In this document: positions 1 through 64,000 of the stretch, piece by piece | How positions within the stretch are numbered: position 1 is the first letter of the stretch | Layout: each line of letters begins with the position of its first letter | Origin: Rickettsiales bacterium | GTDB lineage: Bacteria; Pseudomonadota; Alphaproteobacteria; Rickettsiales; UBA6187 | Assembly (NCBI GenBank): GCA_040507985.1 | Contig: JBEVNR010000057.1 | Coordinates: 14,128 to 78,127 of the forward strand | DNA length: 64,000 nt | Reading direction: 5' to 3' | Program-made: the position numbers and the translations under genes | Notes under the pieces: generated by a model | The model's database searches: none | What the model saw: the letters and a program-made list of their open reading frames with translations, nothing else | Told to the model about the DNA's origin: nothing

Positions 1-97
1 ATTAGGCTAATTTCCGCGCTTTTCATCAATATTTCATTATTATTGATATAATAATATTTATGGTGGAATAAGAGTAATTGGAACGATACGCGGAGAT

Positions 98-796
98 ATG
101 CGAACGCTTGACGACAACAACGCGAAGGGCGCGCGCGCGAATCGCAAGGAACGCCGGAACAAAAACTACGGCGGGGGATGGAATACGCTGGACGCATTTT
201 ATTTATGGGTCATTCGTCGGTTGCTTTCGCTGTTTTATCGCGTGGAACATAAGGCATTTCACCATATCCCCGAGCGCGGCCCCTGCCTTATCGTGGCCAA
301 CCACGTATCGTATCTCGACGGCGTATTCATTCAGGCGGCGTGCCGACGCCCGATACGGTTCGTGATCGACTACCACATTTACCATTCGCCCTTCGTGCGG
401 CATTTTATGAAGCTGCACCGCGCTATTCCCATTTTACCCAAACGCAACAACGTCAGGCAGGCGCTGGACGAAATTTCCCGCGCGCTTCGGCGCGGCGAGG
501 CGGTGATGATTTTTCCCGAGGGGCGCATCACCTATACCGGCGCGCTGGGGCGTTTTAAGCCGGGCATGGAGTGGATCGTCGACCGCGACCCGGTGCCGGT
601 GTATCCCGTCGCCATACGCGGATTGTGGGACTCGATGTTCAGCCGAAAATACCTGCGTTCCCGCCGCCGCATGTTGCCGCGCTTCTTTCGCTTGAAGGTG
701 GAGCTGGAATGCGGCGCCCGGATAGAGGCCGCCCGCGCGGACGCGCCGTCGCTGCAATCGACCATGATAAAGCTGCTTAAGGCCGGACGCGACTAA
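98..796 (+). CDS. Lysophospholipid (1-acyl-sn-glycerol-3-phosphate) acyltransferase family protein, PlsC-like
   Basis: 232-aa ORF. The translation contains acyltransferase motif I NHVSYLDG (HX4D) and motif III FPEGRIT. An AT-rich leader (1-97) lies upstream. Confidence 0.8.
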   Translation: MRTLDDNNAKGARANRKERRNKNYGGGWNTLDAFYLWVIRRLLSLFYRVEHKAFHHIPERGPCLIVANHVSYLDGVFIQAACRRPIRFVIDYHIYHSPFVRHFMKLHRAIPILPKRNNVRQALDEISRALRRGEAVMIFPEGRITYTGALGRFKPGMEWIVDRDPVPVYPVAIRGLWDSMFSRKYLRSRRRMLPRFFRLKVELECGARIEAARADAPSLQSTMIKLLKAGRD

Positions 797-954
797 GAGC
801 CTGTTCATTTCGTCCTTTTTACGGACGGCGCGTGACAGCGTCTCCCAAAATTTTTTATCTTTTATTTTTTAAAAAGGTTTTCGCCGGCCTGCCGCGATAG
901 GTTTGTTATAGGATAAGGAATCACGTCAAAGCAAATACGTCGAAAACGTAAGGC

Positions 955-1347
955 TTATTGGCGCTCAAAATAAAGGAAAACAAGTTTTCCTTTATCATCA
1001 AGCGTTATGCTATAGGCGGCATTATTCTTCGAATTCGTAGGAAAAAAGAGCGGACTGGATCCGATATTAATGCGAACCCCTGCCTTTATGTCGCTATGAA
1101 AGCAGTTGTCTCGAATAAAATGTATAGGGTTTTCTTCTTTTTCTGCCAGTTCTCTGAGGCTTTCGCGAGCGAATTCTGATTGCTCGGGGCTTATATTGCT
1201 CTTGTCGAAGCCCGGATATTTCTGCTCAAGCTCTCTAAGCAGCTGTAATTTAAATTCTTCTTTAGCAGCTTTAGTAACGGCCAGTCGTTCCACTTTCCGT
1301 CGGTTTCTATCTAAAAAAGAGCCGGTTGACGCAGACGCCATCGCCAC
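955..1347 (-). CDS. Hypothetical protein (ORFan, AT-rich)
   Basis: 130-aa ORF in an AT-rich stretch between plsC-like and pyrH. No motif recognised. A competing antisense ORF makes less sense. Confidence 0.35.
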   Translation of the reverse strand: MAMASASTGSFLDRNRRKVERLAVTKAAKEEFKLQLLRELEQKYPGFDKSNISPEQSEFARESLRELAEKEENPIHFIRDNCFHSDIKAGVRINIGSSPLFFPTNSKNNAAYSITLDDKGKLVFLYFERQ

Positions 1348-1528
1348 TAAATAGTTAGCAATATCGCAATAAAACGATGTGGCGGCAAAAAATGCTCGTA
1401 GAATCGGAAGGGATAATCACAAATAAAAGAACTTCCGCAAAGAATCAATTTCTTTCAATAAAAGTTGCATTCCGACGCGCTGAAATGTATTACCTTACGT
1501 TAAATGACATAAGGAATGACGGCAGGGC

Positions 1529-2269
1529 ATGGCGGCGTTATATAATAGGGTATTGCTGAAAATTTCCGGCGAATCGTTGATGGGGCAGAAAGCCTTCGGC
1601 CATGATTCCGAGTTCGTCCGCAGCTTGTGCCGCGACATAAAGGAAGTATATGACGGCGGAACGGAGATATGCCTCGTGGTGGGGGGCGGAAACATCTATC
1701 GCGGCGCCTCCGCCGCCGAGTTCGGCATGGAGCGCGCCGGCGCCGACTATGTCGGCATGCTCGCCACCGTCATTAACGCGCTCATCCTGCAAAACGTGCT
1801 GGACGGCATGGAAGTGCCTTCGCGCGTGCTGTCCGCCATTCCCATGACCACGGTGTCCGAGCCGTACATCCGCCGCCGCGCTCTGCGCCATTTAGAAAAA
1901 AAGCGCGTGGTCATTTTTGCCGCCGGCACCGGCAATCCGTTTTTCACCACCGACACCGCCGCCACGCTCCGCGCCGCCGAAATGAATTGCGACGTCATCA
2001 TGAAAGGCACGAAAGTCGACGGCGTGTATTCCGCCGATCCCGCCCGCCATCCCGATGCGGTGAGGTACGACGCCCTTACCTATAAAGAGGCGCTGTATCG
2101 CGATTTGGGCGTGATGGACAGCTCCGCCATAGCGCTTGCAAAAGATAACGGCATACCTATACTGGTTTTTTCCATTCACTCGTCCGGAGCGTTTAAAAGA
2201 GCGCTCTCCGGGGAAGGCGCGTTTACCCTCGTGAGCAATAGCGCGAGTTCGCCGGAAACAAAAAAATAA
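1529..2269 (+). CDS. pyrH: UMP kinase
   Basis: 246 aa. The N-terminal [10 protein letters not shown] and [10 protein letters not shown] motifs are typical of PyrH. It sits immediately upstream of frr, the classical synteny. Confidence 0.95.
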
Positions 2270-2279
2270 AGGAGGCTTT

Positions 2280-2837
2280 ATGGGCGCCGACGCCGTGATG
2301 AAAGACGCCGAACAACGCATGCAAGGGGCCGTCGCCGCGTGTCACCGCGACCTGCAAGGGATTCGCACCATGCGGGCGAATCCGTCATTGCTGGAAAACA
2401 TCGCGGTCGAAGTCTACGGCACCCGCATGCCGATCAACCAGGTGGCGACCGTGACCGCTCCCGAGCCGCGCATGCTGCTGGTGCAGGTGTGGGACGCGAA
2501 AAACGCCCCCGCCGTCAATAAGGCCATCGGCAATTCGTCGCTTGGGCTTAGCCCCATCGCCGAGGCGACCGTCATTCGCGTTCCCTTGCCGGAAATGACC
2601 GAGCAACGCCGCCGCGAACTGGCGAAAGTCGCGATGCAATACGCGGAAAAAGGACGCGTGGCGGTGCGCAACGTCCGCCGCGACGTCTTAGACTCGCTGA
2701 AAAAGTTAGAGAAGTCCGGAGATATTTCGGAAGACGAATTGCGCGACTATTCCGACCAAGTGCAAAAAAAGACCGACGCCGGCGTCAGCGACATCGACGC
2801 GCTCGCGAAAAAGAAAGAAGCCGACATTTTACAATAA
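2280..2837 (+). CDS. frr: Ribosome recycling factor
   Basis: 185 aa of typical length and sequence (..VEVYGTRMPINQVATV.., ..IRVPLPEMTEQRRRELAK..). An AAGGAGG Shine-Dalgarno lies just upstream. Confidence 0.95.
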   Translation: MGADAVMKDAEQRMQGAVAACHRDLQGIRTMRANPSLLENIAVEVYGTRMPINQVATVTAPEPRMLLVQVWDAKNAPAVNKAIGNSSLGLSPIAEATVIRVPLPEMTEQRRRELAKVAMQYAEKGRVAVRNVRRDVLDSLKKLEKSGDISEDELRDYSDQVQKKTDAGVSDIDALAKKKEADILQ

Positions 2838-2843
2838 ATTCCC

Positions 2844-3662
2844 ATGGCCGACGCACGCCCCGCTTTGCCGCCTTTGCCGGAATTGCTCGCTTTCGTCCAC
2901 CGCTTATGCGACGTGAGCGCGCGCATCGTCCGCAAGGCGCAAAGTGGCAACGTAAGCGTGACGCATAAGGACGACGCCACCCCCGTGACGGAAACCGATA
3001 CGCGGATCGAACATGCGTTGCGCAAGGAAATCGCCAAAAATTTTCCCGATCACGGCATTGTCGGAGAGGAATATGGCTCTACGGAGGGAAACTCTCCCTA
3101 TGCGTGGATCATCGACCCGATAGACGGCACGCTTTCTTTTATCACGGGAAGGCCGAATTACGGCACCCTCATTTGTTTTTCGGCTTACGGAACCCCACAT
3201 GTCGGGGCGCTTAACCAACCCGACCTCAAGCGGCGATGGGTAGGGGTGACGGGAGGAGAAGCCGTGTGCAACGGTTCCCTCTTGCGCACGTCAAGCGTGA
3301 AGGACGTCGATAAGGCGATTATTGCCACCACGTCGCCCGATTATTTTTCGCCGGAAGAATTTGCGGCGTTCTCGCGGGTGCGCTCCGAAACCAAATATGC
3401 CGTCTACGGCGGGAATTGCCTTGATTACGCCATGCTCGCCCAGGGAAAAATCGATCTGGTCGTCGAGGCGGGACTCAAGCCATACGACGTCGCCGCGCTC
3501 ATGCCCATCGTCAGCGCCGCCGGCGGCACGATCACCGACTGGAGCGGGCGCGGAATTAATCTTTCCGACACGCGCATCAACGTTATCGCTGCCGCGAACC
3601 ACGTATTGCACGAAAAGGCGATGATGGCGCTTCAGGATAAAGCGACGAAGGCTTCCCTATGA
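2844..3662 (+). CDS. Inositol monophosphatase family protein (SuhB/HisN-like phosphatase)
   Basis: 272 aa. IMPase signature WIIDPIDGT and the downstream metal-binding region are present. It starts 6 nt after frr. Confidence 0.85.
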   Translation: MADARPALPPLPELLAFVHRLCDVSARIVRKAQSGNVSVTHKDDATPVTETDTRIEHALRKEIAKNFPDHGIVGEEYGSTEGNSPYAWIIDPIDGTLSFITGRPNYGTLICFSAYGTPHVGALNQPDLKRRWVGVTGGEAVCNGSLLRTSSVKDVDKAIIATTSPDYFSPEEFAAFSRVRSETKYAVYGGNCLDYAMLAQGKIDLVVEAGLKPYDVAALMPIVSAAGGTITDWSGRGINLSDTRINVIAAANHVLHEKAMMALQDKATKASL

Positions 3663-4285
3663 CAGGAATTTTTCCCGCCGTCGCGTGGATGAGCGTATAC
3701 GCAAGCGTTTTTTTGTGGTCGGGATTTTCTCCCGTCGATAGGGCGACGTGGATCATGGAAGTCGCGCCGGCCATCGTCGCGGCGGCGGCAATGGCGCTGA
3801 CCTATAAAACATTTCGCCTCACTCCCCTGCTCTATTGGCTTATTCTCGCACATTGCGTCGTGTTGATGGTCGGCGGCAAATATACTTACGCGCACGTGCC
3901 CTTGTTCGACGACATAAAAGACGCGCTGGGCGGGGAGCGCAACAATTACGACAAGGTCGGGCATTTCATGCAGGGCTGCGTTCCCGTGTTGGTCGCGCGC
4001 GAGATTATCCTGCGCAAACGCGTCGTCTCCGGAAAATATTGGGCGGGATTTTTTTCGGCGTCGTTTTGCCTCGCCTTCAGCGCGCTGTACGAAATGATCG
4101 AATGGGGAGCGGCAGTCGCCCTCGGAAAGGGCGCCGACGCGTTTTTAGGCACGCAAGGCTATGCGTGGGACACGCAATCGGACATGGCCTTCGCCCTTAT
4201 CGGCGCCGTTTTCGGATTGCTCGCCTTTTCCCGCCTGCACGACGCGCAAATCACAAAACAGGGAACCGGCGCCGCGCCTATCTGA
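3659..4285 (+). CDS. DUF2238/YjdF-like inner membrane protein
   Basis: 208 aa with multiple hydrophobic helices. RNNYDKVGHF and WDTQSDM motifs resemble the YjdF family. There is an ATGA start/stop overlap with the upstream gene. Confidence 0.7.
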   Translation: MTGIFPAVAWMSVYASVFLWSGFSPVDRATWIMEVAPAIVAAAAMALTYKTFRLTPLLYWLILAHCVVLMVGGKYTYAHVPLFDDIKDALGGERNNYDKVGHFMQGCVPVLVAREIILRKRVVSGKYWAGFFSASFCLAFSALYEMIEWGAAVALGKGADAFLGTQGYAWDTQSDMAFALIGAVFGLLAFSRLHDAQITKQGTGAAPI

Positions 4286-5402
4286 TTCTAAAGAAATATT
4301 TTTTCCAACTGTCGCACATAGCGTTGACGTCCGACTCTCTGACGCCGGAACCCAAGCTAACGCGAACGGCGAAGGGCGCCAAGTCTTTCCGCATGGAGGA
4401 GAGCGCCGCTCCGGGCGTCGCCGTTCCGGAGGAGCATGCCGACCCGTTGCTGACGGCGAACCCGTCCAAATCGAAATGCGCCAATTGCGTGTCGCTTGCG
4501 GCGCCGCGCGTGGCGAAACAGCTTGTATTCGGCAGGCGGGGAGTTTTTTCGGCAAAAACATAGACGGAATCGCCGCCTATTTCCTTTATGTGCCGCTCCA
4601 TGGCGTCGCGCAAGGGCGCGCAGGCGAAAAATTCGGCGCGCACCTCGTCAATTCTTTCCGCCATATGGCCGAAAACCGCGACCGCCGGAACGTTTTCGGT
4701 GCCGGAGCGAGCGCGAAACTCTTGTCCGCCCCCGGCGACAAGCGGCGCCGGCGTCATGCCCGCCGGATAGACCAACGCCCCCGCGCCCGGCAATCCCCCG
4801 ATTTTATGGGCGGAGAGCGTCGCCATGTCGGCTCCGCATTCCTTCATTGAAAACGCTATTTTTCCATAGGCTTGCGACGCGTCGGTATGGAAAAACGCCC
4901 CATGTTTCTTCGCGATCTCCGCTAACGGAGGCACGTCGCAGACGGCGCCGGTTTCGTTGTTCGCCGCCATAACGGAAACGAGCGTCGCGCCTTCGGCTTG
5001 CCTGAGCGCCTCCTCCAGCGCCTCGAGGGAGATGCGCCCTTGTTCGTCCGAGGGGAGGACGAGCACGCGTTTCGCTCCGCATTCCGCCGCCGCCCGAACG
5101 GAGGGATGTTCCGTCGCGCCGACGACGATCGTCTCCCAACCAAAGCAGCGCATCGCCATGTTGTTTGCTTCCGTGCCGCCGGAGGTAAAAACGACGCGAT
5201 GCGCCGGCGTCGCGCCTATCGACGCCGCAAGCGCTCGACGGGATTTTTCCAATCTTCCTTTCGCAATTCGCCCAAAGGAGTGCAGCGACGACGCGTTATG
5301 CGGACCGAAGGGAAGAATCTCGCTTTCCAAAAAACGCCTCGCCTCCGGATGGAGCGGGGCGCCGGCGTTATAGTCCATATAGACGGGCGCGCGCCTAGCC
5401 AT
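4278..5402 (-). CDS. Cysteine desulfurase (class V aminotransferase, NifS/IscS-like)
   Basis: Contains the PLP-lysine motif SAHKIGG and the active-site region SNGSACSSG. I chose ATG 5402 (MARRAPVYMDYNAGAPL) rather than the track start at 5516. The 38-aa extension is Arg/Pro-rich and would run 122 nt into galU. Confidence 0.85.
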   Translation of the reverse strand: MARRAPVYMDYNAGAPLHPEARRFLESEILPFGPHNASSLHSFGRIAKGRLEKSRRALAASIGATPAHRVVFTSGGTEANNMAMRCFGWETIVVGATEHPSVRAAAECGAKRVLVLPSDEQGRISLEALEEALRQAEGATLVSVMAANNETGAVCDVPPLAEIAKKHGAFFHTDASQAYGKIAFSMKECGADMATLSAHKIGGLPGAGALVYPAGMTPAPLVAGGGQEFRARSGTENVPAVAVFGHMAERIDEVRAEFFACAPLRDAMERHIKEIGGDSVYVFAEKTPRLPNTSCFATRGAASDTQLAHFDLDGFAVSNGSACSSGTATPGAALSSMRKDLAPFAVRVSLGSGVRESDVNAMCDSWKKYFFRIR

Positions 5403-6291
5403 ACAGCCGCGCGTAATATTTTTTGACGATCTCGGCGGTGGAGTCGCGCGTCTCCGGCCTCTCCAAGGCATACGCAACGTTCGCCTCCAGAAAACCGCGC
5501 CTGCTGCCGCAATCAAAGCGCCTTCCCTCGAAGCGAAATCCGTAAAATGGGCAGTCGTTCACCATGTCTTGCAGCGAGTCGGTTAATTGTATTTCCCCCC
5601 CCTTCCCTTCCTTCAATTGATTGAGGTAGGAAAAAATTTTTGGCTGCAAAATATAGCGCCCCGTAATCGCCAGCCGGGACGGCGCCTCTTCCGGACGCGG
5701 TTTTTCCACCATCGCCGCAATCGGAACCAAGCGCGGCGAGTCGGTTATTTCCCCTTGCTTAGGGGTGATGATGCCGTACGAGGACGTTTCCTCCGGCCGC
5801 ACTTCGTCGATGGCGATGACGCATGCGTCCGGATGCACCTCAAAGGCGTCCGCCATTTGCTTAAGCGCGCCCGGAGAATGCAGGAACATCTCGTCCGGCA
5901 ACAGCAACGCGAACGGTTCGTCGCCGATAAGGTGGCGGGCGCACCAGACCGCATGCCCAAGCCCTTTGGGATCGTGCTGCGGCACGTAAGCGACCGCCGC
6001 TTTGTCGGGAATGGAGGCATAGACGTGTTTTAACCCTTCGTGCTTGTTCAAGCGCTTCAGGTTGGCCTGCAATTCCACCGCGTGGTCGAAATGGTTGTTG
6101 ATCGCTTCCTTATGGCGGCCGGTGATGAACACGCACTCTTCTATGCCGGCTTCCACCGCCTCTTCATAGGCATATTGGACGATAGGTTTCGACGCGACGG
6201 GCAGCATTTCCTTAGGAACGGATTTCGTCGCCGGCAAAAACCTTGTGCCAAGCCCTCCGACGGGAATGACGGCTTTACGTAAGCGGCCCAT
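5395..6291 (-). CDS. galU: UTP--glucose-1-phosphate uridylyltransferase
   Basis: 298 aa. The N-terminal KAVIPVGGLGTRFLPATKSVPKEMLPV is the GalU signature. Confidence 0.92.
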   Translation of the reverse strand: MGRLRKAVIPVGGLGTRFLPATKSVPKEMLPVASKPIVQYAYEEAVEAGIEECVFITGRHKEAINNHFDHAVELQANLKRLNKHEGLKHVYASIPDKAAVAYVPQHDPKGLGHAVWCARHLIGDEPFALLLPDEMFLHSPGALKQMADAFEVHPDACVIAIDEVRPEETSSYGIITPKQGEITDSPRLVPIAAMVEKPRPEEAPSRLAITGRYILQPKIFSYLNQLKEGKGGEIQLTDSLQDMVNDCPFYGFRFEGRRFDCGSRRGFLEANVAYALERPETRDSTAEIVKKYYARLYG

Positions 6292-6323
6292 ACTATGCTT
6301 CCGTCCCTTTCGCTTACGTTACG

Positions 6324-6998
6324 CTACGCGCCGTATCGCGCGCCGGAGGCGTCGCCGCCCGGAATGGCGCGAAGGTGGCAACGCTCTTCATGGACGCAAG
6401 ACATGGCGCCGCCGGCGTCTTTTCTTACCGTGACGACCGACGCCACGCCCTCGGCTGCGCGCTTAAAATACACGAGGCGTCCGCCTTCCGCCAATTGCGG
6501 CACGACGGCGTCCGGGACGGCGTCGTATAGGCGGGTGCTATTGCAGAATATCACGTTATACGGGGCGCCGGAGGGATGGCCGCTCATGTAATCGGCGCCG
6601 TTTAAGATAAAGGCGTTACGCAACCCTAAATCGTAGAATCGTTGGTTGATGGAGGAACTATACGCCGATTCGCTCTCCAGTACGATCACCGACGCGGCAA
6701 GACGGGCAGCCATGGCGGCTTCGCATCCAAACCCTCCCCCCAAAAACAACATGGCGTCCGTAGGAAGCACGTGAAGCCGCTGCAATATTTTCGCAAAGGC
6801 CACGGGCGGCATGACAAATCCTCCCCCCACATAAGGCACAGCTTCGTCGGCGTAGGAAAGCGCGATCAGACGGCGAGGAAAGAACAAATGGCGCGGCGTC
6901 TTTTTAAACGCGTCAAGCACACGCAGGTCAACCACGCCTTCCGGCAATAATTGGCCGTGAATGGCGTTGATTTGCGCTTTTTCAAAAAATCCCTGCAT
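6324..6998 (-). CDS. Protein-L-isoaspartate O-methyltransferase family protein (divergent)
   Basis: 224 aa. The N-terminus (..VVDLRVLDAFKKTPRHLFFP..) is typical of Pcm-family proteins. The SAM-binding glycine motif is degenerate (LFLGGGFGCEA). Confidence 0.7.
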   Translation of the reverse strand: MQGFFEKAQINAIHGQLLPEGVVDLRVLDAFKKTPRHLFFPRRLIALSYADEAVPYVGGGFVMPPVAFAKILQRLHVLPTDAMLFLGGGFGCEAAMAARLAASVIVLESESAYSSSINQRFYDLGLRNAFILNGADYMSGHPSGAPYNVIFCNSTRLYDAVPDAVVPQLAEGGRLVYFKRAAEGVASVVTVRKDAGGAMSCVHEERCHLRAIPGGDASGARYGA

Positions 6999-7017
6999 GA
7001 CGGCAACCGATTGCGGC

Positions 7018-7194
7018 CTACGCTGTCGGGCTGGGAAGTTTTTTCTCGTTAAACACGACGTGGCGACGCAGTATCGGATCGTATTTACGGAACGACAGTT
7101 TTCTTGTAATTTTTTTTGGGTTTTTATAAATGACTTTATAATACTCCGACTCGCTGCTTTTCAGCATAACTTTTACGACGTTTTTTTTCGCCAT
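7018..7194 (-). CDS. rpmG: 50S ribosomal protein L33
   Basis: Not in the ORF track because it is under 60 aa. My hand translation of the minus strand gives MAKKNVVKVMLKSSESEYYKVIYKNPKKITRKLSFRKYDPILRRHVVFNEKKLPSPTA*. The ..KL.FRKYDP..RRHV.F.E.K core matches L33. Confidence 0.85.
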   Translation of the reverse strand: MAKKNVVKVMLKSSESEYYKVIYKNPKKITRKLSFRKYDPILRRHVVFNEKKLPSPTA

Positions 7195-7423
7195 GACGTA
7201 ATCTCGTGGTGTTGTGTTCGGCCTTTTTCAGCGCGGCCTTTCGCGCAAGAAACCAGCATTACTTATTAAACGACCCGAGGAGTTTGGTCAAGCCAAGTTT
7301 TAGCTTGCTTGCGCACGATCAAAAACTATTTGCCGATACCCGGAACAGTGGCTATAATGACTTTCAACTTCCTTCCTCTATTGATCGCCCGTCGCCGTCA
7401 TCCCACTTAACCACCTTTCTCGC

Positions 7424-8317
7424 TTGCCAAGCGCGTTGCCTTACGTCATGCCGACGTCTATCGCCTCCGTAGAAAAGGAGAAAATATGCCACAGATGCAT
7501 TCACTCTCTTTCCCTCATAATGACTATTGTGGCCACTCTGGTTGCCGCATTTGGAATTGAATCCTACTACGTAATACAACACCAAAACAAAAGCGGAGGG
7601 ATGCCCCTTGACAAGTCTATTCCCTTGTTTTGGCTCATTCTTATTGTTGGCTCCGCTATTTATGATGTAATTTACGCATTCAACTCCTATTATTCTCTTG
7701 TATATCACGCAAAACCATATACAAAAAAATCTACCGACCACCCCGAAAACTCTCGCCTCGAAGAATCCGGTAAACCGGAAGAAAAAAATACCGCACAGAC
7801 GCAAAACAAAGTGACTTACCAAGACCTTGCCGATTTTGCTATGACGCAATATTATTGGAAGAATTTTCCACAGCCTTTCACTTATCGTTTACGCTTTGTT
7901 TTATATGCCGTCCTTTGCCTTTTCGCCATGTGTTGTAATTCGTTCCGTTTTATGGCATGGCGAAACGCAATGATCTTGGACGGAAAAGCAATACCGCTTC
8001 ATCCAGATTGGTTTTTAGGATTCGGATGGACCATGACGTACATAACCATGTGTCGGGTTATTGGCGCTATACGCAGCTTTCCGAAATTTGCAACGGACAT
8101 AAAGAACATTTCTGATGATGTTAGCGTACCGATTGATGAAAAACATCACAAAATGCTTAAGGAATCTTTTAAAAACCTAAGGCTATATGGAATCTTTTTA
8201 TGTTTGGCGTTGCCTGGATTCATTATATCAAGCCTCCCGCTAGCAGCGGAACTTATTGAAGCAATCGTTTGCTGGACCACCATATGCTTCGCTATCGCCG
8301 TCATCAAGATATTCTAA
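7424..8317 (+). CDS. Hypothetical multi-pass membrane protein (AT-rich ORFan)
   Basis: 297-aa ORF with several hydrophobic segments. Hand-counted lines give about 37-45% G+C. The true start may be internal (e.g. MTIVATL at 7519). It converges on the 3' end of the giant gene. Confidence 0.45.
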   Translation: MPSALPYVMPTSIASVEKEKICHRCIHSLSLIMTIVATLVAAFGIESYYVIQHQNKSGGMPLDKSIPLFWLILIVGSAIYDVIYAFNSYYSLVYHAKPYTKKSTDHPENSRLEESGKPEEKNTAQTQNKVTYQDLADFAMTQYYWKNFPQPFTYRLRFVLYAVLCLFAMCCNSFRFMAWRNAMILDGKAIPLHPDWFLGFGWTMTYITMCRVIGAIRSFPKFATDIKNISDDVSVPIDEKHHKMLKESFKNLRLYGIFLCLALPGFIISSLPLAAELIEAIVCWTTICFAIAVIKIF

Positions 8318-8491
8318 CTGTGATTGTATGACGCAATACATCGCTAAGGGTGCGCAAGGTAAGTCTTTTTCGATCATCTCCGCTTTTTTCCTTGCTTTGT
8401 CTTCCCTAGGCGCAGGTCGCCGTTTCCTTGATCTCCCGGATTCCGTCCTTACCTCGGCGTTAGGAGTGCTTTTTTAAAAAAATAAAAATAT

Positions 8492-11400
8492 TTACAACCC
8501 GTATTTTCCTCGTAAATACCCCATAATGGCCGCCTCGCTCTGGCCTTTAACGTGATTCTCGAAAATAATTGCTTCCGCGACGTCGTGGCTTGCCGTCGAG
8601 GCGTTGCCGCCGATATGCATGCCGAACGTCGTGTTCAGCGGCGGGAAAGAGGATAATCCCTTTGTCACCGATTGATTGACCGTCGACGACGCCGAACGTC
8701 GCACGAGCGTCGTCATGCCCATAAAGCGAGACGACGCGCTCACATAGGCATGGGTGACGACGGGCAACCCGACGGAGTCGGAAAGATTCATCCGTACCGC
8801 CGATTCGCCCGTTATGTCAAGCGACGCGTGGCCGTAACGGTAGCCTACGCCTCCCGGAAGCGAAGGATTGGCGTAGCTTTCGGCGTAATTCTGTTCGTCA
8901 AGATAGAGCGACCAATAGCTTCCGCCGTAAGGAAGCGACAGGCCGATATTGCGCGCCGGGTCGCCGAAGGCGATCAGGTTGTTCGGCGCACGCGTATTCT
9001 CCGTCGTCACCACGAACACGCTCAGCTCGCTTGCACTTGCGCCGAAGGGATCGGGAACGTCTAAACTCCGCGCCTTGCCGCTTTCGTAGGCGAAACGCAG
9101 CGCCGGCAACCCGCCGATCCCCGACCCTGCATAGGCGGGCCGCAAGGTCGGATCCGCTTGCGTCGCGTCGTTGCCCTTGCCGGATTTGTCGCGCCATATG
9201 GCGGGGCGAACGGACTGGTCGTAGCGCAGCGAGCCTTGGCAATAGGGATCGGAGGCGTCGAGCCATAATTTTACCTCCGGCAAACCGCTTATGCCGCCGG
9301 GAGACGAGGAGGACAGGCATTCGCTCGTTTCGGGGTTGCGCACGATCGTAATTCCCCATTTCACGCCAAGATAATCCTCCATCGCCGTCATTTGCGCCAG
9401 CGTCACGTTTTGGTCGCCGTAGGCCAATATTTCGCCGACGGCGCCGCTCCAGGTCGCGTACCCTGCAAGCGCTCCGGCGGCGCCCACCGCGTTCGATCCG
9501 TTCGCCTGCCCGCTGCGCGCGGGCGGGGAGTCGGCCATCCGTGTTATGCCGTTGGTGCGTATGCGGCGCATATTCCCGTCGTAATACGCCGAAACGACAA
9601 AGGGTTGGCTCGTCGAAAACCCGAGGGCGCCGGCGGAGTAGGAACCTTTCCAGCTATTTTCGATCAGCGTCGCGCTGCGCATCGCGATGAAATTGCCGGC
9701 CATGTCGACGTCGGTGCGCCCTAAATTGAGCAGCCCCTGCGCCCGCGCCGTCTCCGCCGTCGCCACGGCGAACAAGGCGTAGCGTCCGGCGCCGTTAAAG
9801 GCCGCGACGTTCGGCAATCCCATGTAATCGTTCGCTCCGTCGAACACCATCGCGGACTTGCCGGAGAGATACGACTTGACGTATAGCGGACGGTAATTCG
9901 CCGTCGATTGCACCGCGTCGTTGCCGTTCCGCGACTTATCGCGCCATATGCCGGCCGCTTCGGCGTCGGAATAATTGGCGAGCGTTCCCAAACATAGCGG
10001 GTCGTCTGCGTCCAGCCACACCGCCGGCGTTTGGGTCACGCCCGAAACGGAGGGCGACGCAGCCGACATACATGGCGCCGTCGTCATGTCGTAGGCGGCA
10101 ATCGCGTATTTCGTGCGCAAATAGCTTTCGAGCGACGCAATTTGCGTGCCGGTTAGGCTCGTGCCGGCATAGGCCAGGACTTCGCCGATTTTTCCGTCCC
10201 AATTGGAATATCCGTCCACGCCGCCAACGGAGAAACGTCCGCCCGCCTGGCCGTTGCGCGTTCCGACGCTTTCTTCCGCCAATTTTGCGCCGTTCACCCG
10301 CACCGATCGATTGAATCCGTCATAGGTCGCGCTAATAATAAAGGGAGAGGTGGGCGCAACGCTCACCGGCGCGTTGGTGCCGTCGGACCACCAGCTATTG
10401 CGCCATTCGTAGCCGGACGTTCCGCTCGCCAGCGCCAGCACGTTCGATTTGCCGGATTGCTGCGCGTGGTGGAAGGCGAGCAAGCCTTGCGCCCTCGTCA
10501 CGTCGGCTTGCGCCGCCATGAACACGGCGTACACGTTCGCCCCTTCGAGCGCCGTCATCTCCGGAAGATCGAGCGCGTCGTCCGTGCCGTCGAAATTCAT
10601 CGCGCCCTTACCGTTCGTCCAGCTTGCGACGTAGAGAGGGCGAGGAGAGGCGGAATCCCATTGCGCGGCGTCGTTGCCCTGGCCGGACTTGTCGCGCCAT
10701 ATGGTCACGGCGGCCCCATCGGCGTAGGCGGGAGAGGCCCCGCACAGCGTGTCCGATCCGTCCAGCCATAGTTTAAGCCCGGTCGTCACCCCCGTACCGC
10801 CCGGATTAGAGGAAGACGTGCATGCGCCTTGCGCGGGGGGCACGACGAACGCTCCCCATTTTTGGCCTAAATAATTTTCCACGGACTTAGATTGCGTCGC
10901 GTTCAGCGCCCCTTTATAAAGTAAGACTTCTCCGACGTCGTTTTGCCCCCAGTAATTGTTCCGCACGTGGGAAATATAATACACGTCGGGCGCGATCGTG
11001 GAGTTATTGGCGAACGGATCCTGCGCGATAAGGTTTTTATTGCGATAGACTTGCGCCTTTCCTGCGGCGAGTTGCAGGCGCCACACCGCCATGCCGGCGG
11101 CGAGCGCGCCCGACATGTTCACGTCGCCGTTATCCATGGCGACGGAGAACGTGCCGTCGGTCTGGCCGACAAGGAAGGACAGCCCGGCCGGTTCTTGCGC
11201 GACATAGCTATAGCTCGACGCTTTTTTGTCGAACGCGAATATCGCGTCGCTATCGGAGGCGCTATCGTAATTGCGCGAGGCAAGGAAGATCGTAGCCTCC
11301 CTTCCCGTCAGCGAGAACGCCATGTTGCCGCTCATCGCGTCGTCGACGCCATCGAACCGTATGACGGGCAATCCGTTCTCCATGTTCTTTTTGTAGGTGG

Positions 11401-14400
11401 GAGAACCGTTTTTCAGCGTCGCGTTATAGACGTTGCCGGACTTGTCGCGCCACAGATCGACCGCCGCCCCGTCGGCATATTGCACCGACGCGCCTTGGCA
11501 ATAGGGGTCGTTCGCGTCCAGCCAGACGGTTAGCCCGGCGACGACTCCGGTCGCGCCCGGATCGGCAGTCGACGCGCAGGCGGCGGTTCTATTGTCTTTG
11601 GCGAACCATTTCGCCTGTAAATAGGATTCAAGCACATTCACGTTCGCCGCGCTTAGGGCGCCTTCATATAATAATATTTCGGCAAAATCGTTGCGTCCGA
11701 AATTGGCGCCGCGCACGTGGGATACGTAATATTTATCGGGCGTGACGGTAGATGTGTTCGCGAAATTGTCTTGTCCCGCCAACGCTCCGTTGCGATAAAG
11801 CGACGCCACGCCGGATTTGAGCGCCAGACGCCATACCGCAAGCCCCGTGGGAATGTCGGCCAACGCGTTTATATCGCCTTGGTCCATCAAAAGCTGCGCC
11901 TTGCCGTCCGTGGAGTAAACGGCGAAATTCAGTCCGGCCGGTTGGAGCGCCAGCGTTGCCGTCGAAGGCGCGGAACGGTCGGTGGCGAATATGCCGTCCC
12001 AGTCGGTGACGGAGTCTTTATTGTCCGCCGCAATGAATATGGTTGCTTCGCGATTCGTAAACGTTAAGGCGCCGAAGCCGCTCATCGCGTCGTCCACCCC
12101 GTCGAAACGCACGACGGGCAATCCATTTTGCGCGTTCGTGACGTAACTTGGCGTGCCGCCGTCCAATACGGCGTCATATCCCCTACCGGATTTGTCGCGC
12201 CACGTATTGACGGTAGATCCGTTTGCGTATTGGGCGCTTGATCCTTGGCAATACGGATCGTTCGCGTCCAGCCATAATTTCAGGCCGGAGGTGACGCCGC
12301 TTCCGCCCGGCCCGGCATTCGACGCGCAGGCGACATACGCCGCCGTGCCCCATTTATTGCCCAGATATTGTTCGACGGAACGCATTTCGCCGTCGGACAA
12401 GGCGCGATTATAAAGAATAATTTCGCCGAAATCGGCTTTTGCCATCGATCCGTCGCGCTCATAGCCTATGGTGACGACATTCGACGTCACGGCGCTTGCA
12501 TTAACGTAGGCGTCTTCCGCGACTTTCACTCCGCTGCGGAACATTTTCAATGCCCCCGCTTGCGCGCGCATCGACCATACGGAGAAATTGACGTCGGCCG
12601 CCACCAGCCCCACCATATCGTAATTATCGCGTTCGGTGAACAATTGCCCGTCGACGTCGCTGACGCCGAACACAAACGCGTTAGGATCCTGATACACGTT
12701 GCTATAGGCCGAGTTGGTATTGTCTAACGTAAAGAGCGCCCTCCAGTCGCTTTGTAAGTCTTTCGGAGCCATCGCAAAAAACAGCGTCATTTCCCGTTGC
12801 GGCAAACTTATCGGCGCTTGTACGGCCATGGCGGAACCGGCGTCCGCGCCGTTAAAATACATCACGGGCAATCCGTTCTGCGTATTTTTCTTATAGACGG
12901 GAGCGTCGTACGTCGTGACGGCGTCGCGCACGTATCCGGATTTGTCGCGCCATACGCTAACCCTTTCTGCGTCTGCATATTGGTTGGCCGCGCCTTGCGC
13001 TTTAGGATCGTTCGCGTCCAGCCATAATTGCAGCCCGCTCGTCACGCCCAAATTGCCGGGATTGCCTCCCCCTGCCCCGCCGCCGGAGGTAATGCCCCAT
13101 TTCGTCATTAAATAGTTTTCAAGCGCCGTTATTTGCGTATCGTTCGGCACGCTGCCGCCATAGACGAGCAATTCCGCCTCTATGCCGTCCCAATAATTGC
13201 TTCCTGCCGCATTGCCGCCGATACGGTTCGAACCGTTTTGCGTGAAACTTGGCGCGCCGGGAGCGTCCTGGCCTTTAAGCGCGCCGTTTATTTTCAGTTT
13301 ACGCGCGGAACCGTCCCATAAGGCGGACACAAGAAAGAGCTGACCTTGCGTCACGCCCGCCGCCACCGTTTGGTTGCTTGGCGCGCCGCTCCAATCTTGC
13401 TTCCATATATTGCCGGACGTCAATAATTGCGCGTTGTTTTGCATGATGGAAATTAAATGCTGCGAGGCTTTGGAAACATCGTCCGTCGCGGCGACCCCGA
13501 ACACGGCATACGGCGCGTTGCCGACAAGCGAAGAGAAATTTCTCAATATTACATCATCGCTGCTGCCGTCGAAATTCATCCCGGCACGGGCGCCGGGCAA
13601 ATTCGTGACGTCATAGGTCGGCCAGGCGGCGGGATTATCCTGAACGGCGTCGTTGCCGTTGCCGGATTTGTCGCGCCACAAGGCGACCGACGCTCCCGAC
13701 GCATAGCGCGACGCCGCTTTTTGACAATAAGGATCTTCCGCGTCGAGCCATAATTTCAGCCCCGCCGTCGCCCCCGCGCCTCCCGGGTCGGACGACGATG
13801 CACACGCCGCACCTTCTTTTGGTATGGTAATTTTCCATTTGTTCATTAAATATTTTTCGAGGGCGATGCGCTCGGCGTGCGTCTGCGTTGTGCCCACATA
13901 GGCTAACGCTTCGGCGATCGCGCCTTTCCACGGGTAGAGTATCGCGCTTGCGTTGCCCGGATCAGGCATCGCGCCGATCATGTTTCTTGTGCCCGGCGAG
14001 AAATTCGGAGCGGAAGGAGAAAGCCATTTCTTCGTTTCGCCATTCTTTTTCACCAGCAATTCGCTGCCGTTCCATACGGAGGAAACCAAAAACAATTGAT
14101 TTACGGAAGGGGTTACCCTAGTTAATTGCTGGCCTCCTCCCCATGATTGATTCCATGAATTGATTGGAGTAAGGCTTTGCGACATGTATTGCGCCGACGT
14201 CGTATCGCTTAAAGAAACGACCGTTCCGCTCGCCGCTCCAAGCGAAGACGCGCTCATTACCATAAAAGCGGCGTACGGGGCGTTACCCGTCATACTCGGC
14301 ATAGACGGCACGCTTAAATAATCGTCCGTACCGTCGAATTTTATCAATGCGGGCAGGGAGGCGTCCGACGTATCGTAAGTCGGTTTGTTCGCCGCCGTGT

Positions 14401-17400
14401 TTTGCGTCGCGTTACTCGCGTTGCCGGACTTGTCGCGCCAAAGATTGACCGCTCCGGCGTTCGCATAGGGGGTATATCCGCCTTGGCAATACACGTCGGC
14501 GGCGTCGTACCATAACTTTAATCCCGTGGTCACGCCCGTGGCGCCCGGATTGGGGGACGACGTGCACGGATAGGCGGAGGCGTCTATCGATATGCCCCAT
14601 TTATTGGCAAGGTAGGCGGTCACGGCGTTTATGTTCGCCTCCGTCAGCGTCGTGCCGCCATAGACCATAATTTCTCCGATATGGCCAATCCAGCTTTGGT
14701 CGGCGCCCGCCCGCTGGCCAATATAGCCAAATCCGTCGAAATATTGGTTTCTGGCGCCCGGCGTGTCTTGATTTCTTACTACCCCGTTAAATCGCGTGTC
14801 ACGCGTCGTGCCGTTCCAGGTGGCAAGATAAATAAAAGGCTGGTTTGCCGCAATCGACGCAGTGGAGGTGTTTTGCGTCGTTCCGAACCAATCGTGCGCC
14901 CATTGGTTAGAAGAATTTAAAAAATGGGAATTAGAAGAACGATTCGTCCATTTGCCAAAATCCAACAGCTTTTGCTGATAACCTGCTATGGCATTAACCT
15001 CCGTTAGCGCGAAAACATAGTAATTCGCGTTACCGCCTAAGGATTTGACGGCAGGAACGTTCATACGGTTGGCGTTTGTGGTGAAATACACGGAGGAAAG
15101 TCCATTGCGCCAGCCGGAGACATTCGTGGGTTTATAGCTTGCCGTGCTCTGCCTTGCGTCGCGCCCGTTGCCGGATTTGTCACGCCAAAGGGAAATGGCG
15201 GCGCCGTTCGCATATTGGCTTGCGGAGCCTCGGCACAAAGGATCGGAGGCGTCCAGCCATAACGATAAAAGGTTCGTTGCTCCGGTGATTTTGGGATCCG
15301 CCGATGAGGTGCATACCGCAGGAAAAGCCGATATCGCCCATTTATCCGCCAAGTACCTTCCGATTTTCACCACGTCGGGATCGCTCAGCACGACGTTGCC
15401 GTAAACAATGGCTTCGGATATTTTTCCGTCCCATTTTTCCCCCGACGTTTGCAGCGCGCGCCCGATGGAGTTAATGCCGCTTTGTTGGCCCGCATGGGCG
15501 GAAAAAGAGGCTTCCGCCCGCGTCACGCCGTCAAAACGCAAGACGCGAAGCGCATTCACGTTATCCCACAGCGCCCCGTAAATAAACGCCTTGTTCGCGG
15601 CAAGGGCGCTATCGGCTTGCGATACGTCGAGATCCCCCCCCCACCAGGAATTGCGCCAATCACCGGAGGCGCTGCTAATGGTGTTTTCGATATAGGCGTT
15701 GGTGATATTCGGCGTTCCTATCGAAATGATGGACTGCCTCCGCAACGCGTCCGTTTGCGCGACCATAAAAATCGCGTAGGAATTGTTTCCGAGCAGCTCC
15801 GGCAGATTGGGAAAACCGATATAATCGTCCGTGCCGTCAAAATCCATCGTCGGCAAGCCGTTGAGTCCGGTTTGTATATATTTAGGTTTATAGGCGTCGA
15901 CAAACTGCACGCCGTTTGATTCTTTTCCCGATTTATCCCGCCATAGGCCGACGGAGGCGTTGTTCGCGTATTGCGTCCCGCTTCCCATACAATAGGAATC
16001 GGCGGCGTCCAGCCACAGCGCCAAGCCGGCCGTCACGCCCGTATTGCCTGGATTGCTTCCCGAGGTGCAGGCAAGCGGCACGGATATGCCCCATTTTGCC
16101 GCAAGATAGCGTTCTACCTTAATGACGTCGGCGTCGCCAAGCGTCGCGTTGCCGTAACCTATGGCCTCAGCAATTTTGCCATCCCATCCACCATAATTTG
16201 ACCGTACCTTCCCGAATCCGTTCGCTTCTCCGTATTGAAGCGCGTGCGTCCCGGAATTCGTTTCCATCGCCAGCATTCCGTTAAAGCGAAATTTCCGCAC
16301 CGACGTCAAAGGGTTCCATACCGCCGAATATATAAACGGAGCGTTAGCGGCTATTTTGGATACCGACTGCGTAACGGATCTATCGTTGCTTCCCCACCAC
16401 GCATCTATCCATGTACCGCTTGAATCAACCATCGCGGTTCCTTCATAGGCATCGTTCGTGCCGCTTTTACCTATAACAAACAACATTTGTTGCTTTAATA
16501 CATCCGGCTGCGCGACAAAGAAAAGCGCATAGGCGTTGTTGCCGGAAAATTCCGACATATCCGCCATCGCGAGCACGTCGTCCGTACCGTCAAAATCTAT
16601 GGCCGACAGAGAGTTGACTGCTGTTTTACGGTACGCCGGCTTATAGGCCGCCGTCGTTTGCGTCGCGTTATTGGCCTTGCCGGACTTATCTTTCCATAGC
16701 GCTACCGCCGCGCCGTCGGCATAGGGCTGCCCCGTTCCGGTGCATAACGGATCGGCGGCGTCCAGCCAGAACGTCAATCCGCTCGTGACGTTCGTGCCGC
16801 CCGGATTGCCGGCGCCGGAGCAGGCCCCGTACGCGCCCAGTCCCCATTTCGCGGCGAGATAATTTTCTACGCTCGTCATGTTGGCGTCGCTGAGCGTCGC
16901 ATTGCCGTAGGCGATGATTTCCGCGATTTTTCCGTTCCAGTATGATCCGGGGGACGGGGTAAAGTGACCGATCTGGTTGCCCCCGTTTTGCTCGCCGGCA
17001 AAGGCGGGAGCGGTCGCCTCATATTCCGTCGCGCCGTTTAAGCGAAGCGTTTGCAGCGTGCGCGCGGCGTCCCACCGTGCGGCATATATAAACGGCGTCG
17101 AAACGCTAAATTTGGAGATATCGATCGTTGCCCCGCCCGCGCCCCAATTATATTTCCATGCGTTGTTCGCGGGAGACATCTCATGCGACGTAAAGGAGTT
17201 GACGCCAACGGCGGACTTGCCGACGCCTAACAGCGTTTGCTGCGCGATAACCTCCGGTTGCGCTACGACAAAAAAGGCGTAGGAACTATTCCCCGTAAAC
17301 GCCGCCATGTCCGGAAGCGTCAAATAATCGTCCGTTCCGTCAAAACGCATCGCGGGCTTTCCGGTCGCCAATCCCTGTCCGGCATAGACCGGTTTTTTCG

Positions 17401-20400
17401 ACGCCTGCGACTGCGCGGCGTCGTTGGCTTTGCCGGATTTATCGCGCCATAATCCGACGGCGGCGCTTTCGCTATATTGCGCGGCAACGCCGGAACATAG
17501 CGGATCGGACGCGTCCAGCCAAAACGTCGGCACGCTTGCCACGCCGGCCGGCGCCACGTACGGGGCACACGCGCCAAGAGAGGACGACGTTCCCCATTTG
17601 GTCGCCAAATAGGTTTCCAGCGTTTGGGCGTCGGAGGACGTGATCGCGCCGTCATAGACGATAAGCTCGCCAATATCCTGATCGCTTGATCCATACCCGA
17701 CATAAGCGCCGCCTTTCGTCGACAGATTGCCGGAGGTTTTCGTCGTTTCCGCCGCTTTCGTGCCGTTCACCACGATTTTGGCTTTTAAGTTAGAGCTTGA
17801 ATAATAGGCGCGCACAATGGAGATGCCGCCGACGGACGTCGTGCCGGCAGGCATGGAAAGCGTCGGCGCACCCGAAGTGACCCATTTCCACATCGGATTC
17901 GTCGAGCCGGCCGCCTGTAAGTACAACCCTGCCTCCGCAGCGCTCGGCGCGCCGTCGAAGCTAATGAATTTATTGTCGGCGGCAACGTTCTCGCGCAACG
18001 CGGCAAATATGTACATGTCGGCAAGTCCGCCGCCGAACGTGTCGGCGCGCTTCATGGCGTCGCTCGTGAAGCGTATCGCCGGCAGCGCGTTCATATAATT
18101 CGTGCGGTATTCCGGCATAACGGCGACGTCGGTTTGCGACAGCGCGGCGTTATGGCCGGACTTGTCGCGCCACAGGAAGATTTTTTCGCCGTCCGTATAT
18201 TTCGTTCCCGTTCCCTGACATAGCGGATCTTCCGCGTCGTACCATAGCGCAGGCGCGCGGGAAAGCGTCGCGCCGCCCGGCAAGGTGGAGGACGAGCACG
18301 CGGCGTTGATCGGCGAGGCCACGCCCCATTTTTGCGCCAGATATTTTTCCGCCGCCCACGCCTGCGTCGGGCTTAGCGCGCTATCGTAGAGCAATATTTC
18401 CCCGACGTCGGCGCGTCCGAAATTTTGGCCTCCGCGCACGTGGCCCACATAATACGCGTTCGGCGAAATAAGGTCGGCAAGATACGACGCGTCGCGCGAC
18501 GTCACCACCCCGTTTTTTGCGACGAACGCTTGCGCGCCGTCGATTTCCGCCCGCCATACGCCAAAGGAGACGTCGGCGGCGGAAGAAACGTTAATGTCTT
18601 GATTGTTGCTCAGCAATCCTACATTTTGATCGGAGGTCCCTCCTCTTCCGAAATAGATTAACGACGGATCGGAAAACGGCGATGCGGTAGACGCGCGGTC
18701 GTCCAGCGTAAAGACGGCGTCGCTATGGCCGGCGGCGTCTCCGGCGGCAAGCGCGACGACAATCGTCATTTTTTTGTCGGGGAAACGCCAGGACGCATAG
18801 CCCGTGAGGCCGTCGTCCACACCGTCGAACCGCATGACGGGCAGCGCGTTTTGGATGTTTTTCTTAAATATCGGCGCGCCGTAGACGATATCAGCATGGT
18901 AGTTGTTTTTTGATTTGTCCGCCCAGCGATAGGGAACGGCGCCGTCTTCGTAAAGGGCGTTGTTTTGGCATAGCGGATCGGCGGCGTCGAGCCACAATGC
19001 CGGCGTGGCGTCTACCCCGACGATCATGGGGTTGGAAGACGAGGCGCACGTCCGCGCCGGACCGGGAATATCGTATTTATCGCGCAGATAGGTGACGACC
19101 GTCGCTTCTTCCTCCGCCGTCGTCGCGGCGTTATAGGCGACGAACTCTTTTACGTTCCACGTGCCGCCGCCATAACCGAGCATCACGTTCGATAAATTGC
19201 TTACGCCGGCGCCGGCGCCCGTCCATTTCATGCGCCCTCCCCTATCGCCGCCGGCTTTAATGGCCCCTTCTTGGTAGGAAGCGAAGCCCATTTCGTGTTT
19301 GGAAGAAGAGATATAACCGCCATAGACGCCAAGCGCGCCGAGCGTCTCCAGCGCCGCGCTCGACTGCAACGACGTATCGCCGGTATGGGCGAGCGTCCAC
19401 GCCCCGGCGTTGGCCGTTTTCGCCGTTAACGAGAAAATCGACGCGTTGTCGGCGCTAAGGAAGGTCGCGAAGCCTTTTTTCTCGGCGGCGACGGCGCCGT
19501 CGTAGGCTATTGGAGCGATCGCCATATAAAACGACAACTCGCCGCCTGCGCCGAACGCGCCGCCGTGATGCCATAGGGCGGCCTGCTCGAACGTCGCCCC
19601 CGGTTCCACATTCGAGACGTAGGGAATCTTATTGCTTGAAAAAACGTTATTTTTAATGCTTCCGGGCTGCGGATAAACGTCGTATCCTTTTCCGGATTTA
19701 TCGCGCCATATTAAAAACGGATTAATAATTGTGCCGGCGCCGCCTCCGGGCAGAGCAAACTTATCTCCCGTGCAATAGACGTCTTTGCCGTCCAACCACA
19801 ACGCCATGTCGGCGGCGCGCGATTCCATTCCCGGAATGGAATCCGGCACGCAATCCGCCAATATTTTTATAGCCTCGACAATATTCCATTTTTTGGCGAG
19901 CGCAAGATTCAGCGCCCGCGCGTCGGCGTCGTTATACGCGCGGTTATAGGCAATAACCTCATGAACGGCGCCCCTCCAATATACGCCTCCGGCGCTACCC
20001 AGCATAAACGCGTCGCTTGCACTTGACGCCCTGCTTTGCGCCGGCGCGTCCGCCGCGCGCCATAACCCGTTTTTATAGATTTTTCTCGTCGTTCCGTCCC
20101 ATGACGCTTCATATAAGAACGTTTCTTGTTGCAGCGCCATGGGAAAGGCGTGGACCATAAAGGTTTGTTGCGGAACTAAAAGATCGTTGCCTTTCCAGCT
20201 ATTTGCCCAATTATGCGTTGCGCCGTCAAATAGGTGCGCGTTCGCGTGATTGTTCGTTGAGGAATCCGGTAAGGCCAGCATCCCGCGCGCGGCGCTCACA
20301 TCGTCTAAACGTGCGACGGCAAAGATGGAATAAGGCGCGTTGCCAGCAAGTTCCGTGACGGCCGGCACGCTTAAGCGATCGTCCGTGCCGTCGAAAACGA

Positions 20401-23400
20401 CGCCGCGCCGATTGAATCCGTCCGATACGGCGTAAATCGGCGCGAATCCGTCCGTTTTTTGTCTGGCGTGATAGTTTTTGCCGGATTTATCGCGCCACAG
20501 GGACACGCGTTGCCCATCTCCATAACTCGAGGCTCCGTTGCAATAGACGTCATTCGCGTCCAGCCATAAAGCGGGCGCGTTCGCTCCGGTCACGCTCGCC
20601 GCCGGCCCGGCCCCGGGCGAACACGCGACGTCTTGCGGACGCGCTATTCCCCATTTCGTCGCAAGATAGGATTCGACGGTTTCGATATCGTCGGCAGAGA
20701 CGGGTTTTGCCGTCAGTATCGCCTCTCCAACATAGAGAACGGAGCCGGCGCCGTTCGTCGCGCCGCTCGCGCCGCCGATTCTAAACGCGGCGTTCGCAAA
20801 GTCGTAGCTTGAGAAATTCGCAGCGCCGAGGCGTTCCGTCACGCCGTCGACGCGTAGCCCCGCACGATTATTGGGCGCATGTAAGAAAGCCGTCGCAATA
20901 TGATAGCCGGCGTTCGTTCCTGCGGTCGTTTTGGCGACGGAGACGCTAAGCGGAAGCGCGCCGGCGGCAACGTTGAGCGCGCCCATGTCGGTTGCGCCGT
21001 TTGCCGCGCCCAGCATATAAAACGATCCGTTGCCGTTAAGCGCGCCGCTTATGTACCGCGCCGTCGCATCGGGCTTGCGGAAGACGACGAACGCCGCCCC
21101 GGAATCCGTTCCGCCCAAGTCGGAAACAAGCGTCGGCCCATCATAAAAATCGTTTGCCGCCATTTTTATCACCGACCGCACGCCATGGTCGCGCTTATCG
21201 TACGCGGGAGCGCCGCTTGCCGTTAACTTTCTGCGCGCGCTCGATTTATCGTACCAGTATTGCGCGGTTTGGCCTTGCGTATATTGCGAGGTGCGGCCGG
21301 CGCAGAACGGATCGTCGGCGTCCATCCACATATCCGGCGGCGTCGTCAGTCCATCCAGCGCAGCGTCGTGGGCGCACGACATGCCCACGCCCCAATTGCC
21401 GGAAATTTGCCCTTCGACGGCCTGTATCCCTTCGTCGCTCAAGGCGGCGTCGTAGAGGATAATCTCGGCGACGTCGCCTTTATAGTAATGCGGACCGTCG
21501 CTACCTATCGCCAAATCGCGCTCATAATAATTGAAGGAGGGAACGGACGTGGCGCCTCCGCTCGCGACGTCCGCGCCGTCGATGCGAAGCCGCATGTTTG
21601 CGCCGTCCCGTTGCGCCGTATAGAAATGCCAATTATCCGCAAAACCGCCGGCGGGGACGAATGCAAGGCGCCCGTTGCCGGAAGTCGCGTTTCCGACGTC
21701 GAAAAACAGGCTTCCGCCGCCGGAAAGCGCCGTTATCCCCATATACGCCGGCTCGCCTTCTTCGTCTCCCCACGTGAATATTTTTCCTTCATGGGCGGGA
21801 GAAGCATAATTCGCGAGGGCAAAAAACGTCATGTCGCCGTTTGCGCCAAAGATTTTTCTTCCCTCTACGTTTACGCCCAATTTATTGCTTGTGCCGTTAA
21901 ACCGCACGATCGGCCGACCGTTTAATATGTTCCTCTTAAACGTCGGACGGCGCGAAGAATCGCTCGCATACACGTCCCTTGCCCACCCCGAACGATCTTT
22001 CCACAAGGCGACGGCGGCGCCGTCCGCCAAAGGATGCCGCACCCCTTGGCACGCCAGGTCGTTTGCCGAAATTCGGAAAGTTAAATGCGTTTGAGGTATG
22101 GAATCGTCCGCCAGACAATCGTTGCCGTCCGAATCGCCCGTGGCGTCGCCTTCTTTTGGCGAGGCGTCGTTTTGTTTCTGGTCGATGCCCCATTTTTCCA
22201 GAAGATAGCGCTGAACGACGATTACATCGCCTTGGGACAAGGGTGATCCATAGATTATGACCTCTCCCGCCTCCCCGTCCATCCAGGAAGAATTCCCCCC
22301 TTTGGCTCCGATTCGATTGTCTATGCCGGTCGCCGCATGATTTTTAACGCCGTCGGGCGCCAACATGGCGGCGTCGGCGTTAAATAATATCGCTCTGCCC
22401 AGGGCGGGATCGTATACCACGCTCGCCGCATAGAGCATGAAGGGAGAGACGCTGTCCGTTCCCATGGAAATGGGTCCGCCGGAGAATCCGTACAGCGTCA
22501 AGTCTCCCCGCACCCCTGCGTGGGCGAGCTCAAGCGCGGTATACGATCCCAAAGAAGCGGCATTGCCGCCGGAGACAAGCGTTTGCGCGCTTGTGTTCGT
22601 CGCTTCGCGGAATACCGCGAAAATCGTAAAGGGACTATTGCCGACGGGAACGGTTTCGTCAGGAATATGCAACCAGTTTTGCTCCGACGCCACGAATTTG
22701 ACGGCGTTATGGCCGTTTCGGGTTTCGCGTCCGACGTCGGTCGCCTCCACATAGGGGCGGCGCGCGTCGGTGAGGTGATAGGCATGGCGGTAATGGCCGC
22801 TTTTATCGCGCCATACGGAGAGTTTTTGTCCGTTCGCCGCGACCGAGTCGGATTTGCAATCGCCGTCCAGATCGTCGCCGTCCAGCCACAAGGCAAGGCC
22901 GGTTCCTTTAGTAGCGGGAATCGAGTTCAGCGCGCAATCCCTGTATATGCCCCATTTTTCCTGCAAATAGCGTTGAATTGACGCCGTGTCGCTGCCGACG
23001 CCCGCGCCGAGGCGACGATTAAACAGAATAATTTCCGCCACGTCGCCCTTATAACACTCGCCGGAACAAGCGGTTGCCGTGCTAACCAGACGCGCCGCTC
23101 CGATCGAGTCCATACGGCTCGCCGCGTCTTGCGCCCTAGCGGCGGAAGAAGAGACGAGCGTGCGCTCCTCGCCGTCCACATACATGTTGGTCGTCGCCGC
23201 GCTTCCCCGCACCGTCAGCACGCGCATCGTCTGCGGGAAAAGATTCGCGCCCGTTTTAAGCCGTTGTTCCGTACCGTTCGTATTGTAGTGGCGCATGAGC
23301 GACGCGTCGACGCCGCTTAACAAATAGCCGTGCGTATTAAGTCCGCCTTTTTCCTGCCCATAGATGAATTGTTGCGTGGCGCCGTCTTGTAAATTCGTGC

Positions 23401-26400
23401 TAAACGCCGCGAACAGGGTATAGTTATCGTTATATTTCGGAAAAACGGACTTTCTTATGCCCAAATAATCGTTAATTCCGTCAAAAGAGACAATGTTGCG
23501 CATCGAGCCGTCATTGCCTTGCACGGTGTTTTTCACCACGTTCGGTTTCGCCGCGCCCCACGCGTCCGCGTTATTGCCGCTTTTATCTTGCCAAGCGTCC
23601 GCCGCGCCGGCGGGAGTGGCGTCGTCCGGCACGCAGTCGGCGTCGATATCGTCGGCGTCGAGCCATAACGTCAGGCCGGAGACGTTCGCCAGCGATTTTT
23701 CGGAGCATACGCTCACGATATTCCATTTTTTATTTAAGTATTCTTCCAGGTCGTAGATTTGTCCGTATTGCGCGGACGACAGCGCCGCGTTATAGACCAG
23801 CATCTCCGCGATGGAGCCGTTAAAATAGGCCGACGCCGCCGCGCCGTCGCGCCCGATCTGGTTGTTGCCGCCGGTCGCCGACGTCGACGTCGAGGCGCCG
23901 ATCTCTTGCTTGCGGTTGATACGGATCGTGCGCGCGCCCGAATCGTATCGCGCCACCAACATCTGCGCCATGTCGGGCATGACGCTGCCCCAGTCGGTCG
24001 ACGTAAAGGTTGCGCCGACGCCGATTTTGGCGGTGAAGTCGTCTCCCAATCCCACGCCGAAGCGCCCGCCGCCCGTGCCGCCCGACATAAGGAAGCGATC
24101 GCCCGTTCCCGGCAACGCCTTATACGTCAATATGGCGGCGACGGTGTACGGATCGTTGCCGAGCGGAATGGTTTTATCCTGCATGCGAAAATATTCCCCG
24201 CTCGCCGCGTTAAAGGTGACGGCGTTGCGGTTATTGACTTTTACGCCGTCGATGGACGGCGCCACGCCCCACGACGCGTGGTTGCCCTTGCCGGATTTAT
24301 CCACCCACACCACCACGTCTTGGTTCGGAATATTGCCGTCAGGGGTGCAATCGCCGTTCACGTCGTCGGCGTCGAGCCACATTTTTAAATTGGCGCCGGC
24401 GATTTTCACGGGCGGATTGGTCGACGCGTCGCACGACGACAGCAACGCCCATTTAGAGATAAGGTAGTTTTCCACCTCTTTTAAGTCGACGGTAGAAAGT
24501 GCGCTGCGGTAATAGAGCATTTCGGCGATATGGCCGTCAAAATTGAACGTCTCGAGCAGGTCGCCGTTTTCGTTGCGATGTACGCCCGCGCCGATCCAGA
24601 TATATTGGCTCGCGTTGCCGTTGCGCGACGTCGTGTCGAAGGCCGATCCTATTTCCTCGCCGTTCACCCGCACCATGCGCCCGTCGGCGTTTTTATCGTA
24701 ACGGAAGCTGAGCGCGTAGGGAATCGAGCGCGCGACTTTATAGGGCTTCATTAAAGGGTACGCATTGATCGCGCCGTCGACGCTCGTCTCCCACAGATTT
24801 TCGACCGCGCCGGTCAGGCTGCGATAGAGGCTAAAGACGTTCGGAGCCGTGGCGCCGGCGACGCCGTATTCCGACGAGGCCAGCAAATATTGCTCGGCGT
24901 AGCGTTCGGTTTGCATCACCGCCAGCATGGTGTAGGAATTATTGCCGTTTGGCATAAGCGGATGGTTGGCCGGCGCGACCGGGTTCAGCAACGACAAGTT
25001 TTCGTTGTTCGCGCGGTCGAAGGTGACGACGTTTTTCCCGGCAATCACTTTTCTGCCGACCGACGGCGGCGATTTTGCGCCGGGCGTAGGTGCGGAGGCG
25101 TTAATCGCCCATACGGTGCCGTCCGCGACGGCGTTATATCCGCTGCCGCTTTTGTCCTTCCAAGCGCTTACGTCCGTTTCGGCATAAAGCGCCGCGTCGG
25201 TTTTGCAATTCGCGTCCATGTCGCCGGCGTCGAGCCACAGCGCCAGATCGTTGCTTGGCGCGTAATTAGTCGGGATTTCGGGGCAAAGATAGCCGCCGAG
25301 ATCCCACTTGCCGGCCAGATAGCTTTCAATCGCGGAGACGTTTTTCGCCGTGAGCGTCGAACCGGCATACACCAAGACTTCCGCGATCATGCCGTTCCAA
25401 TAACGATTCGCCCCGTCGTTATAGACGCCGATGCGGTTATTGCCGTTTTGCAGCGTATTATGGGCGGGAGGCGCGTCGGAGGCGACCTGCCTTCCGTTCA
25501 TGCGCACCGTGCGCGCCGCGCCGTCCCACGCGCCGGCGAACATGAACGCGCCGACGCCCATATAAGAGGCCGCATTGGGGCTAAGCGCCGTTCCCTGCCA
25601 ATCGTGGTTCCATAGCTGATTCGTGCCGTTATACCAATGGCCGTTGCCTTTATTGGCCTGGCCGGAGGCGCCAAGCATGGCGAAGCCGTTTTTCGCGGCG
25701 GGCGCCCGCGCATAGCCTATTCCGAACACGTAATATTTCGCGTTGCCGGCGAGGGCCGCAATGTCCGGAAGCGCGAGATTGTCGTCCGTGCCGTCAAAAT
25801 TCATCGCCGGTTTGCCGAAGCGCCAATTCGTCGCATAGGTCGGCTGCAATGCCGCCGTCGATTGCCCGGCGTTATTGCCCTTGCCGCTGCGGTCGCGCCA
25901 TAAATACACCGCCGCGCCGTTTGCGTATTGCGCCGCCTTGCCCTGACAATAGGGGTCTTCCGCATCCAGCCATAATTGCAACCCGTCCGTGACGCCCGTC
26001 GCTCCCGGATCGGACGAGGACGCGCACGCGCTCGTCGCGTCGGAAGAAATTTTCCATTTTTTCGACAAATAATCGTGGACGGTCGCGATTTGCGTGCCGG
26101 TTAAGGCGGTATTATACAGCAATATCTCGCCGACTTCCGCTTTGAGGTAATTCGGATCGCCCGCCGCCGGATTGCCCGCGCCCACCCACAGCGCGTCGTT
26201 CGTGTCTTTAATGGCCGTTGACACGAAATTATGGGTTTTCGTCAATTTGCCGTTTTCATAGAACGACGCCGTGTTGCCGGTTCCCGCGTTGCCCATGTCG
26301 AGCGCGACGGACAGCATCACCGGCTTGTCGACGTTCGGCTTGGGGGAGACATAGCTATACGACGCCGCGCCCGCGTCTTTAAAGAACAACCGCTGGACGC

Positions 26401-29400
26401 CGCTGCCGCCGGTCGCGCCGGTCCCCAGCAGCGAATTAATGCGCCAATTATAGGCGTTGTCCGCGCCTTTCGACAAGAGATAAGCCGGGCGATCCAAATT
26501 CGAGACGCTCAGCACGATAAAGCCGGTCATGTCTTGCGATAGGCTTAAACCCACACTATCGGCGGCGGCCATGTAGTCGCCCCCGGCAAAAACGACGGAC
26601 GGCAGGCTTGCGCCGAAGCCGGACGTCGTTTTATAGACGGGCTTCGCCGCCGCCACGGTTTGGCCGGCGTGGTTGTTGTTGCCGGATTTGTCTTTCCACG
26701 ACGCCAACTCTACGCCGTCGGACAATTTTCCGCCATAGCAGGTCGGATCGGTTGCATCCAGCCATAATTGCAGGCCGCCCGTCACGCCGGAGCCGGAGGA
26801 AGGCACGCACGCCGCCGCCGTTGCGATTCCCCATTTTTGCGCCAAATACGCCTCTATCGCCGGCACGGTGGCAGCGTCCATCGACGTATCGGCATAAACG
26901 AGCATTTCCGCCATCATGCCGTCAAACGTATATCCGGACGTATGCAACATGCGCCCGATGGCGTCAACGTTCGTATTGCTCATATTGCGCGCGCCGGGCG
27001 CGTCCTGCGCCTTGACGGCGCCGTTAATGCGGGTCGTGCGGATCGCGCCGTCCCATGTTAGGGTGGCAAGGAACGGCACGCCGGCGCTGACGCCCGCCGC
27101 CGCCGCCGACACGTCTAAATCCGCTCCCCACCAGGCCTGGCGTAAATTGGCGTTAGAAAATTCAAGCGATAAGTATGATCTGTTGCTTGGCTCGCCCAAC
27201 GCAATGAAATTTTTTGTGGCTACCACGTCGGTTTTTACGACGAGAAAAATATTATAAGCGTTGTTGCCGTTCAGTGCGGAAATCACCGGAAGATTGACGT
27301 AATCGTCCGCCCCGTCAAATTCGACGGCAGGTAGCGCGTTCATGCCGGATTGGCGATAGACCGGCATAAGCAAGGCCGTAGACTGATAGGCGTGATGCGA
27401 GGAACGAGACTTATCGCGCCATAACGAGACGGCGCCGCCGTCGGCGTAGCGCGTCGCCTCTCCAAGGCAATACGGATCGTTTGCGTCCAGCCACAGGCGA
27501 AGCCCTGCCGTTTTTCCGGTATTTCCCGGATCGGCGGAAGAAGTGCAGACGCTTTGGGCGCTTATGCCCCATTTGACCGCCAGATAATTTTCGACCGTCG
27601 CGATATTGACGTCGGAGAGATTCGTATTTCCATAAACGACGATTTCCCCGATTTTTCCGTCCCACCGCTCGCCCGTCGTGTGCAGCGCGCGTCCGACGCT
27701 ATTTATGCCGCTTTGTTGTCCGTTATGGGGGGAGGGCGCGATTTCAGTAATTTTTTTCCCTTCGAAGCGTACCGATAGCTTGCCGCTCGCATTATTCCAC
27801 ACGGCGCCGTAGAGGAAAGGTGCAGTTGTCGCTATTGTATTCTCTTGCGTAGCGACGTCGATATAGGCCCCTGTTCCTCCCCACCCATGTCGCCACGCCC
27901 CTGCCGCATCGTTTAAGGTGTTTTCAATGAAAACGTTGTTAATGCTCGGTGTGCCGATGCTTAGCAACGCCTGCCGCCTTAACGCGTCCGGCTGGGCCAC
28001 CGCAAAAATGGCGTAGGAGTTATTCCCCAGAAGTTCCGGCATGTCGGGCAGGGACAAATACCCGTTCGTGCCGTCGAAATCGAGAACGGGAAGCGCGTGT
28101 ATGCCGGGCGTCGGCGCATAAACCGGCCACGAGCCGTTAAGCGGCTGCGTCGCGTCGTATCCTTTGGACGATTTATCCCGCCACAGACGCACCGCCTCGC
28201 CGGAGGCGTATTGCGCGCCTGTTCCTTGACAGAACGGATCGGCGGCGTCAAGCCAGAGCGCAAGTCCGCCGGAGACGCCGCCGGGACCGGAGGAGAACGA
28301 AGACGCGCAGGCGTTAAAGACGCGCAACGCTTTCGCTATGCCCCATTTCGTCGCCAGATAGCTTTCGACGCTTTTAACGTTGGCGGCGGTTAACGTCGTT
28401 CCCGCATAAACGCTTACCTCTTCGACGGCCCCGTCCCAATATCCGCTGCCGGAGAAGGTTTCGCCGATGGCGTTTAAGCCGTTTTGCAGCCCGTTATGCG
28501 CGACGGACGGCGTTCCGGAGCCGGTCGCGACGCCGTTAAAGCGCGTGGTGCGCGTCGTGCCGTTCCACGTGGCCGCATAAAGGAACGTTTCTCCGGCGGT
28601 AAAGACGACGGGGGTGTTTTGGTCGTTCCCGTACCAATTATGCCGCCAGTTCGTGGCGCTGCTCATGAAATGCACGTTCGATCCGTACAAATTCGTCGTC
28701 GACGTCAGGTTAAGCAGCGATTGCGACCGGATTGTATCGGCATTCGCCACCGCAAAAATGTAGTAATTCGCGTTGCCCAACAACTCCGGCATGTCCGGCA
28801 TGCGCAAGCGGTCGTCCGTTCCGTCGAAATCCACGGCAGGTTTTTCGTTTTGGCGATTCAGACGATAGATCGGGCGGTATCCGGAGGCAGAAATGGCGGC
28901 GTCGTTGCCCTTGCCGGATTTATCGCGCCATATCGCCACCGTCGTGTCGCCGCCATATTGGTTTTCTTTGCCTATGCACAGGGGATCTTCGGCGTCCAGC
29001 CACAATATGTTGCCGGTCTGATAGGGAAGCGGCTGCGTGATCGGGCCGCACGCCACCCCGACGCCCCATTTATGACCAAGATAGGCTTCGTTTACCGCCC
29101 GCTCCGTCGCCGTGACGGCATGGTCGAACAGCACTATTTCCCCGACGTCCACCCTGCCCCAATCGTTATCCCGCGCTGCCGCTATGGAATACGTATCCGG
29201 AGCGAACGCCGTTCCCGCATACGCGTCCTGCGTGATTTGTGCGCCGTTTTTGTAAAGCGTCGCCATGTTTGACGCGAGTCGCGCCGTCCATATCGTAAAA
29301 TCCGTCGGCGTCGCGGCGGTCGCGTCCAACCCGTAGCCCGCGCCGTGCAACCGCAGGGTATTATCCGCCACGGCGTTGCCCAACCCCAGAAAATTCGGTT

Positions 29401-32400
29401 CCGAAGAGACGGAAGCTCCGCCTTGCTTATCTAAGGAAAACACGTAGGCATTGTCTTTGGCTCTATCGACGACCGCCGTCGCCACCATAAGCGTCATGTC
29501 GCGCGAGGCGAAGCCGAACGCTCCTTTGCCTTGCATGCGCTTATTGCCGTCGAAGCGCATGACGGGCAGGGCATTTTGCGCGTTAGCGGTGAAAAGAGGC
29601 GCCGTCGCCGTTAGAGGAGAGCTAGCATATCGGTCGTATCCGGATTTATCCAGCCATAACGTAGCCGATTCGCCGTTCGCATAGGCGCTCGCGTCGCCGC
29701 ACATCGGATCGCCCGCGTCAAGCCATAATTGCAATCCCGCCTTATAAGGAAGCGCGTCGTCTTCGCTGACGCATACGGCGGCGGCCAATCCCCACTTCGC
29801 CGACAAGGCGCGTTCGGCGCCGCGCCTTTCGTCTGCCGACATGGTGCGGCCATAGAGAACGATTTCGCCGATGCGTCCGGAAAAGGGCGCGCTTCCGTCC
29901 GATTTCGCGCCGATGCGCAAACCTTTATTGAGCGTGACGGCGGAAAGATTATACGGCGTCGTCGCCATGTCGCCCGAGGCGTTTATTCCCAGTTGCAGCG
30001 TGTCGGCCGTGTTGTTCCACACAAAACTATACAGCGCCGTTTTTCCGGCCGTATCTTCTTTCGACGCGGCGCCGGTCGTGACGCCAAACGCGACGTTCTG
30101 CTTAAATAGTGACAGGCCTAACGCGCCTTCTCCTTCCGCAAAGCTTGCCGACAGCATAGTTTGCGCGCTTTCGCCGACCGACGGAGCGGCAACGATAAAA
30201 CCGGTAAGATTCGATACGTTCAAGAATTTATCGGCGCCGACGTCAAAAAAATCGCCCGCTTGCAACTCGGCCATCGGTAATCCGTTCTGCGCCTTGCTTT
30301 GCCAACGTATGGCGTTGTTGGCGCCGGCATGTATCATATTCGTCGTCTTATCTTTCCATGTGCCGACGGAAGAAGCCGTCGTCAGCGTGCCCTTGCAATC
30401 GGCGTCGGCGGCGTCGAGCCATAATATCCTGTTAACGGTAGGTAACGACATGTCGTTATAAGAACAGGTGCGATCAATGGGAATTCCCCATTTCGTCGCC
30501 AGATAATCTTCGACGAATTGCCGTTCGTTTTCGGCAATCACGGCGGAATAGACAATCACGTCGCCGATATTGCCCTTAAAGTAGCGCTCGTTGCTGAGTC
30601 CGTTCGCGGAATCGGGCGAGGCGCCGATCATAATGCGTCGTACCGACGCGATATTTGCCGGGCTTTGGTCGCCGTACACCCGCTGATTGCCGTCAACATA
30701 GAGTTTTATTTCGGAATTTTTCGCCGTCAGGTTATATATCCGCATCGCGTCGGTGGTATAGGCGCCGAGCGTGCGGGCGCTTCCCGAAACGTCGTAGCGC
30801 AGCAAATGCGACGTGGCGACGCCGAATTCCAGACTTTGGACGGGAAGCGGATTGGGCGCCTGCGCGCCTTGGCCGTATAGACGCAGCATCGTGCCGGGCG
30901 TCGCCGTTTCTTCGGCGGTTTTCGCGGTGACGAATAACGTTAGCAACGACGAATCCGCCACTTTCAGGTCGACGGAACCCACGGCGCCGGCGCGATGCCC
31001 CGCCACGTCGTCGACGCCGTCGAAGCTAATGGCGCCAAGGGCGCCCGACGTCGCCATTTTCGCCCCGCCGCGCACCGGCAGGCTTGCGCCAGAGCCGGAT
31101 TTATCGTTCCATACCGACACGCTCGCACCGTTTACCGCCGCCTCGCCGGTGCAGTACGGGTCTTTCGCGTCCAGCCATAATTTAAGTCCGGCGGGATAGG
31201 GGAAGGGAATATTGCCCGCGCACGTCGTCGCCGTTTTTTTAATATGCCATTTATTCGCCAGATAGGTCGAGACGGTCGTCAGGTCCGTGTCGCTCAGCGC
31301 GTCGGAATAGAGAATCGCTTCGCCCAGCTGAATGGTATTGTAGGCGTTGTCGTATCGTCCAAGGAAATAGGCGCCCGGGGTGACGGTAGCGCCGACATAG
31401 CCGACGTCGCCCAGTTTTTTCGTGCCGTCGACAAACAGCTCGGCTTCCGTCGCCTTTAAGCGAAGTGCGTATGCCGCCACGCGGTCGGGCGCGTCGAGAG
31501 AGTTTACGCGATTTTTGGCCAGAAACGAAAAGTTTTTATTCGCGGCCGGGTCTATCGCCACGTTAATCCCCGTCGTTTCCGCGTACCCTCCCCATAGACC
31601 GGTCGCCGGCGCGGCTTTGGTTAAGATAAACACGCCGGCGCCGTCTTTGGTGAGATCAAGCAGATCGGCCACGACGAATATCGTCGCCTTGCCGCCCGTT
31701 AGAGTGACGTTATACGTGCCTGAGAGATAATCGTCCACGCCGTCAAATACGAGCGCCGCCTTGCCGTTTAGCGTGTTAAGCGTGCGCGTCGGGGCGTTGG
31801 CGGGAAGAGGAGCGGTTGCGGCGCGGCCTTTGCCGCTTTTGTCGTTCCATTGCGCAAGCGGCGCCGTCGGGGAGGAAGATTCCGCGCAGGCCGACGTCGG
31901 GTCGGTCGCGTCGAGCCATAATTCCATTTTTGCGGAGGGAATGCCGACATTGTCCGCACAAAATCCGGAAATTCCCCATTTCTTGCCGAGATACGATTCG
32001 ATTCGCCCGCGATCCGTGTCGGAAAGCGGCACGTTATACGCCAATATTTCCCCGATATAGCCTTTATAGGCGTTGCCGTTCGTGGGAACGGCGCCGACGC
32101 TGAACTGGTTGGATTCCATCCATCCCGTGGGCGCCGCCGCGTTGGTTGCCGTCAGATTTCCCGAATTATATAACGACACGGTAGCGCCGGAGCGTTTGGC
32201 CGCAACCAAATACGGAGCGCCGGCCGGCGTTGCCGCACTCAACTCTACCGCCGCCGGCGCGTTATATATGCCGAACCGAAGGGCGCCTCCTCCGAAAGCG
32301 AACGTAAAATCGCGGCCGGACGCTATGTCCATGCTAATCAACCCGCCGTTATCGGTAGAGGCGGGACCGCCGGACGCGCTTCCCGCATCGGGATATATAA

Positions 32401-35400
32401 TCGCAAATAACGTAAAGTCAGCGTCAAGCCCTTTGGGAGCGGTCATGTGACTATGATCGAAATAGAACGCCTCGCGCCCGTTAATACCCGATTTTTTATA
32501 GACGGGGCGAGTATTTTCCGCGACGGCGCCCATATGGCGGGCGGCGCCGGACTTATCGTACCAGAACCATGTTTTTTCATTGTCGGCATATTTCTTCGTC
32601 GCGCCTTTACATTGCGGATCGGCGGCGTCGAGCCATAGTTGCAATCCGCTCATGCCCGTGATTCCGCCGGGATTGGAATCGGAGGTGCAAGCGCCGAAAT
32701 CGGGAGCGTCAACGTTCCATTTTTTCGCCAGATAGGATTCGACCGCGTTGCGTTTATCGTTCGCCAGCGCGCTGTCATAGGCCACGATTTCCCCGATATG
32801 GCCCTGATATGACGCGTTGGCGGTACGAACGGAGCCTATGCTCATGCCGTCAGCGGCATTGAGCGCGCCGGAGGCGGCGTTGCCTACCCATTGTTTTTGC
32901 AACCCTTCGGCAAATAACTGCAAAATGGCGCCTTGCCGCCGTAAGGTCGCCATGCGCGTCGTCTCCACGCCGAAAACGGAGGATATAAACACGTCGTTCA
33001 CGCCAAAATAAAGCTTTTGTCCGCCGTACGACACGTTGAACCGTAAGCCGCTTGCGGCGTCCGCGCTTAGCAATCCCCCGTTCTGGTTGGGATAGACGCC
33101 GGAAGCGCTCGCCGCTAGGGGTTTGAAGGCGATAAAGGCGGTAAAGTCGTTTCTGAGAATGTTCGCCGTTTGCAGCGCGCTATTGTTCGCCGCGTCGAAA
33201 TACATCATCGAACGTCCGTTATAGCCGGCGTTCCAGGCGAGCGTCGGCTTACCCTTGCCGAATTGCGGCGCGGCGTCGTGCGCTTGGCCCGACTTGTCTT
33301 TCCATAACGGAACGGACGCGTTGTTCGGATAGGCTTTCGCGTTGCCGGAGCACAGCGGGTCGTTCGCGTCCAGCCACAACACAAGGCCGGCAGGCGCCAG
33401 CGAGGAATCGCTCGCGCAGGCGCCGCCCGTAAACCATTTGCCGGAAAGATACGTCTGCACCGTCGCCGCGTCGACGTCCGCGAGCGGAGCGCCGTAGGAG
33501 AGAATTTCGGCGATCGCGGCGTCGGCGTAATACGCGTCTTTTTGCGCGCCGATGCGCCACAGATTGCCCGATTGGGCGTTGAATCCCGCCCCCGTTTGGG
33601 CTTGTTGGGCACCGTCGACGAAAATTTTCGACGGCGTTCCCGTTTTCAGGCGATAGACGTGATAGTCGACGTCGGACGGCGGCGCGACGTAAGCGGTCGA
33701 TCCGTTCGCCTTGCCGTAGAGGCGGGCGTCGCTTTGCTTATAGAAGAAATACTCGTCGCCGGTCGACAGCAGCGTTCCCGACTCTCCGCTATTGGCGAAC
33801 GAGGCGACGACGAACATGTCCCCCCCCGTGACCGGCAGGGACGGCGCGGCGAAATGGCTGCCGCTTGCGCTAAATACGAACGCGCCCTTGCCGTTTCGGG
33901 CGTCCGCCTTATAGGCCGGGCGACGATACTGCACCGCAAAGGATTTGGCGGCGCTTTTATCGCGCCATATCCACGATTTCACCGACGACGCGCTCGACAG
34001 GCCGGCCGTGCCGTCGCAGTCCGGATCGGCGCCGTCCAGCCACAGATTTAATCCCGTTTGGTAGGCAAGCGCGGCGTCCGGCTTGCATGTCGGCGCGGGT
34101 TGATAGCTCGCGCCCCATTTTTTAGATAAATACGCGCCCACGTTGGCCGCGTCGGCGTCGACGGCAGGGGCGGCGTAGGCGATGATTTCCGCAATATATC
34201 CGTCCAGATAGGCGTCGGCGCCCGCTCCCTTGCGTTGGCCGATATAGAAACTGTCGTTCAGCAAGGCTTGCGACGGGGTTTGCACGCCGAAGCTTTCGCC
34301 GTCGGCATAGGCGCTTAACGCTCCTCCCGCCGCCTGCGACACTCTATATATATGCATGCCGTCGGCGGGGGCGGCGACGCTTGCGGTCGCGAGCAGTTGC
34401 AGCCGCTCGGTTTTCGTGCGTTCCCACAAGCGGAAATTTGCGTCGGTGCGTCCGCCCATAAAGGCGCCGGCCGAGTCGCGCGCATTTTGCGATCCGACGA
34501 GGAAAATATCGCGCGGCGCAAAGGCGGTCGCAATTTCGAGCGATTGCAGCGACGCGGAAGAAAACGTCACCGCCGGCATGTTGTTCGCGACGCCGGTCGC
34601 GTATTTCGGCGCCGTCACGGCGTAGGCGTGACGGTTGTTGCCGGATTTATCCATCCACGCCGGCACGACGTCGCCGTTTTTATAGCGCGTGGCGCCGTCG
34701 CATAAAGGATCGGCCGCGTCAAGCCAGAGGCTTATGCCGTTTTTATAGGTTAACGTTTGATCGGATACGCAACTGAGCGCGACTTTCCATTTCAGGCTAA
34801 GATACGTCTCCGCCGCGCCGCGTTCGGTGGAATCTAGCGCGTGGTCGTAGATAAGCATTTCGCCGAGAGCGGCGTTTAAGTAATAGGGGCCGGGGTCGTA
34901 CCCTATCCCGAAACGTTCGACGCGCAGCGGCCCGGCAAGGGCGCCGGAGGCGTGCGCCCCGCCGTTACGATAAACGGACACGGCGCGATCGGCGGTGACG
35001 GTGACGGCGTACACGCCGAAAAATCCCATGTCGGCGGCGGGTGCGGCAATGTCTAACGTGGTATCGCTTCCCCCGGCGGCGGTGAATAAAAACAGCGAGG
35101 CGGGAGCGCCGGGAAGCAATATCGTTTCGTTGCCGCTAGACGCCGACGAACGCCGCGCGAACAACCCTTGCTTATTGCCGCCGACGGTGAATTTCGCCGC
35201 CATCAGCAAGGTTTTGTCGGTGAGGTCGTACAGATCGGTAAATTCAAGAAAATCGTCCGTACCGTCGAGCGTCACCAGTTTTTTATTGTTTTGCGTGACG
35301 GTGGAGCTAAGCGTCGGGCGCGCGCCGTCTCCGTTCACGGCGCCCGGCGTATGGCCGGACTTGTCGCGCCACATGTTTTTCGCGCTGCCGATATTCGCCC

Positions 35401-38400
35401 CGCCGGAGAGAGCGCCGCCTTGGCAATCGACGTCGCTTGCGTCTAACCACAAGGCCAGCCCGTTTTGCGGCGCGCTCGCGTCGCTGCGGCACGCGCCGTA
35501 AGTCGGCAAGTTCCATTTCGCCGTTTCATAGGCGGTGAGGGCAGCGATCTCCGCGTCGGAAAGCGCGACGTCGTAGGCGATAATTTCCTGCACGTCGCCC
35601 GCGAAATAGCGGCTTGCCGCGCCGCCGGAGGAGGACGGGCCGCCGATGGCCACCGGTCCCGCCGTCGCGCCCGGCGCGGCGGCTTCCGCAATTTCCGCGA
35701 GCGTCAGCTTGGGCAAGGTTATGCCGTCCTGCATCATCTGCGTTCCGCCGACATGGACGGATTGCGTCACGCCGAAATTAATGCGCGCGACGACGAACGC
35801 CCCCTCCCCTTTGCTTGCGGGAAGCGGGAAGTAATCTTCCTTTCCTCCGCTTGCGGTCGGGCTAAGCAGGTAGCCCGAGCCGCCCGAAGCGCCAAGCCCC
35901 CATACTTGCCCCGCGCCTTCGTAGCCGAACGCGAAGGCGAGCCGGTCGTTGCTCGCGCTTTGCCGCGCCGCCGAGGGCGCCAGCGCCACGGCCAGCGTGA
36001 CGCCGCCGCTCGCGCTCGTGAGGTAATTCGCCCCCAGCGTCAACCGGTCGTCCGTTCCGTCAAATTTCACGGAAGGAAGCGCGTTTAGCCCTTTGGGATT
36101 ATAGACGGGCATAGACGCGGTCGCGAGCGCCGAGGCAGTGAATGCGCTCGCCGATTTGTCGCGCCACACATAGCCGGCCATACCGACGGGATGCGATTCG
36201 GTCCAGCCGGCGCCGCTGCATGCGGGGTCTTTCGCGTCGAGCCATAATTTTACCGAGGCGGGTCGTACCGTTAACGAGACGTCGGCCACGCACGCAACGG
36301 GAACGTTCCATTTTTCCCCCGCGCTCGCCCATACCGAGCGCAATTCCGTGGGCGTCAATACGCGGTTATACGCCATAATTTCGCCGACGGCGCCGTTGTA
36401 ATAATTGGCGTTATGTTGTCCCGCGCCGATAAGCGCGTCGTCGGAGGGCGATTGAACGGACGTCTCGCTGCCCGTCACCGTCGCGCCCGCCTTGCCGTTG
36501 ACGTAAAATATCGCTTGCCGCGTCGCTCCGTCAAAGGTCGTCGTCAGGATAGACGGCGTTTGCAACCCGACGTCTTGCGTGTCGCAATGGCGGGTGAAGG
36601 CGGGAGTTCCCGCGCCGTCATTCACCAGCAGCCATTGCCGGTTATTCGTCGCGGAGGCTCCGGCACAGGTGGCGGAGTTCGATTCCGTATGCCATCTAAA
36701 GCCGTTATCCCCCCCTCCGACGATCGAGCCGCTATTGTCGCGGCTAATCACCGCCATGAGGGTAAAGGCGTTCGATATGCCTAGGCCAGAACGTTTTATG
36801 CGCAGATAATTGTTGTTAAATCCTATGGCGGAGCCGTTTCCGAGCGTCGTCGCGGTTTTTTTATAGGTCGGACGCTGCGACGCAACGACTTGATAGGCGA
36901 CGTTGCCCGATCCGGATTTGTCGCGCCACACGCGCAAGCCCGATCCGTCCGTGGGCGCCGTTTTGCCGTCGTCGCAATGTGCGTCTTTCGCGTCGAGCCA
37001 AAGTTTCAGACCGCTCGCGACGCTCGCCGCTTTATTGGTACAGGCGGATTGAAGCGTCGTTTTCCATTTTTTCGCCAGATACGTTTCCATGCTTTTTTTC
37101 GCGCTATCGGCAAGCGCGGTTTCGTAGACGAGAATCTCCGCGACGTCCGAACGTGTCGGAAGCGATCCGTCGTTCGCCGCGCCGATATTGGCTATGCCCG
37201 TTCCCATGGCGCCGGCAGCGGTGAGCGTGGATATGTCGAGCGCGTCTCCCCTAAAAGACGGCAATCCGTCCAGCCCGTCGGTGCGCGGCGTCGTCACCCA
37301 AAACGCGCCGCGATTGTCGGCGTAGACGGCGGCGGTTCCGTCACCTCCCCTTCCCCACAAGGCATTGGCGGCGCCGGCGCGGAAATCGAGTAATACCGAC
37401 GTCGCCCCGGGCGCCGTGTTATGCACGATGAAGGCGGTGCGAACGTTGACGGCGCTCCGTGTGGTCATGCGGTCGTCGACGCCGTCGAATTTCAGCAGCC
37501 CGACGCCGGCGACATAACTAAAGACGGGCGCGGCGGCATCAGTGGCGGAGGCGTGGTTTTTATTGCCCGACTTGTCGCGCCATATGCCGATTTTGTCGTT
37601 GTTCGCTATCGTGATTTTGCCGGTGCAGGACGGATCGGCGGCGTCGAGCCACAAGGCGAGTCCGGCGGAAGGCGCGGCGCTATCGTCGGCGCACCCGACG
37701 AACACGCCCCATTTATCGGCGAGATACGTTTCGACGGCGCGTCGCGCCGCGTCGTCCAGCGCCCGACTATAGACGATCGTTTCGGCCATGTATCCGGCGA
37801 ATCCCTTGGCGAATCCGCCGTTTGACGGGTCGTACCCGATCGCGAGACGTTGCGGTTTGGCGCCGGCGTATTGTTCAGCCGCATTGTCGGAGCGATCCGT
37901 CGCGCCGTCGATATAGATCGCGCGCGCGCTTCCGTTTCTAGTAAATTCCGCGATATGCGCGTCGGGCGTCGCCCTGACTTTGCCGGCGGAGACGAGCGCG
38001 CCGCCGGCCGGCGTCGTTTCGTCGTAAAATAGGGTGAAGTCGGCGTTCATGCCGAATTGGTGGGCGGTTTGTCCGCTATTTTCGGCGTAATGCCCGAATA
38101 ATTGCCCCGTTTGCGCCTTGCTTGCGTCGGGAGCGATCACCGTAAAGATGCTATAGGCCGTCGCGTCGCCGGGAATGACGTTCGACTTGCCGTACAGTCC
38201 GTCCCCTCCGTCGAAATACACCGCCGGCTTGCGGTTGATTTTTGCGGTGACGTATGTCGGGCGGCGGTTGGACGCGCTTTGCGTTAAACGGTTGCGATCG
38301 TCGCTTTTGTCGCGCCATTCGTAGGCTCCGACGCCCGTTTCCGATTGCGAGGGCCAGCGCGTCGCGCCGTCGCAAGCGGGGTCGAGCGCGTCGAGCCACA

Positions 38401-41400
38401 ATTCTAATTTATCGTGGTTTAGCGTTTTGTCGATCGCGCAGGGGCGATTGAGCGCCGCGCCCCATTTATTCGCCAAATCCATTTCGACGTCGCGCCGTTC
38501 GTTCGCGGCGAAAGCGCGTTTATAGAGACGTATTTCCGCAACGTCGCCCTTAAAATATTGTCCGGCGGTCAGCGCGCCGGAGAGCGCGCCCACAGTGAAC
38601 GGACCCGCGCCGGCGGTCGCTCGGGCAGGGGCTTCGCTGATTTTCGCGGCATCAAGCGCGGTCGGCGCGGCTTTGGCCACGATAGGATCGGCGCCGCTCA
38701 CCGACAATTTTTGCGAATCGCCGAACGTCACCGCATACGACAACACGGCGAAGGCGTTTTGCTCCAAGCCAAGCTCGCTTGCGGTCTGGCCGCTTCCGCT
38801 CGCCTCGACCGCATAAAAGCGCAATGAGGACGGCGCGAAGTCCAGTCCCCATCCCCCCGAATATCTGGCGCCGAAATCGAGCGCCGGCTTTTGCGTCGTC
38901 GTCGCGCTTCTGAGGACGACGAACGCCGTCATGCCTCCGTCGCCCGTGTTGATGTACGGGTAATATTTCCCGAGCGTCAAGCAATCGTTGGAACCGTCGA
39001 ACCGCACGACCGCCTTTCCGCCGGCGGCGCCATAGATATAGCTTGGAGGATCGCACGCCGCGTCGGCGTCGGTCGCCATAAACACGTTGGCCGATTTGTC
39101 GCGCCATAGCGTGATCGCTCCGCCGTTCGCCGGCGTCGTCGCGCCGTCGCAATTGGGGTCGGAGGCGTCGAGCCATAGCGCCATGTCGGTCGGCTTGGCG
39201 GCGCCGTCCTCGACGCAGGCGGAGCGCACGACCAGTTTCCATTTCGTGCTTAAATAGCGTTCGACGGCGGCGACGTCCGTCACCGACAAGGCGCGGTCGT
39301 AAAATAATATCTCGCCAATCATGCCTTTGTAGTTTTTCACCGGCACGCCCGACGACGACGAGGCGCCGATCACCATGTAATCGTCGGTTTTCGCCGCCGG
39401 ATGGTAGGTCGCGCTTGCGCCCTCGACGCCGTTCCAGCTTGCCGTCGCCTTGCTGCCGTCCATGACGAGGCGGAACACCCCGTTCTGGTTGGTTTCGGTC
39501 GCCAGGTTTTTCCCCGTCGCGTTCGCGTCGCCCGCCTGCAAGACAAGATCGCCGCTCGGAGAGAACAGGCCGGATACGCCGTCCGTCGCGCTATCGACGG
39601 CGCCGAACAATCCGTAATGGTTGGCGTAGGTCGCCGGCGTCCGCGCCACCACAAAGGCGGTGAAGGGCGAGCCGGGACGATAGTCGGTCATGATATATTC
39701 GTTGCCGCTAAACGACACGGCCGGCAAAGCGTTCAGCGGCGAAGCGAGCGCGTAAGACGGCGCTCCCGCGTCGTAGGAATAGCCGTTATAGACGGTCGCC
39801 GCGCCGCTTTTGTCGCGCCACAGATAGCCGCCCGTACCGACTTTGGCGCCGTCAGGCCACGCCGTGACGCCGTCGCACGCCGGATCGGCGGCGTCAAGCC
39901 ATAGCGCGAGGCCGGTTTTGTCGACGTTGCCGCTCGCGGCGCATCCGTTGTCTAACGCAATTCCCCATTTGCCCGAAAGCTGGCGTTCGAGCGAGGCGAG
40001 CGAGGCGGAGGAAAGCTCGCGATCATATACCAATAATTCCGCAATCGCACCGGAGAGCGAGGCCGTACCCGCCGGGCTGCGCCCGATAAGCAGGTCGGTC
40101 GCCACGCTCGCCGCCGGCAAGGCAGGTTTGGCAATCGGCGCTTTTTTGCCGACATAGCCGCCGTTCACGCGCATCGTCTGGTAGTTCGAAGCAACGCTGC
40201 GCGAAGCGGAATAGACGGCAAAATTGCCGTAAGAGAATCCCCCTACCTGCGATTGCGCGAGGTCGGCGCCCGCCGTTCCGGCGGTCAAGGGGCTGTGGTG
40301 ATGGAATGACGCGCGGCCGGTTTGGGTGTCGAGCAGCATCCCGATTTTCGTCGGCGCGCTCGCGTCGCGCAGCGAAATCAGGCTGTCGGCGGCGTCGGAG
40401 GCGATTTTGGCGGCCATTACCACGCTATATCCGTCTTTTGCGGCTAGCGCGTTAAAGGCGAGTATTTCGAGCGAATCGTTGCCGTCGAAGGTGACGGCGG
40501 GAGAAATTCCCCCCACGGCGTGCGCGTCGTATTTCGGTTGCGCCGACGCGGTCGCCTGTCCGGCATGGCGCCCGTTGCCGCTGCGGTCGCGCCACGGGCT
40601 AGCGGCGGTGACGGAGGCGCCGTCCGCCATGTATCCGGCCTGTCCGTTGCATCCCGGGTCGCTCGCGTCCAGCCATAAGGCAAGGCCGGAGATGGGAACC
40701 GATCCGTCCGACACGCAGGAATCGTTCGAGACGGCGATACCCCATTTCGTCGCAAGATAAGTGTTAATGGCAGCGGTTTGGGCGGCGTCGGGCGCGACGC
40801 TGAAAATCAGCGTTTCGGCAATGTCGCCGCTAAAGAAATTGGATTTTTGCGCGCTTCCCCCAAGGTAAAACTCGCCGATGGCGCCCATGACGGCGGCGCC
40901 GTCGGTCGCGTTGTCGACGCGAACGCCGTTGCGGTAGATTTTATATCCGGCGTCGTATTTGAGCGACAACAACATCGGCTCGACGGCCATTTCCGCCGCC
41001 CGCCCCGTATAGGCGCTGTGATAACCCGCGCCGGCCGCGTCGGAATACGACGCCACCTCGCGTGACATGCCGGACACCGCGTTGCCCAGCGCCAGCCCCG
41101 AGCCGAGCGCGCCATAATTAGGATCAAGTACTTGCGCCGCTGCCGAGAAAGGCGTAACGGTCGCCGCCGGCGTCATCACCACGAACGCCGCCGCCATCGG
41201 CACGCCGCTTAAATTCGCGCCCGCCAGATATTGTCCCTGACCGGAAAACCGCATCGCCGGTTTGGTATTGACGGCGCTCGCGACGTAGGTCGGCGCGGTT
41301 TCGTCCGTTCCTTTTAGCGTCATGGCATAGCGGCCTTTATTTTTCCACCCTAAGTTAGACGCCAGTTTCGCGCCGTCGTTATAGGCGGTTTTGCCGTCGC

Positions 41401-44400
41401 AGGTGGGATCGGTCGCGTCGAGCCACACGGCGAGATTGTCGGTCGGCACGAGGGGAGAGTTGCTTGCGGTGTAACAGGTGTGGCCGCCGCCCGATCCGTC
41501 GCCGTTTAACGCCACGTTCCACTTGCTCGCCAGCTTGTCTTGAATGCCGTTAATGGAGTTAGCGGATAAAAAGGAATTATAGAGAATGATCTCAAAAATG
41601 TTGCCTTCATATTGCTTGGGACCAATCCCGCCGCCTATCCATAGGGGCACGCTTTGGCGGTCCGGCGCGTCGGCGCCCGTGCTGACGGGTGTGCCTCCGT
41701 CTACGGACAAATAGAGTTTTTTCGCGTCGCCCCCGTCGTAATAGAGCGCGGCGACGTGAACCCGATTGTCGGAGACGGCTTTTTTCACGATTTTATCCGA
41801 TCCGCTAGATTCCTCCGTAAAGCCGGCGAACACCTCCGGTCCGGTTTTGATGGTGAGTCCGATATTGCCGGCCTGATCGGCGAAAATGGGAGCGTTGCCG
41901 GAGATATAGGCGGCGCCGGCGTTGGCCTGTGCTATTTTAAAGACGCTGAGCGCGGTAAACCCGGCCGAGCCGAACAGGTTTTGCGACGTGGCCCCCGCCA
42001 CCGTGTAATAGTCGTTTCCGCCGAAATCCGCGCCGATATGACCATAATATTTCACCATTTTGGCCGCGTGCGCGCTTGTCGTCGTCGCGCTCCGCCCGTT
42101 TGCGCTGCGATCCTTCCAGCACAATACCTTATCGCCTTCCGTCGCCGCCGTCGCGCAGTCGGCGGACGAGGAAAGCGAACCGGATTGGCTCGCGTCGAGC
42201 CACAATTGCAATCCCGCGCACTCGCCGTTCGGGCACGGCTCTTCGTCGAGCGGCGTCACGTCCCACCGCTCGGCGAAATATTGTTGCAGCGTGGTTTGCT
42301 CGTTGATCGTGAGCACCCGGTCGTAGACGGCGACTTCCGCGATATCGCCCGCCCAATAGGGGCTTGCGGGATTGCCTTCGGTAAAACCGCCGAGCGCGAA
42401 GGGTTTCGAGCTGGCGTACGGCGCGCTATTGTCGTCGCCCTCCCCGACCGGCATGCCGTTTAAATAGGTTTCAAAGTCGCCGCTGACGCTGCCGCCGAAC
42501 GACGCCTCAAACACGTACATTTGCCCTGCCTTGACGGCGCCGAACCCTTGAACGTTCCAGTTTTGCGCTCCCCCGCGCGCATAGGCCGCCCCCGGAGTGA
42601 ACGCGGCGCCGAGCGTCGAGTTCCAGCTTAGCTGGATGTTTGAGCCTTTGGAAAGCGGGCCGGCGCAACATAGCGCCGCGTTGGGCGAAGCCGTTCCCGC
42701 CGCCACCACGTAATAATGCCAGTCGTCTTGGTTGGGAACAGTCGCGTTTTGCAATATGTTCGCCGTGCCGTTAAATCGCACCACGGCATTGTTGCCGGCT
42801 TTCGCAACGGAAGGCGAGGCGGCGGCGGAAGGCGACGACAAATGCCGCGCGTTCACGCTTTTATCTTTCCACAGATCCGCCCCCTGCCCCAGCTTCATGC
42901 CGGCGGCGAGCGCGGTTTTTCCGTCTCCGGTAATGTCTTTGGCGTCGTACCACACCACCAACCCGTCGGAGATGCCGGCCGGTCCTTGGTCTTTTTCCAC
43001 CGCGACGGAAATGCCCCAGCGGTTACCCATGTCGGCTTCAATTTTTAAGCGTTCGTCGTCGCTGACGAAACGGTTATACAGCGCGATCTCCCCGATATGG
43101 CCGTTATAGTAATCGCTTTTGAGCGTCGAATTTCCCCACGTGCCCACGTAAATCGGCACGTCTTCGTTGACCGCCACGAGCGACACATTATTCACCGCCT
43201 GCCGCTTGCCGCTTAAAAACACGTGCGGCGCGGTGCCGTTCCACGAGACGGAATAAATAAGCGGTTTGCCGTTCGTGTCGGGGTGCGCGTAATTATTGAC
43301 GGTCGTCGTAAAGCGCAAGCCCAGCGGAGAAGCGGCGTTGGCCGTCGAATCCATAAATAAGCGGAACGGCGCGGCGGTCGCGGCTGCGGCGCGTCCTTTA
43401 GCCAGCAGTGTGCCGTTGCTTCCGGCCGCCGGCTTAGCCACGACGAACACGCTGTAACGTCCGCCCTTGGTGGCTTTCAGGCTAAGCCCGTCTATCGTCG
43501 TCGCGTCGGCGTTAAAGCGAAAATAATCGTGAACGCCGTCGAAATACACGGCCTCCCTGCCGTTGATCGCGCCCGTATCAGCTTCCGGCGCGCCGAACCC
43601 GTAAAGCGGATTACCCTTGTTACTCGCGTCGCGCCAATAGCCGACATTGTCGCCGTCGCCGGCTTCGGTGGTGATATTTTCGTCGGTGAATAACGGTTTA
43701 TATTGCGTGTCCACCGCGTTCGACCAGTTGACGATGCCGTCGGTGACGTCGCCGGGGCCGCGCAATCCCGCGCCTTTGCAAAGCGACGCCAGATCCGTCG
43801 CCGCTTCGCTGTCGGCCTTCGTCCAATTGCCGTCGTCGCAACGCAAATGGATTTTACTTTGCGGGTCGCTGCCCGCATATTGGTAGCCGGTTTTGCATTC
43901 GGCCTTCACCTCATAGGCCACGCCGTCGCCGGCCTCGAACGGGCCGCCATAGATAGTCATGTTCCACGGTTTGTTTTCCAATTCGGCGCGGGAGCAGGTT
44001 TTGCGGACGCACGATCCGTTTTCCGGCCACACCCATTCGCCGTCTTTGCCGCATACCGCCGTGGGCGTCGATCCGGCCGGGGTGAAATGTTTCTCGCAGC
44101 CCGACGCTTCGTGAGACGATCCGTCCGCCTCCGCGTTCGGCCATATGATATGGTTGAGCGTGACGGTTTTGCAGATAGATTTCGAACAGTTTTTCTCGCT
44201 TACCTTCCATACGGGTTTGTCTACGTCGTCGAGCGCGCACACTTCATACATGACGCCGTCTTTCGCGCCCGGGCAATTTTCGGTCACGATGGCGCGCATT
44301 TCGCCTAGCGCGTACTCACCGCACGACACGGGCTTGCAGGTGTCGCGCTTCACCGTCCAATAGGGAGAGACGTTTCCGTTATCGACGCAAAGCAGCGTCG

Positions 44401-45814
44401 CCTGCCCCTCTTCGCCGGGAGGACAATCGCGCGTGACGGTTTGGCCGCCGGTGCAAGACGCGCCGCCGTAATCCAACCGGCAACTATTCGCCACCGGCAC
44501 CACCACGTCGTCGCCGCCGCCGGTGCACATATAGGTGACGCGTCCGCTATAGCCGCTCGGGCAATTATTCCTCTCGGTCGTCTCCCATATTTTTAACCCG
44601 CCGTTGCAGGTAACGGGAGAACATTTATTAACGCTCGCGCCCACCCAATACCATTGCGAGGCGGAGACATCCGTGCAGGTTTGCGAGACGTATCCCTCTT
44701 CGCCCCAGCGGCACGCGCGGTAGCGTAGTTTCGGATCGCCCGCCGGATCGGGCACGCAGCGATACACGGCGCCGGCGGCGGAACCGTCGACGATTTTGCA
44801 ATCGGTGTCGAAATCGTCCAATCCGTCCGGATCGGGCTTGTTCGCCCACACGCCGTAGTCGGAACAATATTGCGCGTTATAGGCGCCGACGAAATCGTTT
44901 ATGCATTCTAAACTGCGTTCGTCGCCCGGCGCCTTGCCGCCGTAGCACGTGGCTTGCTCGCAGGCTTTGTGGGTTTCTTGCCACATCAATTCGCCGTTAT
45001 CGTCTTGCTTGCAGGTTTCGTACACGGCGCCGCGATAGCCGGCGGGGCACCCTTTGGTTTCGTCCGACACCTCGCGCACCGCTCCCAGCTCGGAGCAGCG
45101 GCCGGAATATTCCGATCCCTCGCCGCCCATGGCCGACGCGCCTTCCGCGGACAAGAATGCCAGCACGCAATTCGGCTTGTCGTCGGACGCGTTATACGCA
45201 TTGCCCGACGCCAGGCATTTCCCCCCGCCCGACCCGTCGAAGGCCCGCACGCGCCCGGTCTTGGGCAAACCGTCGTCCATGCGTTCGTCCATGAGCTTGG
45301 CGTCTTCCGGGGAAATTATCCCGACGCCGTCGTCATTTGAGGTAAACCCCGCGAAGGCGAAGCCGAACGCCTCCTTCGGCGCGTTCGCTATATTATAAAG
45401 TACGCGGAACCCGCTGCCTGCGATGCTGCCGGCCGGCACGCCCTTGCCGGGAACGTAACGGCTCGTGCCGTCCGCGTCTTCTTCGATGAGTCCGGCGGCG
45501 CGCAAATGCAACCAGAATTGCAGCGCCTCGCCTTCGGTATCGATGGCGCCGTTGCCGTTGCCCGGCGTAAGCGTGGCGCCTTTGGGCGCGGAAAAAGGCG
45601 GAGAGGAGGCGTTGAACGCCATGTCGCCGGGAAGCGCGTTGTAAATGCTGCGGAAATCCTGCGCGGCCTTGGTGTATTTCGCCGCTTGCTTCACGATCGA
45701 GCCGCGGCGCGACTTATCGACGAGCGACATGCCGCCGGCGACCATGACGCTCAGCGCCGCCACCGCCCCCAGCACGGCCGCCATCTCGATTAAGCTAAAG
45801 CCCGTCCGCCGCAT
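8492..45814 (-). CDS. Giant modular pilin-like protein (12,440 aa): prepilin-type signal and pilin domain, 8 four-Cys CCP/Sushi-like modules, about 47 tandem LamG/ConA-like modules
   Basis: A single open frame of 12,440 codons runs from ATG 45814 to TAA 8492-8494. All other frames across the span are fragmented. N-terminus MRRTGFSLIEMAAVLGAVAALSVMVAGG. Periodic conserved motifs recur throughout (see the sub-features). Confidence 0.9.
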   Translation of the reverse strand: MRRTGFSLIEMAAVLGAVAALSVMVAGGMSLVDKSRRGSIVKQAAKYTKAAQDFRSIYNALPGDMAFNASSPPFSAPKGATLTPGNGNGAIDTEGEALQFWLHLRAAGLIEEDADGTSRYVPGKGVPAGSIAGSGFRVLYNIANAPKEAFGFAFAGFTSNDDGVGIISPEDAKLMDERMDDGLPKTGRVRAFDGSGGGKCLASGNAYNASDDKPNCVLAFLSAEGASAMGGEGSEYSGRCSELGAVREVSDETKGCPAGYRGAVYETCKQDDNGELMWQETHKACEQATCYGGKAPGDERSLECINDFVGAYNAQYCSDYGVWANKPDPDGLDDFDTDCKIVDGSAAGAVYRCVPDPAGDPKLRYRACRWGEEGYVSQTCTDVSASQWYWVGASVNKCSPVTCNGGLKIWETTERNNCPSGYSGRVTYMCTGGGDDVVVPVANSCRLDYGGASCTGGQTVTRDCPPGEEGQATLLCVDNGNVSPYWTVKRDTCKPVSCGEYALGEMRAIVTENCPGAKDGVMYEVCALDDVDKPVWKVSEKNCSKSICKTVTLNHIIWPNAEADGSSHEASGCEKHFTPAGSTPTAVCGKDGEWVWPENGSCVRKTCSRAELENKPWNMTIYGGPFEAGDGVAYEVKAECKTGYQYAGSDPQSKIHLRCDDGNWTKADSEAATDLASLCKGAGLRGPGDVTDGIVNWSNAVDTQYKPLFTDENITTEAGDGDNVGYWRDASNKGNPLYGFGAPEADTGAINGREAVYFDGVHDYFRFNADATTIDGLSLKATKGGRYSVFVVAKPAAGSNGTLLAKGRAAAATAAPFRLFMDSTANAASPLGLRFTTTVNNYAHPDTNGKPLIYSVSWNGTAPHVFLSGKRQAVNNVSLVAVNEDVPIYVGTWGNSTLKSDYYNGHIGEIALYNRFVSDDERLKIEADMGNRWGISVAVEKDQGPAGISDGLVVWYDAKDITGDGKTALAAGMKLGQGADLWKDKSVNARHLSSPSAAASPSVAKAGNNAVVRFNGTANILQNATVPNQDDWHYYVVAAGTASPNAALCCAGPLSKGSNIQLSWNSTLGAAFTPGAAYARGGAQNWNVQGFGAVKAGQMYVFEASFGGSVSGDFETYLNGMPVGEGDDNSAPYASSKPFALGGFTEGNPASPYWAGDIAEVAVYDRVLTINEQTTLQQYFAERWDVTPLDEEPCPNGECAGLQLWLDASQSGSLSSSADCATAATEGDKVLCWKDRSANGRSATTTSAHAAKMVKYYGHIGADFGGNDYYTVAGATSQNLFGSAGFTALSVFKIAQANAGAAYISGNAPIFADQAGNIGLTIKTGPEVFAGFTEESSGSDKIVKKAVSDNRVHVAALYYDGGDAKKLYLSVDGGTPVSTGADAPDRQSVPLWIGGGIGPKQYEGNIFEIILYNSFLSANSINGIQDKLASKWNVALNGDGSGGGHTCYTASNSPLVPTDNLAVWLDATDPTCDGKTAYNDGAKLASNLGWKNKGRYAMTLKGTDETAPTYVASAVNTKPAMRFSGQGQYLAGANLSGVPMAAAFVVMTPAATVTPFSAAAQVLDPNYGALGSGLALGNAVSGMSREVASYSDAAGAGYHSAYTGRAAEMAVEPMLLSLKYDAGYKIYRNGVRVDNATDGAAVMGAIGEFYLGGSAQKSNFFSGDIAETLIFSVAPDAAQTAAINTYLATKWGIAVSNDSCVSDGSVPISGLALWLDASDPGCNGQAGYMADGASVTAASPWRDRSGNGRHAGQATASAQPKYDAHAVGGISPAVTFDGNDSLEILAFNALAAKDGYSVVMAAKIASDAADSLISLRDASAPTKIGMLLDTQTGRASFHHHSPLTAGTAGADLAQSQVGGFSYGNFAVYSASRSVASNYQTMRVNGGYVGKKAPIAKPALPAASVATDLLIGRSPAGTASLSGAIAELLVYDRELSSASLASLERQLSGKWGIALDNGCAASGNVDKTGLALWLDAADPACDGVTAWPDGAKVGTGGYLWRDKSGAATVYNGYSYDAGAPSYALASPLNALPAVSFSGNEYIMTDYRPGSPFTAFVVARTPATYANHYGLFGAVDSATDGVSGLFSPSGDLVLQAGDANATGKNLATETNQNGVFRLVMDGSKATASWNGVEGASATYHPAAKTDDYMVIGASSSSGVPVKNYKGMIGEILFYDRALSVTDVAAVERYLSTKWKLVVRSACVEDGAAKPTDMALWLDASDPNCDGATTPANGGAITLWRDKSANVFMATDADAACDPPSYIYGAAGGKAVVRFDGSNDCLTLGKYYPYINTGDGGMTAFVVLRSATTTQKPALDFGARYSGGWGLDFAPSSLRFYAVEASGSGQTASELGLEQNAFAVLSYAVTFGDSQKLSVSGADPIVAKAAPTALDAAKISEAPARATAGAGPFTVGALSGALTAGQYFKGDVAEIRLYKRAFAANERRDVEMDLANKWGAALNRPCAIDKTLNHDKLELWLDALDPACDGATRWPSQSETGVGAYEWRDKSDDRNRLTQSASNRRPTYVTAKINRKPAVYFDGGDGLYGKSNVIPGDATAYSIFTVIAPDASKAQTGQLFGHYAENSGQTAHQFGMNADFTLFYDETTPAGGALVSAGKVRATPDAHIAEFTRNGSARAIYIDGATDRSDNAAEQYAGAKPQRLAIGYDPSNGGFAKGFAGYMAETIVYSRALDDAARRAVETYLADKWGVFVGCADDSAAPSAGLALWLDAADPSCTGKITIANNDKIGIWRDKSGNKNHASATDAAAPVFSYVAGVGLLKFDGVDDRMTTRSAVNVRTAFIVHNTAPGATSVLLDFRAGAANALWGRGGDGTAAVYADNRGAFWVTTPRTDGLDGLPSFRGDALDISTLTAAGAMGTGIANIGAANDGSLPTRSDVAEILVYETALADSAKKSMETYLAKKWKTTLQSACTNKAASVASGLKLWLDAKDAHCDDGKTAPTDGSGLRVWRDKSGSGNVAYQVVASQRPTYKKTATTLGNGSAIGFNNNYLRIKRSGLGISNAFTLMAVISRDNSGSIVGGGDNGFRWHTESNSATCAGASATNNRQWLLVNDGAGTPAFTRHCDTQDVGLQTPSILTTTFDGATRQAIFYVNGKAGATVTGSETSVQSPSDDALIGAGQHNANYYNGAVGEIMAYNRVLTPTELRSVWASAGEKWNVPVACVADVSLTVRPASVKLWLDAKDPACSGAGWTESHPVGMAGYVWRDKSASAFTASALATASMPVYNPKGLNALPSVKFDGTDDRLTLGANYLTSASGGVTLAVALAPSAARQSASNDRLAFAFGYEGAGQVWGLGASGGSGYLLSPTASGGKEDYFPLPASKGEGAFVVARINFGVTQSVHVGGTQMMQDGITLPKLTLAEIAEAAAPGATAGPVAIGGPSSSGGAASRYFAGDVQEIIAYDVALSDAEIAALTAYETAKWNLPTYGACRSDASAPQNGLALWLDASDVDCQGGALSGGANIGSAKNMWRDKSGHTPGAVNGDGARPTLSSTVTQNNKKLVTLDGTDDFLEFTDLYDLTDKTLLMAAKFTVGGNKQGLFARRSSASSGNETILLPGAPASLFLFTAAGGSDTTLDIAAPAADMGFFGVYAVTVTADRAVSVYRNGGAHASGALAGPLRVERFGIGYDPGPYYLNAALGEMLIYDHALDSTERGAAETYLSLKWKVALSCVSDQTLTYKNGISLWLDAADPLCDGATRYKNGDVVPAWMDKSGNNRHAYAVTAPKYATGVANNMPAVTFSSASLQSLEIATAFAPRDIFLVGSQNARDSAGAFMGGRTDANFRLWERTKTERLQLLATASVAAPADGMHIYRVSQAAGGALSAYADGESFGVQTPSQALLNDSFYIGQRKGAGADAYLDGYIAEIIAYAAPAVDADAANVGAYLSKKWGASYQPAPTCKPDAALAYQTGLNLWLDGADPDCDGTAGLSSASSVKSWIWRDKSAAKSFAVQYRRPAYKADARNGKGAFVFSASGSHFAAPSLPVTGGDMFVVASFANSGESGTLLSTGDEYFFYKQSDARLYGKANGSTAYVAPPSDVDYHVYRLKTGTPSKIFVDGAQQAQTGAGFNAQSGNLWRIGAQKDAYYADAAIAEILSYGAPLADVDAATVQTYLSGKWFTGGACASDSSLAPAGLVLWLDANDPLCSGNAKAYPNNASVPLWKDKSGQAHDAAPQFGKGKPTLAWNAGYNGRSMMYFDAANNSALQTANILRNDFTAFIAFKPLAASASGVYPNQNGGLLSADAASGLRFNVSYGGQKLYFGVNDVFISSVFGVETTRMATLRRQGAILQLFAEGLQKQWVGNAASGALNAADGMSIGSVRTANASYQGHIGEIVAYDSALANDKRNAVESYLAKKWNVDAPDFGACTSDSNPGGITGMSGLQLWLDAADPQCKGATKKYADNEKTWFWYDKSGAARHMGAVAENTRPVYKKSGINGREAFYFDHSHMTAPKGLDADFTLFAIIYPDAGSASGGPASTDNGGLISMDIASGRDFTFAFGGGALRFGIYNAPAAVELSAATPAGAPYLVAAKRSGATVSLYNSGNLTATNAAAPTGWMESNQFSVGAVPTNGNAYKGYIGEILAYNVPLSDTDRGRIESYLGKKWGISGFCADNVGIPSAKMELWLDATDPTSACAESSSPTAPLAQWNDKSGKGRAATAPLPANAPTRTLNTLNGKAALVFDGVDDYLSGTYNVTLTGGKATIFVVADLLDLTKDGAGVFILTKAAPATGLWGGYAETTGINVAIDPAANKNFSFLAKNRVNSLDAPDRVAAYALRLKATEAELFVDGTKKLGDVGYVGATVTPGAYFLGRYDNAYNTIQLGEAILYSDALSDTDLTTVSTYLANKWHIKKTATTCAGNIPFPYPAGLKLWLDAKDPYCTGEAAVNGASVSVWNDKSGSGASLPVRGGAKMATSGALGAISFDGVDDVAGHRAGAVGSVDLKVADSSLLTLFVTAKTAEETATPGTMLRLYGQGAQAPNPLPVQSLEFGVATSHLLRYDVSGSARTLGAYTTDAMRIYNLTAKNSEIKLYVDGNQRVYGDQSPANIASVRRIMIGASPDSANGLSNERYFKGNIGDVIVYSAVIAENERQFVEDYLATKWGIPIDRTCSYNDMSLPTVNRILWLDAADADCKGTLTTASSVGTWKDKTTNMIHAGANNAIRWQSKAQNGLPMAELQAGDFFDVGADKFLNVSNLTGFIVAAPSVGESAQTMLSASFAEGEGALGLSLFKQNVAFGVTTGAASKEDTAGKTALYSFVWNNTADTLQLGINASGDMATTPYNLSAVTLNKGLRIGAKSDGSAPFSGRIGEIVLYGRTMSADERRGAERALSAKWGLAAAVCVSEDDALPYKAGLQLWLDAGDPMCGDASAYANGESATLWLDKSGYDRYASSPLTATAPLFTANAQNALPVMRFDGNKRMQGKGAFGFASRDMTLMVATAVVDRAKDNAYVFSLDKQGGASVSSEPNFLGLGNAVADNTLRLHGAGYGLDATAATPTDFTIWTARLASNMATLYKNGAQITQDAYAGTAFAPDTYSIAAARDNDWGRVDVGEIVLFDHAVTATERAVNEAYLGHKWGVGVACGPITQPLPYQTGNILWLDAEDPLCIGKENQYGGDTTVAIWRDKSGKGNDAAISASGYRPIYRLNRQNEKPAVDFDGTDDRLRMPDMPELLGNANYYIFAVANADTIRSQSLLNLTSTTNLYGSNVHFMSSATNWRHNWYGNDQNTPVVFTAGETFLYAATWNGTTRTTRFNGVATGSGTPSVAHNGLQNGLNAIGETFSGSGYWDGAVEEVSVYAGTTLTAANVKSVESYLATKWGIAKALRVFNACASSFSSGPGGVSGGLALWLDAADPFCQGTGAQYASGEAVRLWRDKSSKGYDATQPLNGSWPVYAPTPGIHALPVLDFDGTNGYLSLPDMPELLGNNSYAIFAVAQPDALRRQALLSIGTPSINNVFIENTLNDAAGAWRHGWGGTGAYIDVATQENTIATTAPFLYGAVWNNASGKLSVRFEGKKITEIAPSPHNGQQSGINSVGRALHTTGERWDGKIGEIVVYGNTNLSDVNIATVENYLAVKWGISAQSVCTSSADPGNTGKTAGLRLWLDANDPYCLGEATRYADGGAVSLWRDKSRSSHHAYQSTALLMPVYRQSGMNALPAVEFDGADDYVNLPVISALNGNNAYNIFLVVKTDVVATKNFIALGEPSNRSYLSLEFSNANLRQAWWGADLDVSAAAAGVSAGVPFLATLTWDGAIRTTRINGAVKAQDAPGARNMSNTNVDAIGRMLHTSGYTFDGMMAEMLVYADTSMDAATVPAIEAYLAQKWGIATAAACVPSSGSGVTGGLQLWLDATDPTCYGGKLSDGVELASWKDKSGNNNHAGQTVAAAKPVYKTTSGFGASLPSVVFAGGDYMAAADSVGLSLSQDMTGFIVLSVSNLDRPAYLLSKGADNAYNWRINSLLGTGATGGSGVQRLFFKDAGAASYSYVSPKPNVDKPVMLSVALDMGNAGTGNTASFYENGKLTKTHNFVSTAIKDTNDALWVGAGNPAAGDPNYLKAEVGEILLYNTALTGTQIATVHDYLSKKWKISSDATSACASSSDPGATGVTDGLQLWLDAEDPYCQGKAAQYANGAAVYLWRDRSGKGNNAGQSTAALQPTYATNWRFGKPAMNFDGTDDNLALPDIAALAGNAKYYVFGIGYARAPAAKNGFAMLGASGQANKGNGHWYNGTNQLWNHDWQGTALSPNAASYMGVGAFMFAGAWDGAARTVRMNGRQVASDAPPAHNTLQNGNNRIGVYNDGANRYWNGMIAEVLVYAGSTLTAKNVSAIESYLAGKWDLGGYLCPEIPTNYAPSNDLALWLDAGDMDANCKTDAALYAETDVSAWKDKSGSGYNAVADGTVWAINASAPTPGAKSPPSVGRKVIAGKNVVTFDRANNENLSLLNPVAPANHPLMPNGNNSYTMLAVMQTERYAEQYLLASSEYGVAGATAPNVFSLYRSLTGAVENLWETSVDGAINAYPLMKPYKVARSIPYALSFRYDKNADGRMVRVNGEEIGSAFDTTSRNGNASQYIWIGAGVHRNENGDLLETFNFDGHIAEMLYYRSALSTVDLKEVENYLISKWALLSSCDASTNPPVKIAGANLKMWLDADDVNGDCTPDGNIPNQDVVVWVDKSGKGNHASWGVAPSIDGVKVNNRNAVTFNAASGEYFRMQDKTIPLGNDPYTVAAILTYKALPGTGDRFLMSGGTGGGRFGVGLGDDFTAKIGVGATFTSTDWGSVMPDMAQMLVARYDSGARTIRINRKQEIGASTSTSATGGNNQIGRDGAAASAYFNGSIAEMLVYNAALSSAQYGQIYDLEEYLNKKWNIVSVCSEKSLANVSGLTLWLDADDIDADCVPDDATPAGAADAWQDKSGNNADAWGAAKPNVVKNTVQGNDGSMRNIVSFDGINDYLGIRKSVFPKYNDNYTLFAAFSTNLQDGATQQFIYGQEKGGLNTHGYLLSGVDASLMRHYNTNGTEQRLKTGANLFPQTMRVLTVRGSAATTNMYVDGEERTLVSSSAARAQDAASRMDSIGAARLVSTATACSGECYKGDVAEIILFNRRLGAGVGSDTASIQRYLQEKWGIYRDCALNSIPATKGTGLALWLDGDDLDGDCKSDSVAANGQKLSVWRDKSGHYRHAYHLTDARRPYVEATDVGRETRNGHNAVKFVASEQNWLHIPDETVPVGNSPFTIFAVFREATNTSAQTLVSGGNAASLGSYTALELAHAGVRGDLTLYGFSGGPISMGTDSVSPFMLYAASVVYDPALGRAILFNADAAMLAPDGVKNHAATGIDNRIGAKGGNSSWMDGEAGEVIIYGSPLSQGDVIVVQRYLLEKWGIDQKQNDASPKEGDATGDSDGNDCLADDSIPQTHLTFRISANDLACQGVRHPLADGAAVALWKDRSGWARDVYASDSSRRPTFKRNILNGRPIVRFNGTSNKLGVNVEGRKIFGANGDMTFFALANYASPAHEGKIFTWGDEEGEPAYMGITALSGGGSLFFDVGNATSGNGRLAFVPAGGFADNWHFYTAQRDGANMRLRIDGADVASGGATSVPSFNYYERDLAIGSDGPHYYKGDVAEIILYDAALSDEGIQAVEGQISGNWGVGMSCAHDAALDGLTTPPDMWMDADDPFCAGRTSQYTQGQTAQYWYDKSSARRKLTASGAPAYDKRDHGVRSVIKMAANDFYDGPTLVSDLGGTDSGAAFVVFRKPDATARYISGALNGNGSFYMLGAANGATDMGALNVAAGALPLSVSVAKTTAGTNAGYHIATAFLHAPNNRAGLRVDGVTERLGAANFSSYDFANAAFRIGGASGATNGAGSVLYVGEAILTAKPVSADDIETVESYLATKWGIARPQDVACSPGAGPAASVTGANAPALWLDANDVYCNGASSYGDGQRVSLWRDKSGKNYHARQKTDGFAPIYAVSDGFNRRGVVFDGTDDRLSVPAVTELAGNAPYSIFAVARLDDVSAARGMLALPDSSTNNHANAHLFDGATHNWANSWKGNDLLVPQQTFMVHAFPMALQQETFLYEASWDGTTRKIYKNGLWRAADAPAQSRASSASDAFMLGSAGGVYWRGAVHEVIAYNRAYNDADARALNLALAKKWNIVEAIKILADCVPDSIPGMESRAADMALWLDGKDVYCTGDKFALPGGGAGTIINPFLIWRDKSGKGYDVYPQPGSIKNNVFSSNKIPYVSNVEPGATFEQAALWHHGGAFGAGGELSFYMAIAPIAYDGAVAAEKKGFATFLSADNASIFSLTAKTANAGAWTLAHTGDTSLQSSAALETLGALGVYGGYISSSKHEMGFASYQEGAIKAGGDRGGRMKWTGAGAGVSNLSNVMLGYGGGTWNVKEFVAYNAATTAEEEATVVTYLRDKYDIPGPARTCASSSNPMIVGVDATPALWLDAADPLCQNNALYEDGAVPYRWADKSKNNYHADIVYGAPIFKKNIQNALPVMRFDGVDDGLTGYASWRFPDKKMTIVVALAAGDAAGHSDAVFTLDDRASTASPFSDPSLIYFGRGGTSDQNVGLLSNNQDINVSSAADVSFGVWRAEIDGAQAFVAKNGVVTSRDASYLADLISPNAYYVGHVRGGQNFGRADVGEILLYDSALSPTQAWAAEKYLAQKWGVASPINAACSSSTLPGGATLSRAPALWYDAEDPLCQGTGTKYTDGEKIFLWRDKSGHNAALSQTDVAVMPEYRTNYMNALPAIRFTSDAMKRADTFGGGLADMYIFAALRENVAADNKFISFDGAPSAAEAGLYLQAAGSTNPMWKWVTSGAPTLSMPAGTTSVGGISIVRAYYSSSNLKAKIVVNGTKAAETTKTSGNLSTKGGAYVGYGSSDQDIGELIVYDGAITSSDAQTLETYLATKWGTSSSLGACAPYVAPAGVASVPTFWLDASDPLCSGVAAQYSESAAVGLWRDKSGKANDAAQSQASKKPVYAGQGLATGKPAMRFDGTDDYLTLPDMAAFTGNSSYAFFVVAQPEVIAQQTLLGVGKSAVGVNSFTSHEMSPANNAWKYNWGAGGATIDISKFSVSTPFIYAARWDAARTLQTLRLNGATEYEATAPAFAGEQNGGNQIGHFTPSPGSYWNGKIAEIIAYGNATLSDANMTSVENYLAAKWGLGAYGACSGAGNPGGTNVTSGLTFWLDAADPLCTGTGQPYADGAAVALWKDKSGKANNATQTTAAYKPAYRKTAVNSLSAIDFDGTDDVLAMADMSEFSGNNAYALFFVAQPDVLKQQMLFVIGKSGTNDAYEGTAMVDSSGTWIDAWWGSNDRSVTQSVSKIAANAPFIYSAVWNPLTSVRKFRFNGMLAMETNSGTHALQYGEANGFGKVRSNYGGWDGKIAEAIGYGNATLGDADVIKVERYLAAKWGISVPLACTSGSNPGNTGVTAGLALWLDAADSYCMGSGTQYANNASVGLWRDKSGKESNGVQFVDAYKPKYIQTGLNGLPTMDFDGTDDYIGFPNLPELLGNNSYAIFMVAQTDALRRQSIISIGTPNITNAYIENTISSASGDWRNSWWGGDLDVSQADSALAANKAFIYGALWDNVNALRVLRFDGVTRAEASFSAHAGQQSGINSIGRALQTSGEKWDGKISEAIVYGNVVLSDPDVVKIGRYLADKWAISAFPAVCTSSADPKITGATNLLSLWLDASDPLCRGSASQYANGAAISLWRDKSGNGRDARQSTASYKPTNVSGWRNGLSSVYFTTNANRMNVPAVKSLGGNANYYVFALTEVNAIAGYQQKLLDFGKWTNRSSNSHFLNSSNQWAHDWFGTTQNTSTASIAANQPFIYLATWNGTTRDTRFNGVVRNQDTPGARNQYFDGFGYIGQRAGADQSWIGHIGEIMVYGGTTLTEANINAVTAYLANKWGISIDASAYPCTSSPNPGATGVTTGLKLWYDAADVYCQGGYTPYANAGAVNLWRDKSGNASNATQNTAANKPTYDTSDASLPALIKFDGTDDYLSVPSMPSMTGNAPYAAFMVMSASSLGAASGTVVSLSDTTSAQYMSQSLTPINSWNQSWGGGQQLTRVTPSVNQLFLVSSVWNGSELLVKKNGETKKWLSPSAPNFSPGTRNMIGAMPDPGNASAILYPWKGAIAEALAYVGTTQTHAERIALEKYLMNKWKITIPKEGAACASSSDPGGAGATAGLKLWLDAEDPYCQKAASRYASGASVALWRDKSGNGNDAVQDNPAAWPTYDVTNLPGARAGMNFDGSSDDVILRNFSSLVGNAPYAVFGVAATDDVSKASQHLISIMQNNAQLLTSGNIWKQDWSGAPSNQTVAAGVTQGQLFLVSALWDGSARKLKINGALKGQDAPGAPSFTQNGSNRIGGNAAGSNYWDGIEAELLVYGGSVPNDTQITALENYLMTKWGITSGGGAGGGNPGNLGVTSGLQLWLDANDPKAQGAANQYADAERVSVWRDKSGYVRDAVTTYDAPVYKKNTQNGLPVMYFNGADAGSAMAVQAPISLPQREMTLFFAMAPKDLQSDWRALFTLDNTNSAYSNVYQDPNAFVFGVSDVDGQLFTERDNYDMVGLVAADVNFSVWSMRAQAGALKMFRSGVKVAEDAYVNASAVTSNVVTIGYERDGSMAKADFGEIILYNRALSDGEMRSVEQYLGNKWGTAAYVACASNAGPGGSGVTSGLKLWLDANDPYCQGSSAQYANGSTVNTWRDKSGRGYDAVLDGGTPSYVTNAQNGLPVVRFDGVDDAMSGFGALTFTNREATIFIAADNKDSVTDWDGIFATDRSAPSTATLALQPAGLNFAVYSTDGKAQLLMDQGDINALADIPTGLAVWRLALKSGVASLYRNGALAGQDNFANTSTVTPDKYYVSHVRGANFGRNDFAEILLYEGALSAANVNVLESYLQAKWFAKDNRTAACASTADPGATGVVAGLTVWLDANDPYCQGASVQYADGAAVDLWRDKSGNVYNATLKNGSPTYKKNMENGLPVIRFDGVDDAMSGNMAFSLTGREATIFLASRNYDSASDSDAIFAFDKKASSYSYVAQEPAGLSFLVGQTDGTFSVAMDNGDVNMSGALAAGMAVWRLQLAAGKAQVYRNKNLIAQDPFANNSTIAPDVYYISHVRNNYWGQNDVGEVLLYKGALNATQSKSVENYLGQKWGAFVVPPAQGACTSSSNPGGTGVTTGLKLWLDGSDTLCGASPAYADGAAVTIWRDKSGQGNDAAQWDSASPRPLYVASWTNGKGAMNFDGTDDALDLPEMTALEGANVYAVFMAAQADVTRAQGLLAFHHAQQSGKSNVLALASGTSGYEWRNSWWSDGTNAPVSVAPTSPFIISATYDGFNRSVRVNGAKLAEESVGTRNGQAGGRFSVGGVDGYSNWDGKIGEVLAYAGTSLTGTQIASLESYLRTKYAIAAYDMTTAPCMSAASPSVSGVTQTPAVWLDADDPLCLGTLANYSDAEAAGIWRDKSRNGNDAVQSTANYRPLYVKSYLSGKSAMVFDGANDYMGLPNVAAFNGAGRYALFAVATAETARAQGLLNLGRTDVDMAGNFIAMRSATLIENSWKGSYSAGALGFSTSQPFVVSAYYDGNMRRIRTNGITRMADSPPARSGQANGSNAVGAAGALAGYATWSGAVGEILAYGDQNVTLAQMTAMEDYLGVKWGITIVRNPETSECLSSSSPGGISGLPEVKLWLDASDPYCQGSLRYDQSVRPAIWRDKSGKGNDATQADPTLRPAYAGSGIGGLPALRFAYESGKARSLDVPDPFGASASELSVFVVTTENTRAPNNLIAFGDPARNIGLSLPYGGSYWSLYLDEQNYAESYANPSLPGGVGYRYGHASLDITGESAVRMNLSDSVGLPVVTHAYVSASSRFMGMTTLVRRSASSTVNQSVTKGLSSFPPLNTTFGMHIGGNASTASHDVAEAIIFENHVKGQSEAAIMGYLRGKYGL
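8495..43790 (-). repeat. Array of about 47 diverged tandem LamG/ConA-like (Laminin_G_3-type) modules, period 651-858 nt (mean about 750)
   Basis: The Trp codon of the module-initial LW(L/Y/M)DA motif lies, all in frame, at 43724, 42950, 42200, 41423, 40673, 39899, 39173, 38396, 37649, 36998, 36242, 35447, 34724, 34040, 33374, 32633, 31916, 31175, 30419, 29723, 29000, 28253, 27491, 26762, 25970, 25235, 24377, 23663, 22886, 22073 (degenerate, Arg), 21326, 20564, 19796, 18992, 18242, 17519, 16766, 16013, 15257, 14510, 13748, 13022, 12272, 11522, 10766, 10016 and 9263. Each module also has W.DKSG.., ..FDG.. and a terminal ..E..(V/L)Y...L....E.YL..KWG. Confidence 0.85.
43778..45097 (-). repeat. 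Eight tandem four-cysteine modules (CCP/Sushi/SCR-like spacing)
   Basis: Residues 240-679 contain 32 Cys in eight C..C..C..W..C units of about 45-75 aa. Several have GY after Cys2 and Trp before Cys4, e.g. CSRAEL..AECKTGYQYAGS..LRCDDGNWTKA..SLC. Confidence 0.6.
45155..45724 (-). other. Pilin-like globular region ending in a Cys200-X15-Cys216 loop (D-region-like)
   Basis: Residues about 31-220. ..GGGKCLASGNAYNASDDKPNCVLAF.. sits at the C-terminal end of a pilin-sized domain. The Cys200 codon was verified at 45215-45217. Confidence 0.6.
45725..45814 (-). other. Class III (prepilin-type) signal: leader MRRTG, predicted cleavage G|F, Glu+5, hydrophobic alpha1-N helix
   Basis: Residues 1-30 are MRRTG/FSLIEMAAVLGAVAALSVMVAGGMS. 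This matches the G/F(T/S)LIE consensus of type IV pilins and T2SS pseudopilins. Confidence 0.8.
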
Positions 45815-45947
45815 ATATATAACAAGTATGTTTCAACTTTTCTAACGTCAGCGCCCGCGTTTTTTCGCCTTTTAAAGACGCGCGACTCCCCAACCTAAAA
45901 AACAGGGCACCTTCACGTCAGCATAAAGAGGAAAAGATAAGGAAGGG

Positions 45948-46334
45948 TTAACCGAGTAAAGGAGGGAGGCGAATAAAAAAGCGTCGGATTGACCCGTTTA
46001 GGCGCCTATGGTAAATACGCCTTACGCGTTTTCGCAGCAGATAGTCTTCCTTCGCTATGGCGTCGCGGCTTTTAGGTTTCTTGGCGATTCGCTTGGGATA
46101 CACTTTTTCGAGAGCAAAAACGTGCAGACCTCGCGTCGCCGCCGTCTTGGCGCAGAATTTCCCGACGGCAGGAGACAGACGATCCCATCCGTCTTCGCCT
46201 TCCATGTGATTGAACTCGGAAAAATGTTTAATCGTCGCCGCAATGCGGCTTGCTTCAAAAAAATTATCGGTCACGAATGTAGCGCTCTCTCCAAGAAGTC
46301 TGCTTCCTCCTGCAACGACGGCGCCTATAGACAA
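45948..46334 (-). CDS. Hypothetical protein directly upstream of, and co-oriented with, the giant gene
   Basis: 128-aa ORF in the AT-rich spacer with no recognisable motif and a basic C-terminal tail. It competes with an overlapping plus-strand ORF (46008..46397) that looks less protein-like. Confidence 0.3.
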   Translation of the reverse strand: MSIGAVVAGGSRLLGESATFVTDNFFEASRIAATIKHFSEFNHMEGEDGWDRLSPAVGKFCAKTAATRGLHVFALEKVYPKRIAKKPKSRDAIAKEDYLLRKRVRRIYHRRLNGSIRRFFIRLPPLLG

Positions 46335-46532
46335 GTTGACGGCGTCGACATAAAGTTTCTCAATATTGCTCGAGCGTATGCCGGAATTGCTAATTAACGA
46401 TTGACTATCTGCTTATAATAAATTATTATTAATAATAATCCATTCATCCGCTTACAGCCTGCCATATTCGCCGCTCTTCCTCGCTTACGCTCCGAACGTC
46501 TTTCCATTATATCGTCGCGCCGGTTCGCTACG

Positions 46533-47147
46533 ATGTTCTCTCCATACGGATTGTTCACGATGGACAGATTCCTAAATGCGGTTCGCCATATCCCGACAAT
46601 GCTTGCCGCCATAGCGAAGTTTTGTCTTCGGTGGTTAGCTTTCCCGGTTTTCGACCTCAGGCCATCCCGCATTCTTCTTCCCACGCATTCTCGAATAGGA
46701 TATGGGATCGTTGGTATGCTGACATGGATTGTTTATCTTTTGCGAGCAATCGCAAAAACGTTTGTAGATAAATATGTGCTCCTCATATGTATTTTGGTTT
46801 CCTTGGGCGTCGTCTGTGGTTTATTGCTATGGACCGAGATTTACCATCTTAGATGGAAAAGACCGTTCAGAGAAGCGATCAAAGTGCAATATATCTTTCG
46901 TACCGCATGGTTAATCAGTCTGGGCGTCGTATATATATTGTATGCATTAAGCGATCTCCGCAATGCTCCGCCTATCGCCGTTCCGATTGTCACAATCGTC
47001 CTGATAGTCTTATCTTTTGCATGTTACGTCGTTATAGCGCGGTCTTTATTGCCAAAATATTTCTGGAACAAACAAGAAAGAATTCGAGCTTATGCAATAC
47101 AGAATCAATCGGAAGCAGAACGTCAATGGCCTACAAATCGCAATTGA
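46533..47147 (+). CDS. Hypothetical multi-pass membrane protein (AT-rich ORFan)
   Basis: 204-aa ORF with about 4 hydrophobic helices. No family recognised. Confidence 0.45.
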   Translation: MFSPYGLFTMDRFLNAVRHIPTMLAAIAKFCLRWLAFPVFDLRPSRILLPTHSRIGYGIVGMLTWIVYLLRAIAKTFVDKYVLLICILVSLGVVCGLLLWTEIYHLRWKRPFREAIKVQYIFRTAWLISLGVVYILYALSDLRNAPPIAVPIVTIVLIVLSFACYVVIARSLLPKYFWNKQERIRAYAIQNQSEAERQWPTNRN

Positions 47148-47292
47148 AAGATTTATGAAAAAAGGAACGTTGCCAAACGTTCGCAAGAGGAGGAGAAGGG
47201 GAAAAATGGCGCGCGGCGCCGTTTTTTCCCTTCTCCTTTTTTATTCCGCGCATTTTACCTTCGCCGCGCGATCAAATCTTTATTGAAAACGG

Positions 47293-48672
47293 ATGCGCCG
47301 CGCGTTATGGGTAACATATTGCACCTTAAAGCGGCCCATCATGTTTGACGCGACACAATTTTTATATTTTCTTGAGCGCCGCGCGACGCTGCTTGCGAAC
47401 GACGTCGCCATATGGTTTAAAGACCCGGCCAGCTATTTTCAATTTCCGCTCATCGCCGCCTCCGTCGCCTTGGCATGGATAGGCTCCAGGGTGCTGCGGC
47501 GGCGTTTCTCCCTGTTGCGCGAACCGGAGCCTATAGTGCGCCGCTTTTCGCGCGGCTGGTTTGTCGGGCGCGCCGGGCGGCTCATTTTCCCGCTGCTCGC
47601 CATGATATGCTTCGCCTTGTCGGAAGAGGTGATGACGCTTTCCACCTCGCGCTACATGCTTGTTCAGGCGGCGGAGCGGGTGGCGGTCGTGTGGCTGCTA
47701 TGGGTGACGCTGCGGGCCTTCGTCACCAACATGCTGGTGCGCGCCGTGGGCGTGTGGATATTGGTGCCGGCGGCCTTGCTGCAACTGTTCGGCCTGTTCG
47801 GTCCGGCGGCGGCGCAATTAAACCAATACGGCGTAACGCTAGGGCAGGTACACATCACCGCCTATACCGTCATCAAAGCCATTTTCATCGTCAGCCTGGT
47901 GGTGTGGATCGGGCAAATCATCAGCCGCACCGCCGAAAGCCGCATTCGTCGCAACATGGCCATCAGCCGGCCGACGCAAGAATTGTTGATAAAATTATTC
48001 GACATTCTGCTCTATCTCGCGCTGGGCATGACGACGCTTAACCTGCTGGGCATCGACCTCACGGCGCTGGCGGTGTTTAGCGGGGCGCTCGGCGTGGGGC
48101 TGGGGTTCGGATTGCAGAAAATCGCGTCCAATTTCATCAGCGGCATTATCTTGCTCACCGAAAAATCGATCAACATCAATAACCTGATCGAGATGGACGA
48201 CGGGGTTTCCGGCTACGTGCGCAAGCTGGGCGCGCGCGCCAGCGTGGTGGAGACGTTCGACGGCAAGGAAGTGATGGTGCCGAACGAAGACTTCATCACG
48301 TCGCGCGTCGCCAACTTAACGCACACCACCTCGCGCGGACGGGTGGACGTGCCCGTTCAGGTCGCCTACGGCAGCGATTTGCGGCTTGTGCAACGCCTGA
48401 TGCTGGGCGCGGCGCAAAACAGCCCCCACGCCTCGAAAGAAGAGGAATTGACGCCACAATGCTTTCTGCGCGCCTTCGGCGAAAGTTCGGTGAATTTTCT
48501 ACTGACCTTTTGGCTGGACGACGTCACCCAAGGACGCTGGCGCGCGCAAAGCGACGTGATGTTCGAAATATGGGAGAGCTTTACAGCCCATAACGTTCAG
48601 ATTCCCTTTCCCCAACGCGACGTCTACATACGCAGCGCGCCGAAAGAGATGGCGCCGCCGCGCACGGTGTAG
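47293..48672 (+). CDS. Mechanosensitive ion channel family protein (MscS-like)
   Basis: 459 aa with N-terminal TM helices. The pore-lining/MscS core ..GALGVGLGFGLQKIASNFISGIILLTEKSI.. is followed by a beta-domain. The start could be the internal Met at 47341. Confidence 0.9.
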   Translation: MRRALWVTYCTLKRPIMFDATQFLYFLERRATLLANDVAIWFKDPASYFQFPLIAASVALAWIGSRVLRRRFSLLREPEPIVRRFSRGWFVGRAGRLIFPLLAMICFALSEEVMTLSTSRYMLVQAAERVAVVWLLWVTLRAFVTNMLVRAVGVWILVPAALLQLFGLFGPAAAQLNQYGVTLGQVHITAYTVIKAIFIVSLVVWIGQIISRTAESRIRRNMAISRPTQELLIKLFDILLYLALGMTTLNLLGIDLTALAVFSGALGVGLGFGLQKIASNFISGIILLTEKSININNLIEMDDGVSGYVRKLGARASVVETFDGKEVMVPNEDFITSRVANLTHTTSRGRVDVPVQVAYGSDLRLVQRLMLGAAQNSPHASKEEELTPQCFLRAFGESSVNFLLTFWLDDVTQGRWRAQSDVMFEIWESFTAHNVQIPFPQRDVYIRSAPKEMAPPRTV

Positions 48673-48765
48673 TCGAGGGAATGACGAAGGAGAGAATCTT
48701 TAATTCGTTAATTTATAAAATTACCCTATGGTCGGCATATCTCTTACGAATTAACGATTAAGCAA

Positions 48766-49626
48766 TTATTCCGTGGCGGCCCCTAATATTTCCGCATGCA
48801 AGCGCAAGTGGGAATCCATAAAGCTCTGGACGAAAAAATACCCGTGGTCGTATCCTTCCCGCATGTTCAGCGCCAGATCTATGCCGGCGGCGCGGCAGAC
48901 GCGCTCCAACTCGTTCGGCATAAGGTTTCCTTTGGACAAAAACGGATCGTCGGTTCCCTGATCGACCAAAAGCCGCGCTCCGTCCGCGAAGCGGAAGCCG
49001 CTTTCTATCAGGCGGCACGCGTCGTGTTTTTCTCCGGCGCGCGCCGATCCAAGATACGCCGGAAAGATTTTTTCTCCCCACGCGCATTTCGTCGGGGCGC
49101 ATATCGGCGCGAAGGCCGAGACGCTGCGGTATAGGCGGGGATGCTTCAGGGCCAGCGTCAGCGCGCCGTGGCCGCCCATTGAATGCCCAAATATGCCGAC
49201 GCGACCTAAATCAACGGGGAAGTTCTGCGCCGCGACGTCGCGTAAATCGCCCGTGACGTAGCTTTCCATTCGGTAATGTTTGTTCCAAGGCTCCTCCGTC
49301 GCATCAATATAGAACCCGGCGCCCGTTCCTATGTCGTCGCGGTCTTCGTCGGGAATTCCATCTCCCCTGGGAGAGGTGTCCGGAGCGACGACGATCAATC
49401 CGAGTTCCTCCGCCCGGCGATACGCCCCCGCCTTGACGGTGAAGTTTTCTTCCGTGCAGGTGAGGCCGGAGAGGTAGAATAGCGTCGGCAGCTTTCCTCC
49501 CTTCTTCGCGCGCGAAGGGATAAATATCGTGAATCGCATGTCGCAGGCGGTCTCCTCGGAGCGATGGACGACGTAAGAAAGCCGCCCCCCGAAGCATATA
49601 TGCGAAGAAACGACGCGCATAAGCAC
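48766..49626 (-). CDS. fghA: S-formylglutathione hydrolase (esterase D)
   Basis: 286 aa, colinear with FrmB/YeiG: ..LFYLSGLTCTEENF.., ..VAPDTSPRG.., nucleophile elbow GHSMGGHGAL, ..EGYDHGYFF... Confidence 0.92.
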   Translation of the reverse strand: MLMRVVSSHICFGGRLSYVVHRSEETACDMRFTIFIPSRAKKGGKLPTLFYLSGLTCTEENFTVKAGAYRRAEELGLIVVAPDTSPRGDGIPDEDRDDIGTGAGFYIDATEEPWNKHYRMESYVTGDLRDVAAQNFPVDLGRVGIFGHSMGGHGALTLALKHPRLYRSVSAFAPICAPTKCAWGEKIFPAYLGSARAGEKHDACRLIESGFRFADGARLLVDQGTDDPFLSKGNLMPNELERVCRAAGIDLALNMREGYDHGYFFVQSFMDSHLRLHAEILGAATE

Positions 49627-49734
49627 GCTACCTTTTTTTATGTAAGCTGCCTAGCGACAGGCTAGCGTCATTATGCCGCGAACGTCTCCTGTCCGTCATC
49701 CGTCGCGGCGCGAAAAACGTTCCCGTAAACTATC

Positions 49735-51183
49735 CTAGCGTCGCAACGCCAAGTCAAGTCGTTCTATCGCCTTATCGAGTTCTGCGTCGGTTTTTCGCAA
49801 AAGATCGATGCGCTTGACGGCATGCATGACGGTCGTGTGGTCTTTTTTCTCGAATTTACGGCTTATTTCTCCAAGGCTGCGGGTCGTTAGGCGTTTGCAT
49901 AGATACATGGCGACTTGACGCGGCAGGACGATATTCTTCGTGCGTCCGCTAGAAAGCAGATCGGCCTGCGCCACTCCGTAATATTCCGCCACTTTTTTCT
50001 GCACGTCGGCGACGGACGGAACGACGGAAGCGGCGGCGTCGGCGCGCGGCATGTCGCTTAAAATATTTTCCGCCGATTCGCGGGTGACGCGGCGGTTCAG
50101 CAACACGGCGTGGGCGATCACGCGATTTAGCGCACCTTCCAAATCGCGTACGCTGCCCGCGATTTTTTCCGCGAGCAACGCCATCACCTCGTCGTCAACG
50201 CCGACATGGGGATAGCGGCCGCATTTGTCTTCCAGCAACTTATAGCGCAGCGCGTAGCAGGGCGCGCGCATTCCCACGGTCAGTCCTCCTCCGAGGCGCG
50301 ATTGCAGCCTGGGATTTAACCCCTCCAACATGTGCGGAGGACGGTCGGCGGCGACGACCACGCGCTTGTTATGGTCGAGCAGGGCGGTCAGCGTATGGAA
50401 AAACTCTTCCTGCGTGTTATTTTTTCCGCAAATGAATTGCACGTCATCGACGATAAACATGTCGACGTTGCGAAAATCTTCCTTAAAGCGCATCGCCTCC
50501 TTGTTTCTCAGCGCGGTAACGTAATGGAACATAAATTTTTCCGCCGACATGTACACGGTACGCAACTCCGGGCGCTCTTCGCGCATGCGATGGGCGATTG
50601 CTTGCAGCAGATGCGTTTTTCCTAGCCCTACGGCGCCGTACAGAAACAACGACTCCGCTCCCGGCCAGGCGTCGGTCGATTCGCACACGGCGTGCGCGGC
50701 CTGGTACGCCATTTTATTCCCCCCTCCGACAATAAATCGGTCGAAACGCATGGAAGGACTAAGCGGCGAGGAGCATTCTTCCGTTTTGGCGTCGTCAGGG
50801 ATTATGGGAAGAGGTTCCGCGTTTGCCAAGGTCGGACGCTCGGCGGCGGCCACCTCTATCCGAACGATCACGTGACGGCCGGCGGCCTCGCGCGCCGCGC
50901 CTTGAATTTTACGGGCGTAGTGCGTGTGTATCCAATCGCGGACGAAGCGGGACGGCGCGGACAGCACCATTTCCGCCGGCGTCGACGCCACGCAGTCGAG
51001 CTGCGACAACCAATTGCCGTAGACCGATTCGCCAAGCGTGCGGCGAAGCGTGGCGGCCACCGACGGCCATAGGTCGGGGCAATAGGTTTCCGTTGCGTCG
51101 TACGACGCAACCGTTGCTAATCTCGGCATGAATCTTCTCGCTCCTCTCGCGCTTTGGCATACCTTTCGGCATATCCTAAACAT
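49735..51183 (-). CDS. dnaA: Chromosomal replication initiator protein DnaA
   Basis: 482 aa with Walker A GAVGLGKTHLL, box VII/sensor regions and the C-terminal DNA-binding ..DHTTVMHAVKRI... The true start may be the internal Met at 51129 (MPRLATV..). Confidence 0.95.
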   Translation of the reverse strand: MFRICRKVCQSARGARRFMPRLATVASYDATETYCPDLWPSVAATLRRTLGESVYGNWLSQLDCVASTPAEMVLSAPSRFVRDWIHTHYARKIQGAAREAAGRHVIVRIEVAAAERPTLANAEPLPIIPDDAKTEECSSPLSPSMRFDRFIVGGGNKMAYQAAHAVCESTDAWPGAESLFLYGAVGLGKTHLLQAIAHRMREERPELRTVYMSAEKFMFHYVTALRNKEAMRFKEDFRNVDMFIVDDVQFICGKNNTQEEFFHTLTALLDHNKRVVVAADRPPHMLEGLNPRLQSRLGGGLTVGMRAPCYALRYKLLEDKCGRYPHVGVDDEVMALLAEKIAGSVRDLEGALNRVIAHAVLLNRRVTRESAENILSDMPRADAAASVVPSVADVQKKVAEYYGVAQADLLSSGRTKNIVLPRQVAMYLCKRLTTRSLGEISRKFEKKDHTTVMHAVKRIDLLRKTDAELDKAIERLDLALRR

Positions 51184-51581
51184 TTTACGCTATCGCCGCG
51201 TTTTTATGCGGCGCGCGCAGGAAGAAAGACATGACGCCTTCTTCCCCGCGCAATCGCGACGTTGCTTTAAAAAGGCAAAAACCACCTGCTTCGCCTTGCC
51301 GTAAAAACGGCAAGAACGATGCGGAGCGCATGTTTCGCCTTGTCGTAAAAGGAAAGGGAAAGCGTCCTCAGCGCCTTCATTTCCTTAGGTCAAGGCAAAA
51401 AATACGGTTGCGACCGCGTCCGTTAAAAGGCGGGGTACGCTTGGTGACGTCAACGTAAAATGCGGTGTTATTGTTACTAAAATACCGAATTAACCCGGCA
51501 AAACCGTAGTTTTACGGAAGGTTTCGGCGCCTTATGCAGTGTCCTCGGCCAAAATTAATGACGCCATTTTTCCCGTCCGTA

Positions 51582-51618
51582 AACCGTTTTTTTTCCCTTA
51601 ACGAAAAAAAAAACGGTT
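51582..51618. repeat. A/T-tract inverted repeat in the divergent dnaA/ABC-F intergenic region
   Basis: AACCGTTTTTTTT (51582-51594), a 9-nt spacer, then AAAAAAAAAACGGTT (51604-51618). This is a potential 13-bp stem. It lies between divergently transcribed genes, so a terminator role is unlikely. Confidence 0.4.
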
Positions 51619-51816
51619 GACGCCGCCGGGCTTACCTATGGCGCGCGGGAGGCGGAAAACCTATAAAAATCAATAAACTAAAGCGTTTACGGATAAAGAA
51701 TTATCACGTCCGTTAATGCGCTTCCGGAAGGGAGGGAGAAGATATTTTTGCGTTCGACAAAAATCGGCGATACGGTATAGTCGACGCGTAAACGTCGTTA
51801 TTCGGAGAATCCATTC

Positions 51817-53652
51817 TTGCCTGCCCCCATCCTTTCCATTCGCGACGCCTGCGTCCGCTTCGATAAAAACTATTTATTTGAAAATTTGTCGCTCACCGTC
51901 TGCGAAGGCGATAAAATTGCGCTCGTCGGCAAGAACGGCGCGGGGAAAACCACGCTTATTAACGTCATTACCGGAAAATGCGAGCCGGAGACGGGCGAGC
52001 GGCAGGAAAAGGCGGGGCTGACGGTCGGGTATTTGTCCCAAGACATTCTTGCCCTGCCGCGCGACGGCACGGTGCGCGCATATGTTCTCTCCGGCATGAA
52101 GGAAGAGAACCGGGGAGAGGATTCCGCCTACATGATCGACATGGCGGTGCGTCCGTTAGGGCTAGACCCCGAAGCGTCGATGGCCACTCTCTCCGGCGGC
52201 AACATTCGCCGCGCGGCTTTGGCAAGGGCGCTGGCGGAGCAGCCGGACATTTTGCTGCTCGACGAGCCGACCAACCACCTAGATTTAGAGACGATATTGT
52301 GGCTGGAGTCGTATCTTGCCGGTTACGGAGGCGCGCTGCTGTGCATCAGCCACGACCGAGCGTTTCTGGCCGGCGTCACCAACCGCGTGTTTTGGCTGGA
52401 CAGGGGAAGGCTGCGCGTCTGCGCCAAGGGATTCGCCCATTTTGAAACATGGGCGCAGGAATTGCTCGACAACGAGGCGCGCGAGCTGCATAACCGCGAA
52501 AAAACGCTCGTCGGCGAGCTGGAATGGGCAAATCGCGGCGTAAAGGCGCGGCGTAAGCGCAACGTGCGCCGCCTGGAAATGGCGAAGGAGGAAAAAGACC
52601 GGCTCGAAAGGGATCAAGCCTCGTACCGCAAGGCGACGCGGCGCCTGAAAATTCCGACCGTCGAGGCCGACGAAGGATCGCGCATGCTGGCCGAGTTTTA
52701 CCGCGTCGACAAGCATTTCGACGACAGAAAAATTTTGGAAAAATTTAGCCTTAAAATCCAAATTACCGACCGCATCGGCGTCATCGGCAAAAACGGCGCC
52801 GGAAAAACCACGTTTCTGCGCCTGCTCACGGGGGAGGAAGAGCAGGACGCGGGAAAAATCAAGCGCGCGCTCAATTTGCGCACGTCCTATTTCGAGCAAC
52901 ACGCCATGCCGCCCAAGCCGCACGCGACGGTGAAGGAAATTTTATGCCCGGAAGGAGGCGATTATTTAGAGGCGCACGGAAAAACGCGCCACGTCTGCGG
53001 CTACTTAAAAGACTTCATGTTCGATCCGAAAGACGCGGAATCGCCGTTTCTATCGCTCTCCGGCGGACAGCGCAACCGGTTGATGCTGGCGAAAACGCTG
53101 GCGAAGCCGGGCAATTTGCTCATTCTCGACGAGCCAACCAACGATCTGGACGCCGACACTCTCGACAATTTGCAGGACATCATCAACGCCTATGGCGGCG
53201 GATTGGTAATCGTCAGCCACGATCGAGACTTTCTCGACCGCACCGTCGATAAAATCATGGCGTTCGAGGGCGAGGGCGTCGTCGACGTCTATAACGGCGG
53301 CTATAGCGACTATCTGGCGGCAAGGGAACGCGCGGAGGAAGCGGCGAAGGCGGAAGAGAAAAAGCAACGCGCTCCCCTTTTTGCTTCCGTCGTGAAAGAA
53401 CCGGTAAGGGAACCGGCGAAAAAACTTTCCTACACCCTGCAACGCGAATGGGAAAATCTTCCCGGGGAAATAGAAAAACTGGAGCGAGAAAAACGCGATC
53501 TCGACGTCGCCCTGGCCGACGGAGACTTTTATAACCGCGACCCGGACGGATTCGACAAGGCGGTGAAAGACTATGACCGCATTAAAAAAACGCTCGACGA
53601 GAAGGAAAATCGCTGGCTGGAGTTGGAGGAAATGCGCGAAGAAAAAAAATGA
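51817..53652 (+). CDS. ABC-F family ATPase (Uup-like, tandem ABC domains with C-terminal coiled coil)
   Basis: 611 aa with two Walker A sites (GKNGAGKTT twice), two LSGG signatures and a Lys/Glu-rich C-terminal tail. It starts at TTG 51817. Confidence 0.9.
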   Translation: MPAPILSIRDACVRFDKNYLFENLSLTVCEGDKIALVGKNGAGKTTLINVITGKCEPETGERQEKAGLTVGYLSQDILALPRDGTVRAYVLSGMKEENRGEDSAYMIDMAVRPLGLDPEASMATLSGGNIRRAALARALAEQPDILLLDEPTNHLDLETILWLESYLAGYGGALLCISHDRAFLAGVTNRVFWLDRGRLRVCAKGFAHFETWAQELLDNEARELHNREKTLVGELEWANRGVKARRKRNVRRLEMAKEEKDRLERDQASYRKATRRLKIPTVEADEGSRMLAEFYRVDKHFDDRKILEKFSLKIQITDRIGVIGKNGAGKTTFLRLLTGEEEQDAGKIKRALNLRTSYFEQHAMPPKPHATVKEILCPEGGDYLEAHGKTRHVCGYLKDFMFDPKDAESPFLSLSGGQRNRLMLAKTLAKPGNLLILDEPTNDLDADTLDNLQDIINAYGGGLVIVSHDRDFLDRTVDKIMAFEGEGVVDVYNGGYSDYLAARERAEEAAKAEEKKQRAPLFASVVKEPVREPAKKLSYTLQREWENLPGEIEKLEREKRDLDVALADGDFYNRDPDGFDKAVKDYDRIKKTLDEKENRWLELEEMREEKK

Positions 53653-53964
53653 TTTTTTTATAAGGGTTTTATCTCGGAATCCGGCCCGTAAAAAAACAAA
53701 CGCAAAGCAAAAAAGCATGGAGTCAAGAGCCTAACAATATTAATTTCATGCTTAGAGATTGTATGGCTTCGTACAATCCGGCCGGAGGGCGAGGGAAAAA
53801 TTGACGAGGAAACGGAGCGATTTTTTATTGGATTCTTCCGCGCCGGCATAGTATGCTGCAGCGCTTGCATTTTTTGGCGACGCCGGGAAATGCAACGATA
53901 AACACCATGTTCGCGCGTTCGTAAGGAACGCGGCGAGATAAGATATAATGGAGAATGCATCGCC

Positions 53965-54177
53965 ATGGCCGTACCTAAGCGAAAAACATCGAAGTCAAAA
54001 CGCAACATGCGCCGCTCTCACCACGCGCTTAAGCCCGTCAATCTGGTGGTCGACAAGGAAAGCGGCGAGTATCGCCTTCCGCATCGCCTTGACGTGAAGA
54101 GCGGCACCTATAACGGTCGCCAGATTATCGTCGACAATTCGCCGAAGAACGACGAAGGCGACGCCGACGCTGCGTAG
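53965..54177 (+). CDS. rpmF: 50S ribosomal protein L32
   Basis: 70 aa beginning [23 protein letters not shown], the canonical L32 N-terminus. GGAG lies upstream. plsX-fabH follow. Confidence 0.95.
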
Positions 54178-54183
54178 CGCCGC

Positions 54184-55218
54184 ATGTATCCGTCCGAAAA
54201 ACAGCATATCGTCCTGGCGATCGACGCGATGGGAGGCGATCGCGCTCCCCATGCCGTCGTCGCCGGCATTAAGCGCGCCGCCGACGATGATCCCGATCTG
54301 CGTTTCGTCGTCTACGGGTGCGACGAGGTCGAGGGGTTGCTGAATGCGCAGGGATTGTCCGACCGCGAGCGCTTTCGCTACGTCGCCACGCTCGACGTCG
54401 TGGCCAACGACGACAAGCCGTCGGTGGTGGTGCGTAAGGGGCGCAAGTCAAGCATGTGGCAGGCGGTGCAGGCGGTAAAGGAAGGCAGGGCCGACGCAGT
54501 CGTGTCCGCCGGCAACACCGGCGCCTTGATGGCCGTGGCGAAATTAGTGTTGCGCGCCTTGCCCGGGGTGGACAGGCCGGCCATCGCCTCGCTTTTCCCC
54601 ACCCTTAAAGGCGCGTGCGTGCTGCTCGATTTAGGCGCGAACGTCGTGTGCGACGCCGAAAATCTGGTGCAGTTCGCCGTCATGGGCGACGCCTTCGCGA
54701 AGGTGGCGCTCGGCTGCGACGAGCCGCGCGTAGCGTTGCTGAACGTGGGAGAGGAGGAGGCGAAGGGATCCGACGTCGTGAAAACCGCCTCGGAGGAATT
54801 GCGCAGCGGGCGGTTTCCCATAAATTATATTGGTTACGTCGAAGGCGACGGCATCGCCGAGGGTAAGGCGGACGTCATCGTCGCCGATGGTTTTACCGGC
54901 AACGTGGCGTTAAAATCGGCGGAAGGCGCCGGGCGCATTTGCATGCATTACGTCAAAACTGCCTTTTCCTCGTTCCCCTTCGGCATGTTGGCCGGCGCCA
55001 TCGCGCGACCCTATTTAAAACGCACCTTTAAGCGGATGGACCCTCGCCTGCATAACGGCGCCATGTTCATCGGGCTAGGGGGAATAGCCGTCAAAAGCCA
55101 TGGCGGCGCCGACGCCGTGGGTTACGCCAACGCCCTAAAAGTGGCGGCCAGCCTCGCGCGGCAAGACATAAACGGCAAAATCACCAAGCTATTGCAAGCC
55201 CATGACGTCGACGCATAA
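54184..55218 (+). CDS. plsX: Phosphate acyltransferase PlsX
   Basis: 344 aa with ..LAIDAMGGDRAP.., ..VSAGNTGALMA.., ..DGFTGNVALK... Confidence 0.95.
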   Translation: MYPSEKQHIVLAIDAMGGDRAPHAVVAGIKRAADDDPDLRFVVYGCDEVEGLLNAQGLSDRERFRYVATLDVVANDDKPSVVVRKGRKSSMWQAVQAVKEGRADAVVSAGNTGALMAVAKLVLRALPGVDRPAIASLFPTLKGACVLLDLGANVVCDAENLVQFAVMGDAFAKVALGCDEPRVALLNVGEEEAKGSDVVKTASEELRSGRFPINYIGYVEGDGIAEGKADVIVADGFTGNVALKSAEGAGRICMHYVKTAFSSFPFGMLAGAIARPYLKRTFKRMDPRLHNGAMFIGLGGIAVKSHGGADAVGYANALKVAASLARQDINGKITKLLQAHDVDA

Positions 55219-56182
55219 AACGGCGCGGTTGCTTGTCGCGCGGTCGTATCTTCCCGAACGATGCGTAGAGAACGACGCCCTTCCCGCCTCGCTGGAAACG
55301 AGCGACGAGTGGATTGCCTCGCGCACCGGCATTCGCCGGCGCCATATCGCAAGCGACGTGGAAACCGTCGCCTTCATGGCGGCGGAAGCCGCGCGCCGCA
55401 CGTGCGAGCTGGCGAACGTAAGCGCGGAGGAGGTGGGGCTTATCGTCGTGGCCACCACCACGCCGGACGCGGTATTCCCCTCCGTAGCGACCGACGTGCA
55501 ACGGCGCATCGGGGCGCACGGCGCCGCCGCGTTCGACGTGCAGGCGGTGTGCGCGGGGTTCGTCTACGCCCTATCCGTCGCCCGTTCCCTGATGGCGCAG
55601 CGCCCGGACATGCGCTACGCATTGGTGATAGGGGCGGAAAAAATGTCGTCGATCGTCGATTGGACCGACCGATCCACCTGCGTGTTGTTCGGCGACGGCG
55701 CCGGCGCGGCGTTGCTGCGGGCGGAGGACGGCCCGGCGGAAGGGCGCGGCGTGATCGACTTCACGCTTCGGGCCGACGGACGCCATCGCGACATTCTCTA
55801 TGCCGACGGCGGCACGAGCCAAAAAACGATAGGCTTGCTCCGCATGCAGGGGAGAGAGGTGTTTCGCCACGCCGGCAAGCTGATGGCGGGTGCGGTGCAA
55901 GAGCTTCTCGACAGGCAGAGCATGGCGGCGTCTGAGATAGATATGCTCGTTCCCCATCAAGCCAATAAGCGCATCATCGACATGACGGCGGAGTTGCTTG
56001 GCGTTCCTGCCGAAAAAACGCTTTGCACCGTGGATAGGCACGCCAACACGTCGGCGGCCTCCGTTCCGCTCGCGCTGGCCGACGCCGACGCGGCGGGAAA
56101 GCTTCGTCCGGGGGCGCTGCTGGCCCTTACTGCGCTTGGCGGAGGGTTAAGCTGGGGCGCGGCGCTGGTGCGGTGGGGATAA
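55202..56182 (+). CDS. fabH: 3-oxoacyl-ACP synthase III
   Basis: 326 aa with active-site ..AFDVQAVCAGFVYAL.., ..VPHQANKRII.., ..GNTSAASVPLAL... It overlaps the plsX 3' end by 17 nt. Confidence 0.95.
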   Translation: MTSTHKTARLLVARSYLPERCVENDALPASLETSDEWIASRTGIRRRHIASDVETVAFMAAEAARRTCELANVSAEEVGLIVVATTTPDAVFPSVATDVQRRIGAHGAAAFDVQAVCAGFVYALSVARSLMAQRPDMRYALVIGAEKMSSIVDWTDRSTCVLFGDGAGAALLRAEDGPAEGRGVIDFTLRADGRHRDILYADGGTSQKTIGLLRMQGREVFRHAGKLMAGAVQELLDRQSMAASEIDMLVPHQANKRIIDMTAELLGVPAEKTLCTVDRHANTSAASVPLALADADAAGKLRPGALLALTALGGGLSWGAALVRWG

Positions 56183-56337
56183 AGATGCTCCCGCCAAGGC
56201 GAGTTTTGCAAGAGCTCTATTGCGTATGCTGCCGTTGCGACGCCCATAAAAAATTTCCTTTCACCCGCGCGTCGTTTTCGCGTATGCTCAAATAGGACTT
56301 ATGCAGTGCGTAGATTTTTTGACGGAGCTTTAGCGGT

Positions 56338-57534
56338 ATGGCCGTATTTCCCTTTAAGTTTAAGCGCACCCCCCTCCTTTCCGCGTCGACGGAGCGGCGC
56401 AAGGGTTTTTCGTTGAAAGGGGCGACGTCCGAATCCAAGGGAGCGATCGAAAAAATAAAAACGGGTTGGCAAACCATATGCCTGCGGTTTGGACGCCTGA
56501 CCGAATCGAACTACGCGCTGGCGCATTACCACGTGCGGGCGGGCAACGATTTTGACGCCGGAATGCGCTTTCGCTTCGTGCTGCGTCGCAAGCCGAACGA
56601 CGCCGAGGCGCAGTTTTATCTTGGGCGCCTGTACCTTCGTTCGCCAAAAGACAAAACCTACGCCGAAGGCGCCCGCGCGCTCAGGCGCCTGGCCGAAGGC
56701 GGCGCGATGGCGGGCGAATCAAAATACGCGCTCGCCACGGAATCGCGCGAGGCAGAAAAACGGCTGCCGCGCCGGGTTCCGTTTCGCCTTATGTGCGACG
56801 CCGAACAAAACCTTACCCAATTTAAGGATGAAGTTCTTCCCCGTTACATGCGAATCGACGCCTTATGTGTGCCTGCGGCGGCGGAGGAAATGTCCGAAGA
56901 CGGAGAAATGCTGCGCCCGGCGCAACCTCGCCTGTGCGCGTTATGCCTGGGTTCGGACATGGAACGCAAATACGCGATGCAACTGGTGAACTTAATGACG
57001 GAAAGCCTCGCCTCGCCGTCAGGAAAACTATTGCTTCTTGGCGACAGATACGGCCAAACGGGGCGTTATTTAGACGAAAAAGACGCCTTTCCCGCGCGCG
57101 TAAACGCCTGTTTGCCTCGCTTCATTCCCGAAATGCCGGAGGCCGGACAAGAGGCGAAACCGAAAAGAGCCGAAAAGGGACCGGAGATTGCCTCCCTGCC
57201 GGACGCAACGTTAAGCGCTCCGGAGGGATTTGACGCCGTCGTCGTTCCGTATTGGGGACTATATTACGGCAAGCCCTCCGACATGTGCAACGCCGTTCCC
57301 GCCTTGCGCCAGGGCGGCGTAATCGCGTTCGGCACGCTCGAAAGCGACGCGGAAGCGGCGGAGCCGGCCGCACATTTTACCGCAGCCGACGTATTTACGC
57401 ACAATCCTGCCTTCGTGCGCAAGGACATGGAACAAGCGGGATACGAATATATCGCCGCACGTCCGTTTACGGCGAACGGTCGCCCGACGCGAAGGCAATT
57501 ATACGTGTTTCGCAAGCGCGCGCTTCCTGCATAA
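56338..57534 (+). CDS. Hypothetical protein (TPR-like N-terminal region, degenerate class I methyltransferase-like C-terminal region)
   Basis: 398-aa ORF. ..AEAQFYLGRLYL.. is TPR/Sel1-like. The C-terminal KLLLLGDRYGQTG.. and ..FDAVVVPYWGLYYG..GGVIAFGT resemble weak MTase motifs. The start is uncertain. Confidence 0.5.
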   Translation: MAVFPFKFKRTPLLSASTERRKGFSLKGATSESKGAIEKIKTGWQTICLRFGRLTESNYALAHYHVRAGNDFDAGMRFRFVLRRKPNDAEAQFYLGRLYLRSPKDKTYAEGARALRRLAEGGAMAGESKYALATESREAEKRLPRRVPFRLMCDAEQNLTQFKDEVLPRYMRIDALCVPAAAEEMSEDGEMLRPAQPRLCALCLGSDMERKYAMQLVNLMTESLASPSGKLLLLGDRYGQTGRYLDEKDAFPARVNACLPRFIPEMPEAGQEAKPKRAEKGPEIASLPDATLSAPEGFDAVVVPYWGLYYGKPSDMCNAVPALRQGGVIAFGTLESDAEAAEPAAHFTAADVFTHNPAFVRKDMEQAGYEYIAARPFTANGRPTRRQLYVFRKRALPA

Positions 57535-57711
57535 GATAGCGAAGGCGATATGTGATAAATAAAACCCTTGCTAACGATTGACGTTTTTGGGTTGGAAGCG
57601 TTTTATTTTTGCATTTTTTTTCTTTCGGAAAGAGGGACGGACGATTAAGAAAAAAATCCGACGACCTGCGACGGAAAGGAAAGATTTACTCAAAAATCAT
57701 GTGTCATTCGG

Positions 57712-58785
57712 TCATCTTTCCGTGGGAACGGAGGAAGATAAGCCGGACAAAAATTGATTGGCCTCTCGTTCGGTTTTTTGAGAGGAATAGAAGTCCAGCG
57801 CCTTGCATACCTCATCCCAATTCGAGACAAAATATACCAGCAGGGCGCAGCTTTTGCAGTTCGGCATACGTTCGGATATATTCAGCGGAAGAGGGTCGCT
57901 TCGCTGCTTGAGGTGCGCGCACAAAGCGGCGCAGGCAAGGCATACATCAATCGCGTCAACTAAAGCTTTCTTTGCCTCCGAAACGTCTTGCGTTATCACA
58001 TCTTTATAATTTTCTATCACTACTGTTTCGTGGCCCACTTTAGTCAAGATTTCAAGCAAGGAGCAAACTAAATCAAGCAACGGTGTCGTCTTGTCGTCCG
58101 CTGTGCTTGCAAGCGTGGTGACGGCAGCCATTAAGGCTGCGTTCGTTTGATTCAGTTCATTCAATTTTGCCTTGAGGTTGGCGCATTCGGTGCAAGGAGC
58201 TTGCGAATCGACTTCCATTGCGTCCGCAGAAGGGACGGTCGGAGCGACGGCGAGTGAAGGCGTTACCTTTGACGGAAATATCAGGCGGCTTAAATTGCAG
58301 TCGGATTTTTTATCTGCGTCAAGAAAATTTTGCGCAACCGAAAACCCTACCTCCACCTCTCTTTTCTTGTGCAACAATGCTCCCGAGTTATGCACGAAAC
58401 CAAAAAAGAAACTTAGGATCGTATTGTTGGATCGGCCTGACGAAGCGCTCACATCAAAAAAAACGATCGTATCTTGTCGTAATTCCTCAGGAAGCCACTG
58501 AGTGAGATCGGCATTTCGGTATTTGTCTCCAAGGGTATCGAGGAATTCATTCGGCATTTGAGTGTATTTACACACGATAGCTAACGATTGGCATCCTTTA
58601 TCCGCAGGTATCTCTTTACGTATAAGAACTGCTCCGGTTGGCTCCTCGTAGCGAGTCATTTTAACACCTATCATATTTCCAGTTTGGCCGTTCTCTTTGA
58701 ATTTTTGTTTGGCTATAGCTATAGGTAAATCAGAGAAATATATTGCGAGAATTCGAGAATCCGCCCCGGAAGACTTCTCCATCAT
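57712..58785 (-). CDS. Hypothetical protein (AT-rich ORFan, Cys-containing, central coiled-coil-like segment)
   Basis: 357-aa ORF in a visibly AT-rich island. No signal peptide or known motif recognised. Confidence 0.5.
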   Translation of the reverse strand: MMEKSSGADSRILAIYFSDLPIAIAKQKFKENGQTGNMIGVKMTRYEEPTGAVLIRKEIPADKGCQSLAIVCKYTQMPNEFLDTLGDKYRNADLTQWLPEELRQDTIVFFDVSASSGRSNNTILSFFFGFVHNSGALLHKKREVEVGFSVAQNFLDADKKSDCNLSRLIFPSKVTPSLAVAPTVPSADAMEVDSQAPCTECANLKAKLNELNQTNAALMAAVTTLASTADDKTTPLLDLVCSLLEILTKVGHETVVIENYKDVITQDVSEAKKALVDAIDVCLACAALCAHLKQRSDPLPLNISERMPNCKSCALLVYFVSNWDEVCKALDFYSSQKTEREANQFLSGLSSSVPTER

Positions 58786-59005
58786 TCAGGAATTGATTTC
58801 TCTCACGTGGGCGTTCGTAAAGCAAAGAGTGGCCTATGGAGGCAAAAAAAGTCGTGAGAAATTAATAAAAGTGATTGTAGAGGCAATGTCATAGAAAGTA
58901 AAGAGCGGATGCCGGAACGTCATGAAACTATTTCTTTGAATTAGGCCGGAACCTTGCTATACCTTGAAAATTAGAAAAACAACGTTAGTCTGCCTTGCCC
59001 GCCCT

Positions 59006-60379
59006 ATGTCTTTAGCCCGTCATTTTGAACATGCGCCCGCCGCTAAAAAGAAACTGTACGTCAAGACATACGGTTGCCAGATGAACGTCTACGATTCCGC
59101 CTGCATGGAACGGTTGATGGGGCATATCGGCTACGAAAGCTGCGACGCGCCGGACGACGCCGACATGACCATTTTAAACACGTGCCACATTCGCGAGAAG
59201 GCGGCGGAGAAAATGTATTCCGAACTTGGGCGCATCAATGTCATAAAGTCTGCGCGCAAGGCGCAGGGCAAAAACATGACGGTCGTGGTCGCCGGTTGCG
59301 TGGGGCAAGCGGAGGGCGAGGAAATCTTCGCGCGGGCGCCTTACGTCGACGCCGTCGTCGGCCCGCAATCGTACCACCATTTGCCGGACATGATTCTCGG
59401 CATCGAACGCACCGCCGGCCGCGCGATCAACCTGGATTTCGACGACGCGAAGTTCGACAAGCTGCCGGAGGAAACCTGCCTGCCGGAGCCGGGCGTCGCC
59501 TATGTGTCGATTCAAGAGGGATGCGACAAATTTTGCTCGTTCTGCGTCGTTCCCTATACGCGCGGAGCGGAATATTCCCGGCCGCTGGACGCCGTCATGC
59601 GCGAGACGATGCGCGGCCTCGCCTTAGGCGCCCGGGAAATCGTCCTGCTCGGCCAAAACGTGAACGCCTATCACGGCGCGCAGCCCGATAAAGACGCGCC
59701 GTGCAATCTTGGAGAACTTATTCGCCATATTTCCGCGCTTTCGGGGGTCGAGCGCATCCGCTATTCCACCTCGCACCCGCGCGACATGCACCAAGCGCTA
59801 TACGACGCCCACGGGAACGTTCCCGCGTTGATTCCCTTCGTCAGCCTGCCGGTGCAATCGGGCGCCGACGCGGTGCTTGAGGCGATGAACCGCAAGCACG
59901 ACCGAAATTTTTATTTTTCGATCGTAGACAAGCTGCGCGCCAAGCGGCCGGACGCGCAATTCGGGTCGGACTTTATCGTCGGTTTTCCCGGAGAGACGGA
60001 CGCGGATTTCAACGACACGATGGATTTAGTCCAACGCGTCGGATTCATTCAAGGCTACAGCTTTAAATATAGCCCTCGCCCGGGTACGCCGGGCGCAGAG
60101 CGGAGCGATCAGATTTCGGAAGAGGTGAAGGACGCGCGCCTACAGGCCCTGCAATCGCTTATTATGGCGCAACAGCAGGCGTTCGCGCAATCGTGCGTCG
60201 GAAAGACGATGCACGTATTGCTTTCCAAAAAAGGACGCAAGGACGGGCAGTTGCTTGGCCGCACCGAATTCATGCAATCTGCCCATGTCGACAACGCTCC
60301 CGACGCATGGCTGGGAAAAGTGGTGCCCGTAGAAATTATTGAGGCTTGCCCCAACAGCCTTAGGGCCAAGGCAGCGTGA
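59006..60379 (+). CDS. miaB: tRNA-2-methylthio-N6-dimethylallyladenosine synthase
   Basis: ..KKLYVKTYGCQMNVYDS.. (UPF0004 domain), the radical-SAM CDKFCSFCVVPYTRG motif and a TRAM C-terminus. I chose ATG 59006 over the upstream TTG at 58964. Confidence 0.93.
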   Translation: MSLARHFEHAPAAKKKLYVKTYGCQMNVYDSACMERLMGHIGYESCDAPDDADMTILNTCHIREKAAEKMYSELGRINVIKSARKAQGKNMTVVVAGCVGQAEGEEIFARAPYVDAVVGPQSYHHLPDMILGIERTAGRAINLDFDDAKFDKLPEETCLPEPGVAYVSIQEGCDKFCSFCVVPYTRGAEYSRPLDAVMRETMRGLALGAREIVLLGQNVNAYHGAQPDKDAPCNLGELIRHISALSGVERIRYSTSHPRDMHQALYDAHGNVPALIPFVSLPVQSGADAVLEAMNRKHDRNFYFSIVDKLRAKRPDAQFGSDFIVGFPGETDADFNDTMDLVQRVGFIQGYSFKYSPRPGTPGAERSDQISEEVKDARLQALQSLIMAQQQAFAQSCVGKTMHVLLSKKGRKDGQLLGRTEFMQSAHVDNAPDAWLGKVVPVEIIEACPNSLRAKAA

Positions 60380-61275
60380 CGCCGGCGCTTCCTTTGGTGC
60401 GCGGCGCCTACCGCTTCGACGCGAACCTGGCCCCAACCATGTGGTTTCAGACGGGCGGACCGGCGCGCGCGCTGTTTCGCCCCGCCGACGCCGACGATCT
60501 GGCGCAATTCATGCGGGAATATGACGGCGACCTTCCCGTCCTTCCCTTAGGGCTTGGCTCTAACACGCTGGTGCGCGACGGCGGCGTCAACGCCGTGATC
60601 GTTAAATTAGGAAAAGGCTTCACGCAAACCGAACGATTGGGCGAACGTCGCATGTATGTCGGGGCGGGATTGCCGGCGGCACAGGCGGCAAAATTTGCGG
60701 CGGCGCAAGGATTGTCCGGCGCGGAGTTTATGATAGGCATTCCCGGCGCGATCGGCGGATTGGTGAAAATGAACGCCGGCGCCTACGGCGGCGACATGGC
60801 GGGCATAGTCGAATATGCCGACCTTATCGACGGACGCGGCGAACGCATTCGGCTTTCGGTCGCCGAACTCGGTTACGGCTACCGCCATAGCGCATTGCCG
60901 AGCGGATCGGTATGCGTGGGGGCGGCGTTAAAATTATCTCCGGACGACGCCGAATCCGTCGACAAAACGATGGGCGGTTATATGGAGCAACGCGCGCTTT
61001 CCCAACCCGTGAAGGGAAGAACCGGAGGCAGCACGTTTAAAAATCCGCCGGGCGACAAGGCGTGGAGGCTCATCGACGCCGCCGGATGCCGGGGCCTGAC
61101 GCGCGGCGGGGCGCAAGTGTCGGAGCTGCATTGCAATTTTCTGCTTAACGTCAACCACGCCGCCGCTTCCGATATTGAGGAATTAGGCGAAGAGGTGCGC
61201 GCAAAGGTGCTGGCGCATAGCGGAACGGCGCTGGAATGGGAAATCATTCGCATCGGAGAGAAAAGAGAGGCATAA
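60376..61275 (+). CDS. murB: UDP-N-acetylenolpyruvoylglucosamine reductase
   Basis: 299 aa with an FAD-binding N-terminal region (..WFQTGGPA.., ..LGLGSNTLVRDGG..) and ..GSTFKNPPG... The GTG start overlaps the miaB stop (GTGA). Confidence 0.93.
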   Translation: MTPALPLVRGAYRFDANLAPTMWFQTGGPARALFRPADADDLAQFMREYDGDLPVLPLGLGSNTLVRDGGVNAVIVKLGKGFTQTERLGERRMYVGAGLPAAQAAKFAAAQGLSGAEFMIGIPGAIGGLVKMNAGAYGGDMAGIVEYADLIDGRGERIRLSVAELGYGYRHSALPSGSVCVGAALKLSPDDAESVDKTMGGYMEQRALSQPVKGRTGGSTFKNPPGDKAWRLIDAAGCRGLTRGGAQVSELHCNFLLNVNHAAASDIEELGEEVRAKVLAHSGTALEWEIIRIGEKREA

Positions 61276-61387
61276 TCAAACGCACGTCGAAATTTTTGTC
61301 GGATTCAGCGCCGAAAAAATAATCCGTATTTCTTTTTTTGTTACGAATAAGGAAACGCAAGCGAAACCGACGACGTCAAGGAAGAAG

Positions 61388-61930
61388 TTATTGCATATCG
61401 ACGATCATAACCGTGTAGACGTACGACGCAAACACGTTCGGATCGTTCTTCCATGCGGCGATGGCCATTTGCAATTTGATGGCTCCTTCATTGTTTTTAT
61501 AGGAAGATCGCATATAGGGAGGAAAAGGAACGAAATCCTTGATCGTTTTTTCCGGGCGTTTCTCGGCCATAAAAGAATAACGGTCGGGGAAGTCGGTAAG
61601 GTTATAGGTAAATGAAATCGCCATCGTTTTGCCGAATTCCGCAAGGCACGCATAGGAGGAAAAAATACATTTGTCGCTTTCTCCCGCACATGCGTTGCGT
61701 ATGCATTGTCCTTCCTCTACGAAGAATTGACAAATCGCGATTTTTTCAATGCAGTCTTTTACTATCGGCTGCTCCAGGCATTGCGCAACGCCACAGCTCT
61801 CGGAAAGGGAATGCAAACCCGACGGAATTTGTAACACATGTTCTTTTTGAGGGCCATATTCGTCGCTAGCGAAGAAAAACGATCCTGCGACCAAACGCAA
61901 CAGCAAGAAAAAAGGCGTTAGTCCGCGCAT
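61388..61930 (-). CDS. Hypothetical secreted protein (signal-peptide-like N-terminus, Cys-rich, AT-rich ORFan)
   Basis: ATG 61930 gives MRGLTPFFLLLRLVAGSFFFA.., which is signal-like. The track start at 61960 is TTG. There are 8 Cys in the mature part. No family recognised. Confidence 0.45.
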   Translation of the reverse strand: MRGLTPFFLLLRLVAGSFFFASDEYGPQKEHVLQIPSGLHSLSESCGVAQCLEQPIVKDCIEKIAICQFFVEEGQCIRNACAGESDKCIFSSYACLAEFGKTMAISFTYNLTDFPDRYSFMAEKRPEKTIKDFVPFPPYMRSSYKNNEGAIKLQMAIAAWKNDPNVFASYVYTVMIVDMQ

Positions 61931-62369
61931 GACGAAAGCGAAAGCGGCTAAATCAGACAATGTGAGGATATTGACGATATGTCGTTATGTAAGCGATGAT
62001 TGTATGCAGACACCATGTTTTTAATTTTTTTGCAATGGTTTTCGCCAGTAACGGCAGATTTTTTTAGGACAATTTGTGAAAGGTTGCTCTAAAAATAGCA
62101 TCATAAGGTCCCTGCTTACGCCGGGATGGCGAACATGGGGCGTTGGCAAGATAGTGACGCTAACGTGTCGCTAGTCCTTAAGATTAACAATTTAAATATT
62201 TTTAAAGGATTGATGCCTTCGCCCTGTCCGTCTCTAGACTATCCGACAAAAATAATGCGCTTCCACGATTTCAGGCTTGCAACATTTTCGTTTATCGGGC
62301 AAGAAGCTTACATAAGCTGCCGCGTTATAACGCGGCGTAAAATCAATGTAGGCGCAGGTTTAGGTAAGT

Positions 62370-63704
62370 ATGCACATGCCCGTCACGCGGCAATCGCCGG
62401 TTGGTCGTTCCTTCACTCAAGCGGCGCGTGCGGTTGCTGCGCTTCCCGTCCTGGCCGTTTTCCTTGCCGTCGCGTCGTGCGGCCATCTGCCGGGAAAAAA
62501 CAAGGACGTTCCCGAAAAAAAAGACGCCGAACGGACGGCCCGTCCGTCTCTCGAGAAAAAATGCGACGGCGGCGACGTTGCGTATTGCTACGCCCTTGCG
62601 GCGTCTTACGAACGCAGCGCGGCCATCGATCCCTCCATGTCGGCCAAGGCGTCGGAAACGTATAAAAACGCCTGCGACAAAGGGTTCGGCGAAGCCTGCA
62701 TCGACCTCGGCATTTATCGAGCCAACGGCACGGGCGGAGAGCGCGACCTGCCTCGCGCCGCCGCCTTGTTCGGCAAGGCGTGCGACGAAGGTAAGTTGCT
62801 CGGATGCGCGAATCTGGCGGAATTTTACCTGAACGGCGTCGGCGTAAAAAAAGACGCGGAAAAAGCGAAAAACATCCTCAAAAAATCATGCGACAAAGGA
62901 TTTGAGGTGGCATGCATGAAACTGCGCGGATTCAAGCAATACGCGCACGTCAAGCCGCAACCGCAAAAATTAATCGCGTTTAGCCGCAAGGCGCAGGAAT
63001 TGCGCTACGGCCCCATGGAGTCCGTCTATCGCGAGCGGTGCGAAGCGGACGATTTTTACGCCTGCCATTATTTGGGCGTGCTGTATCTGGAAGGGCAAAG
63101 CGGCACGAAAGATCCTGCGCTTGCGGCGAAACTGTTTAAGGGCGCCTGCGACCATAAGGTGGGCGCCGCCTGTTCCGCCTTCGGCGCCATGTACGTCAAA
63201 GGCGCGGGCGACATAGAAAAAGACGTCGATAAAGCCGGCGAACTGTTTGAAAAAGGATGCGACGTCGGCGACGGGTCCGGCTGTTTTTTAGTCGGCGTCA
63301 TGCATAACGAAGGAAAAAGTAAGGAAAAAAGCCCGAAAAAAGCCGCCGCATATTTCGCCAAGGGATGCGATTTAGACGACACGCTGGCCTGCAACAGCCT
63401 GGGACTTGCGACCCTGCAAGGCGCCGGCGTGGACAAGGATGCGGCAAAAGCGGCAAAAATATTCGACGCCGCATGCGCCAAAGGCCAGCCGTTAAGCTGC
63501 ACGAATTTAGGATTGATGTACGCTAAAGGCGTGGGCGTGGAAAAAGACGGCAACAAAGCGGCGCGGCTGCTGATCGTCTCATGCAAGAAAGGCGATCACG
63601 TCGCCTGTGCGGTGCTGAAAAGTCAGGCGAGAAAAGTCGGAAACGGCGCCGCGACGCGCGTCCATAAAACCCCCGGCGCGCCGGTGTTAAGGGAACGGAA
63701 GTAA
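62370..63704 (+). CDS. Sel1-like repeat, cysteine-rich lipoprotein (Helicobacter Hcp-like)
   Basis: 444 aa. The lipobox-like LAVASC follows a hydrophobic N-terminus. About 10 units match ..(K/G)(A/S)CD.G...(A/G)C..LG..Y..G.GV.KD..KA...F.., each bracketed by a Cys pair. Confidence 0.88.
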   Translation: MHMPVTRQSPVGRSFTQAARAVAALPVLAVFLAVASCGHLPGKNKDVPEKKDAERTARPSLEKKCDGGDVAYCYALAASYERSAAIDPSMSAKASETYKNACDKGFGEACIDLGIYRANGTGGERDLPRAAALFGKACDEGKLLGCANLAEFYLNGVGVKKDAEKAKNILKKSCDKGFEVACMKLRGFKQYAHVKPQPQKLIAFSRKAQELRYGPMESVYRERCEADDFYACHYLGVLYLEGQSGTKDPALAAKLFKGACDHKVGAACSAFGAMYVKGAGDIEKDVDKAGELFEKGCDVGDGSGCFLVGVMHNEGKSKEKSPKKAAAYFAKGCDLDDTLACNSLGLATLQGAGVDKDAAKAAKIFDAACAKGQPLSCTNLGLMYAKGVGVEKDGNKAARLLIVSCKKGDHVACAVLKSQARKVGNGAATRVHKTPGAPVLRERK

Positions 63705-63706
63705 TT

Positions 63707-64000
63707 TTAGCGCCGCACCATTTCCCATAATTTCCTTGGACGGTAGCGCGGCGCGACCATGCAGGCAAAGCCGTAGGCGAGCGCCCCGACGGAAATGCGC
63801 GCCGCCGCGTCAATCCCGGCATTGCCGAACGAAAATTTCTCCGCCGCATATAGCGCTCCCGCCATGCACAGCGTGGCGCCGATTTGCGCCGGCAGCCATG
63901 ACCCCATGCGGAAATCGGCGGGGGAAAGCTTCCGCTTCCGCAAAATGACCGCATAGGCCAGCCCGTTCGCCCACGCCGCCGCCGCCGGGCCGAACGCAAG
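63707..64000 (-). CDS. Hypothetical membrane protein, 3' part only (ORF open to the window edge)
   Basis: The frame stays open from stop 63707-63709 to position 64000. The track's TTG at 63943 is probably internal. Translation is hydrophobic (..GATLCMAGALYAAE.., ..VGALAYGFACMVA..). Confidence 0.4.
   Translation of the reverse strand, partial: LAFGPAAAAWANGLAYAVILRKRKLSPADFRMGSWLPAQIGATLCMAGALYAAEKFSFGNAGIDAAARISVGALAYGFACMVAPRYRPRKLWEMVRR

Follow-up and report, generated by a model that had tools for sequence, protein, structure and literature searches.

An ancient array of 47 LamG-type modules behind a pilin-like head in a giant protein of a Rickettsiales-labelled bacterium

Repeat proteins as a rule grow by duplicating units of several domains (Bjorklund, Ekman & Elofsson 2006, PMC1553488); in super-repeats of the nebulin and titin type, such units are frequently copied within the interior of the array (PMC1553488). 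Glycan binding has been described for modular pilins that carry a ConA-like lectin module (PMC8179133, PMC9934059). Such pilins include Streptococcus sanguinis PilC, which combines a pilin, an Ig-like module and a ConA-like lectin module in a protein of about 53 kDa (PMC9934059), and PilB (PMC8179133). Laminin_G_3 is reported to be the commonest domain in archaeal huge proteins, and adhesion has been proposed as the role of many giants (PMC11573180; 10.1101/2023.11.21.568195).

Here we describe a bacterial gene of 37.3 kb without introns, located in the window (the whole 64-kb stretch of DNA that was analysed) of a deep-branching MAG labelled "Rickettsiales". Its product carries a putative pilin-like head, a Cys-rich spacer and a long array of modules predicted to have a lectin fold (Table 1). 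The giant protein, predicted to be extracellular, is probably a giant adhesin, and the exceptionally large pilin-like lectin fibre is more notable than its repeat pattern. Ancient intragenic duplications, tandem as well as segmental, probably built the 47-module array of this pilin-headed and presumably glycan-binding giant.

Table 1. Features of the giant gene and its module array, as positions in the window
Feature	Position	Strand	Description
Giant ORF	8492..45814	minus	One uninterrupted frame; 12,440 aa plus stop codon
Head domain	45140..45814	minus	aa 1-225; putative, from motif reading and homology to stand-alone pilin-like proteins
Cys-rich spacer	43751..45127	minus	aa 230-688; repeated CPxGYxGxVxxxC...W...C units, Sushi/CCP-like
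LamG/ConA-like array, M0-M46	8495..43750	minus	47 modules of 217-286 aa each
M37	15284..16039	minus	aa 9926-10177; subfamily A
M21	27518..28279	minus	aa 5846-6099; closest relative of M37, dS saturated
Block M20-M24	25262..29026	minus	Collinear with M36-M40, lag 16
Block M36-M40	13049..16792	minus	Collinear with M20-M24
M38	14537..15283	minus	ATWNGTTR.TRFNGV in common with the central segment of M20
M19	29027..29749	minus	Subfamily B (NALPVMRFDG...)
M33	18269..19018	minus	Subfamily B
M41-M43	10793..13048	minus	Subfamily B

The reading frame and its modules

The modules, about 250 aa long, were anchored on the motif LWLDA..DP.C...W.DKSG, and an HMM made from them finds precisely 47 near-complete copies in the ORF. 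The numbering of the first-pass annotation corresponds to M1-M46 here, to which one extra first module, M0, is added, and the module edges lie about 40 nt from those given there, the start being set 8 aa ahead of the Trp. The flanks of the gene include an MscS-like gene and dnaA.

When 30 modules were scanned singly, 18 of them matched Pfam Laminin_G_3 (PF13385) at E<=1, with a best E-value of 7.6e-12; M37 scores 24.6 bits against a gathering score of 27.6 bits. This single-module scan with a relaxed E-value was needed, as a Pfam scan of 500-aa pieces at E<0.01 gave no module match. A profile of 30 modules searched against the PDB matches an S-layer-domain protein chain (4qvs, E=2.8e-6), an extracellular arabinanase and sialidase B, and the PilC minor pilin chain 7oa7 is also among the matches (E=0.11). 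The AF2 model of M37 has a pLDDT of 92.7 and a pTM of 0.90, and a Foldseek search with this model gives 337 PDB matches (E<=1e-3), all of them lectin-like jelly rolls with TMq values up to 0.66; NTNH/BoNT/TeNT, trans-sialidase, CBM40 and a tailspike are among them, at TMq 0.46-0.66. The module fold is thus predicted by the model to be a jelly-roll beta-sandwich of the ConA-like lectin-glucanase superfamily. The acidic residues D11, D14, D35 and E209 are invariant across the modules, and the invariant residues are kept in 47 of 47 modules. The modules are probably binding units for glycans, and the module subfamilies described below would stand for different specificities.

The N-terminal head and the Cys-rich spacer

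The protein begins with MRRTG/FSLIEMAAVLGAVAALSVMVAGG, in which a short leader ending in Gly (the slash follows it) precedes Phe at +1, Glu at +5 and a hydrophobic helix, as in the prepilin-type, class III signal peptide motif. The motif recurs in relatives, as GFSLVE and GFSLTE in P0166 and P0168. In all, 79 metagenome loci match head residues ~1-222, and the pattern G/F[TS]L[IVL]E is found in 64 of them. Stand-alone proteins with a median length of 264 aa align with the head over their whole extent, and everything past about residue 225 of the giant is extra. The stand-alone heads match GspG/GspH over the first helix, and four out of five score above the TIGR02532 threshold; the head of the giant itself lies below the curated thresholds, with 12.6 bits against 16.3 bits for TIGR02532 and 12 bits against 21.2 bits for PF07963. 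The AF2 model of the head, built from 4 sequences, is unusable (pLDDT 43). An order of helix followed by strands is predicted, which agrees with a pilin fold (a long N-terminal helix packed on a beta-sheet) but does not count as evidence for it. Searched as a profile against the PDB, the head gave nothing beyond chance-level EcoRV matches. The motif and the homology to stand-alone proteins suggest indirectly that the head is type-IV-pilin-like and that the lectin modules have been grafted onto its C-terminal side. Genes for a prepilin peptidase or filament machinery were not found within the 64-kb window.

The spacer between the head and the array gives one weak match to Pfam Sushi (PF00084; 22 bits, cut-off 20.7, E=2e-4). 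No single stretch passes the Sushi cut-off alone, and the repeated CPxGYxGxVxxxC pattern was recognised on visual inspection. The Cys-rich region is conserved in P0166, P0167, P0168 and L009, the last of which is an intermediate form consisting of the head and the Cys-rich region only.

The giant protein would act as a long multivalent adhesin fibre, presented via its pilin-like N-terminus, which would sit at a type-4 filament tip or serve as a membrane anchor. We regard it as rather unlikely that it is a true megadalton pilin of an uncultured Rickettsiales-like alphaproteobacterium, cleaved by a prepilin peptidase between G and F, which sits at the filament tip or is pilin-anchored and serves as a multivalent, multi-specific glycan adhesin reaching host or prey; its 47 modules, arranged as beads on a string, would then perhaps be about 200 nm long. 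If so, it would be more than 10 times larger than any modular pilin so far described, and if the head works as a pilin, the concept of the modular pilin would be stretched by an order of magnitude. The head, if a pilin, would also hint at a family of pilin-headed LamG fibres, so far without annotation, through which Rickettsiales-like bacteria may attach to eukaryotic hosts.

Age and growth of the module array

Most module pairs are 25-35% identical in protein sequence. M21 and M37, which lie 16 modules and 12 kb apart, share 55% protein identity, the highest value among all 1,081 module pairs, and 60% DNA identity, and the NJ tree groups them with a bootstrap of 96. The near-identical peptide stretches from which the first-pass annotation had linked these two modules are present as quoted: PELLGNNSYAIF.VAQ.DALRRQ...SIGTP.I.N..IENT is 78% identical over 41 aa, GQQSGINS.GRAL.T.GE.WDGKI.E..VYGN..LSD is 76% identical over 37 aa, and VCTSSADP is present in both. 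M36 and M35 join M21/M37 with bootstraps of 80 and 71, respectively, and (M44,M45) and (M39,M40) are grouped with bootstraps of 77 and 71. Subfamily A comprises M20-22, 24, 31, 35-40, 44 and 45. The second subfamily proposed earlier, B (M19, M33 and M41-M43), forms a clade with a bootstrap of 90, and M42 and M43, judged by eye to be about half identical, have 54% protein identity and 59% DNA identity (bootstrap 93). The claim that subfamilies are interleaved and that modules far apart may be mutual nearest relatives therefore holds, and the identity matrix and tree show that neighbours are not always the closest relatives, since 37 of the 47 modules have a non-adjacent best partner. The proposed likeness of M38 to M20 holds in part: M20 is the best partner of M38 (42%) and shares ATWNGTTR.TRFNGV with it, but the bootstrap for (M20,M38) is only 55 and M20 is equally near M36 (43%), M21 (42%) and M24 (42%).

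The subfamilies are resolvable only in the C-terminal half, M19-M45, and the mutual distances of M0-M18 are as large as those to modules of other proteins. In a joint module analysis that took in five fetched relatives (P0165-P0168 and P0172), A and B modules are 38-57% identical among themselves and at most 31% identical to any module of these relatives, indicating that the expansion of the subfamilies is lineage-specific. The array holds an old core (M0-M18 and scattered others) that has diverged to the limit of recognisable similarity, and A and B probably expanded later, within this lineage. An old core and two lineage-specific subfamilies can guide the choice of modules for further work, M21/M37 for A and M42/M43 for B.

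The age of the array is apparent at the DNA level. All pairs tested, close and distant alike, have a saturated pS (0.62-0.74); dN ranges from 0.37 to 1.12 and dN/dS is about 0.1. Exact direct repeats in the ORF reach at most 25 nt, compared with 14-18 nt in codon-shuffled controls, and all of the longest exact repeats sit on the conserved motifs LWLDA.DP, WRDKSG and YL..KWG. Codon-level alignment of the eight most similar module pairs gives a DNA identity of at most 60%, in agreement with the earlier remark that near-identical DNA copies are absent. Tandem Repeats Finder detects only trivial micro-repeats, but its maximum period of 500 is below the module length, which makes this result uninformative for the modules. 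The saturation of pS and the lack of any exact repeat longer than 25 nt together exclude recent amplification and recent gene conversion. All duplications in the array are ancient, as the first-pass annotation had held. RecA-dependent exchange needs about 20-30 bp of identity. With no recombination-competent repeats left, the length of the array would be stable. This agrees with what is known of long repeat proteins, in which sequence divergence puts the DNA of old arrays out of reach of homologous recombination and so keeps them stable.

It is extremely improbable that the array is a recently amplified repeat region of variable length, prone to expansion and contraction like those of contingency loci or Periscope proteins, and for the sequence as assembled this reading is refuted: identical neighbours do occur in some related LamG arrays (100% in P0207), but here protein identity does not exceed 55%, DNA identity does not exceed 60% among the eight closest pairs, no repeat exceeds 25 nt and dS is saturated. 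An assembly artefact, with chimeric strain joins or mis-ordered repeats, might be suspected, because the source is a MAG contig and an independent Logan assembly of SRR28982155 is 100% identical on the dnaA side and stops before the giant gene. Against this, the frame stays open for 12,440 codons, the invariant residues are found in every module, and every repeat is too short to mislead a de Bruijn graph assembly with the usual k, so that such an artefact is very improbable and the 37-kb gene is trustworthy as assembled. The earlier suggestion that divergence shields the array from recombinational collapse and misassembly is likewise reasonable, given the short repeats and low DNA identity.

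Non-adjacent duplication or shuffling, proposed earlier as the origin of the array, is only part of its history, for there is also a clear local tandem signal. The best partner is adjacent for 10 of 47 modules (M14-15, M35-36-37, M39-40, M42-43 and M44-45), five times the 2.0 expected by chance (P=0.0002), and identity declines with module distance (Spearman -0.19, P<0.0005). Selection against similar neighbours, which would avoid misfolding (PMC4660218), leaves no sign here beyond the general divergence, adjacent modules being slightly more alike than non-adjacent ones (31.6% versus 29.2%).

The second signal is a diagonal at lag 16, on which M20-M24 and M36-M40 are identical at 43, 55, 38, 31 and 43%, the exception being M23-M39 (31%), which does not match. 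Permutation of the module order gives P=0.0025 for the block of five modules and P=0.006 for three modules, and the other cells of the diagonal, taken without M21-M37, still rank among the best 1.7% of alternative assignments. The NJ tree does not join M22 to M38 or M24 to M40 as sisters. The collinear block indicates a multi-module segmental duplication, and M21 and M37 are closest to each other in spite of the 12 kb between them because of this block duplication. The inverted order implied by the earlier pairing of M20 with M38 and M21 with M37 is less supported as the main signal than the collinear block.

The array was also described as a patchwork. This stands in part within modules, since M20 is a mosaic with M36/M24-like flanks and an M38-like centre (max-chi2, P<=0.003), but M21-M37 is a cell of a collinear block and not a lone moved module. 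Three further triplets give P=0.01-0.04, and the triplet of M21 versus M37/M36 shows no significant mosaicism (P=0.39). The mosaics raise the possibility, in our judgement somewhat unlikely, that ancient gene conversion or ectopic recombination rather than duplication history made the non-adjacent similarity and that silent sites diverged later. In agreement with such exchange, M21 and M37 owe most of their identity to two segments (70-77% and 57-65%), the remainder being at background, and the mosaic tests on M20 and the three further triplets point the same way. However, no tract survives at the DNA level: within the M21/M37 stretches, same-codon use at identical residues is 41-48%, equal to the background of 44-52%, and the longest identical nucleotide run is 10-14 nt. 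Moreover, the M21 triplet is not mosaic, and conversion does not predict a collinear diagonal of five modules. Ancient conversion is compatible with duplication as the main process and could have acted in addition.

It is quite unlikely that the subfamilies instead mirror function, modules for the same ligand being held similar or converging regardless of position, in which case similarity would tell little about how the array came about. The loops of M21 and M37 are conserved like their strands (0.55 versus 0.58), most other A pairs with M37 have weaker loops (for example, 0.32 versus 0.45 and 0.28 versus 0.40), the low dN/dS is in keeping with constraint and the structural neighbours are ligand-binding lectin modules, all of which would fit such a view. 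Convergence to 55% identity across 250 residues is implausible, however, and both the collinear block and the excess of adjacent partners are historical signatures; differential constraint may exaggerate relationships but cannot create them.

Duplication remains the preferred account of the array. It probably comprised single-module tandem duplications in M35-36-37, M39-40, M41-43 and M44-45 and at least one segmental duplication of several modules, M20-M24 versus M36-M40. Mosaics such as M20 point to old exchange among modules or to segments under different constraint. Once modules had been duplicated, their silent sites drifted until saturated, and purifying selection preserved the fold, as well as the loops in M21/M37. 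The order and timing of the duplications are inferred solely from comparison of paralogues, and, with dS saturated, the tree topology rests on amino-acid distances, which mix time with constraint.

Relatives and comparison with known systems

Three proteins share the architecture of the giant: P0166 (3,863 aa, assembly GCA_964352935.1), P0167/P0316 (about 3,400 aa, MCE3231884.1, from a "Rickettsiaceae bacterium" MAG) and P0168 (3,173 aa). Like the giant, they have the head (34-47% identity), the Cys-rich region and LamG modules with LW.DA, W.DKS and YL..KW; unlike it, they have 10-13 modules instead of 47 and none of subfamily A or B. They are annotated as hypothetical only and are encoded by single genes in housekeeping contexts, and the modules of P0166 and P0168 are collinear orthologues, closer to each other than to their paralogues. 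These three are the nearest substitute for an orthologue comparison, as no orthologous array of a sister genome was found in the protein index, the representative genomes or the HMMER searches. An M37+M38 query of an index of 5.8 billion proteins gave a best identity of 32%, in short proteins only; M37 against species-representative genomes, a set without the source genome, gave partial matches of 26-38% in unrelated phyla; and an exhaustive HMMER search turned up LamG arrays by the thousand, with identities not exceeding 39%. A word-indexed search with the head and Cys-rich region gave no match and missed known relatives too, and is treated as a false negative.

Among giant bacterial and archaeal proteins (PMC11573180; bioRxiv 10.1101/2023.11.21.568195), the protein belongs to the same size class of more than 5,000 aa. 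The surveys of giants report no pilin-headed array of 47 LamG modules and nothing from Rickettsiales-like Alphaproteobacteria (PMC11573180; 10.1101/2023.11.21.568195). Periscope proteins (PMC8201768) are likewise long surface proteins of tandem domains that hold a binding function off the cell, but their repeats are near-identical in DNA and variable in number, and the DNA identity of at most 60% between the closest pairs of the giant represents the opposite regime. Modular pilins have the same order of parts, with an N-terminal motif of the class III signal type and a pilin-like module followed by ConA-like lectin-fold modules. The giant differs from PilC in its 47 lectin-fold modules, its length of 12,440 aa, compared with 860 aa for the largest modular pilin surveyed, and its Sushi-like spacer, and its pilin fold and processing are only putative, with no filament genes nearby in the window.

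A close parallel for the growth of the array is found in the repeat proteins of Bjorklund et al., which also show off-diagonal stripes of similarity and nearest relatives that are not neighbours, here at lag 16. Non-adjacent best partners also dominate many related LamG arrays, with block-like similarity at lags of 2-6, and so the pattern is an ordinary one for such arrays and for repeat proteins. Unlike the Bjorklund cases, the giant has one detectable block with an unusually long lag and no regular super-repeat period, and it is bacterial, intron-free and saturated at silent sites throughout. The pattern confirms, in a bacterial gene, the mixed single-domain and multi-domain growth known from long repeat proteins.

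Layout of the giant protein and fold of its modules

The giant protein is encoded by one uninterrupted ORF and comprises a head, a Cys-rich region and an array of modules, M0 to M46 from the N- to the C-terminus. Modules 1–46 of the first-pass annotation correspond to M1–M46, and M0 is an additional module in front of them. An HMM trained on this segmentation recovers exactly 47 near-full modules. The modules open with LWLDAxDPxC...WxDKSG and end with YLxxKWG, followed by a Cys-containing linker. Two variants of the opening are seen: M25–M28 carry LWLDADD(I/V/L)D(A/G)(N/D)C with a shifted Cys, and M29 lacks LWLDA and has LTFRISANDLAC instead. The linker upstream of M29 differs from the other linkers in being acidic and Asp/Gly-rich (QKQNDASPKEGDATGDSDGNDC), and may serve as a hinge or bind metal. 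Third-position GC ranges from 0.61 to 0.81 among modules, with the minimum in M31, M36, M38 and M39 and the maximum in the N-terminal half.

Features of the giant gene, its surroundings and related loci (window positions unless a locus is named)
Feature	Position	Strand	Remark
Giant ORF	8492-45814	-	12,440 aa
Head	aa 1-225	-	begins MRRTG|FSLIEMAAVLGAVAALSV
Cys-rich region	aa 230-688; 43751-45127	-	repeated CPxGYxGxVxxxC units
Array of 47 modules	aa 689-12440	-	217-286 aa each
M37 (module 37 of the first-pass annotation)	15284-16039	-
M21 (module 21 of the first-pass annotation)	27518-28279	-
M25-M28	22097-25261	-	variant opening
M29 with upstream linker	21353-22200	-	no LWLDA opening
GC minimum of the giant gene	14001-16000		0.536, 2-kb bin
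Low-GC3 areas	13000-17000; 19800-20600
dnaA	49735-51183	-
Divergent ORF	46533-47147	+	204 aa; no Pfam match
Tested downstream ORF	7364-7849		no Pfam match
Other flanking ORFs	7364-8317; 56338-57534; 57712-58785		no Pfam match
N_methyl gene, L006	3465-4235		256 aa
Dioxygenase_C gene, L007	12673-14031
Dioxygenase_C gene, L008	20362-21222

Pfam Laminin_G_3 is matched by 18 of 30 modules (best E=7.6e-12), and the module profile matches an S-layer-domain protein chain (4qvs), sialidase B and, weakly, the PilC minor pilin in the PDB. A confident AF2 model of M37 (pLDDT 92.7, pTM 0.90) is a beta-sandwich with a C-terminal helix, for which Foldseek finds lectin-like jelly rolls of NTNH/BoNT/TeNT, trans-sialidases, CBM40 and a phage tailspike. 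The Cys-rich region contains about 6–8 repeats of CPxGYxGxVxxxC...W...C with a weak Pfam Sushi/CCP match (22 bits against a cut-off of 20.7). This region is conserved in three proteins sharing the giant's architecture (P0166, P0167 and P0168) and in L009, a relative of the head. To our knowledge, Sushi-like repeats are uncommon in bacteria.

Relationships among the modules and age of the array

In an all-against-all matrix of 1,081 pairs, module identity is mostly 25–35%. The top pair is M21–M37 (55%), separated by 16 modules and 12 kb, followed by the adjacent pairs M42–M43 (54%) and M36–M37 (47%). The first-pass annotation had singled out M21 and M37 by their shared peptide strings, which are present as written, and a neighbor-joining tree (Kimura distances, 242 columns, 200 bootstraps) unites them with a bootstrap of 96; M36 joins this pair at 80 and M35 joins these three at 71. 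The scattered subfamily of M19, M33 and M41–43 that it had also described is a clade with a bootstrap of 90, and the pairs (M42,M43), (M44,M45) and (M39,M40) have values of 93, 77 and 71. Its observations are thus correct, the one weak point being the resemblance of M38 to M20: M20 is the best partner of M38 (42%), but M20 is equally near M36 (43%), M21 (42%) and M24 (42%), and the (M20,M38) bootstrap is 55.

The array from M0 to M46 reads ...................BAAA.A......A.B.AAAAAABBBAA., where subfamily A has 13 modules with a mean identity of 38%, subfamily B has five with 40%, and the mean identity between A and B is 31%. In a pooled comparison that adds the modules of five relatives, those of A and B show 38–57% identity to their closest paralogue and at most 31% to any foreign module, which indicates that both subfamilies expanded in the giant's lineage. 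M0–M18 and the other unclassified modules have best foreign matches of 24–31% and best paralogues of 25–36%; the modules outside A and B therefore constitute an older core.

As the first-pass annotation had noted by eye, there are no near-identical DNA copies between neighbors. Exact direct repeats in the 37.3 kb reach 25 nt at most (M41/M42, encoding LWLDANDP), compared with 14–18 nt in codon-shuffled controls, and the longest repeats all fall on three conserved module motifs. The Nei–Gojobori pS is 0.62–0.74 in every tested pair across the whole range of divergence; since the ceiling is 0.75, dS is above 1.3, which amounts to saturation. The dN values span 0.37 (M21–M37) to 1.1. Two stretches shared by M21 and M37 are 78% and 76% identical in amino acids and 70% and 68% in DNA, their longest identical nucleotide run is 10–14 nt, and the same codon is used at 41–48% of identical residues, as in unrelated pairs (44–52%). 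Background codon sharing and low DNA identity indicate that these peptides are maintained by purifying selection (dN/dS ~0.1) and are not recent copies. Both recent gene conversion and recent tandem amplification are excluded. The array is therefore old, and it follows, as proposed before, that its divergence guards against recombinational collapse and makes misassembly less likely. Conservation in the M21–M37 pair is nearly equal in loops (0.55) and strands (0.58), a parity from which most other subfamily-A pairs differ, and is compatible with a putative shared binding surface.

Growth of the array

The best partner is non-adjacent in 37 of the 47 modules, so that neighbors are not always the closest relatives. 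Nevertheless, adjacent best partners occur in 10 modules against 2.0 expected (permutation, P=0.0002), and identity drops with distance along the array (Spearman -0.19, P<0.0005). The adjacent sets M14-15, M35-36-37, M39-40, M42-43 and M44-45 represent tandem duplications of single modules of the classical kind, which are old by now. Among non-adjacent modules the signal is strongest along a collinear diagonal, and not in a single cell: M20–M24 against M36–M40, with identities of 43, 55, 38, 31 and 43% in order. It is the best run at any lag of at least 2 (module-order permutation, P=0.006 for three modules and 0.0025 for five) and stays in the top 1.7% of alternative assignments when the M21–M37 cell is removed. 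The simplest reading would be that a block of about five modules (~3.7 kb) was duplicated once as a segment, with change at M23 or M39 afterwards. The copies may once have been adjacent and later split by M25–M35, or a larger unit may have been duplicated and then remodelled. In the tree M25–M28 cluster together, and they appear to be a separate, ancient block situated between the two lag-16 copies.

M20 itself is a mosaic, with flanks like M36/M24 and a centre like M38 (18 consecutive informative sites; max-chi2 P<=0.003), and the M21–M37 similarity has two peak segments. Such mosaicism could reflect ancient exchange between modules or segment-to-segment differences in constraint; no trace of it remains at the DNA level. 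Local tandem duplications thus built the array together with one or more block duplications and a degree of mosaicism. The earlier proposal of an old patchwork made by non-adjacent duplication or shuffling was right on age, stability and assembly and incomplete on mechanism.

This pattern is ordinary for LamG-array proteins. Repeat arrays usually grow by several domains per duplication, often mid-array (Bjorklund et al., PMC1553488). Among 20 related LamG arrays, P0169, P0172, P0176 and P0241 lack adjacent best partners (lags 2–6); others are dominated by neighbor pairs. In P0207 (3,193 aa), modules 0–3 are four consecutive modules with 100% identity, so recent tandem amplification does occur in such proteins, unlike in the giant, whose array is distinctive only in its length (47 modules) and uniformly high divergence.

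Relatives, genomic context and the pilin-like head

Three large sequence collections yielded no orthologue of the giant. The DnaA encoded next to it is matched at 100% by a MAG labelled 'Rickettsiales bacterium' and occurs as well on a Logan contig of run SRR28982155; the next-best DnaA has only 53% identity, which indicates a deep-branching lineage. The nearest relatives with the same architecture are P0166 (3,863 aa), P0167/P0316 (~3,400 aa, from a 'Rickettsiaceae bacterium' MAG) and P0168 (3,173 aa), which have 10–13 modules and are named 'hypothetical protein' or not at all. Collinear orthologous modules of P0166 and P0168 are 34–42% identical, above paralogues (18–35%), and so such arrays can persist module by module. 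A Dioxygenase_C gene follows the giant gene in both architecture-sharing loci (L007 and L008). About 4 kb separate dnaA from the start of the giant gene, which also adjoins the divergent ORF. Since the cumulative GC skew has its minimum at ~50–52 kb of the window, the replication origin is probably there, and the 37-kb gene would probably be co-oriented with replication, starting within ~5 kb of oriC.

The giant's head has a textbook class-III-signal motif and scores under threshold with curated pilin HMMs; its AF2 model has a pLDDT of 43. A scan with the head alignment finds 218 relatives in metagenome contigs, of which 79 loci matching head residues ~1–222 were kept. Their ORFs are complete (stop within the contig) in 73 of 79 (median 264 aa, maximum 786 aa), G|F[TS]L[IVL]E follows a short leader in 64, and none of the 79 has LamG modules. 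Four of five tested stand-alone heads exceed the TIGR02532 cut-off, matching GspG/GspH over the first helix. These ~260-aa proteins (L009–L087), which share Y(N/G)ALPGD and NG(N/D)G motifs and frequently form tandem clusters of 2–6 paralogues, are a widespread, apparently unnamed family to which the head belongs. L006, the locus of the nearest DnaA relative, has its N_methyl gene ~700 nt from dnaA. The match along ~1–222 to stand-alone proteins indicates that the giant joins a complete pilin-like module to a very large C-terminal graft, and L009 (786 aa), with only the head and the Cys-rich region, is an intermediate form. The 64-kb window contains no type-4-filament machinery.

The giant, a 1.3-MDa lectin-fold chain with a pilin-like head, is probably an adhesin, and the whole protein is of more interest than its duplication pattern. 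In the modular pilins PilB and PilC of S. sanguinis, a ConA-like module binds sialylated glycans and GAGs (PMC8179133, PMC9934059). The giant has the same modular-pilin design, with a putative pilin fold in its head, and is more than 10 times the 860-aa size extreme noted for modular pilins (PMC8179133, PMC9934059).

Follow-up and report, generated by a model that had tools for sequence, protein, structure and literature searches.

A tandem array of eight four-cysteine modules in a giant Rickettsiales protein is best explained as a run of eight beta modules with the CCP/Sushi superfold, each folding independently and stapled by disulfides. On this reading modules 7 and 8 are normal-sized CCP modules, and modules 1-6 are a shortened relative with a C1-C2 segment of about half the usual length. 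The array belongs to an open reading frame of 12,440 residues in the window (the whole stretch of DNA analysed, 64,000 nucleotides), which comes from a metagenome-assembled genome of an uncultured Rickettsiales. Taken as a whole, the protein is probably a giant modular type IV pilin with a disulfide-stapled stalk and about 47 LamG repeats. The features are:

8492..45814, (-) strand: giant ORF of 12,440 aa from the ORF list, with the pilin module, eight Cys modules and LamG repeat array in this order
45110..45814, (-) strand: type IV pilin-like module, residues 1-235, recognized by signal peptide, profiles and the gene context of homologs
45167..45217, (-) strand: Cys pair of the pilin module, both invariant in the N-terminal alignment A5
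44960..45097, (-) strand: module 1, C240/256/268/285, short form; Cys invariant, with C2 and C4 lost together in P0027 and P0028
44798..44947, (-) strand: module 2, C290/304/317/339, short form, defined by Cys positions, spacing and family alignment
44621..44758, (-) strand: module 3, C353/368/380/398, short form; all four Cys invariant in alignment A3
44480..44608, (-) strand: module 4, C403/418/430/445, short form; C1 and C3 lost together in P0063
44336..44455, (-) strand: module 5, C454/464/476/493, the shortest (40 aa); its C2-C4 part is in register with CR1 CCP modules
44186..44323, (-) strand: module 6, C498/514/526/543, short form; C1 and C3 both replaced by Ala in P0024 and P0036
44009..44173, (-) strand: module 7, C548/573/588/602, canonical CCP length, with the best CCP alignments; C2 and C4 lost together in P0065
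43778..43996, (-) strand: module 8, C607/640/659/679, canonical CCP type, aligning to CCPs of C2, beta2-GPI and CR1
8495..43717, (-) strand: about 47 LamG/concanavalin-A-like repeats of ~250 aa each, residues ~700-12440

Residues 240-679 of the ORF correspond exactly to window positions 43778..45097 and contain 7.3% cysteine, compared with 0.8% (100 Cys) across the other 12,000 residues. The original prediction had divided 32 cysteines of this segment into eight four-Cys units, and each cysteine was indeed found at its claimed position. Its description of a G-Y pair after Cys2 in several units applies to four of the eight modules (1, 3, 4 and 8), and a Trp between Cys3 and Cys4, assigned to most units, is present in all modules of the window protein except module 4. 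The proposed unit length of about 60 aa had to be revised, as the distance between C1 and C4 is only 40-50 aa in six units; the CCP length of ~55-65 aa is reached by modules 7 and 8, and modules 1-6 fall short of it.

Spacing in modules 1-6 is 9-15 residues for C1-C2, 11-12 for C2-C3 and 14-21 for C3-C4. Module 7 (55 aa) has a spacing of 24/14/13 in the window and a family median of 25/14/12. For module 8 the family median is 27/13/12, and the window copy, at 32/18/19 and 73 aa, is longer than usual. A proline next to C1 occurs in module 8 of 56% of homologs and is mostly absent from the other modules. Modules 1-6 carry motifs of their own, Gxx[RK] before C2 and C-P-x-G at C2, and module-to-module profile comparisons revealed two related module subtypes. 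Across the family the Trp between C3 and C4 is kept in 57-100% of homologs, depending on the module, and the aromatic-Gly motif after C2, present in half of the window modules, is variable. Between C4 and the C1 that follows, the linkers measure 4, 13, 4, 8, 4, 4 and 4 residues; the 13-residue linker behind module 2 includes a window-specific insertion, around which the pLDDT of the predicted structure is low (56-71).

An exhaustive search of 1.84 billion representatives identified 66 related protein clusters. Nearly all of these relatives match from residue ~235-260 onward, behind a G-F-S-L-x-E N-terminus, and share a layout of prepilin signal, pilin module of ~200 aa and Cys modules. A word-indexed search with the Cys-module region found no homolog, the same search with the family profile found two proteins only, and a contig scan with the Cys-module region found no relative. 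Every member with a retrieved source name is annotated as 'hypothetical protein', and members with precomputed Pfam data have no Pfam domain over the Cys-module stretch. In modules 1-7 all 28 cysteines are invariant in 20-30 homologs at ~30-35% identity. Because this invariance extends to such distant homologs, the cysteine pattern is not due to chance.

Natural variants also bear on the disulfide pairing. In the family alignment of 68 sequences (the window protein and 67 homologs), cysteines are lost only in pairs, namely C1 together with C3 in modules 4 and 6 and C2 together with C4 in modules 1 and 7; apparent single losses proved on inspection to be alignment shifts. All four independent double losses fit a 1-3/2-4 pairing and no contrary pair was seen, an outcome with a chance probability of ~(1/3)^4. 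Such paired losses are what independent four-Cys modules with 1-3/2-4 disulfides predict, and the pairing is thus compatible with the independent modules that had been proposed. The variants thereby indicate, indirectly and at the level of sequence, that each module would contain two disulfides, C1-C3 and C2-C4.

The family profile (alignment A2) was compared with all PDB sequences and matched CR1 (9e-39), C2b (3e-8) and beta2-glycoprotein I (5e-8), with further matches to MCP, DAF, factor H, C4BP and C1s. Nearly all of its 48 matches at E<=10 were CCP proteins, the six exceptions all having E>=0.36, and the best single stretch reached 6e-8. A control profile made from the reversed sequences retrieved no CCP protein from the PDB (best E-value 0.086), which rules out composition or Cys periodicity as the source of the matches. 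With the profile of modules 1-3 alone, PDB matches were again almost only to CCP proteins (CR1 3.6e-11, CR2 3.7e-7). Single stretches of modules 1-6 match CCPs with weak E-values, and significance arises from the summing of many repeats. The window sequence alone had C4BP as its best PDB match, which was not significant (E 0.13). Likewise, the Pfam check suggested with the original prediction failed, as the Cys-module region of the window protein had no Sushi match (PF00084) even at E<=10, nor did it match EGF-like, GCC2_GCC3 or HYR families at E<=10. Among 20 homologs, Pfam returned matches to Sushi, HRM and Ephrin_CRD. The Sushi matches were sub-threshold in six of the 20, and one homolog (P0005) exceeded the gathering scores for both Sushi (21.9 vs 20.7) and Ephrin_CRD (51.1 vs 27).

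AlphaFold was used to model the Cys-module region (pLDDT 82, pTM 0.70; lower, 48-80, in module 8), and the top Foldseek matches of this model in the PDB were CCP arrays, with E-values of 2e-5 to 1e-3 and probabilities of 0.89-0.99. Profile and structure matches together support the CCP/Sushi-like reading put forward earlier. CCP/Sushi domains are textbook extracellular modules of animals. The window array resembles those of PF00084 (CR1, factor H, C4BP, beta2-glycoprotein I) in its four invariant cysteines with a probable 1-3/2-4 pairing, the Trp between C3 and C4, the aromatic-Gly motif after C2, four-residue linkers and head-to-tail arrangement, and nearly all proteins retrieved by family profile and predicted fold are CCPs. 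It differs in its occurrence in a bacterium (Rickettsiales) and its fusion with a type IV pilin, in six of eight modules that have other motifs and a C1-C2 segment cut to about half, in the C1-Pro that is mostly missing outside module 8, and in a sequence that stays below every Pfam Sushi threshold.

These differences have to be weighed against a reading in which only modules 7 and 8 are true Sushi domains, while modules 1-6 have a small disulfide-rich fold of their own (HormR-like or different again), whose likeness to the C-terminal two-thirds of a CCP is confined to Cys/Trp spacing. Their C1-C2 distance of 9-15 residues, where CCP modules have ~25-30, and their own Gxx[RK] and C-P-x-G motifs speak for such a fold, as does the profile of modules 4-6, which is significant only against the 30-module CR1. 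Moreover, a confident AlphaFold model of modules 4-6 (pLDDT 91.9) had no significant match in the PDB (best Foldseek E 0.76), CCPs included, and its sole high-probability local matches were HormR domains (BAI2, GPR110 and BAI3; 8oek with an rmsd of 1.5 A over 32 columns, then 8hc0 and 4dlo). HormR/HRM domains (PF02793) of adhesion and secretin-family GPCRs are likewise small two-sheet, disulfide-stapled modules with a conserved Trp. On the other hand, these Foldseek matches are local with E>1, and the sub-threshold HRM matches seen in nine of 20 homologs (best score 23.3 bits vs a cutoff of 26.2) fall on modules 7-8 and not on the short modules. HormR domains also occur singly, beside GAIN domains, and the family modules form tandem arrays. 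The CCP proteins retrieved by the profile of modules 1-3 align with it in C2/C3/W/C4 register, hhalign relates the short modules to module 7 over C2..C4 with 88-94% probability, and the 1-3/2-4 rule holds in the short modules 1, 4 and 6. We therefore consider a separate fold unlikely; since HormR is regarded as a Sushi-related fold, it would differ from the CCP assignment more in name than in kind. The cysteine-rich domain of Ephrin receptors (PF25599), which contains a sushi-type subdomain, is the commonest sub-threshold Pfam match (10 of 20 homologs, with the one above threshold at 51.1 bits). This match is limited to the C2-C4 part of modules 7-8, and the window protein, at 15.4 bits, stays below the cutoff of 27.

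Both flanks of the array agree with the original prediction. The N-terminal module begins with a class III signal peptide, MRRTG/FSLIEM, continuing into a hydrophobic alpha1-N helix (MRRTG followed by FSLIEMAAVLGAVAALSVMV), and the motif is conserved in homologs. TIGR02532 (14.8 bits, cutoff 16.3) and PF07963 (11.8 bits) both remained below cutoff for the window pilin module. The family N-terminal profile had type IV pilins as its best PDB matches, with an E-value of 0.0037 for PilE of N. meningitidis; this alignment starts at mature residue F1 and covers mostly alpha1. Nearly all homologs have cysteines at ~200/216 of the pilin module, which, from what is known of type IV pilins, we take to form a disulfide. 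Short homologs lie directly after T2SSE/T2SSF pilus-assembly genes: the gene order T2SSE-T2SSF-pilin-DUF5394 occurs in two contigs, with T2SSE(MshEN)-T2SSF immediately upstream in L002 and the tail of T2SSF upstream in L003. No pilus-assembly genes were found within the 64-kb window. Unannotated neighbours of 289-297 aa next to the window gene and P0033 were compared and are unrelated. On the other side of the array, Pfam Laminin_G_3 matched the first 926 aa past the Cys modules at 5.4e-15, and 45 'LWLDA'-type repeat starts recur with a period of ~250 aa.

Given the extraordinary length and repetitiveness of the gene and its origin from a metagenome-assembled genome, the cysteine pattern might have arisen from low-complexity repeats, or from a giant ORF that is spurious or wrongly assembled, with no functional segment behind it. 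This is extremely improbable: the eight modules differ from one another (pairwise identity 22-30%), 66 independent clusters of several origins preserve them position by position, and their AlphaFold models are confident. A separate assembly, Logan contig SRR28982155_3303, also contains a called gene of identical length, 12,440 aa.

Module number and order are constant across the family, and the distal part ranges from nothing to >11,000 residues. From this contrast we infer that the stalk is the conserved core and the lectin array the variable binding end. In such a protein, prepilin peptidase would cleave the class III signal peptide after Gly5, and a T2SSE/T2SSF-type assembly machine would handle the hydrophobic N-terminal helix. 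The periplasm would be the site where the Cys modules fold and are oxidized. Modules joined by four-residue linkers would then form a protease-resistant, semi-rigid stalk, roughly 25 nm long when reckoned from known CCP dimensions, which would keep the variable distal part, here about 47 LamG lectin-like repeats, off the filament and the cell surface.

The modules could equally have a binding role instead. The eight modules might constitute a recognition surface for a host protein or glycan, formed by a CCP array of eukaryotic type that an intracellular or epibiotic Rickettsiales lineage may have acquired from its eukaryotic host. Animal CCP modules are typically protein-binding, with precedents in complement regulators, IL-15R-alpha and the sushi domains of GABA-B. 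A short subfamily (744-792 aa) consists of pilin and modules without LamG, so that the modules are all it displays; each module position has its own non-Cys residues that are kept across the family; and an amoeba endosymbiont is among the known hosts of family members. Yet the exhaustive search revealed no eukaryotic protein among the 66 relatives and thus no trace of recent transfer, and a structural stalk predicts constant module number and order just as well. We regard a host-derived recognition array as possible but rather doubtful, and retain the stalk as the preferred role.

A survey of modular type IV pilins (Raynaud et al. 2021, PMC8179133) describes functional modules grafted onto a pilin module that lies at the N-terminus and has a class III signal peptide. 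Lectin modules of PF13385 are common among these grafts, and examples of such pilins are PilB (vWA) and PilC (ConA-like lectin) of S. sanguinis (PMC8179133). The largest protein of that survey has 860 residues, and the main text of the paper mentions no Sushi-like module (PMC8179133), whereas the window protein has 12,440 residues and an eight-module stalk between pilin and lectins. Our search of the literature on Sushi-like pilins, bacterial CCP modules and Rickettsiales Sushi proteins found nothing relevant. A bolder reading, which we consider improbable, is that pilin and eight Sushi-like modules make up an undescribed, Rickettsiales-restricted type IV filament and that the short module is a bacterial branch of CCP/HormR. 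Its subunit may carry an envelope-length, disulfide-stapled stalk; the short forms may serve a minimal T2SSE/T2SSF system as its only pilin, and the long forms may anchor fibres of up to ~47 lectin domains. If true, the mini-Sushi branch would point to an ancient exchange between Rickettsiales and eukaryotic hosts, or to a bacterial origin of a fold deemed eukaryotic.

A deeply conserved bacterial CCP array with a shortened subtype bears on the origin of the fold and on the exchange of surface modules between symbionts and hosts. With a protein of 12,440 residues, the finding also carries the idea of modular pilins well past the few hundred residues of earlier examples. The family is unannotated, and the stretch would gain an annotation from a curated short-module model. 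Rickettsiales include obligate intracellular pathogens and symbionts of protists, and our data point to an unstudied pilus-type adhesion device in this group.

The Cys array and the repeat array downstream of it lie within a single ORF encoding the window protein:

8492..45814, minus strand: giant ORF, a single ORF of 12,440 residues containing the Cys array
43778..45097, minus strand: Cys array, matching residues 240-679 of the protein exactly
8495-43717, minus strand: LamG-like repeat array, residues ~700-12440, ~47 repeats of ~250 aa

All 32 Cys of the eight four-Cys units (modules 1-8, with C1-C4 as the four Cys of each) were found at the positions originally assigned to them, and the Cys content is 7.3% in residues 240-679 versus ~0.8% across the remaining protein. 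Spacings in modules 1-6 are 9-15 (C1-C2), 11-12 (C2-C3) and 14-21 residues (C3-C4), those of modules 7 and 8 are 24/14/13 and 32/18/19, and five of the seven inter-module linkers are exactly 4 residues long. As first noted, most modules (7/8) have a Trp between C3 and C4 and several (4/8) a G-Y after C2. Given the regular spacing and these motifs, the eight units are real; the stated size of ~60 aa was wrong, as six of the eight span 40-50 aa. A window-specific insertion (44759-44797 and flanks, residues ~322-352) extends both the end of module 2 and the linker that follows it, which has 13 residues versus a family median of 7; within modules 1-7, this is where the AlphaFold2 model is least confident (pLDDT 56-71).

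A word-indexed homolog search with the region gave no match. HMMER, run against 1.84 billion cluster representatives, returned 66 relatives at E<=1e-3, 48 of them at E<=1e-10, with matches beginning at the relatives' own residue ~235-260 in nearly all cases. Nearly all relatives open with a K/R-G-F-S-L-x-E-M prepilin motif; a Cys pair comes next, around residues 200/216, and then at least 32 Cys at regular spacing. When 20-30 members were aligned (~30-35% identity), no Cys of modules 1-7 varied, and several Gly, Trp and Arg were likewise invariant. The family also keeps the number and order of its modules, module i aligning with module i, and the sequence after the modules ranges from ~60 residues to thousands. 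Four homologs (P0027, P0028, P0029, P0039) have 48-56 Cys in the array, i.e. ~12-14 modules instead of 8, and homolog P0005 bears additional long-type modules above the Pfam Sushi and Ephrin_CRD thresholds. The window itself belongs to a Rickettsiales MAG, as its MiaB shows 100% identity to an NCBI MAG protein. Named relatives are from a Rickettsiales endosymbiont of Stachyamoeba lipophora and a Rickettsiaceae MAG; every member with a source name available is annotated as 'hypothetical protein'.

Taken alone, the window sequence is not convincing evidence for the proposed relationship to CCP (Sushi) modules. Pfam gave no Sushi match even at E<=10, the only matches being Ephrin_CRD (E 0.02) and DUF5977, and the best PDB sequence match, C4BP, was not significant (E 0.13). 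The CCP/Sushi-like reading was borne out at the level of the family profile, which returned almost only CCP proteins when compared with all PDB sequences: CR1 (9e-39; best single stretch 6e-8), C2b (3e-8) and beta2-glycoprotein I (5e-8), followed by MCP, DAF, factor H, Crry, C4BP, C1s and GABA-B R1. The alignments are in register (C2-C2, C3-C3, Trp-Trp, C4-C4). As a control, every family sequence was reversed, retaining composition and Cys periodicity; this profile gave two PDB matches, neither a CCP protein (best E 0.086). A profile of modules 1-3 alone still returned almost only CCP proteins (CR1 3.6e-11, CR2 3.7e-7), with weak single stretches; that of modules 4-6 was significant against CR1 only. 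Pfam results on the homologs were in line with this: among 20 scanned singly, it matched Ephrin_CRD in 10, HRM in nine and Sushi in six, on modules 7 and later; P0005 exceeded the gathering scores for Sushi (21.9 vs 20.7) and Ephrin_CRD (51.1 vs 27).

Profile-profile comparison separated two module subtypes. Modules 1-6 match each other with 91-99% probability and module 7 matches module 8 with 97.7%; the short modules match module 7 with 88-94%, in the C2..C4 part only. Across the family, the median spacing is 10-15/11-12/12-16 in modules 1-6, 25/14/12 in module 7 and 27/13/12 in module 8. Gxx[RK] in the C1-C2 segment and C-P-x-G at C2 mark the short modules, and the CCP-typical C1-Pro is frequent in module 8. 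We read modules 7-8 as true CCP modules and modules 1-6 as a probable shortened derivative of that superfold, with HormR as their nearest solved look-alike.

An AlphaFold2 model of the 450-residue region, built from a 20-sequence alignment, was almost all beta (pLDDT 82, pTM 0.70). Foldseek against the PDB ranked CCP arrays at the top (E 2e-5 to 1e-3, probability 0.89-0.99), including factor H, beta2-glycoprotein I, Crry, SPICE, E-selectin SCRs, PAPP-A and C4BP. Disulfide pairing was approached indirectly, through natural Cys variation among 67 homologs, with alignment shifts checked by eye. Genuine losses were double losses only: C2+C4 in module 1 (P0027/P0028) and module 7 (P0065), and C1+C3 in module 4 (P0063) and module 6 (P0024/P0036). 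All four independent events are consistent with the predicted 1-3/2-4 pairing within a module and none is contrary, the chance probability being about (1/3)^4 = 0.012.

The N-terminal module of the window protein opens with MRRTG|FSLIEM and continues into a hydrophobic helix. TIGR02532 scored just below cutoff, and the family N-terminal profile matched type IV pilins best in the PDB (PilE E 0.0037, the alignment starting at mature residue 1). Downstream of the Cys modules Pfam detected Laminin_G_3; in each LamG-like repeat two conserved Cys are separated by 22-28 residues, and the repeat start motif is LWLDAxDP..C......W.DKSG.

In the amoeba endosymbiont, a 760-aa homolog directly follows T2SSE (MshEN) and T2SSF genes and precedes a DUF5394 gene; the T2SSF-pilin-DUF5394 order was found again on a second contig. 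Short-subfamily loci with the T2SSE(MshEN)-T2SSF-pilin-DUF5394 order in other Rickettsiales are:

L002 (contig), 6943-12919
L003 (contig), 1-3184

The window protein and P0033, the long forms, are surrounded by housekeeping genes. Only one prepilin-motif ORF occurs in the window and only one in L002, and no second one was found within 10 kb of short-subfamily pilin genes. Four ORFs of 204-398 aa (7424-8317 (+), 46533-47147 (+), 56338-57534 (+), 57712-58785 (-)) had no Pfam match. Among them, the 297-aa ORF by the giant gene's 3' end was compared with a 289-aa unannotated P0033 neighbour, and the two were unrelated. The window also encodes a 444-aa Sel1-repeat protein (62370-63704 (+), Pfam 1.2e-36); repeats of this family are eukaryote-like and widespread among host-associated bacteria. 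dnaA (49735-51183 (-)) lies 4 kb from the giant gene, and the cumulative GC skew minimum at about 50-52 kb suggests a replication origin there.

Neither the CCP fold class nor the idea of modular pilins is new. A modular pilin consists of a pilin module with functional modules attached to it, PF13385 lectins often among them (PMC8179133); the combination of pilin, Cys modules and lectin array would fit this concept. The largest example in that 2021 survey, 860 aa, is far smaller than the 12,440 aa seen here. In the searchable literature we found no CCP-type array in a bacterial pilin, no shortened CCP-like module subtype, no Rickettsiales-restricted pilin/Cys-module family and no pilin as large as 12,440 aa. 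The short subfamily (744-792 aa) consists of the pilin module, the Cys modules and a Cys-rich C-terminal tail (e.g. RCKICYDGICP), with no LamG in the short forms. Most probably, the eight modules act as a semi-rigid stalk stapled by disulfides; this stalk would be the core that the device conserves, with the lectin array as its variable binding end. That the Cys modules bind directly, especially in the short forms, is a serious rival to this structural role.
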